A stretch of DNA of 64,000 nucleotides from Macrostomum lignano (GCA_002269645.1 NIVC01000095.1:372001-436000), one strand, 5' to 3'. Positions 1-64,000 are shown, numbered from the stretch's first letter. Program-made: numbers and translations. Notes: a model not told the origin generated them from the letters alone.

Positions 1-533
1 ACAGATTACAGGACTACAGATTACAGGATTGCAGATTGCAGGACTAGAGATTACTGGATTACAGATTACAGGATTGCAGATTACAGGACTACAGATTACA
101 GGATTGCAGATTACAGGACTACAGATTACTGGATTACAGATTACAGGATTACTGATTTACAGTATTTAAAGATTTAAAGATTTTCAGATTTACAGACTTA
201 CAGATTTACAGACTTACAGATTTACAGACTTACAGATTTACAGACTTACAGATTTACAGACTTACAGATTTACAGACTTACAGATTTACAGACTTACAGA
301 TTTACAGACTTACAGATTTACAGACTTACAGATTTACAGACTTACAGATTTACAGACTTACAGATTTACAGACTTACAGATTTACAGACTTACAGATTTA
401 CAGACTTACAGATTTACAGACTTACAGATTTACAGACTTACAGATTTACAGACTTACAGATTTACAGACTTACAGATTTACAGACTTACAGATTTACAGA
501 CTTACAGATTTACAGACTTACAGATTTACAGAC
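1..533. repeat. Tandem repeat with 8-bp subunit; (TTACAGACTTACAGAT)n from ~186, degenerate ACAGATTACAGG-type units before; in the upstream intron of Dbx
   Basis: Directly visible periodicity. Confidence 0.95.
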
Positions 534-622
534 TAACTTACAGGCTCAAATCTCTGCTTGAAATAATTTTTAATTCTCAACACTGCTTTCACCAAACCCA
601 ACACCTGCACGCTTCCTTGCAG

Positions 623-3600
623 CCTCTCTGCCTCATCAACCGTCAGCGGCGGGCCCTACAGTTTCGGCTGCATCGGCGGCAGCGGCCGCGGCCGCCGCAG
701 CAGCAGCAGCCAGCTACCTGCCCAGCCAGCATCAGCAGCTGATGCTTGGCAGCCTCCTGCTACCAGGCCCGCTGCACCACCTGGACTTTATGCTTCATCA
801 CCAGCATCACCAGCATCATCCGCAGTATCCGCCGGGTTCCGCAGCCGCCGCAGCCGCCGCCTTCGCTTCCGTGGCTGCGTTCCGCGGCAAGCCACGTCGG
901 GGAATGCTCCGACGGGCCGTGTTCAGCGACTGCCAGAGGCGCGGCCTCGAGAAGGTGTTCCAGCGGCAAAAGTACATCAGCAAACCGGACAGAAAGCGAC
1001 TGGCCGATAAACTCGGCCTCAAGGATTCGCAGGTGAGTGACGTCAGGTGTTGCAGCCTGTAATTCTGACTGGCAATTGTCGTAGAACCAAATTCACAGCA
1101 GCACGAGGGCTGAACTGCTGGAGCTGAGAGCTTTCGCAGCGGCTGTACACTGAGGTTTGACACAGAGGCGTGCGAGGAATTTTTTTTGAAGGGGGCCGCA
1201 AACCTTAGGGCGTCTTGGGTGGCGCCCTTGTCTCTTGGTGGGCGCCCCCCCCGTCTCTTGATTGGGCGCGCCTGTCTCTTAGTGGGCGCCCCTGTCTCTT
1301 GGTTGGGTGCGCCTGTCTCTTAGTGGGCACCCCTGTCTCTTGGTTGGGCGCCCCTGTCTCTTAGTGGGCGCCCTCCGTCTCTTGGTTGGGCGCCCCTGTC
1401 TCTTAGTGGGCGCCCCTGTCTCTTGTTAGGCGCCCCCGTCTCTTGGTGGGCGCCCCCCGTCTCTTGGTGGGCGCCCCCCGTCTCTTGGTGGGCGCCCCCA
1501 GTCTCTTGGTGGGCGCCCCTGTCTTTTGGGTGGCGCCTCTGTCTCTTGGTGGGCGCCCCTGTCCCTTGGTGGGCGCCCCTGTCTCTTGGTTTGGCGCCCC
1601 TGTCTCTTGGTGGGCACCCCTGTCTGTTGGGTGGCGCCCTCTGTCTCTTGGTGGGCGCCCCCGTCTCTTGGTGGGCGCTCCTGTCTCTTGGTGGGCGCCC
1701 CCGTCTCTTGGTGGGCGCTCCCTGTCTCTTGGTGGGCGCCCCCGTCTCTTGGTGGGCGCTCCCTGTCTCTTGGTGGGCGCCCCTGTCCCTTGGTGGGCGC
1801 CCCTGTCTCTTGGTTTGGCGCCCCTGTCTCTTGGTGGGCACCCCTGTCTGTTGGGTGGCGCCCTCTGTCTCTTGGTGGGCGCCCCCGTCTCTTGGTGGGC
1901 GCTCCTGTCTCTTGGTGGGCGCCCCCGTCTCTTGGTGGGCGCTCCCTGTCTCTTGGTGGGCGCCCCCGTCTCTTGGTGGGCGCTCCCTGTCTCTTGGTGG
2001 GCGCCCCTGTCCCTTGGTGGGCGCCCCCTGTCCCTTGGTGGGCGCCCCCTGTGTCTTGGTGGGCGCCCCTGTCTCTTGGTCGGCGCCCCCTGTCTCTTGG
2101 TGGGCGCCCCTGTCTCTTGGTGGGCGCCCCCTGTCTCTTGGTGGGCGCTCCCTGTCTCTTGTTGGGCGCCCCTGTCCCTTGGTGGGCGCCCCCTGTCTCT
2201 TGGTGGGCGCCCCCTGTCTCTTGGTGGGCGCCCTTTTTTGTTGGGTGGCGCCCTCTGTCTCTTGGTGGGCGCCCCTGTCTCTTGGTGGGCGCCCCTGTCT
2301 CTTGGTGGGCGCCCTTTTCTGTTGGGTGGCGCCCTCTGTCTCTTGGTGGGCGCCCCTGTCTCTTGGTGGGCGCCCCTGTCTCTTGGTGGGCGCCCACTGT
2401 CTCTTGGTGAGCGCTTTCTGTCTCTTGGTGGGCGCCCCTGTCTCTTGGTGGGCGCCCCTGTCTCTTGGTGGGCGCCCACTGTCTCTTGGTGAGCGCTTTC
2501 TGTCTCTTGGTGGGCGCCCCTGTTCCTTGGTGGGTGCCCCTGTCTCTTGGTGAGAGCTTTCTGTCTCTTTGTAACTAACTAACCACGACCAGCTCGGCTT
2601 AACTTGTAGCGCTGACCAAATTGTCTTGAAAGATGCTGACGAATCTAAATTTATATAGCCCCCCCCCCCCTATAGCTCGACACATTTCGTCAGATCATTA
2701 GGATGTGAATATGAAATTATATTAGGCATAGTTGATGATGATTTCTCTGTGGTAAAATAGGAACAGCCTTATAAATATTTCAAACAATGAGCTGCATAAA
2801 GCAAGCGCTGGTCGCACATGAGCCACTCAATCTTTATTGAGGCGGGGACAAAAGCCACATATTGGTCATCTCAGCCTGCCAGCACCCCAGGGAGCCATCA
2901 TCGCCAGATGGGTCTGCGAGCCGAGGCTCTCATTTGCATCCCGAGGTCAATAAAAAAATTTAGTCCAACAGGTTTGAGGCGAAATATCCCTTTTTCTAGT
3001 TCCAAGTCTTGGGGGAATTGAATAAATTGGCCAGTCATGAGATTAATCCTAAACTGACGTCAAAACTCAACCATGGCTGAAGCGACTTCGCTCAAATATT
3101 CATGCCATTCCCTTTCCGCTTGACAACGCCAAATAGACTCACTCTCTGAGTTTTTCCCTGGGTCGATAAAAACGAGATTTGAATATTACGAGTCATTTTC
3201 CAGCTCGAATAGTGGAGCAGTTTTTTCCATCTTCCCATTTGTCTCCCTTCTCTCACCACTTTAATTCCCATCGGGAAACAATTTTTTTGTCACGATCGTT
3301 TTAATTTTGTGTCCTTTACAAAGTTAACTTTCGATACATATCGGCAATTGCAAATCTACAGAGGATTCTTAATTAGTTGGTAGTCAGTCTTTTGGACGGT
3401 GCCGCGAATCAATACGAAGGTCGGTCGGGAGTTTCGCTGATCCCTGTACGTATGGGCACCCGCTCCCACAGGGTGTACAGCAGCCCTGAACCTATGGGCA
3501 CCCGCTCCCACAGGGTGTACAGCAGCCCTGAACCTATGGGCACCCGCTCCCACAGGGTGTACAGCAGCCCTGAACCTATGGGCACCCGCTCCCACAGGGT

Positions 3601-4206
3601 GTACAGCAGCCCTGAACCTATGGGCACCCGCTCCCACAGGGTGTACAGCAGCCCTGAACCTATGGGCACCCGCTCCCACAGGGTGTACAGCAGCCCTGAA
3701 CCTATGGGCACCCGCTCCCACAGGGTGTACAGCAGCCCTGACTTTCTCGTCGCCCGCACGGATTCGAACCCGGGGACTGTTGAGGCGAGAGTCTGACGCG
3801 TTTACCACTTGGCTACTCTGCCCGCCCGAACAAGCCATGACAATTCTCAGTAATTAATCCACTTCACACATCGCCGCAGGTGAAAATCTGGTTTCAAAAT
3901 CGTCGAATGAAATGGCGAAACTCCAAGGAACGCGAGCTGTTCAACAACAGCGTCCCGGGCGGCGGCGTCGGCGGCTGCAGCTCCTCGACTGGCGGAGTTG
4001 AACAGCCACAGCAAGTCGAAGCGAGCGATTCCGATGAGGATGCCAATGAGCGAGGAGGCCACGATGAAGCTGCTGCTGCTGAGGAAGCTGATGAAGCCGA
4101 ACTCAAGCCTCAGCAGCATCGAGAGCGATGCAGCTCTGCAGCTTCAGTTGGGCCGCCAATGCTGAACAGCTGCACCCCTAGCCCTGAGAGCGGCTATATG
4201 CCATAG
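623..4206 (+). CDS. DBX: Dbx (developing brain homeobox) homeodomain transcription factor, last two coding exons (623-1032, 3880-4206); 5' exon(s) outside window
   Basis: Acceptor ttgcag|623, donor CAG|gtgagt at 1032/1033, acceptor cgcag|3880, stop TAG 4204-4206. Joined homeodomain RGMLRRAVFSDCQRRGLEKVFQRQKYISKPDRKRLADKLGLKDSQ|VKIWFQNRRMKWRNSKERE closely matches the DBX homeodomain as I recall it. Intron before VKIWFQN is a typical ANTP-class position. Poly-Ala and His tracts upstream. Confidence 0.93.
1228..2571. repeat. GC-rich 20-22 bp minisatellite (GGTGGGCGCCCCTGTCTCTT)n in Dbx intron
   Basis: Visible periodicity, each unit with palindrome GGGCGCCC; source of spurious ORFs 1320-2553. 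Confidence 0.95.
3358..3826 (-). mobile_element. tRNA-derived SINE with internal 7x42-bp tandem amplification
   Basis: Minus strand head GGCAGAGTAGCCAAGTGGTAAACGCG...GGGTTCGAATCC: A-box at 3805-3815, B-box at 3760-3770; no closable acceptor stem. The 42-bp unit ATGGGCACCCGCTCCCACAGGGTGTACAGCAGCCCTGAACCT is repeated 7x from 3452 to ~3742. Confidence 0.75.
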
Positions 4207-4364
4207 ATAGGCCTCATCATATGCTACCACTGTTTCACTTTGTTTTGCGCAATGGCTTCTTGTTGACGACTTCAATTTAATAGATATTTGCGTCTGATTC
4301 CCAGCTAGATATGCACATTTACATATTATGTAGCTAGTTATTGATTTAGTATGGTGAACAAACG

Positions 4365-7015
4365 CAAGTGCAGTGTTTTTGGCAACCGGAAAATCCTAAG
4401 ATTATTAAAAACCGGAAGTGCAGTGTTTTTGGCAGCCGGAAAAACCCTAAGATTATTAGAAACCGAAAGTGCAGTGTTTTTGGCAACCGGAAAAACCCTA
4501 AGATTATAAGAAACCGGAAGTGCAGTGGTTTTGGCAGCCGGAAAAACCCTAAGATTATTAGAAACCGAAAGTGCAGTGTTTTTGGCAACCGGAAAAACCC
4601 TAAGATTATTAGAAACCGGAAGTGCAGTGTTTTTGGCAGCCGGAAAAACCCTAAGATTATAAGAAATCGGAAGTGCAGTGTTTTTGGCAACCGGAAAAAC
4701 CCTAAGATAGTAAGAAACCGGAAGTGCAGTGTTTTTGGCAGCCGGAAAAATCCTAAGATTATAAGAAACCGGAAGTGGAGTGTTTTTGGCAGCCGGAAAA
4801 TCCTAAGATAGTTAGAAACCGAAAGTGCAGTGTTTTTGGCAACCGGAAAAATCCTAAGATTATAAGAAACCGGAAGTGCAGTGTTTTTGGCAGCCGGAAA
4901 AACCCTAAGATTATAAGAAATCGGAAGTGCAGTGTTTTTGGCAACCGGAAAAACCCTAAGATAGTAAGAAACCGGAAGTGCAGTGTTTTTGGCAGCCGGA
5001 AAAATCCTAAGATTATAAGAAACCGGAAGTGGAGTGTTTTTGGCAGCCGGAAAATCCTAAGATAGTTAGAAACCGGAAGTGCAGTGTTTTTGGCAACCGG
5101 AAAAATCCTAAGATTATAAGAAACCGGAAGTGCAGTGTTTTTGGCAGCCGGAAAAACCCTAAGATTATAAGAAACCGGAAGTGCAGTGTTTTTGGCAACC
5201 GGAAAAACCCTAAGATTATAAGAAACCGGAAGTGCAGTGTTTTTGGCAACCGGAAAAACCCTAAGATAGTAAGAAACCGGAAGTGCAGTGTTTTTGGCAG
5301 CCAGAAAAACCCTAAGATTATTAGAAACCGGAAGTGCAGTGTTTTTGGCAACCGGGAAAACCCTAAGATTATAAGAAACCGGAAGTGCAGTGTTTTTGGC
5401 AGCCGGAAAATCCTAAGATTATTAAAAACCGAAAGTGCAGTGTTTTTGGCAGCCGGAAAAACCCTAAGATTATTAGAAACCGGAAGTGCAGTGTTTTTGG
5501 CAACCGGAAAAACCCTAAGATTATAAGAAACCGGAAGTGCAGTGTTTTTGGCAACCGGAAAAACCCTAAGATAGTAAGAAACCGGAAGTGCAGTGTTTTT
5601 GGCAGCCGGAAAATCCTAAGATTATTAAAAACCGGAAGTGCAGTGTTTTTGGCAGCCGGAAAAACCCTAAGATTATTAGAAACCGGAAGTGCAGTGTTTT
5701 TGGCAACCGGAAAAACCCTAAGATTATAAGAAACCGGAAGTGCAGTGTTTTTGGCAGCCGGAAAAACCCTAAGATTATTAGAAACCGGAAGTGCAGTGTT
5801 TTTGGCAGCCGGAAAAACCCTAAGATTATAAGAAACCGGAAGTGCAGTGTTTTTGGCAACCGGAAAAACCCTAAGATTATAAGAAACCGGAAGTGCAGTG
5901 TTTTTGGCAACCGGAAAAACCCTAAGATTATAAGAAACCGGAAGTGCAGTGTTTTTGGCAACCGGAAAAACCCTAAGATAGTAAGAAACCGGAAGTGCAG
6001 TGTTTTTGGCAGCCAGAAAAACCCTAAGATTATTAGAAACCGGAAGTGCAGTGTTTTTGGCAACCGGGAAAACCCTAAGATTATAAGAAACCGGAAGTGC
6101 AGTGTTTTTGGCAGCCGGAAAATCCTAAGATTATTAAAAACCGGAAGTGCAGTGTTTTTGGCAGCCGGAAAAACCCTAAGATTATTAGAAACCGGAAGTG
6201 CAGTGTTTTTGGCAACCGGAAAAACCCTAAGATTATAAGAAACCGGAAGTGCAGTGTTTTTGGCAACCGGAAAAACCCTAAGATAGTAAGAAACCGGAAG
6301 TGCAGTGTTTTTGGCAGCCGGAAAATCCTAAGATTATTAAAAACCGGAAGTGCAGTGTTTTTGGCAGCCGGAAAAACCCTAAGATTATTAGAAACCGGAA
6401 GTGCAGTGTTTTTGGCAACCGGAAAAACCCTAAGATTATAAGAAACCGGAAGTGCAGTGTTTTTGGCAGCCGGAAAAACCCTAAGATTATTAGAAACCGG
6501 AAGTGCAGTGTTTTTGGCAACCGGAAAACCCTAAGATTATAAGAAACCGGAAGTGCAGTGTTTTTGGCAACCGGAAAAATCCTAAGATTATTAAAAACCG
6601 GAAGTGCAGTGTTTTTGGCAGCCGGAAAAACCCTAAGATTATTAGAAACCGGAAGTGCAGTGTTTTTGGCAACCGGAAAAACCCTAAGATTATAAGAAAC
6701 CGGAAGTGCAGTGTTTTTGGCAGCCGGAAAAACCCTAAGATTATTAGAAACCGGAAGTGCAGTGTTTTTGGCAACCGGAAAACCCTAAGATTATAAGAAA
6801 CCGGAAGTGCAGTGTTTTTGGCAACCGGAAAAACCCTAAGATTATAAGAAACCGGAAGTGCAGTGTTTTTGGCAGCCGGAAAAACCCTAAGATTATTAGA
6901 AACCGGAAGTGCAGTGTTTTTGGCAACCGGAAAACCCTAAGATTATAAGAAACCGGAAGTGCAGTGTTTTTGGCAACCGGAAAAACCCTAAGATAGCTAG
7001 GAACCGGAAGTGCAG
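4365..7015. repeat. 51-bp minisatellite (GGAAGTGCAGTGTTTTTGGCAGCCGGAAAAACCCTAAGATTATTAGAAACC)n, ~52 units, with higher-order blocks (~203 and ~712 bp)
   Basis: Visible periodicity; identical ORF fragments offset by 203 and 712 bp in the ORF track. Confidence 0.97.
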
Positions 7016-8447
7016 CGTTATATTCTCAGAACAGGCGTTTGAAAGCTGGTTAAATGGTTAAACTGATCTCAAACCATCTGCTTGTTTAGATAATTTGAGG
7101 CAAATTTTGTTCTACATGTTAATTTACGGATTAAAAATACACAAAATATTTAGCTCATAAATACGTGTGTTCCCATCCAGAACTAATAGCCTCTATCTAT
7201 AACTACCTTATTTTAAAAAGCCTTCAAGAAAGTCGCTTTTTGACTTTTGACTTTTTTGACTTATAATTGGGTTTTATTTGTGACTGTTGCTTTTTTAAAT
7301 TACAGAATGACAGAAAAATTATTTAATCAACTGTTTGCTAGAACTAAACTTTTTTAAGTTTTAAAGTTCACAATCACCTCATTTCCACCAGTCACTTTTT
7401 CTATCTTCCCTCTGGTCTCATCTCTTCAGCCTCTCTTCCATCTTCCCACCAGCCTATCTTCTCCATCTTCTCACAAACCACTCCTCTTCAACCTTCCTTA
7501 AGCCTCTCTTCCTCATATTCCTTCCACTATTCTTAATTTTCTTACCAGCCTCTCATCTTCATCTCTTTCGGTAGTTTCTCCATCGTATTAACTCATAATT
7601 CTGTATACTAAAAATGAGGCAAATTTTACATGCTAAAAATTACACCAATTGGACCTGGCACCCTAATATCCATGCTGCATATTTTTCTACATTACTCACT
7701 GAAATAAATTGGCTAAACCCCAAAGAAAGACTTGAACTAATCATTAAAGTTATGATTGATGAAGTTGCTGAGTCTGGAGATGCAGCTGGAAAGGGACGCA
7801 TTGCAGAAATAGCCGAGCAAAGCCGAGGCCAAGGGTAAAAAATGCCTCACAAGAGGGAGAAGAGGTGTGGTTCTTCCAAAAGAAGAAAAACCAGCACAGC
7901 GCACCATATAACTTCCTGATTTGTTCTGCCTTCATTATAGTCAAGGCGTTAAGGTGTGAGTGAGAGAGATGAGATCAGGTAAGAGAAGTTAACCCCTTTG
8001 AAGGTAATGTGCGCTAGCCTGAAGGAAAAACAGTTATTTATGTCCGGTTACTCCCCCATGCAGGGGCACTTCATTGCTGAATAACAATATTGAACAGCTG
8101 GCTCTCACCAAATCCTTGGCGGGCTGCTCACATGAGTGTTTTTTTATAAAAAAATGCTTCTCACCTATATGAATTGCACCACCAAGGAATTTTGAATGAG
8201 CCTTGAAGTGCTGAAAGGTTGGCAGGTAAAGGTGTTTAACCGTGTATGCCAATATTGCCATATAATTAAACTGAATGGCTTAGGATGGAATGCGTCATCT
8301 GTGATTTATATTGTGCGCTGCGGACCGATGGACTCAGAGGCAGAGTTAAGTGGCTGTCAAAAATTTTATGACGTTCTCATAACTGCTGCATTTATTTTAT
8401 AGCCAAAATATATGGCAACCGCCTGATTCACAAGATGCGTAACTCTG

Positions 8448-10372
8448 CTATCCTCAAATTTGTTCTGCCATCCTCAAATTCGTTCTGCCATCCTCAAATT
8501 CGTTCTGCCATCCTCAAATTCGTTCTGCCATCCTCAAATTCGTTCTGCCATCCTCAAATTCGTTCTGCCATCCTCAAATTCGTTCTGCCATCCTCAAATT
8601 CGTTCTGCCATCCTCAAATTCGTTCTGCCATCCTCAAATTCGTTCTGCCATCCTCAAATTCGTTCTGCCATCCTCAAATTCATTCTGCCATCCTCAAATT
8701 CGTTCTGCCATCCTCAAATTCGTTCTGCCATCCTCAAATTTGTTCCGACATCCTCAAATTCGTTCTGCCATCCTCAAATTCGTTCTGCCATCCTCAAATT
8801 CGTTCTGCCATCCTCAAATTCGTTCTGCCATCCTCAAATTCGTTCTGCCATCCTCAAATTCGTTCCGACATCCTCAAATTCGTTCTGACATCCTCAAATT
8901 CGTTCTGACATCCTCAAATTCGTTCTGACATCCTCAAATTCGTTCTGACATCCTCAAATTCGTTCCTACATCCTCAAATTCGTTCTGCCATCCTCAAATT
9001 TGTTCCTACATCCTCAAATTCGTTCTGCCATCCTCAAATTCGTTCCTACATCCTCAAATTTGTTCCTACGAGTACATCCTCAAATTCGTTCTGACATCCT
9101 CAAATTCGTTCTGACATCCTCAAATTTGTTCCTACATCCTCAAATTCGTTCTGCCATCCTCAAATTCGTTCCTACGAGTACATCCTCAAATTCGTTCTGA
9201 CATCCTCAAATTCGTTCTGACATCCTCAAATTCGTTCTGCCATCCTCAAATTTGTTCCTACGAGTACATCCTCAAATTCGTTCTGACATCCTCAAATTCG
9301 TTCTGACATCCTCAAATTTGTTCCTACATCCTCAAATTCGTTCTGCCATCCTCAAATTCGTTCCTACGAGTACATCCTCAAATTCGTTCTGACATCCTCA
9401 AATTCGTTCTGACATCCTCAAATTCGTTCTGCCATCCTCAAATTTGTTCCTACGAGTACATCCTCAAATTCGTTCTGACATCCTCAAATTCGTTCTGACA
9501 TCCTCAAATTCGTTCTGACATCCTCAAATTCGTTCCTACATCCTCAAATTCGTTCTGCCATCCTCAAATTCGTTCCGACATCCTCAAATTCGTTCTGACA
9601 TCCTCAAATTCGTTCTGACATCCTCGCATTCATTCTGACATCCTCGCATTCATTCTGACATCCTCGCATTCATTCTGACATCCTCGCATTCATTCTGACA
9701 TCCTCGCATTCATTCTGACACCTTCGCATTCATTCTGACACCTTCGCATTCATTCTGACACCTTCGCATTCATTCTGACATCCTCGCATTCATTCTGACA
9801 TCTTCGCATTCATTCTGACATCCTCGCATTCATTCTGACATCCTCGCATTCATTCTGGCATCCTCGCATTCATTCTGACACCTTCGCATTCATTCTGACA
9901 CCTTCGCATTCATTCTGACACCTTCGCATTCATTCTGACACCTTCGCATTCATTCTGACATCCTCGCATTCATTCTGACATCCTCGCATTCATTCTGACA
10001 TCCTCGCATTCATTCTGACATCCTCGCATTCATTCTGACACCTTCGCATTCATTCTGACACCTTCGCATTCATTCTGACACCTTCGCATTCATTCTGACA
10101 CCTTCGCATTCATTCTGACACCTTCGCATTCATTCTAACATCCTCGCATTCATTCTGACATCCTCGCATTCATTCTGACACCTTCGCATTCATTCTGACA
10201 TCCTCGCATTCATTCTGACATCTTCGCATTCATTCTGACATCCTCGCATTCATTCTGACATCCTCGCATTCATTCTGACATCCTCGCATTCATTCTGACA
10301 TCCTCGCATTCATTCTGACATCCTCGCATTCATTCTGACACCTTCGCATTCATTCTGACATTCTCGCATTTA
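8448..10372. repeat. 20-bp minisatellite, TCCTCAAATTCGTTCTGCCA grading into TCCTCGCATTCATTCTGACA
   Basis: Visible periodicity; variant switch near 9625; occasional CCTACGAGTACA insertion variant. Confidence 0.97.
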
Positions 10373-11157
10373 TATTTGACTACATTTTACATATTTATAT
10401 TCATATTTATAAGGAAGGTTTCGAAATTTCATATTTTTACATCTTGAGACATCCAATTGTACTATGGTAGTGTTATCCTGATGATTTTTTAAACTACAAA
10501 GTAATAAATACTGAAGATGGAGATGCAAATTAAACTATAAAATTTTCACACAGAACCCTACAGAGCAAACAGCCCTGACCGTCAGTGTCTAAATTCCGAA
10601 AATCGCTCACTTTTGCCCCGTACAGGGTTTACAGTGTTTAGTCCTCTGTCCAATTAAATTAATTAAACAGAGTTTCTGATTCTCATGGTTTGAGACACGT
10701 CCAGATTTGATGGCGGATATGCATATATCCTATGGGCAATCACTTTCCTGTATGCAGGACTGCCTAAAGAGGTTTGACAGGAAATTTATAAAACTATTTG
10801 GTTTGTATATGTATGAATAGAATCGCTATGAAATAAACAGACGACTGCCATAAAAGCCATCTGGCAATCAGAGAGGAGCAAGCATGCGTTATAAGATTCG
10901 GCTGCTTTTGAAATTGCTTGATTGATGGAATATTTTAAAATATCAAGCACGAAATTTGAAGCTTTTACGAGATTTAAAACAAACAACAAACAGTGTTGAT
11001 TTTGTTAATTTCGACGAGTAGATAATTGATTTGTTTCTTGTTCTGTCTCTTTCATTCTGCGAGTTCGTGTCAAAGCAAAGGCCTACACGACTCTGTTGGT
11101 TCCTTCTTATGTCAGCTGTTTATCCATTGTGACAAGAAACTTTTAGACTCCGGGAGT

Positions 11158-13962
11158 CTGGCCCCGCAACTGAGGATCTGGGTGGTTCAGCAACTGAGGA
11201 TCTGGGTGGTTCAGCAACTGAGGATCTGGGTGGTTCAGCAACTGAGGATCTGGGTGGTTCAGCAACTGAGGATCTGGGTGGTTCAGCAACTGAGGATCTG
11301 GTTGGTTCAGCAACTGAGGATCTGGGTGGTTCAGCAACTGAGGATCTGGGTGGTTCAGCAACTGAGGATCTGGTTGGTTCAGCAACTGAGGATCTGGGTG
11401 GTTCAGCAACTGAGGATCTGGGTGGTTCAGCAACTGAGGATCTGGGTGGTTCAGCAACTGAGGATCTGGGTGGTTCAGCAACTGAGGATCTGGGTGGTTC
11501 AGCAACTGAGGATCTGGGTGGTTCAGCAACTGAGGATCTGGGTGGTTCAGCAACTGAGGATCTGGGTGGTTCAGCAACTGAGGATCTGGGTGGTTCAGCA
11601 ACTGAGGATCTGGGAGGCTGGCCCAGCAACTGAGGATCTGGAAGGCTGGCCCAGCCACTGAGGATCTGGGAGGCTGGCCTAGCAACTGAGGATCTGGGAG
11701 GCTGGTGGCCCCGCAACTGAGGATCTGGGAGGCTAGCCCCGCAACTGAGGATCTGGGAGGCTGGTGGCCCAGCAACCAGCAACTGAGGATCTGGAAGGCT
11801 GGCCCCGCAACTGAGGATCTGGGAGGCTGGCCCAGCAATTGAGGATCTGGGAGGCTGGCCCCGCAACTGAGGATCTGGGAGGCTGGCCCCGCAACTGAGG
11901 ATCTGGGTGGTTCAGCAACTGAGGATCTGGGTGGTTCAGCAACTGAGGATCTGGGAGGCTGGCCCCGCAACTGAGGATCTGGGAGGCTGGCCCCGCAACT
12001 GAGGATCTGGGAGGCTGGCCCCGCAACTGAGGATCTGGGAGGCTGGCCCCGCAACTGAGGATCTGGGAGGCTGGCCCCGCAACTGAGGATCTGGGAGGCT
12101 GGCCCCGCAACTGAGGATCTGGGAGGCTGGCCCCGCAACTGAGGATCTGGGAGGCTGGCCCCGCAACTGAGGATCTGGGAGGCTGGCCCCGCAACTGAGG
12201 ATCTGGGTGGTTCAGCAACTGAGGATCTGGGTGGTTCAGCAACTGAGGATCTGGGTGGTTCAGCAACTGAGGATCTGGGTGGTTCAGCAACTGAGGATCT
12301 GGGAGGCTGGCCCAGCAACTGAGGATCTGGAAGGCTGGCCCCGCAACTGAGGATCTGGGAGGCTGGCCCCGCAACTGAGGATCTGGAAGGCTGGCCCAGC
12401 AACTGAGGATCTGGAAGGCTGGCCCAGCAACTGAGGATCTGGAAGGCTGGCCCCGCAACTGAGGATCTGGAAGGCTGGCCCAGCAACTGAGGATCTGGGA
12501 GGCTGGCCCAGCAACTGAGGATCTGGGAGGCTGGCCCAGCAACTGAGGATCTGGGAGGCTGGTGGCCCAGCCACTGAGGATCTGGGAGGCTGGCCCAGCA
12601 ACTGAGGATCTGGAAGGCTGGCCCAGCAACTGAGGATCTGGGAGGCTGGCCCAGCAACTGAGGATCTGGGAGGCTGGTGGCCCAGCCACTGAGGATCTGG
12701 GAGGCTGGCCTAGCAACTGAGGATCTGGGAGGCTGGCCTAGCAACTGAGGATCTGGGAGGCTAGCCCCGCAACTGAGGATCTGGGAGGCTGGTGGCCCCG
12801 CAACTGAGGATCTGGGAGGCTAGCCCCGCAACTGAGGATCTGGGAGGCTGGCCCAGCAACTGAGGATCTGGGAGGCTGGTTCAGCAACTGTGGACCTGGG
12901 AGGCTGGCCCAGCAATTGAGGATCTGGGAGGCTGGCCTAGCAACTGAGGATCTGGGAGGCTGGCCTAGCAACTGAGGATCTGGGAGGCTGGTGGCCCAGC
13001 AACTGAGGATCTGGAAGGCTGGCCCCACAACTGAGGATCTGGGAGGCTGGCCCCGCAACTGAGGATCTGGGAGGCTGGTTCAGCAACTGTGGACCTGGGA
13101 GGCTGGCCCAGCAATTGAGGATCTGGGAGGCTGGCCCAGCAACTGAGGATCTGGGAGGCTGGTGGCCCAGTAACTGAGGATCTGGGAGGCTGGTGGCCCA
13201 GCAACTGAGGATCTGGGAGGCTGGCCCAGCAACTGAGGATCTGGGAGGCTGGTTCAGCAACTGTGGACCTGGGAGGCTGGCCCAGCAATTGAGGATCTGG
13301 GAGGCTGGCCTAGCAACTGAGGATCTGGGAGGCTGGCCCAGCAACTGAGGATCTGGGAGGCTGGTGGCCCAGCAACTGAGGATCTGGAAGGCTGGCCCCA
13401 CAACTGAGGATCTGGGAGGCTGGCCCCGCAACTGAGGATCTGGGAGGCTGGTTCAGCAACTGTGGACCTGGGAGGCTGGCCCAGCAATTGAGGATCTGGG
13501 AGGCTGGCCCAGCAACTGAGGATCTGGGAGGCTGGTGGCCCAGTAACTGAGGATCTGGGAGGCTGGTGGCCCAGCAACTGAGGATCTGGGAGGCTGGCCT
13601 AGCAACTGAGGATCTGGGAGGCTGGCCTAGCAACCGAGGATCTGGGAGGCTGGTGGCCCAGCAACTGAGGATCTGGAAGGCTGGCCCCGCAACTGAGGAT
13701 CTGGGAGGCTGGCCCCGCAACTGAGGATCTGGGAGGCTGGCCCAGCAACTGAGGATCTGGGAGGCTGGCCCAGCAACTGAGGATCTGGGAGGCTGGCCCA
13801 GCAACTGAGGACCTGGGAGGCTGGCCCAGCAATTGAGGATCTGGGAGGCTGGCCCAGCAACTGAGGATCTGGGAGGCTGGCCCAGCAACTGAGGATCTGG
13901 GAGGCTGACCCAGCAACTGGGGATCTGGGAGGCTGGCTCAGCAACTGACACTTTGGGAGGCT
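11158..13962. repeat. 28-bp minisatellite family A (GAGGATCTGGGAGGCTGGCCCAGCAACT)n with 24-bp and 31-bp variants
   Basis: Visible periodicity; 24-bp variant block ~11165-11610; ~373-bp higher-order duplication at 12.9-13.6 kb. Confidence 0.97.
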
Positions 13963-14992
13963 GACAGATAAAGCATCGCTTTAGACACCGAAGCCAAAAT
14001 AGGTTTGATGAAACTTCCGAGCAACTTCAAGTATTTAAACTTTGAAAATTTTCATTCTGTCAATGACAATACTGGCTATTGATCTGGGATACCCAGGGAA
14101 GATTGCTAGCCAACCACTGAGCTAATTTGGCTTAACCATCACCAACTTCCCCGTGTCACATGTCACCGCCGCAATGGCAGCGCCAATTTGGCCCTATAGT
14201 TACCCACCGGGGATCTGATTGAACTCTCCTATACAATGTGGAAGTATGTTTTTTTTAGAATATACCCAGTCACCGCAGCCTGTCATGAGTACAATGCACT
14301 CAACGCGCATTGAAAGGTGTCAAAATGCTGGTTCCTCAGAGAGAGCTCTCTATGATGCGGAAGGTGCGAAGTATTTATCCTAAAACTGGGGGGACCTGAC
14401 ACGGCAGTTTCGCATCATTTGCCAAATGTTTAGCGACTCATTGCTCAAGCATAAACTGTAGTCAGTCATCTTGAAGTTACGAGGCATATTATATTATCTT
14501 CTGGCATCGTGTGCTGAGCACTACTCAATCAAGCATATTGACAACAATGACAGAGACCATTCAACCTTGAATGGATTAGCTGTCACTTGAGACACTCTTC
14601 CTTAAAAAATCTGAAATCACAGAAGAGAACAGCTCTGAGCACTGACTGCTCTTATATATCAATTTATCGTGAATCTGATTTATAGGGTGATGCCTGATGA
14701 GGTAAGTAAGTGTAAATTTCTACGCATTATGTCTTATATAACTGCAGCTCGAATGGAATTTTAAACACATTTATTTGTTCAAAAATTTAACCGAATAAGC
14801 GCTATCCGTCACTAAGTAGAGCTTGCGAGGAAAAACAGAATTATAGATATAAACTTATATAATATAATATCACACGCAAATGCAGCTACTATAAGTAGAA
14901 GATAGGATCAAATGTTTGGAGTGATTAGAAACTTCGGTCAATTGTTGATTAAGCGTCCAATTATTGCAAGGGTGATGAAATCCACGGTTTTT

Positions 14993-17900
14993 TTAGGTGA
15001 GGCGCCACTGCATAATGCAGGCGTCTCGGCCGCCAATGCTCATGAGATGTCGGCCGTCGGATGTGAATTTTAGCGCCGTGATTTTTGTTGGCCCGACAAA
15101 GGTGTGGCAGTATGCCTGATTGAGGATTTTGGAGCAACTTATGAATGAATTTTCAGTTGAAAATTTTAGAAAATTCACATTGAAATTCCGCAATAAGTTC
15201 CGCAATAAAACGGAGTTAGTTGAAAAAGCAGAGGCCCGAAACAAAATGTTGAGGGAGCACGAGAATTTGCCGCAGGAAGTTTTCCCTCGAGAGGTTTCCC
15301 ACAGGGGGGGTTTCCAGTCGGATTTTCAGGTCAAATCTAGTTTTTAGACTATACTAGAAAAGATTAGACTATAGAGTAGAACTAGACTAGACTGTACTAG
15401 ATTAGAACTAGACTAGAACTTGACTAGACTAGATTATAGCTAGACTAGACTAGATTAGAACTAGATTAGACTAGATTAGAACTAGACTAGTGTAGTGATC
15501 CGCTAGTTTGGTGTTAGGCGTCGCACTATTGTCAGCAGCTTCCTTAGTCCTCGCCCTCGCCCTGGGTTGCTGTCTGCCGCTGGGCAGTCTCCCTCCCCTT
15601 TTGCTGCCTGTTCTCTGGCGCCCCCCTCTTCTCTGCGCTCTTGCTTGCAGCCACGAGCTTCTCTGCTGTGGCCTGCTCTGCGTTTCGTTCCTGTCCTGAG
15701 GTCCCGCTGGCGGCCTGTTTCCCTTGTCTTGTTTTCTAGAAGTCCTAAAGTGCAGTAAACAGTGTTTACTGCACTGTTTACGGGAGGAATCACGTGCTTC
15801 GGGGCCCTTGCCTTCTCTAAGGTAACAGGTGACTCATGTTTCTAAAAATAGATACTGAGTCATGCGGCCCTGTGCACTTTACCCGCAGACCCTGCCTTCT
15901 CTAAGGCGGAGGGTGACGTCAGTTCTAAAAATAGAACAGAGTCACGAGGTCCGGCGCACACTGGTGCAACGGGGATTCCTTGCCTATAAATACGTGCCCC
16001 TCACCCTGGGTTAAGTCAAGGATTTGTCGTCTTTGTCTTCTTGGTCTTCTTATTGGCTTCTTCTTTCTTCTTCTTGTTGTTCTTCTTTAGTCTAGTTTTC
16101 CAGACTTCGTTCAGTTGCCCATTTAAGCTATCTGTAATTGGCCTGACTAAACTTAGACACCCAAGCCTAAGGGAGGCCAAAACTGCCTTCCCAGCCATCC
16201 CCGAGCCCGGCGAGATCTGCTGACCAGGACGCCTTGTTCATTAATCTGCATATTTGCACGCTGTTCTGAGTTCGTTGACTTGTTTATTTCGTTCCGGCGG
16301 GAAGCTCACCTCTCCGAAGGCTGAGACCTGAAAGAACTGGTGGCAGCACTACCTACGCTACTCATAGAAGGCTTCCGGTTGAGAAGACGGAGAGCCCAAA
16401 TCACTGTGCTAGACAGCAGGAGAAGCACAAGTACTTCACTGGTGGCAGCGGTGGGATTTAAAGACCTACCAGGCCACCTCGAGAAAACCCCGAGACAACC
16501 CTAAGTACTTCACTAGAGTCAATTAGAACTAGACTAGACTAGACTAGATTAGAACTAGACTAGACTAGATTAGAACTAGACTAGACTAAATTAAAACTAG
16601 ACTAGACTAGATTAGAACTAGACTAGACTAGATTAGAACTAGACGAGACTAGATTAGAACTAGACTAGACTAGATAAGAACTAGACTAGACTAGATTAGA
16701 ACTAGACTAGACTAGATTAGAACTAGAGTAGACTAGATTAAAACTAGACTAGACTAGATTAGAACTAGACTAGACTAGATTAGAACTAGACTAGACTAAA
16801 TTAAAACTAGACTAGACTAGATTAGAACTAGACTAGACTAGATTAAAACTAGACTAGACTAGATTAGAACTAGACTAGACTAGATTAGAACTAGACTAGA
16901 CTAGATTAGAACTTGACTAGACTAGATTAGAACTAGACTAGACTAGATTAGAACTAGACGAGACTAGATTAGAACTAGACTAGACTAGATTAGAACTAGA
17001 CTAGACTAAATTAGAACTAGACTAGACTAGATTAGAACTAGACTAGACTAGATTAGAACTAGACTAGACTAGATTAGAACTAGACTAGACTAGATTAGAA
17101 CTAGACTAGACTAAATTAAAGTAGATTAGACTAGATTAGAACTAGACTAGACTAGATTAGAACTAGACTAGACTAGATTAGAACTAGACTAGACTAGATT
17201 AGAACTAGACTAGACTAGATTAGAACTAGACTAGACTAGCGATTTACATACGACTGGGTTTGACTTGAAAACTGGAAAACCCCTATGAGAAAATCTCGCT
17301 GCGGGGAAGGCTCGGCGGGTAAAACCTGCGGGAAATTCTCACAGACCCTGCAACCCCTAAACTGGCAATGTCGCAATGTGGCAAGAGAGACAGGAGTCAA
17401 TATTAAATTGAATTGAGTCAAACTAAAAAACTTTCTTACATCAGATTTGGTGCACGGGTACTTATACAGCAGAATGTGGCCATTGTCCAGCCCGACCGCT
17501 AGCAGTTCCCTTTCTATGCAGACATCAACAGACGTAATGCTGGACTCTTGGCTAGACTTGGAGTTCCAAGCACCTGTTGAAAGGTAATTTAATTCTCTTT
17601 GCATAAAAAAATACAACGCTGTCTCCTTTGGTGACCGAAGCTTTTACTGAACTCACCAACGTTGTAATATGCGAATAGGAAATTGCGCGTCTTCCAGCTA
17701 ACATCCCGAACCTTTTCCTCGTCTTCAAGCAAACAAAAGTTTGTCGCATCGCCTGGAAACAGCAACCAGATTGTTTGTTAGATATAGATTATTTTCAAGC
17801 ATGTCTTATTCCTGTAAAGCCAATGAAATATTGGCCATGAACAACTTAAGCAGGAAGTAAGCGAGGAGGAGAGCAGTCATACCCATTTCGCGTTTTTCCC

Positions 17901-20900
17901 GCCGGGATTCTCCCGACATTTTTTTTCGCCGATGTTTTGGTGCCCTTCTAGAACCCTCTAATCCATCAGAAAATCTCATAGATCCTACGTTGCGTCATAC
18001 GCCTTTGCCCATTTTGACTTGTTTATTACTGCGCGCTGATTGGCTGGTTGCTTCCACAGATACTAGAATAACCAGACGGGCCACTCAGGCACATATACTT
18101 AGCAAAACAGCTTTCTACTTTCAGGTCAGTAGCAAAGAAGAAGACATAAGCTATTTAATAAAAAGGCAACTGAAATGACTGATAAGTTTGCAAGGTTGCG
18201 GGGGTAAACAGCTTGCTAATTGGTTCAGCAATAATGTACATTAGCTAGTCCACTGAAATGTACATGGCAGCTTTAGACTTAAATTCCGAGAAAGGCAATA
18301 AAAATTGGGGCGGGGCGGGGCGTAGTGTGGAAAGGCGCGGTTGGAGGGTTTAAGCTGGGGGGGGGGGGGTTAAGAGCCACTAAATGAGCCTTGGCTTTAA
18401 AAATACATTAGAATGCTTCTGTTTAACTTACTACTGAACTGAAAGTAGCTTGTACGCAAATGTGCTGAGTGGCCCATCTAGTTATTCTAGTATCTGTGGT
18501 TGCTTCTCGCTATCGTCGCCTGCTTTTCTTCCCCCCCTTCTTCCCCCTTCTACCGGCATGTTACGAGTACTGTACGAGGGCTACTGTACTCTAAGACCTG
18601 CTGGATGACTGTATCAAAAGGCATCGATCCACGCACTTACAGATGGCCCTCTCTCCACTCGTATTCGTTGCGCAAACAATCAACGATTCGTCGATAAAAT
18701 CTTCGGCAAAATCGAGCGCATCAACGCCGTGCCTTGTGGCCAGCAGCTGACCAGCCGGTTGCCAGGCCCGTACAGTTGGGTCCTCTTCGGTGGGTAGAAA
18801 CCGCAAGAAATGCACGCGACCGTCTGAGCCACCGACCGCAACGGTCTCTTTTGCTGACATGTTTTTAATTTATTGGATAGGTGAAAAGAATTTATAGCTT
18901 CGATAAGACCACGGCTACCGTTCTATAACATCAAAGGACTACCGCTACCGTTCTATAACATCAAAGGACCACCGCTACCGTTCTATAACATCAAAGGACT
19001 ACCGCTACCGTTCTATAACATCAAAGGACTACCGCTACCGTTCTATAACATCAAAGGACTACCGCTACCGTTCTATAACATCAAAGGACTACCGCTACCG
19101 TTCTACATGTATAGCCTCAAAGGACTACCGCTACCGTTCTACATGTATAGCCTCAAAGGACTACCGCTACCGTTCTATAACATCAAAGGACCACCGCTAC
19201 CGTTCTATAACATCAAAGGACTACCGCTACCGTTCTATAACATCAAAGGACTACCGCTACCGTTCTATAACATCAAAGGACTACCGCTACCGTTCTATAA
19301 CATCAAAGGACTACCGCTACCGTTCTAGAACATCAAAGGACTACCGCTACCGTTCTAGAACATCAAAGGACTACCGCTACCGTTCTATAACATCAAAGGA
19401 CTACCGCTACCGTTCTATAACATCAAAGGACTACCGCTACCGTTCTATAACATCAAAGGACTACCGCTACCGTTCTACATGTATAGCCTCAAAGGACTAC
19501 CGCTACCGTTCTACATGTATAGCCTCAAAGGACTACCGCTACCGTTCTATGACATCAAAGGACCACCGCTACCGTTCTATAACATCAAAGGACTACCGCT
19601 ACCGTTCTATAACATCAAAGGACTACCGCTACCGTTCTATAACATCAAAGGACTACCGCTACCGTTCTATAACATCAAAGGACTACCGCTACCGTTCTAG
19701 AACATCAAAGGACTACCGCTACCGTTCTATAACATCAAAGGACTACCGCTACCGTTCTATAACATCAAAGAACTACCGCTATCGTTCTATAACATCAAAG
19801 GACTACCGCTACCGTTCTATAACATCAAAGAACTACCGCTACCGTTCTATAACATCAAAGGACTACCGCTACCGTTCTACATGTATAGCCTCAAAGGACT
19901 ATCGCTATCGTTCTATAACATCAAAGGACTACCGTTATCGTTCTATAACATCAAAAGACTACCGCTACCGTTCTATAACCGTTCTATTCTTGGTGGGCGC
20001 CCCTATATATCTTGGGCAGGTGGATACCTTTTGGGGCCGATTGGGAGTGGGGGTGCCCTCCTAGGACCTCTGCACCACTGTGCTAGCTACCGCGGCTAAA
20101 ACATCAAGCAACTCACTATGCGACATGGCGATCGCGGACACTTTGCAATAAGCAATGCTACTTTTAAACAGTTCAACCAGATTGCTATTCTCCTCGTACA
20201 GAATGATAATCTCGCCATTTCTCGTGCCAAATATAATGGTGCTGCTCTCGTCCCAGCTGGCGTAGGTAATACACTTTTTCTGTAAACAGGTCAACAATTG
20301 GTGTAAACTGTCAGTCAATCATATCTCAAGATATAAATATCATTCACACACGCTTTCTTTCCTACTAAAAGTAGAAATAAAGGTAAGCACAAATCAGAGC
20401 TACAGAAACCCAGTTAGCCAGTGTGGCTCTCACCTTTAGCACAGTTTTCTGCACGCTGCTATGATTGTCGGCATTAAAGATGCACACCTGGCTGTCGTAT
20501 CCCGCGGTGATGAACAAAGATTCATGCCCGGGCACCAGACTCAGGCTCTGCAGTTGATCGTAGTGACCCTGAGTGATTGGCACGTCGCCAAAAGCGACTC
20601 CTTCCAGCGGGGCCAAGCCCGGCTCGGGACAGAGCGGACAGTCAAGCATGGAGTTTGCCGTTGTGCCAACAATCAGACGGTCCACTTCGGCGCCGCGATG
20701 GGCGCGAATGCACCGGGGCGCGCCCTCCGTGACTGGCAGGCGAAGCTCCGACACTCGGTCCATATTTCGGCCCCACTGCCAGCAGCGGAGGGCGCCGTCG
20801 CGACCGCCTGTTAGAAGCCAGCCGCGGTACAAGCAGAGAGAGAACACCGGACCCTGGAGAGCGGGGTAGTGGGCGAGTGAGCTGGAGTTTGGAAAGGGGG

Positions 20901-23900
20901 AAGGGGTGTCGGATTGGGGTGGCGGCCCGCGGGGGAAGGGGTGGCGGATTTGGGTGGCGGGGGAAGGGGTGTGTTGATGGCGGGTGAAGGTGTGTCGGAT
21001 TGGGGTGGTGGCGGGGGAAGGGGTGTCGGATTGGGGTGGTGGCGGGGAAGGGGTGTCGGATTGGGGTGGTGTCGGGGGAAGGTGTGTCGGATTGGGGTGG
21101 TGGCGGGGAAGGGGTGTCGGATTGGGGTGGTGGCGGGAGAAAATGTGTCGAATTGGAATCACGCTCTCCAGCAGCCAGACAAACCTCGTGGGCATGTTTG
21201 ATATAATTAGTGATAAGGTTGCCGCCGCCGCCCCACACGTAGACGTTGCCATTGGAGTCCCCAGTGACCAGGTCGCCCTGTCTATTGTGCAACAAGCTGA
21301 CAACGTAGCGAGCCTTGAAGAATGTTTGATACTCGCCGGCAGCTTTGATGTTGATGGCGCCCAGAGCTTCGCTATATTCCCACCAGACTGTGTGATCTTT
21401 GCCAACGGTGACAAACAGATTTGGATCCTGAGGATTCACGTCGCAGTCGCACATGATGTCCGTGCCGAGAGGGCTTGAGGCGATTAACGAATGACGCTTT
21501 GAGTCCCAAAGAGCAATCATATGCTCAGGCGGGTCCGAGATGCTTAGCAGGCGGTCCTTCGGTTGGAGAATTGGCAACAGTGATTAATACTTAGTAAGCT
21601 TTGTATAATGTCTATTTTTATTGATTTGTCTATATCTCTATATGTACAACTAACCAGACGAAAACATACGATTACTAGCAGGATGCACTGCAATTCCTAA
21701 GCAAATTTTTACGAAAAAAATCGAATGAAAATTCAAGCATAAAATTGTTACTTTAATTATTATTAGAGTTTGCCTACTGATAAGTAGAAAGTATAGAGTA
21801 TGACATGAAAAGCTTTCAAGGTGGGCAAAGAAATGTTGCAATACGAGAGGCTTCTGGGTGGGGGCTAGGCTTGGTCTAACCATTATTAGCTCAGCTGACA
21901 ACCGTAAATCACTGAGCGGTTAATCTACCGATTTACCTATAATTAAGTGAATTAATAAGTCAGTTTGTGAACTACAGGTCCAGCTACAAAACACCAGAAA
22001 TCAATAAAATTCAACAATCAAAAAAATCAAAAGCTTGAACAATTTTACCCTCAGATCGTCCATGCTGATGTCGCTTTCCAGGGGAAGCTGAAACTGAGTT
22101 CACAACGATTGGCGGGATTCGATTGTGTGCAGAGATTCACGTGAAGGGGTGGAGATTCCGGTAAAGGGGCGGAGATTCCAGTTGAAGGGGCGGAGATTCC
22201 AGTTGAAGGGGCGGAGATTCCAGTTGGAGAGGCGGAGATTCCGGTGAAGGTGGAGGAGATTCCAGTTGAAGGAGGCGGAGATTCCAGTGAAGGTGGAGGA
22301 GATTCCGGTGAAGGGGCGGAGATTCCAGTTGAAGGGGGCGGAAATTCCGAATACGAGAATTTGACCAAATTTATACTTATACTGGGTGATTGGTAAAAAT
22401 CTGGACATGGTTAGTTTTTGCCATAGACAAAATTTAACGAGGCAAATTTATTGAGCTGATGCTTTTGAGCAATACTGGGGGTCTTCCTCACAACTTAAGT
22501 TGTTTTTTTCACTTGTTTGCCCCGTCACGTCTGAGATGCAGTCTCTAAATGAAGAGCAGCGGCGTAAACTGGTTGTACAATATAAAATTGAGCACCCTGG
22601 GCTGAGCAACAATGCAATCGCAAAATATTTTGCTGAGCTTGGTGTCCCAAGATCAACCATTTATGGAATTCTGGATCGCTACTCAGCAACTGGAGAAGAT
22701 TCTGTGCTACGGAAGGAGGGGTCAGGACGACCAGCTACCAAGGTCACTGCCACTTTGATGGAGAAGATGTCAAATGATGCCAGGACGGGTCTGTCCCAGC
22801 GCGAAATTGCACGCAAATATGACATCAGCCAGCCGTACGTCAACGAGATTCTCAAGAAGCAGGGACTAAGTGCATACAAGAAAGAAAAAGTGCCATTTGT
22901 GTCGTTTGAGCAGAAAGAGCGTCAGCGTGTGAGGATTGACAGGCTCTACCGTGCTGTGCTGGCAGGAGATGACGGCGGACTGGACATTGTCATGGACGAT
23001 GAATCGTACTTCTCTCTGTCATCCAATGTCATCCCTGGTAACAGGTTCTATTATGCAACAGCTCGAGGTGATGCACCTGATGAGGTTAGGTGTTCACCCA
23101 GCAAGAAATTTGAGGCCAAAGTCTTGGTCTGGCTGGCCATCAGCAAGAAGGGCATGTCCAAGGTCTTCTTCTGCCACGGCAGCTCAATGAACAAAGAGAT
23201 CTACATAAGAGAGTGCATTCACAAGCGTCTATTGCCATTTATTAAGGAACAGCATGCTGACGGCAACTACCTGTTCTGGCCTGACCTGGCGAGCTGTCAC
23301 TATGCTCGTGACGTCATTGACACATTTGAAGAGGGAGGTGTCAATTTTGTCAGCAAGGAGCTCAATCCTCCAATGTACCACAGCTGCGACCAATTGAGAA
23401 CTTCTGGGGATGTTGAAGCAAAAGGTTTACCATCACAATTGGACGACGGACAGTCTGGAACACCTGGAAAATCGCATTCGCTACTGCCTCCGCCAGGTGG
23501 ATCTGCACTGTGTACAGGAGATGATGACCAATGTCAAGTCCGGGATTCGCCGAGCTCGGGCTAATGGTGTCGGAGCCGTTTGGCAATGAGCCAGACAATC
23601 CCTTATATATTGAACTTAATCCAAGTTAAAAGACATGTGCTCAATTTGTTTATTGTTGTCTTGCTAAAACAAATAAAAATGTCCAGATTTTTACCAATCA
23701 CCCAGTATTTCGCTTCGACAATAATATTTTTCTTATATTTCTACTAACAGTAGAACACGGGGACATATTGCGCAGAAAAAATACTTGCAAAGAACAAAGC
23801 TGAATCCCTTAACTCACCGAAGGCTTGCAAAAGGCCAAACCAACAACTGAACCGTGAAATTGTCCGTCGCCAAGGACGCTAAGCGTCTCCAAGGTGTCCG

Positions 23901-26900
23901 AGCGCCATACTCGAATACACGGCCGCTCGGTGGGCTTTCGATGACCTTGGCCTTGACCGCTGGCCACTGTTAGCCCGTCTGAGTGAACTGAGAGACTGCG
24001 AATTCGAGACGGGGTTGTTGATAAGGAAATTGGATTTGAGAATTATGAGTGTAGAGTGTTACACTTCCTGTAAAAAAGACATAAAAGTGTTAATGTACTA
24101 CTCACATATTTTATTCAGTAGTATACTAAGTAGCATGTATAAAGATATGCGCTGAACCATACATGTATTTTAATCAACCAATCAAAAGAGAGAAAAGTCG
24201 GTCATGCTATTTTTGGCAACCAACCAATCACGCGTGACCTACAATTGTCAAGTTAAACCCCACCTGCGATTCATCATTTGGCTTGCACCCGGTTTGCACC
24301 CGGATGAACTAATCAAAGTCTACCAGCTATGGTAACCAATCATGCGCTTTTACAGTAGACTAGTTGCGCAACTTTCTACCCTGTCATGCTTGACAGCCAC
24401 CGAATCGTGACCCTTTGACATTTACGAAAAAGTGATGGACGAAGTCGAGAGAGGTTCATTTGCCTATAAATACAAGTGGTCCGGAACGGACCCGGAGCCA
24501 AGAAACCGGTCTCCGGAAGGAGAAGGAGCTCCGAAGAGGAAGCTTTAGTCAAGACTTCCTAGATCAACTCGAGACTCGGTCGAGTGACTTGCGGTAAGCC
24601 TTCCTTATTTGCGCCCGTTGTTGTTGAGTCGACTCACTTGTGATATAGTGTTGAGTCTGTTGAGACATTTGAGTCCATTCGAGACTCCATTGGCTGTAGT
24701 CGCCCGAAGGACTACCCTAGTAGATCTTAGAAGATCTGCTAGAGAATACCGGAGCTATACCTAGAGTGCATAGAGGCACTGCTAGAAGAAGGAGGCCTAT
24801 ATTGAACCGCAGTTGGCGCAGGGTACCCATTCTAATTCGAAGCTTCCCATTGGTCCGAACGACAGATACCGGCCGGCGAGAAACAAAGAAGAAATCGGAC
24901 CAGAGCAACAGAGTCTTCCGGAAGATAAACGAGATCTACGGATCCACTGAGAGACCTATTGCGAGAACTACTTGAGGAAGAGAACAGCTCAACCGGATTT
25001 AAGGTAATTGAGTACCTGCAGTTGACTTACTGGGTTGCCTAGCTACAGAGCTAGAAGTGATTGTTCCTTGATTACAGTTGAGGATTGGTAATAAGGAACA
25101 CATCATGAATTGGGATTCAAGAATTATGAATTGGGATTCAAAAACTATGAATTGGGATTCGAGAATTATGAATTGGGATTTGAAAATTTTGAATTATGAT
25201 TCGAGAATTATGAATTGCGATTTGAGAATTATTGAATACAGTCATAGGAGTGAACAAAAAGGATATAGAAGTCTCACCACTGCACATCCGCTGTGTGCTC
25301 TCGGTAGTGCCGCTGCTGATTCTCCTCCAGGTTGAGGATAACCACCAGGTGGCCGCTAAAGTACACAATCTCCTGCGTGCGCAGCGCGTGGATGTTGCTG
25401 CGACAGTCGTTGCCACGGTAACCGTATCTGTGAAGGAACATGTGACGGGACATTGGGGCACCATGTTTGGGGAGCAAAATTTATAATGAAAACAGGCTGA
25501 ATTTTCTGATTTCAAAACTGGGATTTCAGAGCACAAATCCCAATCCCAAATCCCGATCCGGCATCCCATTGATCTGAGATCCCAGATTCCAAATCCCGAT
25601 CCGAAATCCCAGATTTCAGATCCCTACTCCCAGATCTTAAATCCCCGATCTCACATTCCAGATCCCAGATCCCAAATACTACAGGTGGAACAAAAGTCTT
25701 GTCGTCAGTACCTCTAGACAAGCAAACCGGTAAAAACATGAAATATTTTAACTCTAATCAGTAGCGCAGTGTCCATTGTCTGCAATCACGCGCTGGCAGT
25801 GGTCCATGAGCAGATCCACCTGGTCTCGGACGGGCACTTTCGGAGATGCTCCGCAACACCTGCAACGAGGCCTCTTCAACCTCTTGACAGCTGTTGAAGG
25901 TCATGCCGCGGTGTGCGTTCTTCAGCCAGAGGAACAGAAATCGGTTACGCAGGTTCAGATCGGGACTGTAGGGGCTCTTCCAAATTACGGTGACAGAGGA
26001 ATCCCTGAAAGAGTCGTGCAACATGCGGCCGAGCATCGTCCTGTCAGGCTCCAGCTTCGACTGCGCTTTTCCTTAGGCTCGTTGCATGCCCTATAGACAC
26101 TCAATGGTTTTAAGTCTGACTTTGAGTGAGTTTTTCTCGTAGCAAGCCAGTTTTTTAGCAGCTGTTTTGTTTATGACCATTTTTGATTTGAGTGAAAAAT
26201 ATGGAATAATAGCTATTTTTAGCAGAGCTATAGCTTAAACGGCAAGACTTGTGCGCCACCCGAGTACCTATCCCACATTTCAGATCCCAGATCCCAACTC
26301 CCAGATCCCAAATCCTGATCCCACATCACAGATCCCAGATTTCAGATCCCAGATCTCAGATCCCAACTTCCAAATCTATGACCTCAGATCACGGATATTA
26401 AGTCCCAAATACAATTCCCAAGACTCTAAATTCTAGATCCTAAATTTTAGGTTTCACATCCTGAATCCTAAATCCCAAAACCAACACCCAAATCCCAAAT
26501 CCCACATCCCCAATTCCATATCTCAGATCCCAAATCCGAAATTCCAAGCCTGAAATCCCAAAAAGCTCCGCAAACAGAACCTACACCCAGTCCAGTTGCA
26601 GTCGCTGATGCGGCAGGTCGTTGACGCGGACCCGGGCTCGAATCCCGACGGGCAGACGGCCACCCGGACGCTGCCGCGGACTCGAGCGGTCATCGCGCCA
26701 GCTGGCAGCGGGCCAATCTGTTCCACCTCCTCGACGTCGTTTGCCGACTTGTTGGCAGCAGGCGGCGTCTGTCGCGGCGGGGACCGCGGCGTCGCCGTTG
26801 CTTTAAGCTTAGGAGTCGGCGGAGTGGGCGCGCCGAGCAGGCGGTTGGGGCTGGCGGAGTTCGGCCGCGTCGCCGACGAACTGGCAGAGGCGGCTGACGT

Positions 26901-28314
26901 CGGCCGGTTTCGGTGCGCCGGAGACGGGGCGGGCGACGAGGCGGCGGTTGGACTGCCGGATTTGCCGCCGCCGCCGCCGCCTGAGCCGGCACCTGATGAT
27001 TCGGAGGAAGTCGAATTAAAATTCGAAACTGAAAACTTCGGTTGCGCTCAGCGCTTTCTGGGATGCGCTGTGGATGTCTGAGAGGATCGGCTGGTGAGCT
27101 GGGGAGGTCAAAAGTAAAGCCTGGATGTCGGTAGGAAAGCCTGAGGATTGGGATGAGCGGCAGTGAGTGCCTGGATCCGAGGGGGGCGGTGGCCCAGCCA
27201 GAGAATCTTTCTATTTCTCAAAGGAATACTTGACAAAGTTGACATAATTTTTCAAGTAGAAAATAGGCTTTAATGTGACGATACAAGCGTGTTGAACTTA
27301 CCGAGTCGAAAGAATAACTCCAGTGCTTTCATTTCTAAATATTATGTAAATTAATTGGATCTTGAATAAACTAGCTTTTGTTGTAAATATCAAGAACACA
27401 ATATAGCCTTTTTAATAGGATTAGAGCAAATAAAAAATCTTTATAAAAGACGTAAAGTACATGTATGAATGTAAGTGTCGTGGGCTGCCTGGCGCAGTGG
27501 GGCTGAGTGTCGTGGGGTGATTGGAGCTTAAGGGCCGAAGTGGCGTGGAGTGGAGCACGCCAATGTGGTTGGGTGTCGTGGGGTGTTGGGCGCTGTGTGG
27601 TAGAGTGTTGTGGAGTGGCGGGTGCAGTGGGGTTGAGAGTGTTGTGGGGTGGCGGGCGCAGTGCGGTTGAGAGTGTTGTGGGGTGGCGGGCGCAGTGCGG
27701 TTGAGAGTGTTGTGGGGTGGTGGGCGCAGTGGGGTTGAGAGTGTTGTGGGGTAGTGGGCGCAGTGCGGTTGAGAGTGTTGTGGGGTGGCGGGCGCAGTAG
27801 GGTTGAGAGTGTTGTGGGGTGGTGGGCGCAGTAGGGTTGAGAGTGTTGTGGGGTAGTGGGCGCAGTAGGGTTGAGAGTGTTGTGGGGTGGTGGGCGCAGT
27901 AGGGTTGAGAGTGTTGTGGGGTGGCGGGCGCTTCGTAGTGGGTCTTGAATTGAGAGGGCTCTGGGATGGAGGCGGCTCTCTAACTTGTGTTATCTGTGGC
28001 CTCGAGGGCATGGGGAAATGACGGCACTTATAAGTGTTAGTAAAATATAAAAGTTTCTTTTATCAGACAACACCATTTTCGTGAGCAATAAAATGCACAA
28101 ACTTACTCTTTATGCCTCTGAGTAGAGCGGCTTTTCCATTTTTACTGGCATCCGAGACGCCACTTTCTCCACCGCCTCCGCCTCCCTCGTCCATCTGGAG
28201 CTGCTGTTGCGTCGTCGTCAGCGGTGACGTCACACGAATGACGTCACCCGACGAGGACAGAAGGCTGTTAGCAGCCTGCTGCGCGGCGGCCGCCTTCAAA
28301 GCGTCCTCTCGTCG
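14993..28314 (-). CDS. EML: Echinoderm microtubule-associated protein-like (EML/EMAP), single HELP + WD40 (TAPE) domain type
   Basis: Phase-consistent exons (minus): 28314-28107, 27028-26585, 25427-25278, 23995-23818, 21556-21185, 20853-20434, 20279-20117, 18847-18641, 17752-17657, 17573-17440, 15115-14993 (stop TAA). HELP motif LPHQRLQLDWV|YGYRGNDCRSNIH and WD repeats (LVTGDSNGNVYVW, LLTGGRDGALRCW, HLMSIGGRDACIMQW). One 1-bp deletion near 26628 must be assumed. True start unresolved. Confidence 0.9.
15491..16512 (+). mobile_element. LTR-retrotransposon-derived insertion (Gypsy-like LTR, 1022 bp) with internal tRNA-Leu primer binding site
   Basis: Termini TGTAG...TTCA; 4-bp TSD CTAG (15487-15490 and 16513-16516); TATAAA at 15985; TGGTGGCAGCGGTGGGATT at 16440-16458 is complementary to the tRNA-Leu(AAG/TAG) 3' end AATCCCACCGCTGCCA-CCA as I recall it. 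Confidence 0.8.
15790..15990 (+). promoter_or_regulatory. LTR U3 enhancer/promoter: E-box, duplicated AP-1/CRE-MEF2-AP-1 module, TATA
   Basis: CACGTG 15791; TGACTCA 15830; CTAAAAATAG 15842 and 15925; TGAGTCA 15856; TGACGTCA 15914; TATAAA 15985. Confidence 0.55.
18912..19982. repeat. 30-bp minisatellite (AACATCAAAGGACTACCGCTACCGTTCTAT)n with 36-bp variant and 372-bp higher-order duplication, EML intron
   Basis: Visible periodicity; near-identical ORFs at 19107 and 19479. Confidence 0.95.
20893..21140. repeat. G-rich ~30-bp repeat (GGGGAAGGGGTGTCGGATTGGGGTGGTGGC), EML intron
   Basis: Visible; multiple GGGG runs. Confidence 0.85.
22145..22346. repeat. ~21-bp repeat (GGCGGAGATTCCAGTTGAAGG), EML intron
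   Basis: Visible periodicity. Confidence 0.85.
22382..23705 (+). mobile_element. Tc1/mariner DNA transposon, DD37E (TRT-like), full length 1324 bp
   Basis: Perfect 27-bp TIRs CTGGGTGATTGGTAAAAATCTGGACAT (22382-22408) and its complement (23679-23705); TA TSD at 22380-22381 and 23706-23707. Confidence 0.95.
22536..23589 (+). CDS. DD37E transposase, ~351 aa if two 1-bp deletions near 23371 and 23408 are repaired
   Basis: N-terminal HTH and GSGRP motif; catalytic MDDESYF, FWPDLASCH, and after frameshift NPPNVPQLRPIENFWG(M)LKQKVY; 37 residues between second D and E; TGA 23587-23589. Confidence 0.88.
24050..25105 (+). mobile_element. Probable solo LTR (1056 bp), EML intron
   Basis: Termini TGTAG...CATCA, like the 15491 element; flanks TGAG/TGAA (4-bp TSD with one mismatch); the same GAATTATGA-type intron repeat lies on both sides; CCAAT boxes and GCCTATAAATA at ~24462; 3' terminal hairpin. 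Confidence 0.6.
25105..26560. repeat. Degenerate GAATTATGAATTGGGATT and CAGATCCCA/AAATCCCA short-period intronic repeats flanking the EML HELP exon and the mariner remnant
   Basis: Visible at 25105-25240, 25500-25680 and 26270-26560. Confidence 0.7.
25682..26264 (-). mobile_element. Internally deleted mariner-family element (~583 bp) with transposase C-terminal remnant
   Basis: TA flanks at 25680-25681 and 26265-26266; imperfect TIRs (CAGGTGGAACAAAAGTCTTGTCGT vs complement CTCGGGTGGCGCACAAGTCTTGCCGT); minus ORF contains SPYSPDLNLRNRFLFLWLK, a mariner YSPDL-type motif. Confidence 0.75.
27590..27925. repeat. G-rich 34-bp minisatellite (GGGCGCAGTGCGGTTGAGAGTGTTGTGGGGTGGC), EML intron
   Basis: Visible periodicity. 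Confidence 0.9.
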
Positions 28315-28709
28315 CTTTGAAAAGCAATAAAATAGAAGTTGTTACAGTTTTTTATCGAAATAAACAGCATATTTGTAAATAAATTTTTCTAGGAAATTGA
28401 GCTCAGTATATCAAAAATAAAATCAAATAAAATTAGATTACATACGAGCTATAAAAAGTTCATTCGCTTGCAAAAAATAACTTATAAGAAGGTATAACTG
28501 TACCTGAAGTACACAGGGTTACATCTAGCAAATTAAGCTTTAATAACAATAACCAAAAAACTTATATTATCCGGACCAACTGAAGCAAATTATAAAACTG
28601 AATAGGTGGTTGTGCTGTAAATACCTGTACGAGCGCATTGCACCAGGTCCAGAACGGTAATAAACGTATGAGCTATAGGTATTGTTATGGAAATGTGGCA
28701 GCTCAGCAA

Positions 28710-30593
28710 ATGAGGATCTGGGAGGCTGGCCCAGCAACTGAGAATCTGGGAGGCTGGCCCAGCGACTGAGGATCTGGGAGGCTGGCTCAGCAACTCAGGA
28801 TCTGGGAGGCTGGCCCAGCAACTGACACTCTGGGAGGCTGGCCCAGCAACTGAGGATCTGGGAGGCTGGCCCAGCGACTGAGGATCTGGGAGGCTGGCCC
28901 CGCAACTGAGGATCTGGGAGGCTGGCCCCGCAACTGAGGATCTGGGAGGCTGGCCCAGCAACTGAGGATATGGGAGGCTGGCCCAGCAACTGAGGAGCTG
29001 GGAGGCTGGCTCAGCATCTCAGGATCTGGGAGGCTGGCCCAGCAACTGAGGAGCTGGGAGGCTGGCCCAGCAACTGAGGATCTGGGAGGCTGGCCCAGCA
29101 GCTGAGGATCTGGGAGGCTGGCCCCGCAACTGACACTCTGGGAGGCTGGCCCAGCAACTGAGGAGCTGGGAGGCTGGCCCCGCAACTGAGGATCTGGGAG
29201 GCTGGCCCAGCAACTGAGGATCTGGGAGGCTGGCCCCGCAACTGAGGATCTGGGAGGCTGGCCCAGAAACTGAGGATCTGGGAGGCTGGCCCCGCAACTG
29301 AGGATCTGGGAGGCTGGCCCCGCAACTGAGGATCTGGGAGGCTGGCCCAGCAACTGACACTCTGAGAGGCTGGCCCAGCAACTGAGGATCTGGGAGGCTG
29401 GCCCAGGAACTGAGGATCTGGGAGGCTGGCCCAGCAACTGAGGAGCTGGGAGGCTGGCCCCGCAACTGAGGATCTGGGAGGCTGGCCCCGCAACTGAGGA
29501 TCTGGGAGGCTGGCCCCGCAACTGAGGATCTGGGAGGCTGGCCCCGCAACTGAGGATCTGGGAGGCTGGCCCCGCAACTGACACTCTGGGAGGCTGGCCC
29601 CGCAACTGACACTCTGGGAGGCTGGCCCAGCAACTGAGGAGCTGGGAGGCTGGCCTCGCAACTGAAGATCTGAGAGGCTGGCCCAGCAACTGAGGATCTG
29701 GGAGGCTGGCCCAGCAACTGAGGAGCTGGGAGGCTGGCCCCGCAACTGAGGATCTGGGAGGCTGGCCCCGCAACTGAGGATCTGGGAGGCTGGCCCCGCA
29801 ACTGAGGATCTGGGAGGCTGGCCCCGCAACTGAGGATCTGGGAGGCTGGCCCCGCAACTGACACTCTGGGAGGCTGGCCCCGCAACTGACACTCTGGGAG
29901 GCTGGCCCAGCAACTGAGGAGCTGGGAGGCTGGCCTCGCAACTGAAGATCTGAGAGGCTGGCCCAGCAACTGAGGATCTGGGAGGCTGGCCCCGCAACTG
30001 AGGATCTGGGAGGCTGGCCCCGCAACTGAGGATCTGGGAGGCTGGCCCAGCAACTGAGGATCTGGGAGGCTGGCCCCGCAACTGAGGATCTGGGAGGCTG
30101 GCCCCGCAACTGAGGATCTGGGAGGCTGGCCCCGCAACTGACACTCTGGGAGGCTGGCCCCGCAACTGAGGATCTGGGAGGCTGGCCCAGCAACTGAGGA
30201 TCTGGGAGGCTGGCCCCGCAACTGAGGATCTGGGAGGCTGGCCCCGCAACTGAGGATCTGGGAGGCTGGCCCCGCAACTGAGGATCTGGGAGGCTGGCCC
30301 CGCAACTGAGGATCTGGGAGGCTGGCCCCGCAACTGAGGATCTGGGAGGCTGGCCCCGCAACTGAGGATCTGGGAGGCTGGCCCCGCAACTGAGGATCTG
30401 GGAGGCTGGCCCCGCAACTGAGGATCTGGGAGGCTGGCCCCGCAACTGAGGATCTGGGAGGCTGGCCCCGCAACTGAGGATCTGGGAGGCTGGCCCAGCA
30501 ACTGAGGATCTGGGAGGCTGGCCCCGCAACTGAGGATCTGGGAGGCTGGCCCAGCAACTGAGGATCTGGGAGGCTGGCCCCGCAACTGAGGAT
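28710..30593. repeat. Second array of 28-bp family A
   Basis: Same unit and orientation as 11158-13962. Confidence 0.97.
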
Positions 30594-30731
30594 CATGCTG
30601 CCCGTTCAAATAATACCAGAGGCATTTAAAAACTTAGGATAAACGCAGACAGTCTGAGCAATCTAAGCCAGATTTCAGCTCCTTTGGCAGCAAACTCTAG
30701 AGGGAGATCGGCGGCGGTGATTTGCTTGCAT

Positions 30732-33700
30732 CTATTTAATCATTTTCAGTAATTCATTCAGCGGTGCCACCTGCGGCTGCTGCGACTGCGACTTCTTTAA
30801 CTTGCTGAGCAAACTGGAGTTGCCTGAAGCAGCAGATGTCTCATTGCCAGCCTCTTTAACCGGGTCCATATTTCGCGCCTGAATATTGCAGTATTCGTGC
30901 ATTGACTTATATCCTTAGTTCAATAGACTCTTTGGCTATTTTAGTCAGGCAAAATGGATCGGAGAGTTTCATATTTTAGCCTAAATTTTATAAGAATCCA
31001 TTGGCGAGTTTCCTAGAAATTTAGCCTAAATTTTATAAGAATCCATGGGCGAGTTTCCTAGAAATTTAACCTAAATTTTATAAGAATGCATTGGCGAGTT
31101 TCCTAGAAATTTAGCCTAAATTTTATAAGAATCCATTGGCGCGTTTCCTAGAAATTTAGCCTAAATTTTATAAGAATCCATTGGCGCGTTTCCTAGAAAT
31201 TTAACCTAAATTTTATAAGAATCCATTGGCGCGTTTCCTAGAAATTTAGCCTAAATTTTATAAGAATCCATTGGCGCGTTTCCTAGAAATTTAACCTAAA
31301 TTTTATAAGAATCCATTGGCGAGTTTCCTAGAAATTTAGCCTAAATTTTATAAGAATCCATTGGCGCGTTTCCTAGAAACTTAGCCTAAATTTTATAAGA
31401 ATCCATTGGCGCGTTTCTTAGAAATTTAGCCTAAATTTTATAAGAATCCATTGGCGAGTTTCCTAGAAATTTAGCCTAAATTTTATAAGAATCCATGGGC
31501 GAGTTTCCTAGAAATTTAGCCTAAATTTTATAAGAATGCATTGGCGAGTTTCCTAGAAATTTAGCCTAAATTTTATAAGAATCCATTGGCGCGTTTCCTA
31601 GAAATTTAACCTAAATTTTATAAGAATCCATTCGCGCGTTTCCTAGAAATTTAGCCTAAATTTTATAAGAATCCATTGGCAAGTTTTACTAGAAATTTAA
31701 TCTAAATTTTATAAGAATCCATTGGCGAGTTTCCGAGAAATTGCCTGTCGATGCAAAAATAATAAAGAGAAGAAGTTTTTAAAAGACAAACTTTTGGTTT
31801 CTTTATGCTTCCATTCAGTGGAAATCGTTCCTTCACGGAGCTGCAATGTGATATGCTTTGGGACAAATGTGGTACCACTCAGTCCAATACTATTTCACCC
31901 TACGCCGTCTGCCTCTCCCCTCAACCTCTCTCTTCTGCCATTCCCCTCTTTCCCCTCTTGCCTCTCTTCACCCTTCCCCTCTCCCCTCTACCCTCTCTTC
32001 CCTCACCTTCGCTCCCCTCTACCCTCTCTTACTTCTACCCTCTCTTCCCTCACCTTCGCTCCCCTCTACCCTCTCTTACTTCTACCCTCTCTCCCCTCTC
32101 CCCTCTCTCTCCTCTCCCCTCTATTCCCTCTCCCCTCTCTCCCCTCTACCCTCTCTTCCCTCACCTTCGCTCCCCTCTACCCTCTCTCCCCTCTACCCTC
32201 TCTCCCTCTACTCTCTCTCCCCTCTCCCCTCTCTTCTCTCCCCTCTCTCCCCTCTACCCTCTCTCCCTCTACCCTCTCTCCCTCTACCCTCTCTCCCCTC
32301 TCCCCTCTCTCCCCTCTACCCTCTCTCCCCTCTACCCTCTCTCCCTCTACCCTCTCTCCCTCTCCCCTCTCTCCCCTCTCCCCTCTCTCCCCTCTCCCCT
32401 CTCTCCCCTCTCCCCTCTCTCCCCTCTCCCCTCTCTCCCCTCTACCCTCTCTCCCCTCTACCCTCTCTCCCTCTACTCTCTCTCCCTCTCCCTCTCTCCC
32501 CTCTCCCCTCTCTCCCCTCTACCCTCTCTCCCTCTACCCTCTCTCCCCTCTCCCCTCTCTCCCCTCTACCCTCTCTCCCTCTACCCTCTCTCCCTCTCCC
32601 CTCTCTCCCTCTACCCTCTCTCCCTCTACTCTCTCTCCCCTTTACCCTCTATTCCCTCTCCCCTCTCTCCCCTCTACCCTCTCTTCCCTCACCTTCGCTC
32701 CCCTCTACCCTCTCTCCCCTCTACCCTCTCTCCCCTCTACCCTCTCTCCCTCTCCCCTCTCTCCCCTCTCTCCCTCTCCCCTCTACCCTCTCTCCCCTCT
32801 CTCCCCTCTACCCTCTCTCCCTCTACTCTCTCTCCCCTCCACCCTCTATTCCCTCTCCCCTCTCTCCCCTCTACCCTCTATTAGAGTACAGAGAAATTAC
32901 TTATTATAAGAAATAGTAAACGCAAAAAGTACAATGAAACCAAATTAATGCTGACAATAAAAGCAAGCATCTACCTTCCAAGCCAAACTCTTCAACTTGC
33001 TCTGCATCTCCATTCGAGCAGTGGTTGGCGTGTTCTGCTTCTCCGGGCCACCCGAGGCGCGTCGGGCACGTGCTCGAAGAATGTCTCCTGGGCCCGTTCG
33101 AGAAAACTGGTGAACTCGGGCCAGCTGAGGTTTGGTTGCAAATTGTCAGATTATTTGGCTTGTTTGAGTCAGTTCTGACCGTTTTGTTTGAGCCATGCAG
33201 CTCACCTGATGAAATCGTTTCTCTCTGGATCGCACCGTTTCAGCAGACTGTTGAACACGGCTCCGTACACCGGGCAGTCGTGCTTGGCACAGGATTCCAC
33301 AATCTTCGCATGCAGATTGGCATTTGGATAAATGCAGATTGTCCAATACCTGTCTTATAACTCTGGCTACACCTTTCCTTACCCTTCTTCCCACCTCTCT
33401 CCCACACCTCTCCCCAGATCTCTCCCCAGATCTCTCCCCACCCTTCTCCCTACCCCTAACCCTTTTCCCACCCTTCCTCCACATCTCTCCTTAAATCTCT
33501 CCCTACCCTTCTCCCCACCACTCTCCCCACCCCTCTCCCTACCCCTACCCCTCTCCCATCCCTCTCCCCACCCCTCTCCCCATCCCTCTCCCCACCCCTC
33601 TCCCCATCCCTCTCCCCACCCCTCTGCCCACCCCTCTCCCCATCTCTCCTTAGTCGCCGTACCTCAGCCCTGGCGATGCGACCCCTCTTGTCCGTGTCAC

Positions 33701-34822
33701 GCTGCTGCAGGTCGGCTTTCAACGCCGGGATGTCAAAGTAGTTGTGATGCGTCACAAAGTGCTCAACCGCTCGCATCACCAGCTCTTGGTCGCGGTCGTC
33801 CTCTCGCAGCATCTCCGTGGTGGTGATCTCGGTCTCCTGGGCGGCCTCGACGCTGTCTCGCCGGGTCATTCGGTGCGCTTTGCCCAGACAGTCGGCCAGC
33901 TTCTCGTAGTCAATGACGCCGGTCTCGCCGTTGTCAACGTCGCAGGTTCGAGCCAGGAGGCTCTGAAGTCGATCGTTCAACGGCAGCTTCTGCTCCGTCA
34001 CCAGGCGTTGGAGTTCGGCTTTGGCCAGTTCGCCTTCAGAGCTGGCCGCGGTGCGCAGAGCCGTCAGGAAGGAGCGCAGCTTCTGACGACTGACCTCGCG
34101 AAGTGACTGCACCAGCAGACTGCGAAGGTTGTGATCGGTTTTCTGGCGCTCCTGCTCCGCCACTGCGCCGTTGCGATTGAGCAGGCTGAGTGAGCTGCTC
34201 ACTGCTCCGTGGGCGAATGTGGGTTTCAGTGTCAGCGTTAGTGTCAGCATTAGTGTCAGCATTAGTGTCAGCATTAGTGTCAGCATTAGTGTCAGCATTA
34301 GTGTCAGCATCAGTGTCAGAATTAGTGTCAGCATTAGTGTCAGCATTAGTGTCAGCATTAGTGTCAGAATTAGTGTCAGCATTAGTGTCAGCATTAGTGT
34401 CAACTAAAAACTAAAACACACATCATATGCATTATGAACGGGCCTCTTTTTTCTCACATGAAAACTGTGACCCACTGCCAGACAGGGCGGTGCCCCGCGA
34501 CGCAGTCTCGTGTTTGAATTGCAATTTGCCGCCGCCGCCACCAGCGGCTCTTGAAGTCGAAGCCGATGCCGCGTCTCCGCCTGCGTCGTTTGCAGCGGCT
34601 GAAGCCGACGAAGCCAGCGGATCGGACGACTGACGAGTCGATTTGGCTGACAATCGTTGAGCTCTGGCCGATTTCTGCTGCTGCTGGGCTTGCATGGATT
34701 TCGCAGTCCCTGGCCGGCTGCTGCTGGCCGATCTCTGCTGCTGCTGGGCTTGCATGGATTTCGCAGTCCCTGGCCGGCTGCTGCTGGCCGAGCTCGACGC
34801 GGTGGGCATGTCGAATCGAAGT
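30732..34822 (-). CDS. EF-hand-like protein, C1orf87-like; may be the N-terminal part of the EML transcript
   Basis: Exons (minus): 34822-34458, 34201-33663, 33303-33206, 33124-32975 (needs +1 base near 33046, otherwise TGA at 32992), 30878-30732 (stop TAG) or 30878-30771 (GTGGCA donor). EF-hand-like segments [52 protein letters not shown]1orf87 similarity is from memory, not from a search. Confidence 0.65.
30976..31732. repeat. 45-bp minisatellite (TTAGCCTAAATTTTATAAGAATCCATTGGCGCGTTTCCTAGAAAT)n, ~17 units
   Basis: Visible periodicity. Confidence 0.95.
31912..32882. repeat. ~970-bp polypyrimidine tract (CTCTCTCCCCT/CTACCCT units)
   Basis: Almost only C/T on the plus strand. Confidence 0.95.
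33385..33650. repeat. C-rich low-complexity intronic tract (CCCTCTCCCCAC)
   Basis: Visible. Confidence 0.85.
34224..34402. repeat. 12-bp tandem repeat (TAGTGTCAGCAT)n, intronic
   Basis: Visible periodicity. Confidence 0.93.
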
Positions 34823-35572
34823 CTAATTTGGGAATTTTTTATCGCCGCGTATTGATTAGCTGTAACCATGGATCACTCAACTACGTGGACTGGAAAGCTA
34901 TCCGGATCAGCTATAACCATGGACTCTTAAAGCTGCCTGAACTGGAAGCTAACTAAATAAACAAGGACTCAAACCTGGATTGGTAGCTTAAATCGTTGAA
35001 AGTAGGCCTCTAAGGTCCGTTGATATTAAGTCGATGTCGTGAAATTTTAAAAGTTACATGGTAAGATTCGAAATGCACTTGGGGAGACATTTCCTAGACA
35101 AGAACATTGATTGATTCCTTACCGAAATTTCCGAATTAGTTGCCAAAGTCTAATAAAACTGTTTATTAGTGTGCCAGCAGCTGATTAAATGTCAGGATTG
35201 AATCCTGTATCGTAGCAATATTTATATGCCGGTGGAAATGTGCACAACCGATCGCAAAGTCTACCCAGTATGCTCAACGGAGCGCTTGCACTAAAGAATA
35301 GGAAGGAGAAGAATGAGCTGCCCAACAATGCCTCATCAACTGGGTCTGGATGCTGCAGTCTAAATTGAGTTCAGGTAACCAGGATGCGATCTGGCAAAAG
35401 CTCAAGACGCTGCGGGCTCTAGATGCTCTCTGACCCTCATCATCTCACCCTCCTTCATCTCTTAGTCATGGATTTCTAGATGAAGTGTCTAGTAAGTAAG
35501 AACTTCAAGAACGTGCAAAATATTTCTCAACTTCTTACAGTTTCTTGTCAAATAAATTGCATATAGCCACTG

Positions 35573-35880
35573 ATAATAATAATAATAATTGATTACACAT
35601 GCCTCCATTGGGCCAGATGTGCGACCGACAGCTCAGCCGCAGCTATTGCGCGATCCGCATCTGAAGGCTGCGTACGGCTGTTCAGTCCAAGGACTGGGGG
35701 GTCGCCACACCCTCAATTACCCCAGCTAATGCTGGCACCCATTTTACAGCTGGGTGAACTGAAGCAATGCAGAGTTAAGTGTCCTGCTCAAGGACACAAA
35801 TTGTTCCAGTAAGATTGGGAATCGAACCCCCGACCTTCGAGTCGTGAGTCCGACGCTCTGATCATGCTAGGCTACAACCT
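35573..35880 (-). mobile_element. tRNA-derived SINE with CORE(MIR)-like central domain and (TAT)n-type tail
   Basis: B-box GGTTCGATTCC (35818-35828); minus-strand GTGTCCTTGAGCAGGACACTTAACTCTGCATTGCTTCAGTTCACCCAGCTGTAAAATGGG (35738-35797) resembles the MIR CORE consensus as I recall it; simple-repeat tail at ~35573-35590. Confidence 0.75.
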
Positions 35881-36284
35881 AGTAACCAAAAAAGCCACAG
35901 AGCTTTTTATTAATCCTAATGAAATTTTAATCCTAACATATCTGAAACAATACCCCCCACTGTCAGTTTCCAATCCAGATGTCTCCATACTAGAACTCCA
36001 GGTGTCCTGCGCAAGAACCTAATTGTTAATACAAGCACAAGGTGGGTTTACATTAAAGATTTATATATACAGAGAAAGTCGAAGTCAAAAGTCAAAACAA
36101 ACCAGAAACCAAACATCTTGCGCACCTTTTTCCATTGTGAGGGCTCATAAACCAAAAGTAATTGTACTCGTAATCGTGAAAAAAACTTTTTACAGTGTAT
36201 TTAGCAGATTTATGAATAAAACTTTTCCGCTAGCATAACAAATGAGCAGGAAAAAGTAAAAAAGTAAGTAAGTAAAGTAAAACT

Positions 36285-36710
36285 TACTAACTAACCAACT
36301 AACTAAATAACTAACTAACAAACTTACTAACTGACTAACTAACTAAATGTTTAACTAATTAACTAACTAACTGACTAACTAACCAAATGTTTAACTAATT
36401 AACTAACTAACTAACTAACTAACTGACTAACTAAATGTTTAACTAATTAACTAACTAACTGACTAACTAACTAAATGTTTAACTAATTAACTAACTGACT
36501 AACTCTGACTAACTAACTAAATGACTAACTAATTAACTAACTAACTAACTAACTGACTAACTAAATGACTAATTAACTAACTAACTAACTAACTGACTAA
36601 CTAACTAACTAACTAATTAACTAACTAACTGACTGACTGACTAGCTAACTAACTAACGAATTAACTAATTAATTAACTAACAAACCAACCAGTTAAATAG
36701 CTAATTAACT
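36285..36710. repeat. (TAAC)n microsatellite with TGAC variants
   Basis: Visible. Confidence 0.93.
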
Positions 36711-37134
36711 GACTTCTGTCTGCTTGCCCAGCTTCTTTGTCCAGCGGTCACTGGTTTTCGCTGGGGTGGTGGCCCCCTGTCATGTATCTACTCGTAGATT
36801 GGGATTTCTTTCGGCCAGCCATCTACGACGGATCAACTCCGTTAGCGATGCGCGGCTTGCACTATTGGCAGTAGAGATAGTAGAATGATGTGCGCAAAAC
36901 TAATCAGATCGAGGCCGCCAGCCACTAATTGGGGCAAGCACGATTTCTATTGACAGTGCGTAGCCGAATATCTTTTTAATGAAAACGCTGAAGCCTCATT
37001 CATTCTGAGAATTAGAATGAGTCATAAACTCACTTGGAAGAGCCATAGCCTAACCAGATCCTGGATATTACAATATAATAGCTCGTTAATCAGCAAACAA
37101 AACTGTAATCGTAATCAGCAAATCCACTGAGCTT

Positions 37135-37270
37135 GGTCATAGCCCGCCTCTGTGAATGGGTCATAGCTAGTTTTTCGTGAATGTGTCATACCCGCTTCTG
37201 TAAATGGGTCATAGCCCGAGTCTAAAAATACGTCATAGCCCGCACTTTGAATGGGTCATAAGTTCATAAC
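37135..37270. repeat. Degenerate ~25-bp repeat of GTCATAGCCCG motif; possibly an orphan DNA-transposon subterminal region
   Basis: Motif recurs about 6 times and ends GGGTCATAAGTTCATA; no matching opposite end found. Confidence 0.45.
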
Positions 37271-37741
37271 TAACTATTAAAGACTTAAATAAAGAACTAT
37301 TAAAGAACTTTTAGATATAAAGAACTATTAAAGACTTCAATGAAATTGAATATAGTGCATAAGCAACACAGCATAAAAACACAATGCTAGACGCCATATA
37401 TATTAAAATTGAACACTTTAGAAAGTGTTTTGATTATATTTTTTGCAATTTTTGTCAGTAATAAAAACTCTGCATTATAACAAATAGTGAAACATATAAA
37501 GCTGTAATTAAGATAGTTTTAACTCATGGTTGATCCAATCGAGGAAATAAAGTACAAAATTCAAACTTCCACTTTGTTCATTTTTTGAATATCGATTTAC
37601 ACATGATATTAATAGGAACAAATCAAATTCGAAAGCAGATATTATCAAATAATCATATCATACATCGAATTTTTTTCAACGGGATAACAATAAACGCTTT
37701 GACTTATAATTATTGAATTGAATGAAAAATAACAGCCACGA

Positions 37742-38050
37742 TAATCTGAATTTTGCTACTGTCAGTAGGCTAAATTGCGTAGTTTTTTAGGAAATTCACA
37801 AAAGTCTGAATTTTGCTACTGTCAGTAGGCTAAATTGCGTAGTTTTGTAAGAAATTCACAAAAGTCTGAATTTTGCTAGGCTAAATTGCGTAGTTTTGTA
37901 GGAAATTCACAAAAGTCTGAATTTTGCCACTGTCAATAGGCTAAATTGCGTAGTTTTGTAAGAAATTCACAAAAGTCTGAATTTTGCTACTGTCAGTAGG
38001 CCAAACTGCGAAGTATTTATGAAATTCAGAAACGTCTGCATTTGCCTACT
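37742..38050. repeat. ~60-bp tandem repeat (TCTGAATTTTGCTACTGTCAGTAGGCTAAATTGCGTAGTTTTGTAAGAAATTCACAAAAG), ~5 units
   Basis: Visible periodicity. Confidence 0.9.
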
Positions 38051-39695
38051 GTTAGTAAAACAGATTGCGCCATTTTATTGTTAATGCGCGTGAAGACCAA
38101 AATGAAAACAAATTAAGCTGTTTTTAATGCAGCTACAAAAATCAACAAACTAATAGTTTTTTGTATTATTAAAGCAACAACAGAAGGTAGAAATGCAGGT
38201 GCGATGCATAAGTCGTCAAGCGGGGTTGCGTGATGGAATTAGCCAACTTGACAGCTCTACTCTACTTACTACAGTAGTACATATTCTATTGTTATTAATT
38301 TATTATTACAATAGCGGTTATTGGCTGCAATGGAAGATTGCTAAACATATATAATTATTCAATAATTAGTTTAAAGCGAATAATACAATTAACAGAGTTA
38401 AATAAAATGTTAATATATATATATAATTACACACAGTTGAATGCTATTGAAAGCTAAACGGAGATCGCTAAAAACAGTGAACAAATACTCGCCCAAAAAT
38501 ATTAATTCCTAAACGAATTTAATTTTATTAAGGATAAGTTTGACTGCCAGATTTACAGAAGATTTCGGTCAACACGTGACTATTAAATAGCGAATGCGGT
38601 GCTAGCTGTGAAATGATGAATCAACAATTCGATAGCCTGCTCAAAATTGGGGAAAGACACTATTTAGCCAAGAAAAATATATTTAAAGCCATGGATATCG
38701 AAACAGACAGGACTGGGGACTGAGATTGGAAACAATGAGTCGGAGAGGTCAGGAGTGTGAGAAACAGGAGGCAGCATTGCGAATGACTAGCCAAGCGAAT
38801 AAATCACCAATATATATGAGACAGAGGTGACAGTTGTCAGAGGCTCAAGCCGACGTCACAAATTCCGCTAAGATTTATAATGAATAGAAAATAATAAAAA
38901 GCTCTTAACGATTGCCTGTTCTCTAATCAAATACAGAAATCGTACAATTCCACAATAGGGCTTAAGCAAGTTTTTTTAAAAGTACAAGACGTACTTGCAA
39001 CGCAGGCCAACAGACATAATAATACGAAATTAAAAAAATCTTTTTTAAAAAGTTGATAATCAAAACTTAAAATCCAAATTTTGACATTTATTAATTATTA
39101 ATATGATATTACAACAGATACAAGGAAAGCTGATTGGAATTAGCGGACACAAAGACAGAGTACTAAGTGATAATTCAATTCCTGGTTGAAAAGCCACGCT
39201 CCGTATTGGTGTACAAATAAAAATTAGAATAATAACAATTTTGGCGATTCTTTTCTTTTGCCTGCTGAAGTTGCTTGGCTTGGCTGAAATGAAAAGCATT
39301 TGTGTAATTTTTATTCATTACACAACATATCGGCGCATTCCACTGTTAGCTAGTTAGTTCACTTTAAGGGAGCATCAAACACGCTCACACAGGGTGTACA
39401 AGTTCGGCACTGACTTTCGCATCTACAGACATGTACACTCTGTGTTTTAGGTGACCCTAAACGACTTAAAAACGACGACAAAGATAGTCGGCATAAAAGT
39501 CTATTCGATGTGTTTTATTGTCTGCGACTCTGACGATTCTACAACTCACGTGATGGAGTCGCCTCAAAGTCGCTAGAGCCACTAGTGACTTGTTTGCAGT
39601 GACTCTTTCGCGACTCCTGTCACGGTAACGTTTTCAACGGGGCAAGTCGGCAGCAATAACCGCTGGGCTATCCAAACCCATTCTTCAATAAACTT

Positions 39696-39955
39696 AGGAG
39701 TTGTACCTAGTAGTCAGAGCGTCCACCTCACGACTGAAAGGTCGGGGTTTCGATTCTCGACCCACTATAGGAACAATTTCGTGTCTTTGAGCAAGACACT
39801 TAACTCTGCATTAGCTGGGGTAATTGAGGGTGTGTGGCCTGGACAGCCGTACGCAGCCTTCAGATGCGCCGCGCAATAGCTGCGGCTGAGCTGTCGGTTG
39901 CACATCTGTACCCATTAGGGCAGTTGTAATCAGTTATTATTACTACTACTATGAT
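39696..39955 (+). mobile_element. Second copy of the CORE-like SINE, internally deleted
   Basis: Colinear with the reverse complement of 35573-35880; lacks 38 bp between two GCATT microhomologies (junction 39808-39812). Confidence 0.8.
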
Positions 39956-40043
39956 TATGAAGCTACCAGACAGATAGTACTGCTACAAGCTTGTTAGTAA
40001 GTAGTATATATTTCTTACCTATGTGAATAATCTACCAGAAAAT

Positions 40044-40909
40044 CTAATTTGCGCCAACTTCATCACCGGTTGGAGCCGCCTGCTGCTGCTGCTGCTGCTG
40101 CACTACCTGGATGACGAAGCCCCTGGGAATCGGGCATTCTTTGATCCTCATCCGGTCAGTCAGCTGCCTGCCGTAGCAGTACCACCGCTGGCTGCCGAGA
40201 CTCGCGCCGCCGCCAGACGTCACGTGACGCTCCAATCTTCGCTTAGCCTTAGCAACCGTGTCCTCAGATGACACCTGCAGCCGGATGTCCCGGCCGTTAT
40301 TGGATAGTCTCAGCTTCAGATTCACCGGCGCTACTGGCGGCTGCTCGGCGGTTGAATCGTCGAGATCGTTGCGAGCGGCGTCGTTGCCGCCGCCGTTGCT
40401 ATAGCTACCGTCAGCGTCATCGCCGCCGCCGCCGTTGCCGCCGGAGTTATCGAGAGTTGGCGGCGGAGAATCCGCTAGATTTGACGGCGCCGAGAGCACG
40501 TACAACGGCAGCTGGTATCGGGTCCCGAGCTCGTCGTAGCTGTCCGTTAAAAGGCCTCTGGGCAGCATAATGCCAGCGCCGCTTATTATAGCCTGTAGTA
40601 GTTTTCAATAAAATTAACGAACATGTCTGCGTGTTACTACTTACAGTACGCCAAAAAGAACATACATAGTTTTTCCACAGTAGACAGCAGGCATTTATAT
40701 TATTTTCCTGGTGTTTTTATTAAGAAAAACTATTCATTAACGCAATGGTTTGACAAACACACCGCAATAGCACTGAGAGTGGCCTTCAATAGGAACAATG
40801 ACAAAAGGTGGATTTAAAGACTGTCTGTCTGTCTGTCCGTCCCAGTGTCTGTCTATTTGTATGTCTGTCCGTCCGTCCCAGTGTCTGTCTGTCTGTCTTC
40901 TTGTCTGCC

Positions 40910-40942
<33 letters not shown>

Positions 40943-40957
40943 TCTTGTCTGCCTGCC

Positions 40958-41014
<57 letters not shown>

Positions 41015-44000
41015 TCTTGTCTTCTTGTCTGCCTGCCTGTCTGTCTGTCTGTCTGTCTGTCCATCCCAGTGTCATTCTGTCTGTCTTCTTGTCTGCTTGT
41101 CGGTCTATTTAACTTTACATCCTTTCACTAAAGTAGCCAACAGCAGAACAATAAAATCCCAATCAGCATGCCAGAGACAACCGACTGTCAGAGCACATCA
41201 CCTGAGCCAGCTCGTGATCGCTAGCCTCCATAGCGCAGGCGGCTGCTCGCAGGGCGTCCCAAATTTCGCGCCTGCCATCAAAAGCGGGCGCGGTGTCCCA
41301 GAACTCCTCCCGCTTGCTGCGCAACTGGCTGGGCGTCAGCGGCTGGTCTGAAGTCCATCGGATTCGTTCGCGACGGAGTGGCTGATTTTTGCCCGCAGTT
41401 GCCGGCACTGTTGATGAGGCTACAGCGGAGACTGGGCCTGTAGTTGTTGAGCCAGGATTGCCTTGAGGATGCGGGCACGGCTGCTGCTGTTGCTGCTGGT
41501 TGTCATGACGATGATGGCGGCCGCGGTGGTGCGAGGACTGATGCTGCTGGCCGGGCTGCTGGTTGCCTGCGGGTAAATTAGATGGAATATTTAGTATACA
41601 GGATGTAAACAGATTTGGCTTTTATGCTTTGACAGAAACAGATGGAGAGTGGCAAGGTAAGGGGCAACTGGGAGGGAAGCGGCGGTGGCCTGCCAACTGA
41701 GGATCTTGGAGGCTGACCCAGCAACTGAGGATATGGGAGGCTGGCCCAGCTACTGAGGATCTGGGAGGCTGGCCCAGCAACTGAGGATCTGGGGGGCTGG
41801 CCCAGCATCTGAGGATCTGGGAGGATGGCCCAGCAACTGAGGATCTGGGAGGCTGGCCCAGCAACAGAGGATCTGGGAGGCTGGCCCAAAAAACTGAGGT
41901 TCTGGAAAAGTGGCCGTGTCCCAGCAACTTGGGAATTTTATTAGTATAGACAAAATGTCATCTTTTGTTTTATTAAAAAGTTGACTGTATAAGGATCAGT
42001 GGTATCAGTAGTATCGGTAGATTTCGATATGAAGTGTCAGAGGCAGCAATTAATTAGGATAGTGAGCTTAAAAGTTCTGTTTCTGTTAAAGCTACAGAAA
42101 TTAGCCTGGGGCATTGCGAGTTTCATTTATGACAGGAAATTAAATAGAACCCAGGCCATAAAACATTGCCCACTTAAAGCTGTTAACTAGATAATAGCCT
42201 GATTCAAGTTTTCGGATTTTACTTATGCTCTGCGTCTAGAAATATATTTTGATTGAATTTAACAAACTTTTAACTGTGAATATGTTCAAGTTTAATAGTG
42301 GGAGTTGTCTAAAGTCACTAATGGATCGAGGAGGGTTCGGCTGAGGTCAATGACTGATGGAGTAAGAAGGGTTCAACTGAGGTCACTGAGAGATGGACTA
42401 AGAAGAGTTCAACTGAGGTCACTGACTGATGGATTAAGGTAGGGTTCAACTGGGGTCACTGACAGATGGACTAAGAAGAGTTCAACTGAGGTCACTGACT
42501 GATGGATTAAGGAAGGTTTAACTGAGGTCACTGACTGATGTACTGAGGGTTCAACTGAGGTCACTGACTGATGGACTAAGGAGGGTTCAACTGAGGTCAC
42601 TGACAGATGGACTAAGAAGAGTTCAACTGAGGTCACTGACTGATGGATTAAGGAAGGTTCAACTGAGGTCACTGACTAATGGATTAAGGAGGGTTCAACT
42701 GGGGTCACTGACAGATGGACTAAGAAGAGTTCAACTGAGGTCACTGACTGATGGATTAAGGAAGGTTTAACTGAGGTCACTGACAGATGGACTAAGAAGA
42801 GTTCAACTGAAGTCACTGACTGATGGATTAAGGAAGGTTCAACTGAGGTTACTGACTGATGGACTAGGAGGGTTCAACTGAGGTCACTGATTGATGGACT
42901 AAGGGTGAATCAGCTGAAGACACCTGTGTGCTATGAATGGTGTGGAATACGAGGAAATCGAAGCTATTTCGATTCGATTTGCGGTGCTTTCGCCCATAGA
43001 CCGACACCAACAGCTTGAATTGGTAATCAATAAACGGTGTCTCAAAATCAAAACGCTATATTAATGACTGAAGCGAAAACATCTATTAAAGTTCGGCAGA
43101 TAACGCGGCCATCAATGAACAATCGAGGTGACAAGCACATTCTATATGCGCTTCTGCTAGTTTGCCTAGTTGCATCTCTCAGTTTGTCCCAGTCTGTCGC
43201 ATCGGCTCTGATATGCCAATTGAACACGCAGCTTAGTGAAGAACAACTATGCCAAAGCGTCCTAGTGACGTCATTCTGCACGGCTGTGGCAACAGTGGCC
43301 GGAGTTGCACTGCAGGTAGTCACAGCTAGTAGTATTCGTAGAAGAAATAGCCTAAATCAAGTCAACAGTGCCTCAATTCGTTGGTATATTGGCGCTATCT
43401 GTCTGTCCATCTCGACTATTGCTCTAGCTATCACGTCGCTGGTTACAACGCTGCTGCTAGGGCTGGACTACACCAGTATGCAAATTCATCAGCTTCTATT
43501 AGATAATAACGTCACTCGAGTGCCTCTGCTAGCTGGTGACGCACTCATAGTTCGACAGCACAACTGTCTGGATCCGCTGAGCCTAGCCAAGAAAGCTTCT
43601 ACTGCTAGTAGTATCCTATTCTCTGGGTTCGATGTTGCACTATTTGAGAAAACAAAGGACGCTTGCCCGGGCGAGTCTGCCGCATTCATGCGCCTACAAC
43701 TAAATGTGATTGCGTTCAATGCCTGCCTAGTGACTGTTTTGCTACTGGCTGGTGTCAGACAGGCAGCTCTGGCATGGATGCAGATGCTGTTGCCATGGAT
43801 ACAGCCGCATCAACAGCAACAACAGCAAGTGGAGCAGCTTAATCTACAGGAAATGGCGCCAATGGTTGCTAATATGCCAGCAATAGCCAGCAATACTGTC
43901 TGATCGATTTTTTATGAACTGCATAATGCGAAGAAAGGGTGGAACTAAACAGTCAATAATTTTATTTTTCCAATAGAGAAAGATGTGCATTTTTTTCAAA

Positions 44001-47000
44001 CAATGCCACGCAACTTAAAGCAGACTTTTGATTAGTAATTATGCAAGATTAACCATAATACACTAATTTTAAATGTGTAATTTTGCTAATTAGCAAAATA
44101 TTTCTTCCAATAATAATATAAAAAGGAATTATTAGCTAAAATAAACAAAATATGAAAACACCAACATTAAATGGTTTTTATTCTTCATACCATGCATAAA
44201 GCATATATGAAAGTAAACAAAAAGTAAGTAATAATTTTAGGTCCCTACCCAAGCTATATTTTATTATTGTCTAGCAACTAACACAAAAGTGATGCTGCCT
44301 ACTCTGCTAATTATGTAGGCATGTACTCAAATATCTATACACAACCTTATGAATTTTACCTAGTTAAAAAACATAGTTTTCTACAAAAATTGACAAAACT
44401 ATATTTAGAGAGCATTTAGCAACATAGATCTACTCTGCATGCTATTTAAATCTTTTCTTTCTTTCTATTTTTCTATTTTTTTCATTTTATTTAATTGAAA
44501 GTTTTATGTTTCTATCTATCCTATGTACTTCCTTAAATTTTTTACTACTCTGTTAATTTGGTTTGCAACATATCTGCTTTGGCTATCTTGTTGCTTGGGC
44601 AGATTAGCTAGGTATTGCTTATATATAGACTTGCATATACATTTAGTATTTCTTTAGGGTTTGGTCATAATATTTTAAATTATATAGCAAAACTATAAGC
44701 CATTTTGTTTTTAAGTGCCAAAGACCAATGGTTATAGTACAAACATAAAAATAATTATTGTTAAGTCTATTTTCCTTACAATTTGTTTATGCTTGGTTGA
44801 TTATTGGTTTTGCAAAATATTGTATTGGCTATCCTATTAGCTAGCTAGATTAGCAAGGTTGGTAAGTGTTACATATCCATGAAAAATAGATAGGCAAGTT
44901 CAAATTTATAAAGACTAATATATATTATATGACAAGGTCTAAATGTCCTATGATATGATACAATAGTACTTTGATAGATTATATTTGTTACAGAATTCCA
45001 AACCAAGTATAAATTCTTATTTTCTTGTCTTACATATGTCTTATTATATATATGATGTCTCATTATATATATGATATATATATAATTTATATATACGTCT
45101 TATATTTTAACTCTGTCTTTTAGAATTGTATTTGTAAATATATTTTCTAGCCTTAAATCTCAATTGAGTGTCTTTGTGTTCCTCATATTTTATGTAAAAA
45201 TGTACCTCTTTTAACAAAAAGTAAGAAAATAAATGCTAACAAAAACATATAATACAATTTTTTTTAACCAATGCATTTTCTCAATCATAAGATCTTGTCA
45301 GGGCCAATTCAATTCACCTTAATTTGATACACCATTATAAATGAAAAAACTGTATGTACAAAGGCAAGTCAAGACAGTCTTGAAGAATTTTAAAAGAGCC
45401 TAAGTATAGAACAAAGGGAGAGAAAAAATAGACATGGCACTACTTACAGTACTATGAGCTCATGCTCCACCCCATTGCCAGCTAGCTACATATTCAAGTT
45501 GGGTTTGTGCATTCTAATATACCGATATGATTGAAGCTTTATATATCCAACAAAACAGAGTATACAAAATATAAAGCATCTATAAAAATATTTTTATTAT
45601 TCATATAATATAGCATAACAAAATGGAAGATTTTCAAAACTAATTTCTAGGAAACTAGATAGTTATATAATGATGGCTATTACAATTTGTATCTTCAATG
45701 AATTTTTGTGAGGCTTTTTTAATATTCATTTCATGATTAGAACCCTCTAATTATAGGCCTAGTCTGCATAAAATGAACAAGCATGTCAGTTTATTTATTT
45801 GTTAAATAACAATTTTTTTAATATCAATTGTCAAATAATTTTTTAATACACCCTTTAGTTTCAATAAAAGACCAATTAAAAAAATGATATTTTGTCAAGT
45901 TTTGATAGAATTTTTGTAAAGTATATGGGTATTTCTAATTTTCTACAAAAATGGGACAATAGAAAAATTTAGCTTAACACATTTTACTAAATCTCTAAGG
46001 TTTGTATGTCCATAATGCTCTAGAGATTGCAATTCTTGACCAATTTTGATTGCGTTTTTGCCAAAAGATGCAAAATTAAGTACTAAAATCATGCTTATAG
46101 ATGAAACCATTGAGGTTTTTACACAATAAAAGTAACACCACACTAGTTATAGAAATATACAATGAAAAACTCTAAAGTGCTTTTAAGTTGTGTAACCTAG
46201 CAATCTTGTGGATGTCTGCCCTCCCAGATTTCAACTTTATAAGTCTTTTTGTTTTCACTGTTTTACAAATCTTCAAAATTAACTACATGTATTGAATACT
46301 AAATAGTACTAAATAGTTAAAACTTTTTGTCTTTAAAAGGGTTAATTTTAAATATTTATGACCTTATATTTAGAATGACCAAATGACCCAAAGATCGAGG
46401 CAAATGAGACTTGCAAAATTCAACTTTCAATATATAATGATAATGATAATATCTATCTATCTATCTATACTTATACTAAAACTGACGCGATGTTTGTCTG
46501 TATATATGTTGCAATTTTTCTATTAGACTAATTGCAAGTCAGCATTGAAACTTATATGGGAAAATGTCAAATTTTCTGGATTAGGTTTAAGGCTATTTTA
46601 ATTTTCAATTTTCACATTTTAACATCCCTAAAAAAGTAGAAAACTGCTTTTTTAACCCTTAATAACCTTCTTTGGCCACACTGCCTGGGGCTGTAGCCAA
46701 TTTGTAAAAAAAACCACCCCAACCATTGCTCGCAGGTCCTGTGTATTGGGAGGGGTACGTGTGTTCTGCATTCAATGGAAATAAAACCCCCACATGTTAG
46801 GGGTGCAGTCTATTTAATGATTCCCCCAGAATGGGGGTTAGGCTTAGGCTGAGTGTACATAGCAATGTACAGTGTAAACAGATAGATAGGATAGTGTCAA
46901 GATTGAATTGATTTTATTATTGGCCCTGTGTATTCATACATGCGCAATAGTCGCCCGATCCAGCCAACTGATTTGGTGGCCAACCAAGGAAGTTGCAAAA

Positions 47001-50000
47001 ATGCCCACCCAAAAAACATTAAGTAGTAGTACTAAGTTGCTGACAAGGTATTTTGGCTTTATAAGACAGTTATAGTTACTCTTGTTGTTTACCCAAAGTT
47101 GTGTTAATTGTGTTTTTTTATATGTAAGTCGCATTTTTGGCCAAAAACTACATCACATTTTTGTTAAAACTAAGTTGCACATAGAGAAATGTAGAGAAAT
47201 ATAAGTTTGGAAATAGAGACACAACTGCAAAATCTAAGCTATGGGGATAAGCTAAAAATTATTGACATAGATCTATGTGGATAAAATTGGAATTATTGGC
47301 AAGGGACCATGGGGATAAGCATTTCAAAAGTATATATCTATGGAAACAAAAAATTTAATTTTACCAAAACATCTTTTGCCATAAATTCCTTCATTGAAAT
47401 GGGCTGCACCTTACCTAAATCTAAATGACTTGCACCATGTCAATAATTCCCAGCTTATTCCAAAATTACAAAAAATAACTTTCAGGACTATAGCAATTGG
47501 TAATTTGGTCTACCTAATTTTTACTTCTTAGGCCAGTAACCGGTCATTTTGCCCATAAACCATTTCGGCCATGGACATTTTGCCCCTAGATCATTTCGCC
47601 CATAGACCGTTTCTCCCACAGACCATTTTGGCCATGGACTGTTTTGCCTCCAATTTGGACCAGGGTTGAAATAAACAAAGTCATGAGCTGAGAGTATGCA
47701 AGATAAGACAAAAGTGCAAAGAGCACTGCTGACAACCATGCGCACAACGATACAATTTTACAACTTTAAAAAAACTTGTTTCAATTTAATTCACAATTGG
47801 CCAGGGTCAAGATCGTGTACCCCTTTATGCCGGAACAAAAATTGCTTTCGTAGCTTATGCATGCCAATGTACACCAACGAACTCTTTATTGCATACAAAA
47901 ATATGCCAAAATAAAAATTACAAATTACAACTAATATTAAAAGCTTGCAAAATTTTAATATTCAAACAACCTATGTGTTAAAACTGAAAATCTTTTTACT
48001 AAACTGTAGAGAACTAGTTCATTTTAACTATTTTTGTTTTACTTTTACTTTCTTGGAAAAGTTAAACCCAGTTATTTTAATTTAGTTTTCCATTTTTTTG
48101 GAAAGGACTGGCTATTCTTTTTGATCAAAATTTTGCTAAGTATGCTAATTATGTAGATTGATTGTTAGGACTTGGAACTTTTGGTCCCACTTGCTGGTCT
48201 CAGCAATCTTTATACGCCAAGCTGTATGCCAAGAGGGCATGCCAGGCGCTTTTGTACACCAAGTTGTATGCCAATGTGTAGTGTTCCGCCGTAATTACGG
48301 CTACGGCTACGGCAAATTACGGCTACAACACTTTTGAAGCCGTATTTTCATTACGGATTACGGTTACGGACATATTTTGAGCTTACGGTTACGGTTACGG
48401 ATTACGGAGATTTTTCTAGACTTGCCGTAATTGGTAGCCGTAACAAAAATTATTTATTTTTAACTGTTTAGTGTTATAAAAGAATTTTTTTATATCAACT
48501 TCAACCAGTTTTCATTTTGTTTTACTAGTTATTATTATTTTTTACATTTGTTAAGTTTCTAAATATCTACGAAACTTCTTGAAAATGAAAAACGAATTTT
48601 TTCACAAATTTTCTCATTAGGCATACGGCATAGCATAGCATAGCGATAGCATGATAGCAGCAAGACAGAGAGAGCCAGTCAAAGCCTACAAGAGACTAAG
48701 AATCTGGCATTCTTATTTCTTAGCCATATGTAGCATTTAGCTCCTTAGCATAAAAATAGGATTTTAGATTTAGATTATGAGGATAAGGATGAAAGAATAT
48801 TAATAAGGAAATACTAAATAAATACTAATAGGATAAGAATATGAATTATGATTGAAACCAAAGAAGACAATACAATAGACAATGCAATAAAATGAAAATG
48901 AAAAAATGTAACATGCAATTTCTTAGTCATCGGAAATTTTGAAGCAGTTTTATTTGAACAAATTCATATATTTATTTAATGATATTAAACATACACATTG
49001 ACCTTGGCACGTCAGTCATATATTCATATTGTAGCGAAACAAAACAGAATCACGACACAGAAAACTGAAAAAGGCACCAAGCACACAATTGCATACAACA
49101 ATGCTATAGAATACTTCGATAAAGATATTATATTTACGAAAAAATAAATGAATATTAATGCATAAACAAACAACAAGTAGGTTTTATTGCTATCCTTTTA
49201 TCCTTTTTATCTGTCCTTTTCTGTCTGCCCTACTTTTCATGCAAAAATATCAATTTTTGTTATACATTACGGCTACCGTTACGGCAAATTACGGTTACAG
49301 ACTTTTTTAGCCTGTAATGACGGCAAAATTCGGCTACGGAAGTTGCTTCTTTCTTATGGCTACGGTTACGGTTACGGAGGTCAAAACTCGCAGCGGCGGA
49401 ACACTACCAATGTGTAATCTAGGTCCCTCTATGCTGGAAAATTTCGGGGTACATGTATACTATCCAGAGTTTGGACAATTGGTAGGCACCCAACGACAAC
49501 CGGCTAGCTAGGCCAAAAGCTTACAAAATCATTGGGCTAACCAGCAGGAAAGCGTGCTCTCAAGCTCTTGCTTCTCCTGGCTAGACGGGCCCAAAGCACG
49601 CTCTTATATAATCAAATGGGCACAATTGTAATAAACAAAATTGCAATAACACAATAACACAATTGTTGTGGCAACAATTCAGATCAAATTTTATTACAAA
49701 TTAAACCAAAAAATTAGCATTGAAAAAAGAAAATAAAGATACATGTATAGCTGTATCTCTAAAATACATAATCATCATTTTGGCCGAAACACCCATTGCC
49801 GAACTGGTTTATCGGTGAAATGGACTATGGATGAAATGGTCTAGCTAGGGGCAAAATGTACATGGCCGAAACAGTTTGGGGGCAAAACAACCGGAATTCC
49901 TTAGGCCTACTCTAAGAATGTTTCTATGCTAAAAACAAAAAGATAATTTACATGTCGCCACACCAGCATGACACCTTTCCCCACAACAGCTTTTGGAATT

Positions 50001-50266
50001 GGCAATTTGCAATAGGGCCCTATATTTTGTCATTGACACAAAAATATTTGCAGTAAGCATTGCTATCAATAGAATAATTTTAGGTAGGGCTTAATTAATA
50101 ATTGTAACATTTGATTTGTTTTTTATGATAAGTCATAAAAATTACAGAAAAAAATAGAAAATACTTCTGGTATTTTATTTATCTTACCTCTAGACGAAGA
50201 CCGTTGGTGATAAGAACTTTCCGAGACTTCAATATCATCAGGGTTTCCTCTCAAGCAGTTTCCCAT
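40044..50266 (-). CDS. UBTD: Ubiquitin domain-containing protein 1/2 (DC-UbP-type N domain + C-terminal UBL)
   Basis: Exons (minus): 50266-50188 ([11 protein letters not shown]..., phase 1, gtaaga donor), 41566-41202, 40592-40044 (TAG). Hallmarks [65 protein letters not shown] and [26 protein letters not shown] start fits N-myristoylation. Linking exon 1 across the 8.6-kb intron is inferred from phase and motif. Confidence 0.9.
40820..41102. repeat. (CTGT)n microsatellite, UBTD intron 2
   Basis: Visible. Confidence 0.95.
41680..41930. repeat. Third, short and more diverged array of 28-bp family A, UBTD intron 1
   Basis: Same unit and orientation as the arrays at 11.2 kb and 28.7 kb. Confidence 0.9.
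42325..42905. repeat. ~36-bp minisatellite (GGGTTCAACTGAGGTCACTGACTGATGGACTAAGAA)
   Basis: Visible periodicity. Confidence 0.93.
43064..43903 (+). CDS. Intronless orphan membrane protein (~279 aa), four predicted hydrophobic helices with tetraspanin-like topology, nested antisense in UBTD intron 1
   Basis: Non-repetitive ORF from ATG 43064 (alternative ATG at MNNRGDK); hydrophobic stretches [84 protein letters not shown]; Cys-containing loop between TM3 and TM4; Gln-rich tail. No CCG motif. Confidence 0.6.
   Translation: MTEAKTSIKVRQITRPSMNNRGDKHILYALLLVCLVASLSLSQSVASALICQLNTQLSEEQLCQSVLVTSFCTAVATVAGVALQVVTASSIRRRNSLNQVNSASIRWYIGAICLSISTIALAITSLVTTLLLGLDYTSMQIHQLLLDNNVTRVPLLAGDALIVRQHNCLDPLSLAKKASTASSILFSGFDVALFEKTKDACPGESAAFMRLQLNVIAFNACLVTVLLLAGVRQAALAWMQMLLPWIQPHQQQQQQVEQLNLQEMAPMVANMPAIASNTV
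46455..47030 (+). mobile_element. Possible Helitron-like non-autonomous element (5' end only supported)
   Basis: TCTATCTATACTTATACTAAAACTGACGCGATGTTTGTCTG resembles the 5' ends of DINE/Lep1-type Helitron derivatives; 3' hairpin/CTRR end not convincingly found. Confidence 0.25.
47535..49899. mobile_element. Non-autonomous TIR DNA element (possibly Mutator-like) with long imperfect TIRs and CATTTCGCCCA-type subterminal repeats; hosts a hAT element
   Basis: CCGGTCATTTTGCCCATAAACCATTTCGGCCATGGACATTTTGCCCCTAG (~47540) is an inverted match to CTAGGGGCAAAATGTACATGGCCGAAACAGTTTGGGGGCAAAACAACCGG (~49845-49894); direct repeat CTTAGGCC at 47527-47534 and 49900-49907. Confidence 0.65.
48279..49406. mobile_element. 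hAT-like non-autonomous element (1128 bp)
   Basis: Perfect 13-bp TIR TAGTGTTCCGCCG / CGGCGGAACACTA; perfect 8-bp TSD CCAATGTG (48271-48278, 49407-49414); subterminal TACGG repeats at both ends. Confidence 0.9.
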
Positions 50267-51165
50267 GTGTCAATTGAATCATGACAGTGGGAACAAACCA
50301 GAAAAAATGACGCAGATTCTGCGCTCTATTTAATCACTTTTAGCTAGGGCAACTTGAAATATTGCAAAAATGAATCGCTAAAAATACAGCTAAACGAATA
50401 TTTCACCGAAACACACTAAAACACTTAGTATTAAAACAACCCCAATTTGTTCCTAGACTTTACTCGCGAATTTTCTGAGAAAATGAACATTTGAAAGTTA
50501 AACTATTGTTTTGAAATCAAATTCTAAAATATTAAAAGGCTGTTTGCTTGAACTTTGTTTTTAGTTTTTGCACCTAATAAAAAAGCATTTGTAGAAAATT
50601 TGTTAATACACATAAATCAAAAATATTACAAGATAATGAGAATAGGAGAGCTGTCTTTTTTTCGGGCAAAATTTAATTAGGTTTTTATATTTTTTTACAT
50701 TTTCGTTGCTTTTGCGCTGGTCAAGCTGGACTACCTGTCACTAGATTCACCAAAATCTTAATTGACACTCAAAATGTAGTTAATACCGGATTACGTGATA
50801 TTTTCAAAACATATATTCTTTCTTCGAAACACTAAGTTTTCTTACAAATTCTTTAAAGCTCAATCTTGAGACATCCATTAATCTGGTATCCCTAATCCTT
50901 AATAGCAGAACAATTGTGTTTTGTCAATAGTCACCATATTAAAGCGTGATGACTTGATAGTTCTGACGTCTTCTGTGACTTGTAGCCTCTAGATGGCAAA
51001 ATTATCATACTATGTAGTAGGCCTAGCTACAGTTAAAGTAACCCTAGCCTAACTTTATTTTGCCACTTGATTGCATATTTAGGCCAGTTGGATATTTTAT
51101 TCTTCCAACAGCTACCTGTTAATTCAGTTTTTATTGTTTTTAGAAGTTTTCAAGGGCTTGATACA
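50267..51165. promoter_or_regulatory. Putative bidirectional promoter between UBTD (-) and ARHGAP39 (+)
   Basis: 899 bp between the divergent inferred ATGs; TGACGTC at 50964; acceptor-like tttttag at ~51143 just before the ARHGAP39 ATG. Confidence 0.45.
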
Positions 51166-54100
51166 ATGACAGCAATATCAAAGTAAGTATTAAATATAAA
51201 AAAAATAATAATAGTAATATTATAATTATAAATAATGTCATTTTCCTGATCAATGCTTTAGTTGGATATATTTTTAATTCTTTATACCAGTGTTGGGCAC
51301 ACGTCCAATACTCCAATACTCCGATAGTATTGCCAATACCATTTGAGTATTGGAATATCAGACCTCATTACTTTTTTTGGCAATCCTACACTTCCGTTTG
51401 GTAAATTATTTTGACACTGAATTTTGAACAGGCGTGTTAAATAACAATGTAACCAAACAAAACTGAAACAGTGGAACATGGTAGCAGTCTGTTAGAGCGC
51501 ATAGTCACTTAGAGTGTGTCTGCAGGTCATTAAGGTGTCTATAATGGATAGTAATGTCCAATCCAGTACAGGATAGCCCCAAATGGACATTGGGGATATA
51601 GACAACGCCAGAGGAATTCCTCAATGTGTGCATCGAAGAGAGCATCGCTCGTGCTATGCATGTTGCAGATCTTGCACTTTGCGTGGGCCTATGTGCCCTC
51701 TATGGTGTTGGTGTGGACTGTTGGGTCTGCTGGATCTACAAAGTGCAGCCGATGGGAAATGAGAAATTGAAGCTCAAAAAACAAGCAGCTCACAAGCAAC
51801 AGCTCCCTTAAACTGACACCCCCTTAAACTCTGTTCGCTCAAACTTTTGGCCATAGACACATTGCCAATTGACGTCATTTGACTCGGTGGTACGAATTCA
51901 AATGTTAAAATAATTTACCGAACGGAAGTGTAGGATTGCCCTTTTTTTCTTATTATTGGACCTTGGTATTGCCGATACATTTTCTTAAATCTGATAATCC
52001 AATACATTTAATCAAACTAATAGTAATAAATTTAAAAATTTAATTTAGTGAAAGTCAAATAATATCTAATTTCTAATTAATGAGTTGGAGTTTTTGCATA
52101 TCATGCACATTATTATTTTTGTATTATCTATCATGTAATCTTTTCATCTTAATGTACTATGTAGGTGCAAATGCGGCAATTTCTTAGTTTCCCGTGTTTA
52201 ATTATAACCCCACCCCCACCACCCTTGAATAGAGGGCGAAATAATTCCGTAAAATAATTAAACGCAGGAATCTTTAGGATCGCCGCAAATGCTACTATAA
52301 ATATAATAAAATTTATTACAATATTTTGCCCATTTAATCTTCTTCTCTGGTCAGCCATGTCTCACTAGAGTCTTGTGTCTAAAAATTAAGTAGGCCCTAG
52401 CTAAGAGCTTTTTCTTCATTTTTGGCTTAATAGATGCAGAAAAGTGGGAAAATGCAAAAAAATGATGTATTGGACCAAGGATCAGAATAAAGTACTGCAT
52501 GATACTCATATTTTGGTATTGGACTAACAAATATTGCCAATATCTTTTAGAGTATTAGTACCAGAATATTGCTTTAAAATGATACTTTTTAAAGTATTGT
52601 GCCCAATACTGTTTTATACATTTGTACATTTGGTATTATAGTTTTGATAATTATTCTATTAAGGCTTAACATTTTAAAATTTATACAGAGAAAAAAAATA
52701 AGTTTAATGTATATAGATTTATTTTTTATATTTTTTACTTTTGGCTTTTTAAATATGATTTATATATTTCCCTATTGGAATAAGTTAAAAAAACCCACAT
52801 GTGTGACATTAATACAAAAAGTAGTTTGAATGTATTATGTATAAAATCAAGATAAAGTCAAAAGTAAAAAAAGTGTTATGCAACCCATAGTCTGGATTGT
52901 ATATTAGTGTATGCTGGGTTTAATGCCAGAAAAAAATGACAAAACCTTGTTTGTTTTGCGAATACAAAAAATGTCATTTGATACAATGTATCTGCTGTGT
53001 TATATATACTGGGATATGTCTTAATGTACGTTGAAAAATGATAAGACCCTTATTGTATGCCAAGAAAAAATCTAACACAGTATGGCACAAGACAAAAAAT
53101 TGAGACAATTTGGTGCAAGACAAAAGCTTCCAACAAGACAATATATTCTTTGATAAAAAATTCTATCAAAGCATTTCTAAAGCATATTTTAAATTATATT
53201 TAAATTTTATTTAAAGGCATATAATTTTTATCAGCACTTTTTGCTTGCTAGTTCTAGTATATTTATGGCTTTTTTAATTAATTTACATTAATCTTGCATT
53301 TTCTATAAAACAGAATCAATTACAAGTTTTCTTGGTATTTTTCAAATGGAAAATTATTGATTTTGTATTTTTTTAAAAGTTGCAATATATGGCGATAGCT
53401 TACTTTTTTATAAAAATAGTTCTGGCGCATCACACACTATAAGTAAACTTTTTTGATAAGATTCATTCTAGCACAGGTGTACCATAATCCTGACTATGGT
53501 TAGACTTTACACTCAGTTTTAAGTGATGCTAAATAGGTTAAATATGTTATTCCTATTTTGTTACACCTGAATTATGCTTTTAATGCTGTTATCTATCAAT
53601 TATAATGTGTTGTAGCCCTTAACACACAATATTGCCTTTTATTACAATGCAATATCCATAGTCTAAATTATGCTTGGTGCATGCCCAAACAAAAATTGAA
53701 TATTTACAAATGGATACCAAAAAATTTTCATACCTGTATTGTCATATTTATGTGAGTGTTAACTATTCAATAAATTACCTTTTTTGCATTGCAACAATAA
53801 ATGACCTTTTTTATATTTTTTTTTTTTCTTATTTTGTATATAAAGAATCTTTTTTGGTAGATAGTTTGGTTACTTTTTTTATCTCTCTGGCCTTTACTAT
53901 CCTTAGGAAAAAGTTTATATGTATAAACATTTGTAAAAATGCTTTTTTACAACCTTAAAAACTAGAAAGCTTAAAATTTTCATTTAAAATGAACTTGAAA
54001 AAATACATTTAAAAAACATTAAAATTATTTTTTTCATTTACAAACTTATAACACTAACTCTTACATTCAACTCCAAATTTTTGGGTGTATACTACATGAT

Positions 54101-57100
54101 CCAAAATGTGATGCAATATTGAATCTATAAAATACAATACTGGAAATATTTTAAATGCAATGGACAACTATCTACATTTTTTAACTTATTCCAATAAGGA
54201 TTTATATTGGCTACTAGACATTTTAATTTGTTAAATAACTATATTTATTAAAGGATGCTTTTTAATTAAAGAATCCTCAATAATAAGTATTATTGAAAAA
54301 TAAAAATCAGTAAAATAATATGCTAGAAATCTAAAGCTAGGCTCTAGTTTTTTGTGTGTGACTTTTTCCATTGGATATTCCATTATAATTTTGATTAGAT
54401 ATTCTGTCAGATAATGTGTCAGTCTATAAGACTTAATATTCTTTTTAATTATTATCATATTTGTATTTTAGCATAAGATCCTTATCTAGGTTTTTTGCTA
54501 GTGTTAAGGCTTTTAGTTAGTGCTAAGATATAAATTTGCATCTAAGGTCCAATTGTTGGATATTTAGAAATTTAGGATATTATTTAGCATTTCTATTGTA
54601 CAAAAACCTAAAAAATACTTAGGATAGGTTTTTTTGCTTAAAACATAAAATTTAATCCAAAGTCTAATTTAAACTCTAAAGCCCTATTATAGCCAAAGTC
54701 TAAACTATATTGGATATAGATGCCTCCTTCTGTTATAGCAGACTGCTAGTACATTAGACCATGTTTGCATTACCTGGGCCAATCTATGCCAATGCTAGAC
54801 TTTATCTACAATAATGGCTATTGGCTATAATAGGGATTTAAAGTTATAATTTTAAAACTCAAGATATTATATTATCCCTATTGTACAAAAAATAAACCTA
54901 GGTCCTTATATAGCAATCCAATGTTGATAACATTAACTAATATTCCTAATGTCTATTTGATATCTATATATATCAAGATATCTTATAATTAAACATATGT
55001 ATTCTGCCAATATATAATATAATTAAATGTACATATCATAAATGTAATTTTTTTTCAATAGCCATTCTAGATTACTATATGGGTTACTTGTTATATTATA
55101 GATTTATAGATCTATAATTATAAGTTCTACTCTTTTATAATAAGTGTTATTGCAAGCAGTTTAATAGTATGTACAAATAGATATATACAATACAATGAGC
55201 TCTATGATCCTAAGGTCAATTTTATTTATAGCCAATTTTTAGGTGTCTAAAAAAATGGTACATATATTAGCATACATTAATACTTTTTATATCTTGAAAA
55301 TTTCAAATATATTGTTATGCAGTTGAAGTATTTATTAATATTACAATATACAAATAATGTAAAACTAATATATATGACAAATATTGCCTCTACTATAGCA
55401 AATAGAGGTCTATGTCAATAGCATCTGACTTGTAGATAATGAAAATAATTGGTATACCTATATGCTTAAATATGTTTAAGATCCTCAGCTTAAGAAATCA
55501 TTAAATTCAAATTATATAAAAGTCTATTTATGTTGTTCAAAGAATAAAAAACACAATTTTAGGATACATATTCTTTTAACTATAAAAATGTTCTTATGAT
55601 TTCATACAACCATGATCCTTGAATCCAAGTTTGTCTATGCATTTATGCATTCAATATAGTGTCCATACATTTTTTGATATGCTCCAGTAGGTTTTATCAC
55701 TATGGTTTATCAGGCTTATAGTATACATGTACAAAGAGATATTTGTGACATTTATTGGCTTCATGTTATATAATCCATATACTAATCTTGTACTGCTTGT
55801 CTAATTGATGTTTTAAGAACTGTCTAGCTTTTTTCTTAAAATTAGCTTTAAAAATAATGGTTCTATATTTTGAGTTATATTGTAGATTTTATTTTTTATT
55901 AATTAAGTATAGTTTTTGCTGATTAAATATTATTTTCAAAATGCATAGATTATGTTTTGCTAGCTGTTAGTATTTAAGTTTATAAAGTGAAAAATAATAT
56001 GATTTTGTATTGTTTACAAAATTAAAGTTTCACATTTTTACTTAGTTCAATTATATTTCTATAATAGCACAGCAGTACCTGTGTAGACAAGAATTTTCTG
56101 ACAAGGCAATTATGTAGCACTTATTAGATAATGAGGCAATTATGTAATTGTCATAGTTTTTCTGTCATTAACTCAGAACATTTTAATTTCAAATCATGAT
56201 AGTGCAGCTTTTCTAAAGACTAGCATCCGCCTCCTTAGCCCATGGATTTGCAGCATTAAAAAATTGTCTCTAATGGAGCTTATATTGAGGCACCTGTTTT
56301 AATATAGTTAAACCTTATTATTTTGTCTGACTAGTGACTAGTAATAATATGTGGAGTTGTAACATGTTTACAACTGGACAGTTTTGGTTCCCAATCGCAG
56401 ATGTTACACATCACAAACTTATTTTCTATATATTATTAAAATCATCGCAGTTTCGACTGGGTGGAAATCTGCGACCCCCGAACCCGGGTGCCAATGTTTG
56501 TTCACTTGGAGTCTGGCGACTGCGTGGAGCTGCTGCCCGACGGGTCCAGGGTGAAACAGCTGGACCGCAATCAGTGGTGGGAGTTTTACGACACTGGCAC
56601 TGGTCGATATTATTACTACAATTATATGACCGAAGCTACGCTGTGGCAGAAGCCGCCTTATGCTGATATTATACCTCTGGCTAAGATACAGGTGAGGTGT
56701 CTGCGTGTTAATAACTTGGCTAACTTCATTATGTTGATGCTTTCTTTAAAAACCCGAATTGTTACTTCTTATTTTCCTCTTTCAGAGCTCTCGACTGCAG
56801 CAGCAGCAGCAGCAGCAGCCGCATAGCAGGCACTCTAGTAGACACTCTAGTAGTTTAAACTCTGGGACACAGACTCCCGTATTGTCGGATCAGGTATTTT
56901 ACTGCCTATATTTGTCTTCATTTTTACCTTGCTCTCTTCTCATCCTCACTCCACTCATCTCTCTTCCCATCTCATCTCGTCTCTTCTTTCTATTTTCTCC
57001 TCTCTCTTCTCCATGTTCTCTACTCTCTCCTCCATGTTCTCTACTCTCTCCTCCATGTTCTCTACTCTCTCCTCCATGTTCTCTACTCTCTCCTCCATGT

Positions 57101-58209
57101 TCTCTACTCTCTCCTCCATGTTCTCTACTCTCGTCTCCATGTGCTTTACTCTCGTCTCCATGTGCTCTATTCTCTTCTCCATGTTCTCTACTCTCGTCTC
57201 AATGTTCTCTACTCTCTTCTCCATGTTCTCTACTCTCGTCTCCATGTGCTCTATTCTCTTCTCCATGTTCTCTACTCTCGTCTCAATGTTCTCTACTCTC
57301 TTCTCCATGTTCTCTACTCTCTCCTCCATGTTCTCTACTCTCTCCTCCATGTTCTCTACTCTCTTCTCCATGTTCTCTACTGTCTCCTCCATTTTCTCTA
57401 CTCTTTCTACTCTTCTAAACTCTCAAATTTCACATTTTCCCATTTTCATATCCATCTCCCTGCTCTATCGTACAAGTACGCAGTTTAGGTTCTTGAGTTA
57501 ATGAAGAAAAATTTATTTATTAATATTTGCTTGCAAATAAGCGGTCTGGTGAATACAAATTGAATATTGAGTGATGTCTGACCGCTTTCCATCTGCAAGT
57601 CAGTCGTTAGAAATAAACTTTCAATTCCCCAATCAATCATCAGTTTAATTGATAAAACTGATGTATAAATTTTCAATGCAGTCTGCAATTCCCCAAGGAG
57701 CCGGCTAAACTTTTGCCTCAAGGCTTAGATGATATCTTACCTATTAGTCATCGCTAACTGACTGTCCTAGCTAGGTGGCTGCTAAATTCGGATCTATTTA
57801 GGATAAGATGGAAAGCCAAGTCCCGTTTATGCATTGGGTGCAGAGCCAATCAATCTGTGCCCCGTGACTGACTGATATGGTATTGAGGAGGTAAGATTGC
57901 AGGCACCAACGCTAGCCCGCATGTATTTCATTGTAGCGCTCGAATCAGACAGCTGTTCATCGGCAGCACAGTCTAGCAATTGGTTCTACTAGTAGCAGCG
58001 AAAGCAATCGGATTGGCAATAAAAATTGTTCCACTTCGAAAACGCCAACGCAGAGCAGGCGAAGGGAGCGAGCTTCCACTGTTAGCAGCTCCGCCGCTGC
58101 TGCAACAGCTGCCGTTCTGGAGTCCTGCAACGAATATTCAATTGGACTGCCGGTGTCTGCCTCATCAAATACCAATAATACAGCATCGTTTAGTCCTGGC
58201 TGCGTGCAG
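51166..58209 (+). CDS. ARHGAP39: Rho GTPase-activating protein 39 (Vilse), 5' exons with tandem WW domains; gene continues beyond the identified exons
   Basis: Exons: 51166-51182 (MTAIS, phase 2, gtaagt), 56451-56691 (FDWVEICDPRTRVPMF...NQWWEFYDTGTGRYYYYN...LWQKPPYADIIPLAKIQ, matching the ARHGAP39 WW region as recalled), 56786-56893, 57949-58209; all phases are consistent. Confidence 0.87.
51288..52611. mobile_element. hAT-like non-autonomous element in ARHGAP39 intron 1, hosting a Merlin element
   Basis: TIR CAGTGTTGGGCAC / GTGCCCAATACTG (one mismatch); 8-bp TSD CTTTATAC / TTTTATAC; subterminal CAATAC/GTATTG motifs. Confidence 0.8.
51379..51940 (-). mobile_element. Merlin (IS1595/ISXO2-like) internally deleted element with transposase C-terminal remnant
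   Basis: ~40-bp TIR starting GGCAATCCTACACTTCCGTT (first 20 bp perfect; fits GGNRM); perfect 8-bp TSD CTTTTTTT (51371-51378, 51941-51948); minus frame ~51600-51755 reads HRLHFVDPADPTVHTNTIEGT*AHAK...LFDAHIEEFLWR, an ISXO2-type HTNTIEG.W motif with W to stop. Confidence 0.82.
54200..55700 (-). pseudogene. Possible heavily decayed non-LTR retrotransposon reverse transcriptase
   Basis: Minus-strand relics in the expected order: IDF...ILNIFKHIGIP (~55525-55450), LMYANICTIFL (YADD-like, 55266-55274), IIRYLDIY (KYLG-like, ~54970-54989; same frame as YAN). Many stops; tentative. Confidence 0.3.
56990..57415. repeat. 21-bp minisatellite (CTCCATGTTCTCTACTCTCTC)n, ARHGAP39 intron
   Basis: Visible periodicity. 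Confidence 0.93.
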
Positions 58210-58271
58210 GTAGGCTTTGGTTTAACAATCCACCTCTTGTGGTTAAGTAGAATTTTATAAGTAAATTTGTT

Positions 58272-58387
58272 CGTTAGTTAGTCAGTTAGTTAGTTAGTTA
58301 GTTAATTAGTTAGTTAGTTAGTTAGTTCGTTAGTTAGTTAGTTAGTCAGTTAGTTAGTTAGTTAGTTAGTTAGTCAGTTAGTTAGTC

Positions 58388-58450
<63 letters not shown>

Positions 58451-58487
58451 CAGTTAGTTAGTTAGTTAGTTAGTCAGTCAGTCAGTT
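58272..58487. repeat. (GTTA)n microsatellite
   Basis: Visible. Confidence 0.95.
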
Positions 58488-58494
58488 GACCTCT

Positions 58495-58688
58495 GAGCAC
58501 ACTCTCACATTGGGTGTACAGCAGCCCTTACTCTGCCTTTGGGGTCAGCTCTCGCGGTCATAAATCACCCAAGCCTCGCAGACCAGTTTTTCTGCACAAG
58601 CCTCAAATTAATGTGGCCGCGCACGAAATTAGAATCGAACCCCGGGCACTTCAGCGCCCGAGTCCGAGTCGTTACTCACTACCCTGCC
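58495..58688 (-). mobile_element. tRNA-derived SINE fragment related to the 3358-3826 element
   Basis: B-box-like GGTTCGATTC (58632-58641); shares GGGTGTACAGCAGCCCT (58512-58528) with the 42-bp unit of the first SINE. Confidence 0.55.
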
Positions 58689-58974
58689 TCTCTTATATCA
58701 TCTCTCTATTGCGTCTCTTTATATATATAGACGGTCAGCTGGGCACCTTTCCCTAAGGTGTATTTTATTAATTAAAATTAAAGGTTGATTGTTTTTGTCC
58801 AATCGATGCTCTCGTTAAAATTCCATCTTCAATCTCTTAAGCCTCTGTTTATCGGTGTGTACTTTCTGACCTATTTATTGGGGTATAAAAATTGCTATTT
58901 AGTTAACTTCCTGTGGAGTCCGTGACTATCTATGTAGTTCTTCTATACAGCCCGTGACATTCCATGTAACTCAT

Positions 58975-59312
58975 TTCAAGTCCATGTCTATCTATGTAAT
59001 TCCCCTATCAAGTCCACGACCATCCATCTAATTCCCCTATCGAGTCCATGATCATGCCTGTACTCGTAATTCCCCTATCGAGTCCATGACCATTCATGTA
59101 ATTCCCCAATCGAGTCCATGACCATTCATGTAATTCCCCTATCGAGTCCATGACCATTCATGTAATTCCCCTATCGAGTCCATGACCATCCATGTAATTC
59201 CCCTATCGAGTCCATGACCATTCATGTAATTCCCGAATCGAGTCCATGACCATTCATGTAATTCCCCTATCGAGTCCATGACCATCCATCTAATTCCCCT
59301 ATCGAGTTCATG
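58975..59312. repeat. 32-bp minisatellite (GTAATTCCCCTATCGAGTCCATGACCATTCAT)
   Basis: Visible; degenerate copies at the left edge. Confidence 0.9.
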
Positions 59313-60117
59313 ACCAGTTCTTAATACGCCAGTAATCTTTGCCAATTCGTAAATGATTTATTTACCTGTAATATTCAATTCTTCATGATGGTGAAAATTT
59401 GTGTGCTTGCTGACCTTTGCACTTTTGTCTACAGTGTGATATATACAGCTACTAGGGTGTCCCTAATTGACCTTGTAGGGAAGTTAAACTAATTTTATGA
59501 GTACGAACTGATTTGCTGATCGTGTTTGGTAGGATCTAATTATGCGAAGCTGACAAAGATAGGCAGAGTGGCGGGTGGAAGAGAAGCCCATTGACCCCTG
59601 AGTTATGACGTGCTGATAAATATGCTCAGTTAGGGGAGAGTGGCAGAGGTATATATCTTGGTATTTATTATATAGTTGGATTGAAAGCCTCACGCCTTAA
59701 AATTATTTTTTTTCTATCTCTATTTCTACATCATACTCGTATACGTTTTAGCAAAATTTTATTATTAATTATTAATTAAAGTTGAAGTGTAACACTGCTA
59801 TGAGAGGGACATTCGGATAAGTCAAATACAAGCAGGAATGGATCAGAATGTGTGTGTTTTTTTCTAACCTATTGGCACATTGCCAACACTCCCACTCAAA
59901 GGAGACACGTTAGGGGTTGAGAAATAAGAGATGAGCTGGATAAATACTCGTATCTCCGAGCTATTCGTTGTTGCATATTTCATTGAGAAGCCTTCTCATA
60001 GGTGGATTCACGGAGGGATAAACTGACGGCTGTGTATCTGTGTAGATACAATATGAGTCAATTGTGTGCCTTTGTAGATAGGTGTTTACAGAACTTCATC
60101 ACAGATTTTTAGTTGGG

Positions 60118-60290
60118 ACAGACAGACAGACAGACAGACAGACACAGATAGACAGACAGACAGACAGAGAGACAGGCAGACAGACACAGATAGACAGACA
60201 GACAGACAGACAGGCAGGCAGGCAGACAGACAGACAGGCAGACAGGTAAAGAGACAGACATACAGACAGACATGCATACAGACACAGGCA
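60118..60290. repeat. (CAGA)n microsatellite
   Basis: Visible. Confidence 0.93.
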
Positions 60291-60837
60291 CAGACGTCCA
60301 TCTGCATCCATGCTGTTTCAAGTTCTGCACCAGCGGCCGCTCTGGTCTGTATCTACGGCAGCTATGCGTCTGGGAAACACGCGCGGCTGTAATAAATCAA
60401 ACAAAACGCAGAAATCCAGCCAGAGAAAGCCAATTTCCTGCGATTGCCATCATTTAGAGTAAAATAGTGGCTGATAGTAGAGTTGATGGCACACAGCAAA
60501 GTCAAGTTGGCACATAAGGCGCTATTGCTTCTGTTGGCGGCTCTGTGTGTGCCATAATAATTTTTTATTAGATTTTGGAATAGTTTCGTTAGCTAAGTAA
60601 CACACAGTGTTTTTGTACTTTGTATTGAATCTGCCCATGCATTTATATGCCTGAATCTTTTAGCTAATCTGTTGGGCGAGCGTTTGGCAAGATTTTCCAA
60701 TTAGCTAAGTCTTCTACTAGTAACTCGTCTTGTCTGGCTTCAAATAGGGGGATTACGAATTGAGCGATGTACATAATCTGTAATACTAGTTATTCCTTCC
60801 GAGTTTGTTAGGCCTATCCATTTATGGCCAAGAATAT

Positions 60838-62790
60838 TAAGCTAACTGACACCCCGTCCTTGAAGCTAACTGACACCCCGTCCTTGAAGCTAACTGACAC
60901 CCCGTCCTTGAAGCTAACTGACACCCCGTCCTTGAAGCTAACTGACAGCCCGTCCTTGAAGCTAACTGACACCCCGTCCTTGAAGCTAACTGACAGCCCG
61001 TCCTTGAAGCTAACTGACAGCCCGTCCTTGAAGCTAACTGACAGCCCGTCCTTGAAGCTAACTGACAGCCCGTCCTTGAAGCTAACTGACAGCCCGTCCT
61101 TGAAGCTAACTGACACCCCGTCCTTGAAGCTAACTGACACCCCGTCCTTGAAGCTAACTGACACCCCGTCCTTGAAGCTAACTGACAGCCCGTCCTTGAA
61201 GCTAACTGACAGCCCGTCCTTGAAGCTAACTGACACCCCGTCCTTGAAGCTAACTGACACCCCGTCCTTGAAGCTAACTGACACCCCGTCCTTGAAGCTA
61301 ACTGACACCCCGTCCTTGAAGCTAACTGACACCCCGTCCTTGAAGCTAACTGACAGCCCGTCCTTGAAGCTAACTGACACCCCGTCCTTGAAGCTAACTG
61401 ACAGCCCGTCCTTGAAGCTAACTGACACCCCGTCCTTGAAGCTAACTGACACCCTGTCCTTGAAGCTAACTGACAGCCCGTCCTTGAAGCTTACTGACAC
61501 CCCGTCCTTGAAGCTAACTGACACCTGTCCTTGAAGCTTACTGACACCCCGTCCTTGAAGCTAACTGACACCTGTCCTTGAAGCTTACTGACACCCCGTC
61601 CTTGAAGCTAACTGACAGCCCGTCCTTGAAGCTAACTGACAGCCCGTCCTTGAAGCTAACTGACGCCTGTCCTTGAAGCTAACTGACACCCCGTCCTTGA
61701 AGCTAACTGACACCCCGTCCTTGAAGCTAACTGACACCCCGTCCTTGAAGCTAACTGACACCCTGTCCTTGAAGCTAACTGACACCTGTCCTTGAAGCTT
61801 ACTGACACCCCGTCCTTGAAGCTAACTGACACCTGTCCTTGAAGCTTACTGACACCCCGTCCTTGAAGCTAACTGACAGCCCGTCCTTGAAGCTAACTGA
61901 CACCCCGTCCTTGAAGCTAACTGACACCCTGTCCTTGAAGCTAACTGACACCTGTCCTTGAAGCTTACTGACACCCCGTCCTTGAAGCTAACTGACACCT
62001 GTCCTTGAAGCTTACTGACACCCCGTCCTTGAAGCTAACTGACAGCCCGTCCTTGAAGCTAACTGACACCCTGTCCTTGAAGCTAACTGACACCTGTCCT
62101 TGAAGCTTACTGACACCCCGTCCTTGAAGCTAACTGACACCTGTCCTTGAAGCTTACTGACACCCCGTCCTTGAAGCTAACTGACAGCCCGTCCTTGAAG
62201 CTAACTGACACCCCGTCCTTGAAGCTAACTGACACCCTGTCCTTGAAGCTAACTGACACCTGTCCTTGAAGCTTACTGACACCCCGTCCTTGAAGCTAAC
62301 TGACACCTGTCCTTGAAGCTTACTGACACCCCGTCCTTGAAGCTAACTGACAGCCCGTCCTTGAAGCTAACTGACAGCCCGTCCTTGAAGCTAACTGACA
62401 CCTGTCCTTGAAGCTTACTGACACCCCGTCCTTGAAGCTAACTGACACCCCGTCCTTGAAGCTAACTGACAGCCCGTCCTTGAAGCTAACTGACAGCCCG
62501 TTTTGAAGCTAACTGACAGCCTGTTTTGAAGCTAACTGACAGCCTGTTTTGAAGCTAACTGACAGCCTGTTTTGAAGCTAACTGACAGCCCGTTTTGAAG
62601 CTAACTGACAGCCTGTTTTGAAGCTAACTGACAGCCTGTTTTGAAGCTAACTGACAGCCTGTTTTGAAGCTAACTGACAGCCTGTTTTGAAGCTAACTGA
62701 CAGCCTGTTTTGAAGCTAACTGACAGCCTGTTTTGAAGCTAACTGACAGCCCGTTTTGAAGCTAACTGACATCCGTTCTGAAGCTATCTG
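60838..62790. repeat. 23-24-bp minisatellite (GCTAACTGACACCCCGTCCTTGAA)n ending in a GCTAACTGACAGCCTGTTTTGAA variant block
   Basis: Visible periodicity and recurring multi-unit blocks. Confidence 0.97.
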
Positions 62791-62799
62791 CCGTCTTGA

Positions 62800-63112
62800 C
62801 ACACAGTTTAATAGCTACTGACACACAGTTTAATAGCTACTGACACACAGTTTAATAGCTACTGACACAGTTTAATAGCTACTGACACACAGTTTAATAG
62901 CTACTGACACACAGTTTAATAGCTACTGACACACAGTTTAATAGCTACTGACACACAGTTTAATAGCTACTGACACAGTTTAATAGCTACTGACACACAG
63001 TTTAATAGCTACTGACACACAGTTTAATAGCTACTGACACACAGTTTAATAGCTACTGACACACAGTTTAATAGCTACTGACACACAGGCACAGTTTAAT
63101 AGCTACTGACAC
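62800..63112. repeat. 22-24-bp repeat (ACACACAGTTTAATAGCTACTG)
   Basis: Visible. Confidence 0.93.
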
Positions 63113-63686
63113 AGAATTTAATACCAGAGTCGTAGCCATTTTAAACTCAGCTGATGAGGAGAGGCTGGATTAGTTAGTAGCCCTGCCAATGCTGGACGGG
63201 GACAAAAGGGAGAGAGAGGGAGACTGAGAGGAGAGTCTTAGATCGGTGTGCCTGTGCAAAATACGCGATGGGGAAGGAAGCTGTCTCCCCCAGTGAGTCA
63301 TAGGCACGTCATGCCCAGTCACCCGCCATCAACCCTTGCGAGACTGGGGGGCCCACCGACCAACGCCGGCGCTGTTTAGGTGGAATTATTATTAGAGTAA
63401 GTAAGTTGGGCAGCCCCATCACCCACTGCATGTCCCCTTGCCTGTGCAGCAGATGGGAGCGAGAGTCTGATAATTTATCCCCTACTCCCTCTAGCATTTC
63501 TATCCCTGCTCCCCTCCCGGTTTCTGCCTTGAGGGAATAGAATATGGCTGCGGACTAACTGATGCGGTGGGTAAAATGGGAAATCTGGAAATCCTTAGCA
63601 GCTCCCTGTCTGCTTTTGCAGCATTTCTTTCCTGTGTCTTCTGCTTTCAGCTCTTTTAGAACTGTGGGAATCCTCGAATTCGTCCG

Positions 63687-63687
<1 letters not shown>

Positions 63688-63746
<59 letters not shown>

Positions 63747-63747
63747 C

Positions 63748-63838
<91 letters not shown>

Positions 63839-63851
63839 CCTATCTATCTAC

Positions 63852-63934
<83 letters not shown>

Positions 63935-63935
63935 C

Positions 63936-63971
<36 letters not shown>

Positions 63972-64000
63972 TTATCTATATATCTATCTATCTATCTACC
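63688..64000. repeat. (TATC)n GATA-type microsatellite, runs off the window
   Basis: Visible. Confidence 0.97.

Follow-up and report, generated by a model that had tools for sequence, protein, structure and literature searches.

A predicted EF-hand–EML gene of the flatworm Macrostomum lignano, probably orthologous to an EML paralogue that is old in bilaterians

The window analysed here, a stretch of 64,000 nucleotides of Macrostomum lignano (GCA_002269645.1, NIVC01000095.1:372001-436000), contains an EF-hand-like gene and an EML gene, co-oriented on the minus strand (all coordinates were rechecked in the window). The original prediction placed them only 2.4 kb apart, 1.9 kb of this being minisatellite, and the measured values agree: 2418 bp lie between the TAG at 30732 and the exon start at 28314, the 28-bp minisatellite takes up 1889 bp, and about 0.5 kb is left when it is subtracted. 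Below, the exons of the EF-hand half are named A1 to A4, the candidate linker exon is named X, and the 12 exons of the EML part, which run from 28314 to the TAA at 14993, are named B1 to B12.

34458..34809, minus strand: exon A1, ATG and low-complexity, Ser/Ala/Gln-rich N-terminus; donor CAT/gtgaga, phase 1
33663..34204, minus strand: exon A2, encoding the initial three quarters of the module conserved at the N-terminus (SRQKLR...RRDSV...EF-hand loop)
33206..33303, minus strand: exon A3, 98 nt, phase 0 to 2, encoding the second EF-hand helix plus the start of loop B
32975..33124, minus strand: exon A4, module end and disordered tail; the bridged ORF reaches the donor AAG/gtagat, phase 0
30975..32879, no strand: two minisatellites filling most of the A4-X intron, one with 45-bp repeats (30975-31742), the other GA-rich with a unit of 16/47 bp (31912-32879)
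30771..30878, minus strand: exon X, 108 nt, phase 0 to 0, encoding 36 aa; candidate linker exon
30732..30770, minus strand: read-through tail of exon X, 12 codons, TAG 30734-30732, ATTAAA 30740-30735
28706..30594, no strand: minisatellite filling most of the X-B1 intron, 28-bp unit, 67.5 copies, 1889 bp
28107..28314, minus strand: exon B1, phase 0 to 1, RREDALKAAAAQQ...ALLRGIK, part of the linker; acceptor ttttcaaag/
26585..26992, minus strand: exon B2, phase 1 to 2, encoding linker sequence that is basic and Ser/Pro-rich (with RPTSA and RPNSA), and HELP start
25278..25427, minus strand: exon B3, 150 nt, VYGYRGNDCRSN...; HELP motif and start of propeller 1
23818..23995, minus strand: exon B4, propeller 1
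22049..22087, minus strand: exon B5, 39 nt, LPLESDISMDDLR; small insertion, with a similar one at the same place in Lingula
21185..21556, minus strand: exon B6, propeller 1; tblastn E 1e-31 to 1e-37
20434..20853, minus strand: exon B7, end of propeller 1 and start of propeller 2; tblastn E 1e-22 to 1e-30
20117..20279, minus strand: exon B8, propeller 2
18641..18853, minus strand: exon B9, propeller 2
17657..17752, minus strand: exon B10, propeller 2
17440..17573, minus strand: exon B11, 134 nt, propeller 2; length and phases as in the Haliotis exon; tblastn match
14993..15115, minus strand: exon B12, 123 nt, ending ...IMQWRLT and TAA; length as in the last exon of Pecten and Haliotis

Joined in this order, with one N placed at each of two frame breaks at GCCCGG sites, the 17 exons give a single ORF of 1251 aa with no stop, or a predicted 1215 aa when exon X (30878-30771) is left out. 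All 16 introns of the model are GT-AG and retain the conserved phases. Exon A2 ends at the phase-0 donor GAG/gtacgg, and at its other end two acceptors stand in tandem, 34204 and 34201 (gag/cag). As described earlier, the first recognisable EML exon opens at ttttcaaag/CGA in phase 0; upstream of this acceptor, the reading frame is open for only 9 codons and has no ATG. The acceptor ttcag/GCG of the exon at 30878 was also seen, together with its in-frame phase-0 donor CAG/gtggca at 30771/30770. One of the introns houses a young Tc1/mariner copy with perfect TIRs, which carries a single homopolymer 1-nt break.

The first of the two frame breaks, of 1 nt, is located in exon A4 at a GCCCGG site (CCC run 33045-33047). 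The assembled frame runs into the TGA at 32994-32992, and the frame shifted by one base is open as far as the donor AAG/gtagat (32975/32974), which is then in phase 0, as had been proposed on restoration of one base. This frame is matched by an M. lignano protein, P0087 (UniRef100_A0A1I8I2U3), which is 100% identical to the window, spans the junctions A2-A3 and A3-A4, and reads ...PRVAPEKQ...SLAW through the break and the TGA at 32992 up to the donor. Since P0087 reads through, the stop is the product of a 1-nt deletion. Local alignment of the A4 tail with the conserved post-module block of the homologues was not significant in either frame, therefore the frame assignment rests on P0087 and on intron conservation, the homologues having a phase-0 donor 48-59 codons downstream of SWPEF. 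A weak donor inside A4, CGG/GTGGCC (phase 0 in the assembled frame), would give a frameshift-free join to exon X; it was rejected because P0087, read in the shifted frame, continues past it and reaches the strong AAG/gtagat, and because the latter coincides with a conserved intron position. A second 1-nt break, absent from the original prediction, was observed in exon B2 at GCCCGGG (26631-26637), between '...PSGFEPG' and 'RVNDLPHQRLQLDWV', with the HELP motif spanning it. Only the A4 break is shown by independent M. lignano sequence to be absent. Both breaks share an identical GCCCGG context, which occurs at four sites in the coding sequence, and most probably both are single-base deletions introduced as assembly errors.

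The upstream half matches the Pfam family DUF5580_M (PF20742; 28.3 bits, cut-off 24, E 1.8e-6), and the EML part matches HELP (PF03451; 57.7 bits, cut-off 27), Beta-prop_EML (PF23409; 267 bits, cut-off 88.2) and Beta-prop_EML_2 (PF23414; 179 bits, cut-off 90). EF-hand_7 reaches 22 bits in the window, below the Pfam cut-off of 30, and the N-terminal DUF5580 domain (PF17743) was not found there. The N-terminus and the 250-aa linker match no Pfam family at E<=1, so no coiled-coil family is matched; exons A1 and B1 taken individually also have no Pfam match. In the AlphaFold model of P0087, a helix-loop-helix EF-hand pair is present and is predicted confidently (pLDDT >=90 over residues 30-100), with short bridging strands and a disordered tail, and the best structural and profile matches of the pair are lobes of calmodulin and CDPK. 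Loop B, canonical across the family, has D1, E3, N5 and E12 here, and loop A has an arginine at position 5, a ligand position.

The fused layout predicted here is not a peculiarity of this locus. The 14 best EML matches (28-38% identity, E 1e-90 to 1e-148, 778-1473 aa) include 10 with a precomputed PF20742 annotation, and by sequence the SRQRLR...SWPEF module is N-terminal in all of them except a partial Owenia model. In these homologues, the module (signature SRQRLR...GRDSV...RCD...SWPEF) spans roughly residues 190-280, and HELP follows near residue 530. Single homologues align by tblastn to 34169-33013 and then to 25459-14999, on the same strand and in the same order, and exon A2 alone matches the fused proteins with E 1e-9 to 3e-19. 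The original prediction suggested looking for the same domain order elsewhere, and module-then-EML proteins were found in molluscs, nemerteans, a brachiopod, a bryozoan and deuterostomes (echinoderms, amphioxus and the bichir Polypterus); in the exhaustive module search, they make up 17 of 45 other representatives and 9 of the 12 best. Examples are the proteins of Pecten maximus (P0004), Haliotis rufescens (P0006), Lingula anatina (P0003), Tubulanus (P0011), Branchiostoma (P0012), Strongylocentrotus purpuratus (S. purpuratus LOC581284, P0013) and Polypterus (KAG2470845.1). No EML of this subfamily lacking the module was found among the relatives, partial or split models aside. The 374-aa 'isoform X3' of Patella, considered as an EF-hand-only isoform, was rejected, as it is a C-terminal propeller fragment. 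It is also worth noting that a word-indexed protein database returned no match for the EF-hand half, yet a profile search found the 100%-identical P0087; therefore, negatives from that index are unreliable.

The gene structure was compared with those of Pecten, Haliotis and Branchiostoma, taken from exact spliced maps. The fused genes share with the window a phase-0 intron after ...GRI..E, a 98-nt exon of phase 0 to 2, a SWPEF exon with a phase-0 donor, linker exons of which the first has phases 0 to 1 and the next 1 to 2, a 150-nt VYGYRG exon, and terminal exons of 134 and 123 nt. The 3' intron position of A2 is common to Pecten, Haliotis and amphioxus, and so are the phase-2 donor of B2 after ...LDW and the 150-nt length and phases of B3; the orthologue of A3 has 98 nt and identical phases in Pecten and amphioxus. 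The predicted 'EML2-like / EF-hand domain-containing' proteins have the same module, disordered linker, HELP and two EML propellers, with 31-38% identity in both halves. The window protein differs from them in a more degenerate loop A, a different linker sequence, fewer propeller introns and one extra small exon, B5, which is also present in Lingula.

Within M. lignano, the UniProt model for this locus is only a 132-aa fragment, and an exhaustive search of representatives with P0087 found no longer one. A second, paralogous locus is represented by P0097 (UniRef100_A0A1I8IEK1), one continuous model that reads module-linker-...LDWVYGYRGNDCRKN and thus has the same module-linker-HELP order. It differs in the module (about 35% identity, with degenerate EF loops). 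This model is truncated at the start of HELP or just after it, and a coiled-coil (DUF4485) gene lying upstream has probably been merged into it by mistake.

The original prediction left two alternatives, a fusion protein or a two-gene unit. The layout in homologues, the collinearity, the introns, P0087 and P0097 favour the former, and with this strong comparative support a fusion is the most likely reading, in which the exon joins are predicted from the sequence. It is therefore quite probable that 34809-14993 on the minus strand is one 17-exon M. lignano gene for an EF-hand–EML protein about 1250 aa long, and that this flatworm gene is orthologous to an EML paralogue which is old within bilaterians and always shows this layout. 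The protein would begin with a low-complexity N-terminus, followed by a C1orf87-like module of about 200 aa, whose second half is the EF-hand pair (DUF5580_M), then by a disordered, basic Ser/Pro-rich linker of about 250 aa, HELP and two EML beta-propellers.

The mRNA is proposed to join these exons with or without exon X, through the predicted junctions 32975>30878 and 30771>28314 or, on skipping, 32975>28314. Between A4 and B1, 19 in-frame cassette candidates lie outside repeats, and of these exon X alone is linker-like. It resembles the conserved post-module block modestly (z 2.7; 3 of 300 shuffles), and its skipping retains the reading frame. Its donor CAG/gtggca is weak, and the B1 acceptor ends in AAG rather than CAG. 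The ATTAAA near the TAG at 30732 is possibly an alternative polyadenylation site giving an EF-hand-only isoform.

A different use of the same signals would be an operon-like unit with two mRNAs, in which the EF-hand message reads through exon X to TAG 30732 and is polyadenylated at ATTAAA, and the EML message is spliced-leader (SL) trans-spliced onto 28314 or 30878. In M. lignano, SL trans-splicing affects about 30% of genes, the SL ends in ATG, the trans-splice motif is [T/C]TNCAG, and operons have repeat-adjusted gaps of <1 kb (PMC8629364). The gap between X and B1, about 0.5 kb after repeat adjustment, would fall within this limit; the ATG of the SL would be in frame at either acceptor, as both are in phase 0, and could serve as the start codon, and ATTAAA (30740-30735) stands directly before the TAG. 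However, the trans-splice motif is not matched by caaag at the B1 acceptor and is matched only partly by attcag at that of exon X, the interval between the halves contains no AATAAA, the ORF and phases are compatible across all junctions, and the fused layout is kept in every close relative and in the paralogous M. lignano model. The window was also searched for an SL RNA gene or SL sequence, and none was found. Two messages are thus unlikely, and the same low expectation applies to the thought that an ancestral fused gene is expressed partly or wholly in this way, which would represent trans-splicing-mediated gene fission in progress.

If one or both 1-nt breaks were real, the locus would be a decaying pseudogene. 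Two frame breaks in a 3.7 kb coding sequence could be read in this way, and M. lignano is a hidden polyploid (PMC10468722) with redundant copies, one of which could therefore be degenerating. Against such decay, the 1251 codons contain no further stops or indels and the 16 introns are intact; both breaks fall on GCCCGG, at two of the four such sites in the coding sequence, and the independent M. lignano sequence lacks the A4 break. The intronic Tc1/mariner copy has its own 1-nt homopolymer break, and this pattern is typical of long-read assembly errors. A pseudogene is hence slightly more doubtful still than two messages. Least plausible of all, to the point of being very improbable, is an independent EML gene with its own promoter, starting at the Met of MDPVKE (about 30869) beside a separate upstream EF-hand gene. 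In its favour is the in-frame ATG three codons into exon X. Against it, exon X opens at a good acceptor (ttcag/) rather than at a recognisable start, its sequence is similar to the post-module block, which in homologues is part of the EF-hand half, and the subfamily includes no relative with an EML free of the module, partial or split models aside.

The predicted fused protein can be compared with several known systems. Canonical EML1-4 and the sea-urchin 77-kDa EMAP have the same core of HELP and tandem beta-propeller (TAPE), preceded by a basic Ser/Pro-rich region. EML1-4 carry an N-terminal coiled-coil trimerisation domain, and the window protein has the EF-hand module at the N-terminus instead. 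C1orf87 (DUF5580 family) has the same DUF5580_M EF-hand-pair domain, but C1orf87-like proteins are standalone, of 546-666 aa, with the domain in mid-protein, and they match the module with about 25-30% identity (E about 1e-7), whereas fused EMLs reach E 1e-19. Because amphioxus has both, the fused EML and C1orf87 are paralogues and not one gene. The doublet microtubule of sea-urchin sperm contains an EF-hand protein of 592 aa (8snb_3J), which was considered as a C1orf87 orthologue and rejected; the likeness is generic to EF-hands, as the amphioxus C1orf87-like protein matches no PDB chain at E<=0.001. Insect DCX-EMAP (CG42247-type; Cimex P0043, doublecortin PF03607) is also an EML whose N-terminus was replaced by a folded domain, and it provides a precedent for N-terminal domain swapping in the EML family; its domain is doublecortin rather than an EF-hand pair, and it belongs to another EML subfamily (27% identity).

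By analogy with other EMLs, the propellers and basic linker might bind microtubules or tubulin, and the EF-hand pair might make this binding, or the interaction with a partner, calcium-sensitive. Human C1orf87, an orphan, is cilia-associated in datasets (PMC3338421, PMC12772120), and after this paralogue the site of action would probably be ciliated cells or sperm. A calcium-sensing microtubule or ciliary protein, as proposed at the outset, is a reasonable suggestion on these analogies. On the 'Rosetta-stone' principle, the fusion of a sister domain of C1orf87 to the microtubule-binding EML in many phyla also hints at an action of C1orf87 itself at or close to microtubules.

The statement that no characterised EF-hand–EML architecture is known holds for the literature, where the searches found no experimental characterisation of fused EF-hand–EML proteins and, for C1orf87/DUF5580 with EML or Macrostomum, only gene lists. 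It does not hold for databases, in which the architecture is predicted in more than 25 species, usually under the name 'EML2-like'. The layout of this bilaterian paralogue is already predicted in many phyla. For M. lignano, the gene model of about 1250 aa unites what had been a 132-aa fragment entry and an EML without annotation, and it flags two probable single-base assembly errors. It also draws attention to an EML paralogue, ancient and widespread, in which a C1orf87-like EF-hand module takes the place of the coiled coil and of which there is apparently no study in the literature. M. lignano is a regeneration model organism in which RNAi, in situ hybridisation and transgenesis are established.

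A minor feature concerns the RP-x-S/T-A motifs reported in both halves. They are present, as RPGTA twice in A1 and as RPTSA and RPNSA in B2, and in each of the two regions they are more frequent than in shuffled sequence (P about 2e-4 and 8e-4). The RPGTA pair counts only once: both copies lie inside a 60-bp tandem duplication (34664-34795), through which a 14-residue peptide is present twice, and they represent one event.

The minus strand was read from 35200 to 14000 and translated in all three frames, and exon models were built with explicit splice sites and phases. All sequence features described in the original prediction, which proposed either an EF-hand–EML fusion or a trans-spliced two-gene unit, were found to be present, and the models consist of the following exons (in splice sites, a slash marks the exon boundary).

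34809-34458, 34204-33663, 33303-33206 and 33124-32975, minus strand: the four exons of the EF-hand gene (A1-A4)
30878-30771, minus strand: exon X, 108 nt, with acceptor ttcag/ and in-frame donor CAG/gtggca
28314 (acceptor ttttcaaag/CGA, phase 0) to TAA 14995-14993, minus strand: the 12 exons of the EML gene (B1-B12)

If its donor is unused, exon X reads through as far as the TAG at 30734-30732. The gap behind it, claimed to be filled largely by minisatellite, is so filled: 30732 to 28314 spans 2418 bp, of which 1889 bp consists of 28-bp units. This unit (GCAACTGAGGATCTGGGAGGCTGGCCCC and variants) is located at three sites in the window (11123-14026, 28706-30594, and 41581-41995) and is stop-free in all three sense (minus-strand) frames, thereby creating long spurious ORFs; many introns in the window hold minisatellites of other kinds. 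At exon A2, two acceptors lie in tandem with a 3-nt offset (34201-34204, minus strand; …cggag/cag/TG…), and since both fit the phase-1 donor of A1, NAGNAG alternative splicing with one residue gained or lost is possible. The RP-x-S/T-A motifs noted in both halves are real and over-represented when compared to shuffles, although the two RPGTA copies represent one 60-bp tandem duplication.

The reading frame is interrupted twice. As assembled, exon A4 meets a stop at TGA 32994-32992; with one base restored, as had been suggested, the shifted frame is open up to AAG/gtagat, and the donor is then in phase 0. The second single-base break, absent from the original prediction, lies in EML exon B2, between '...PSGFEPG' and 'RVNDLPHQRLQLDWVYGYRG'. 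The sole protein returned by a profile search with the module, i.e., the N-terminal C1orf87-like EF-hand-pair region (DUF5580_M, PF20742), was UniRef100_A0A1I8I2U3 of M. lignano (132 aa), which is 100% identical to the window; by this identity, the window almost certainly derives from M. lignano. The protein covers junctions A2/A3 and A3/A4 and follows the shifted frame through the A4 break as far as the last full codon before AAG/gtagat; hence, TGA 32992 is no genuine stop in that independent sequence. The word-indexed protein search with a single-sequence query missed this identical protein, so its negatives are unreliable. Both breaks lie at GCCCGG, a sequence with only four sites in the coding sequence. 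The frame of the 132-aa protein, this common context, and a similar 1-nt break in a young Tc1/mariner copy point to deletions made in assembly as the most probable origin of the breaks, which for B2 we infer. With one unknown base per break, the 17 exons give a single stop-free ORF of 1251 aa, or 1215 aa without exon X. The Tc1/mariner-type transposon, judged young, is located inside the B4-B5 intron (22379-23705, plus-strand ORF) and is bounded by perfectly matched inverted repeats of ~30 bp (ATACTGGGTGATTGGTAAAAATCTGGACAT); apart from a single homopolymer 1-nt shift near '...ELNPP/NVPQLRPIENFW', its transposase ORF is intact. In the B2-B3 intron lies the remnant of a C-terminal transposase portion of mariner-like type (…SPYSPDLNLRNRFLFLWLKNAHRGMTFNSCQEVEEA…; 25761-26072, minus strand), flanked by 'gggatctgggat' microsatellite-like repeats.

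The search for the same domain order, proposed with the original prediction, found the module followed by EML in molluscs, other lophotrochozoans, and deuterostomes. When a large protein collection was searched with the EML half, the best 14 matches, 778-1473 aa long, were from molluscs (Mytilus, Pinctada, Pecten, Argopecten, Haliotis, Ylistrum, Crassostrea, and Babylonia), further lophotrochozoans (Lingula, Owenia, and Tubulanus), and deuterostomes (Branchiostoma, Strongylocentrotus, and Diadema); 10 of these 14 already carry annotations for PF20742, HELP, and the EML propellers. Apart from the partial Owenia model, the best EML matches have a conserved module in common at the N-terminus (SRQRLR...GRDSV...EF loop...RCD...SWPEFLSFLEKAQ), and a long linker of low complexity separates it from HELP. 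The EF-hand half of the window aligns with this module end to end (31-37% identity, 22 invariant columns), and tblastn with single homologue proteins matched both halves of the window collinearly. The exhaustive module search gave 45 other cluster representatives, 17 of which also contain the EML half, in every case on the C-terminal side of the module (9 among the 12 best matches), and source names added Saccostrea, Mactra, Lineus, Watersipora (bryozoan), Patella, Physella, Lottia, Plakobranchus, Acanthaster, and Polypterus (bichir). Standalone 'C1orf87-like' proteins (546-666 aa; Ptychodera, Saccoglossus, and Branchiostoma) are more distant from the module, and the presence of both kinds in amphioxus makes the fused module and C1orf87 paralogues. 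Two Owenia 'partial' models on the same contig, one module-only and one EML-only, look like a single split gene. The M. lignano paralogue UniRef100_A0A1I8IEK1 is modelled as a degenerate module, a Ser-rich linker, and then '...RLELDWVYGYRGNDCRKN'; its first ~1000 residues appear to belong to a neighbouring coiled-coil gene that was merged into the model by mistake. The bichir protein (Polypterus senegalus KAG2470845.1, annotated 'EMAL2, partial') has the module and then EML, and the fused gene may thus persist in some early-branching vertebrates; the best tetrapod matches (EML3) are without the module.

Three fused proteins were mapped exactly to their own loci, in Pecten (L001), Haliotis (L002), and Branchiostoma (L003). 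In these and in the window, a phase-0 intron lies behind the exiting helix of the first EF-hand (...GRI..E/). The next exon, phase 0 to 2, is 98 nt long in the window, Pecten, and amphioxus and 95 nt in Haliotis. The SWPEF exon of the homologues starts in phase 2 and has a phase-0 donor 48-59 codons on, compared with 50 codons in the window with one base added. Linker exons of all four genes run from phase 0 to 1 and finally from 1 to 2, ending ...LDW/, and the VYGYRG exon measures 150 nt in each. The terminal exons of the window are 134 and 123 nt long; the former length recurs in Haliotis and the latter in Pecten and Haliotis. Such a common pattern of introns, phases, and exon lengths would not be expected for two independent neighbouring genes.

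Separate or additional isoforms, an EF-hand mRNA and an EML mRNA trans-spliced to a spliced leader, may nevertheless be made. In M. lignano, the leader is 35 nt long with a terminal ATG, trans-splicing affects ~30% of genes and uses the acceptor motif [T/C]TNCAG, and operons are recognized by a repeat-adjusted gap < 1 kb (PMC8629364). The gap between exon X and B1 would lie within that limit, the read-through ORF of exon X overlaps an ATTAAA at its end, and the leader ATG would be in frame at both phase-0 acceptors. However, the B1 acceptor is caaag/, and AAG acceptors occur at 3 of 16 cis introns of the same gene model, one of them validated by the 132-aa protein. Also, no AATAAA was found in the interval, and conservation is on the side of the fusion. 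The comparison of sequences favours one fused gene containing both halves.

The A4-B1 interval without minisatellites contains 19 in-frame AG...GT cassette candidates, and exon X (30878-30771) alone among them combines a reasonably good acceptor with a product that is hydrophilic and linker-like. It resembles the conserved post-module block of the homologues (DP..E...LLSKLKK; z 2.7, 3 of 300 shuffles); by position, the mollusc block corresponds to the A4 tail, so a local repeat or chance may account for the likeness. Skipping exon X keeps the frame, and its inclusion in the mRNA appears fairly probable.

The EF-hand half scores 28.3 bits (cut-off 24) for DUF5580_M, the EF-hand-pair domain in the middle of C1orf87-family proteins, and the EML half matches HELP and both EML propellers with very high Pfam scores; the N-terminus and the ~250-aa linker have no Pfam family match. 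The second half of the module is predicted as a confident EF-hand pair (pLDDT at least 90). Loop B (D-x-[DE]-x-N-...-E, within RCD...SWPE) is canonical throughout the family, whereas loop A, canonical in molluscs, shows an Arg at its position 5 in the window protein. Structure and profile searches revealed generic EF-hand relatives only, namely calmodulin, CDPK lobes, and axonemal EF-hand proteins. When checked, a presumed relationship to a microtubule protein of sea-urchin sperm was not borne out.

In the EML family, the propellers bind tubulin, and contact with the microtubule lattice is made by the basic Ser/Pro linker. The protein would thus be microtubule-associated through its propellers and basic linker, and Ca2+ binding by the N-terminal EF-hand pair might modulate microtubule binding or partner recruitment. 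The human paralogue of the module, C1orf87, is part of expression modules of ciliated cells and is placed in cilia by the Protein Atlas (PMC3338421), and it is among the listed proteins of motile ciliated cells (PMC12772120). By this association, a ciliary or flagellar role of the fused protein is plausible but unproven.

It was originally stated that no EF-hand–EML architecture was known to have been characterised. The literature searched agrees, as no published description of the fused architecture was found there, but more than 25 species have the layout in their public predicted proteomes, mostly under names like 'EML2-like'; the kind is already known from predictions, though uncharacterised. 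The window adds a flatworm member, currently annotated as a 132-aa fragment only, and its main value is the correction of annotation and a hint on C1orf87 function.

Other features lie elsewhere in the window. A two-exon homeobox gene (574-1059 and 3841-4203, plus strand) encodes a homeodomain (…GMLRRAVFSDCQRRGLEKVFQRQKYISKPDRKRLADKLGLK / VKIWFQNRRMKWRNSKERE…) which, by eye, resembles the Dbx class. Exons at 40047-41621 (minus strand) resemble a ubiquitin-domain-containing protein (UBTD1/2-like), without visible frame break over ~250 codons. At 56440-56823 (plus strand), an ORF with WW-domain-like sequence (…WWEFYDTGTGRYYYYNYMTEATLWQKPP…) is followed by long low-complexity repeats.
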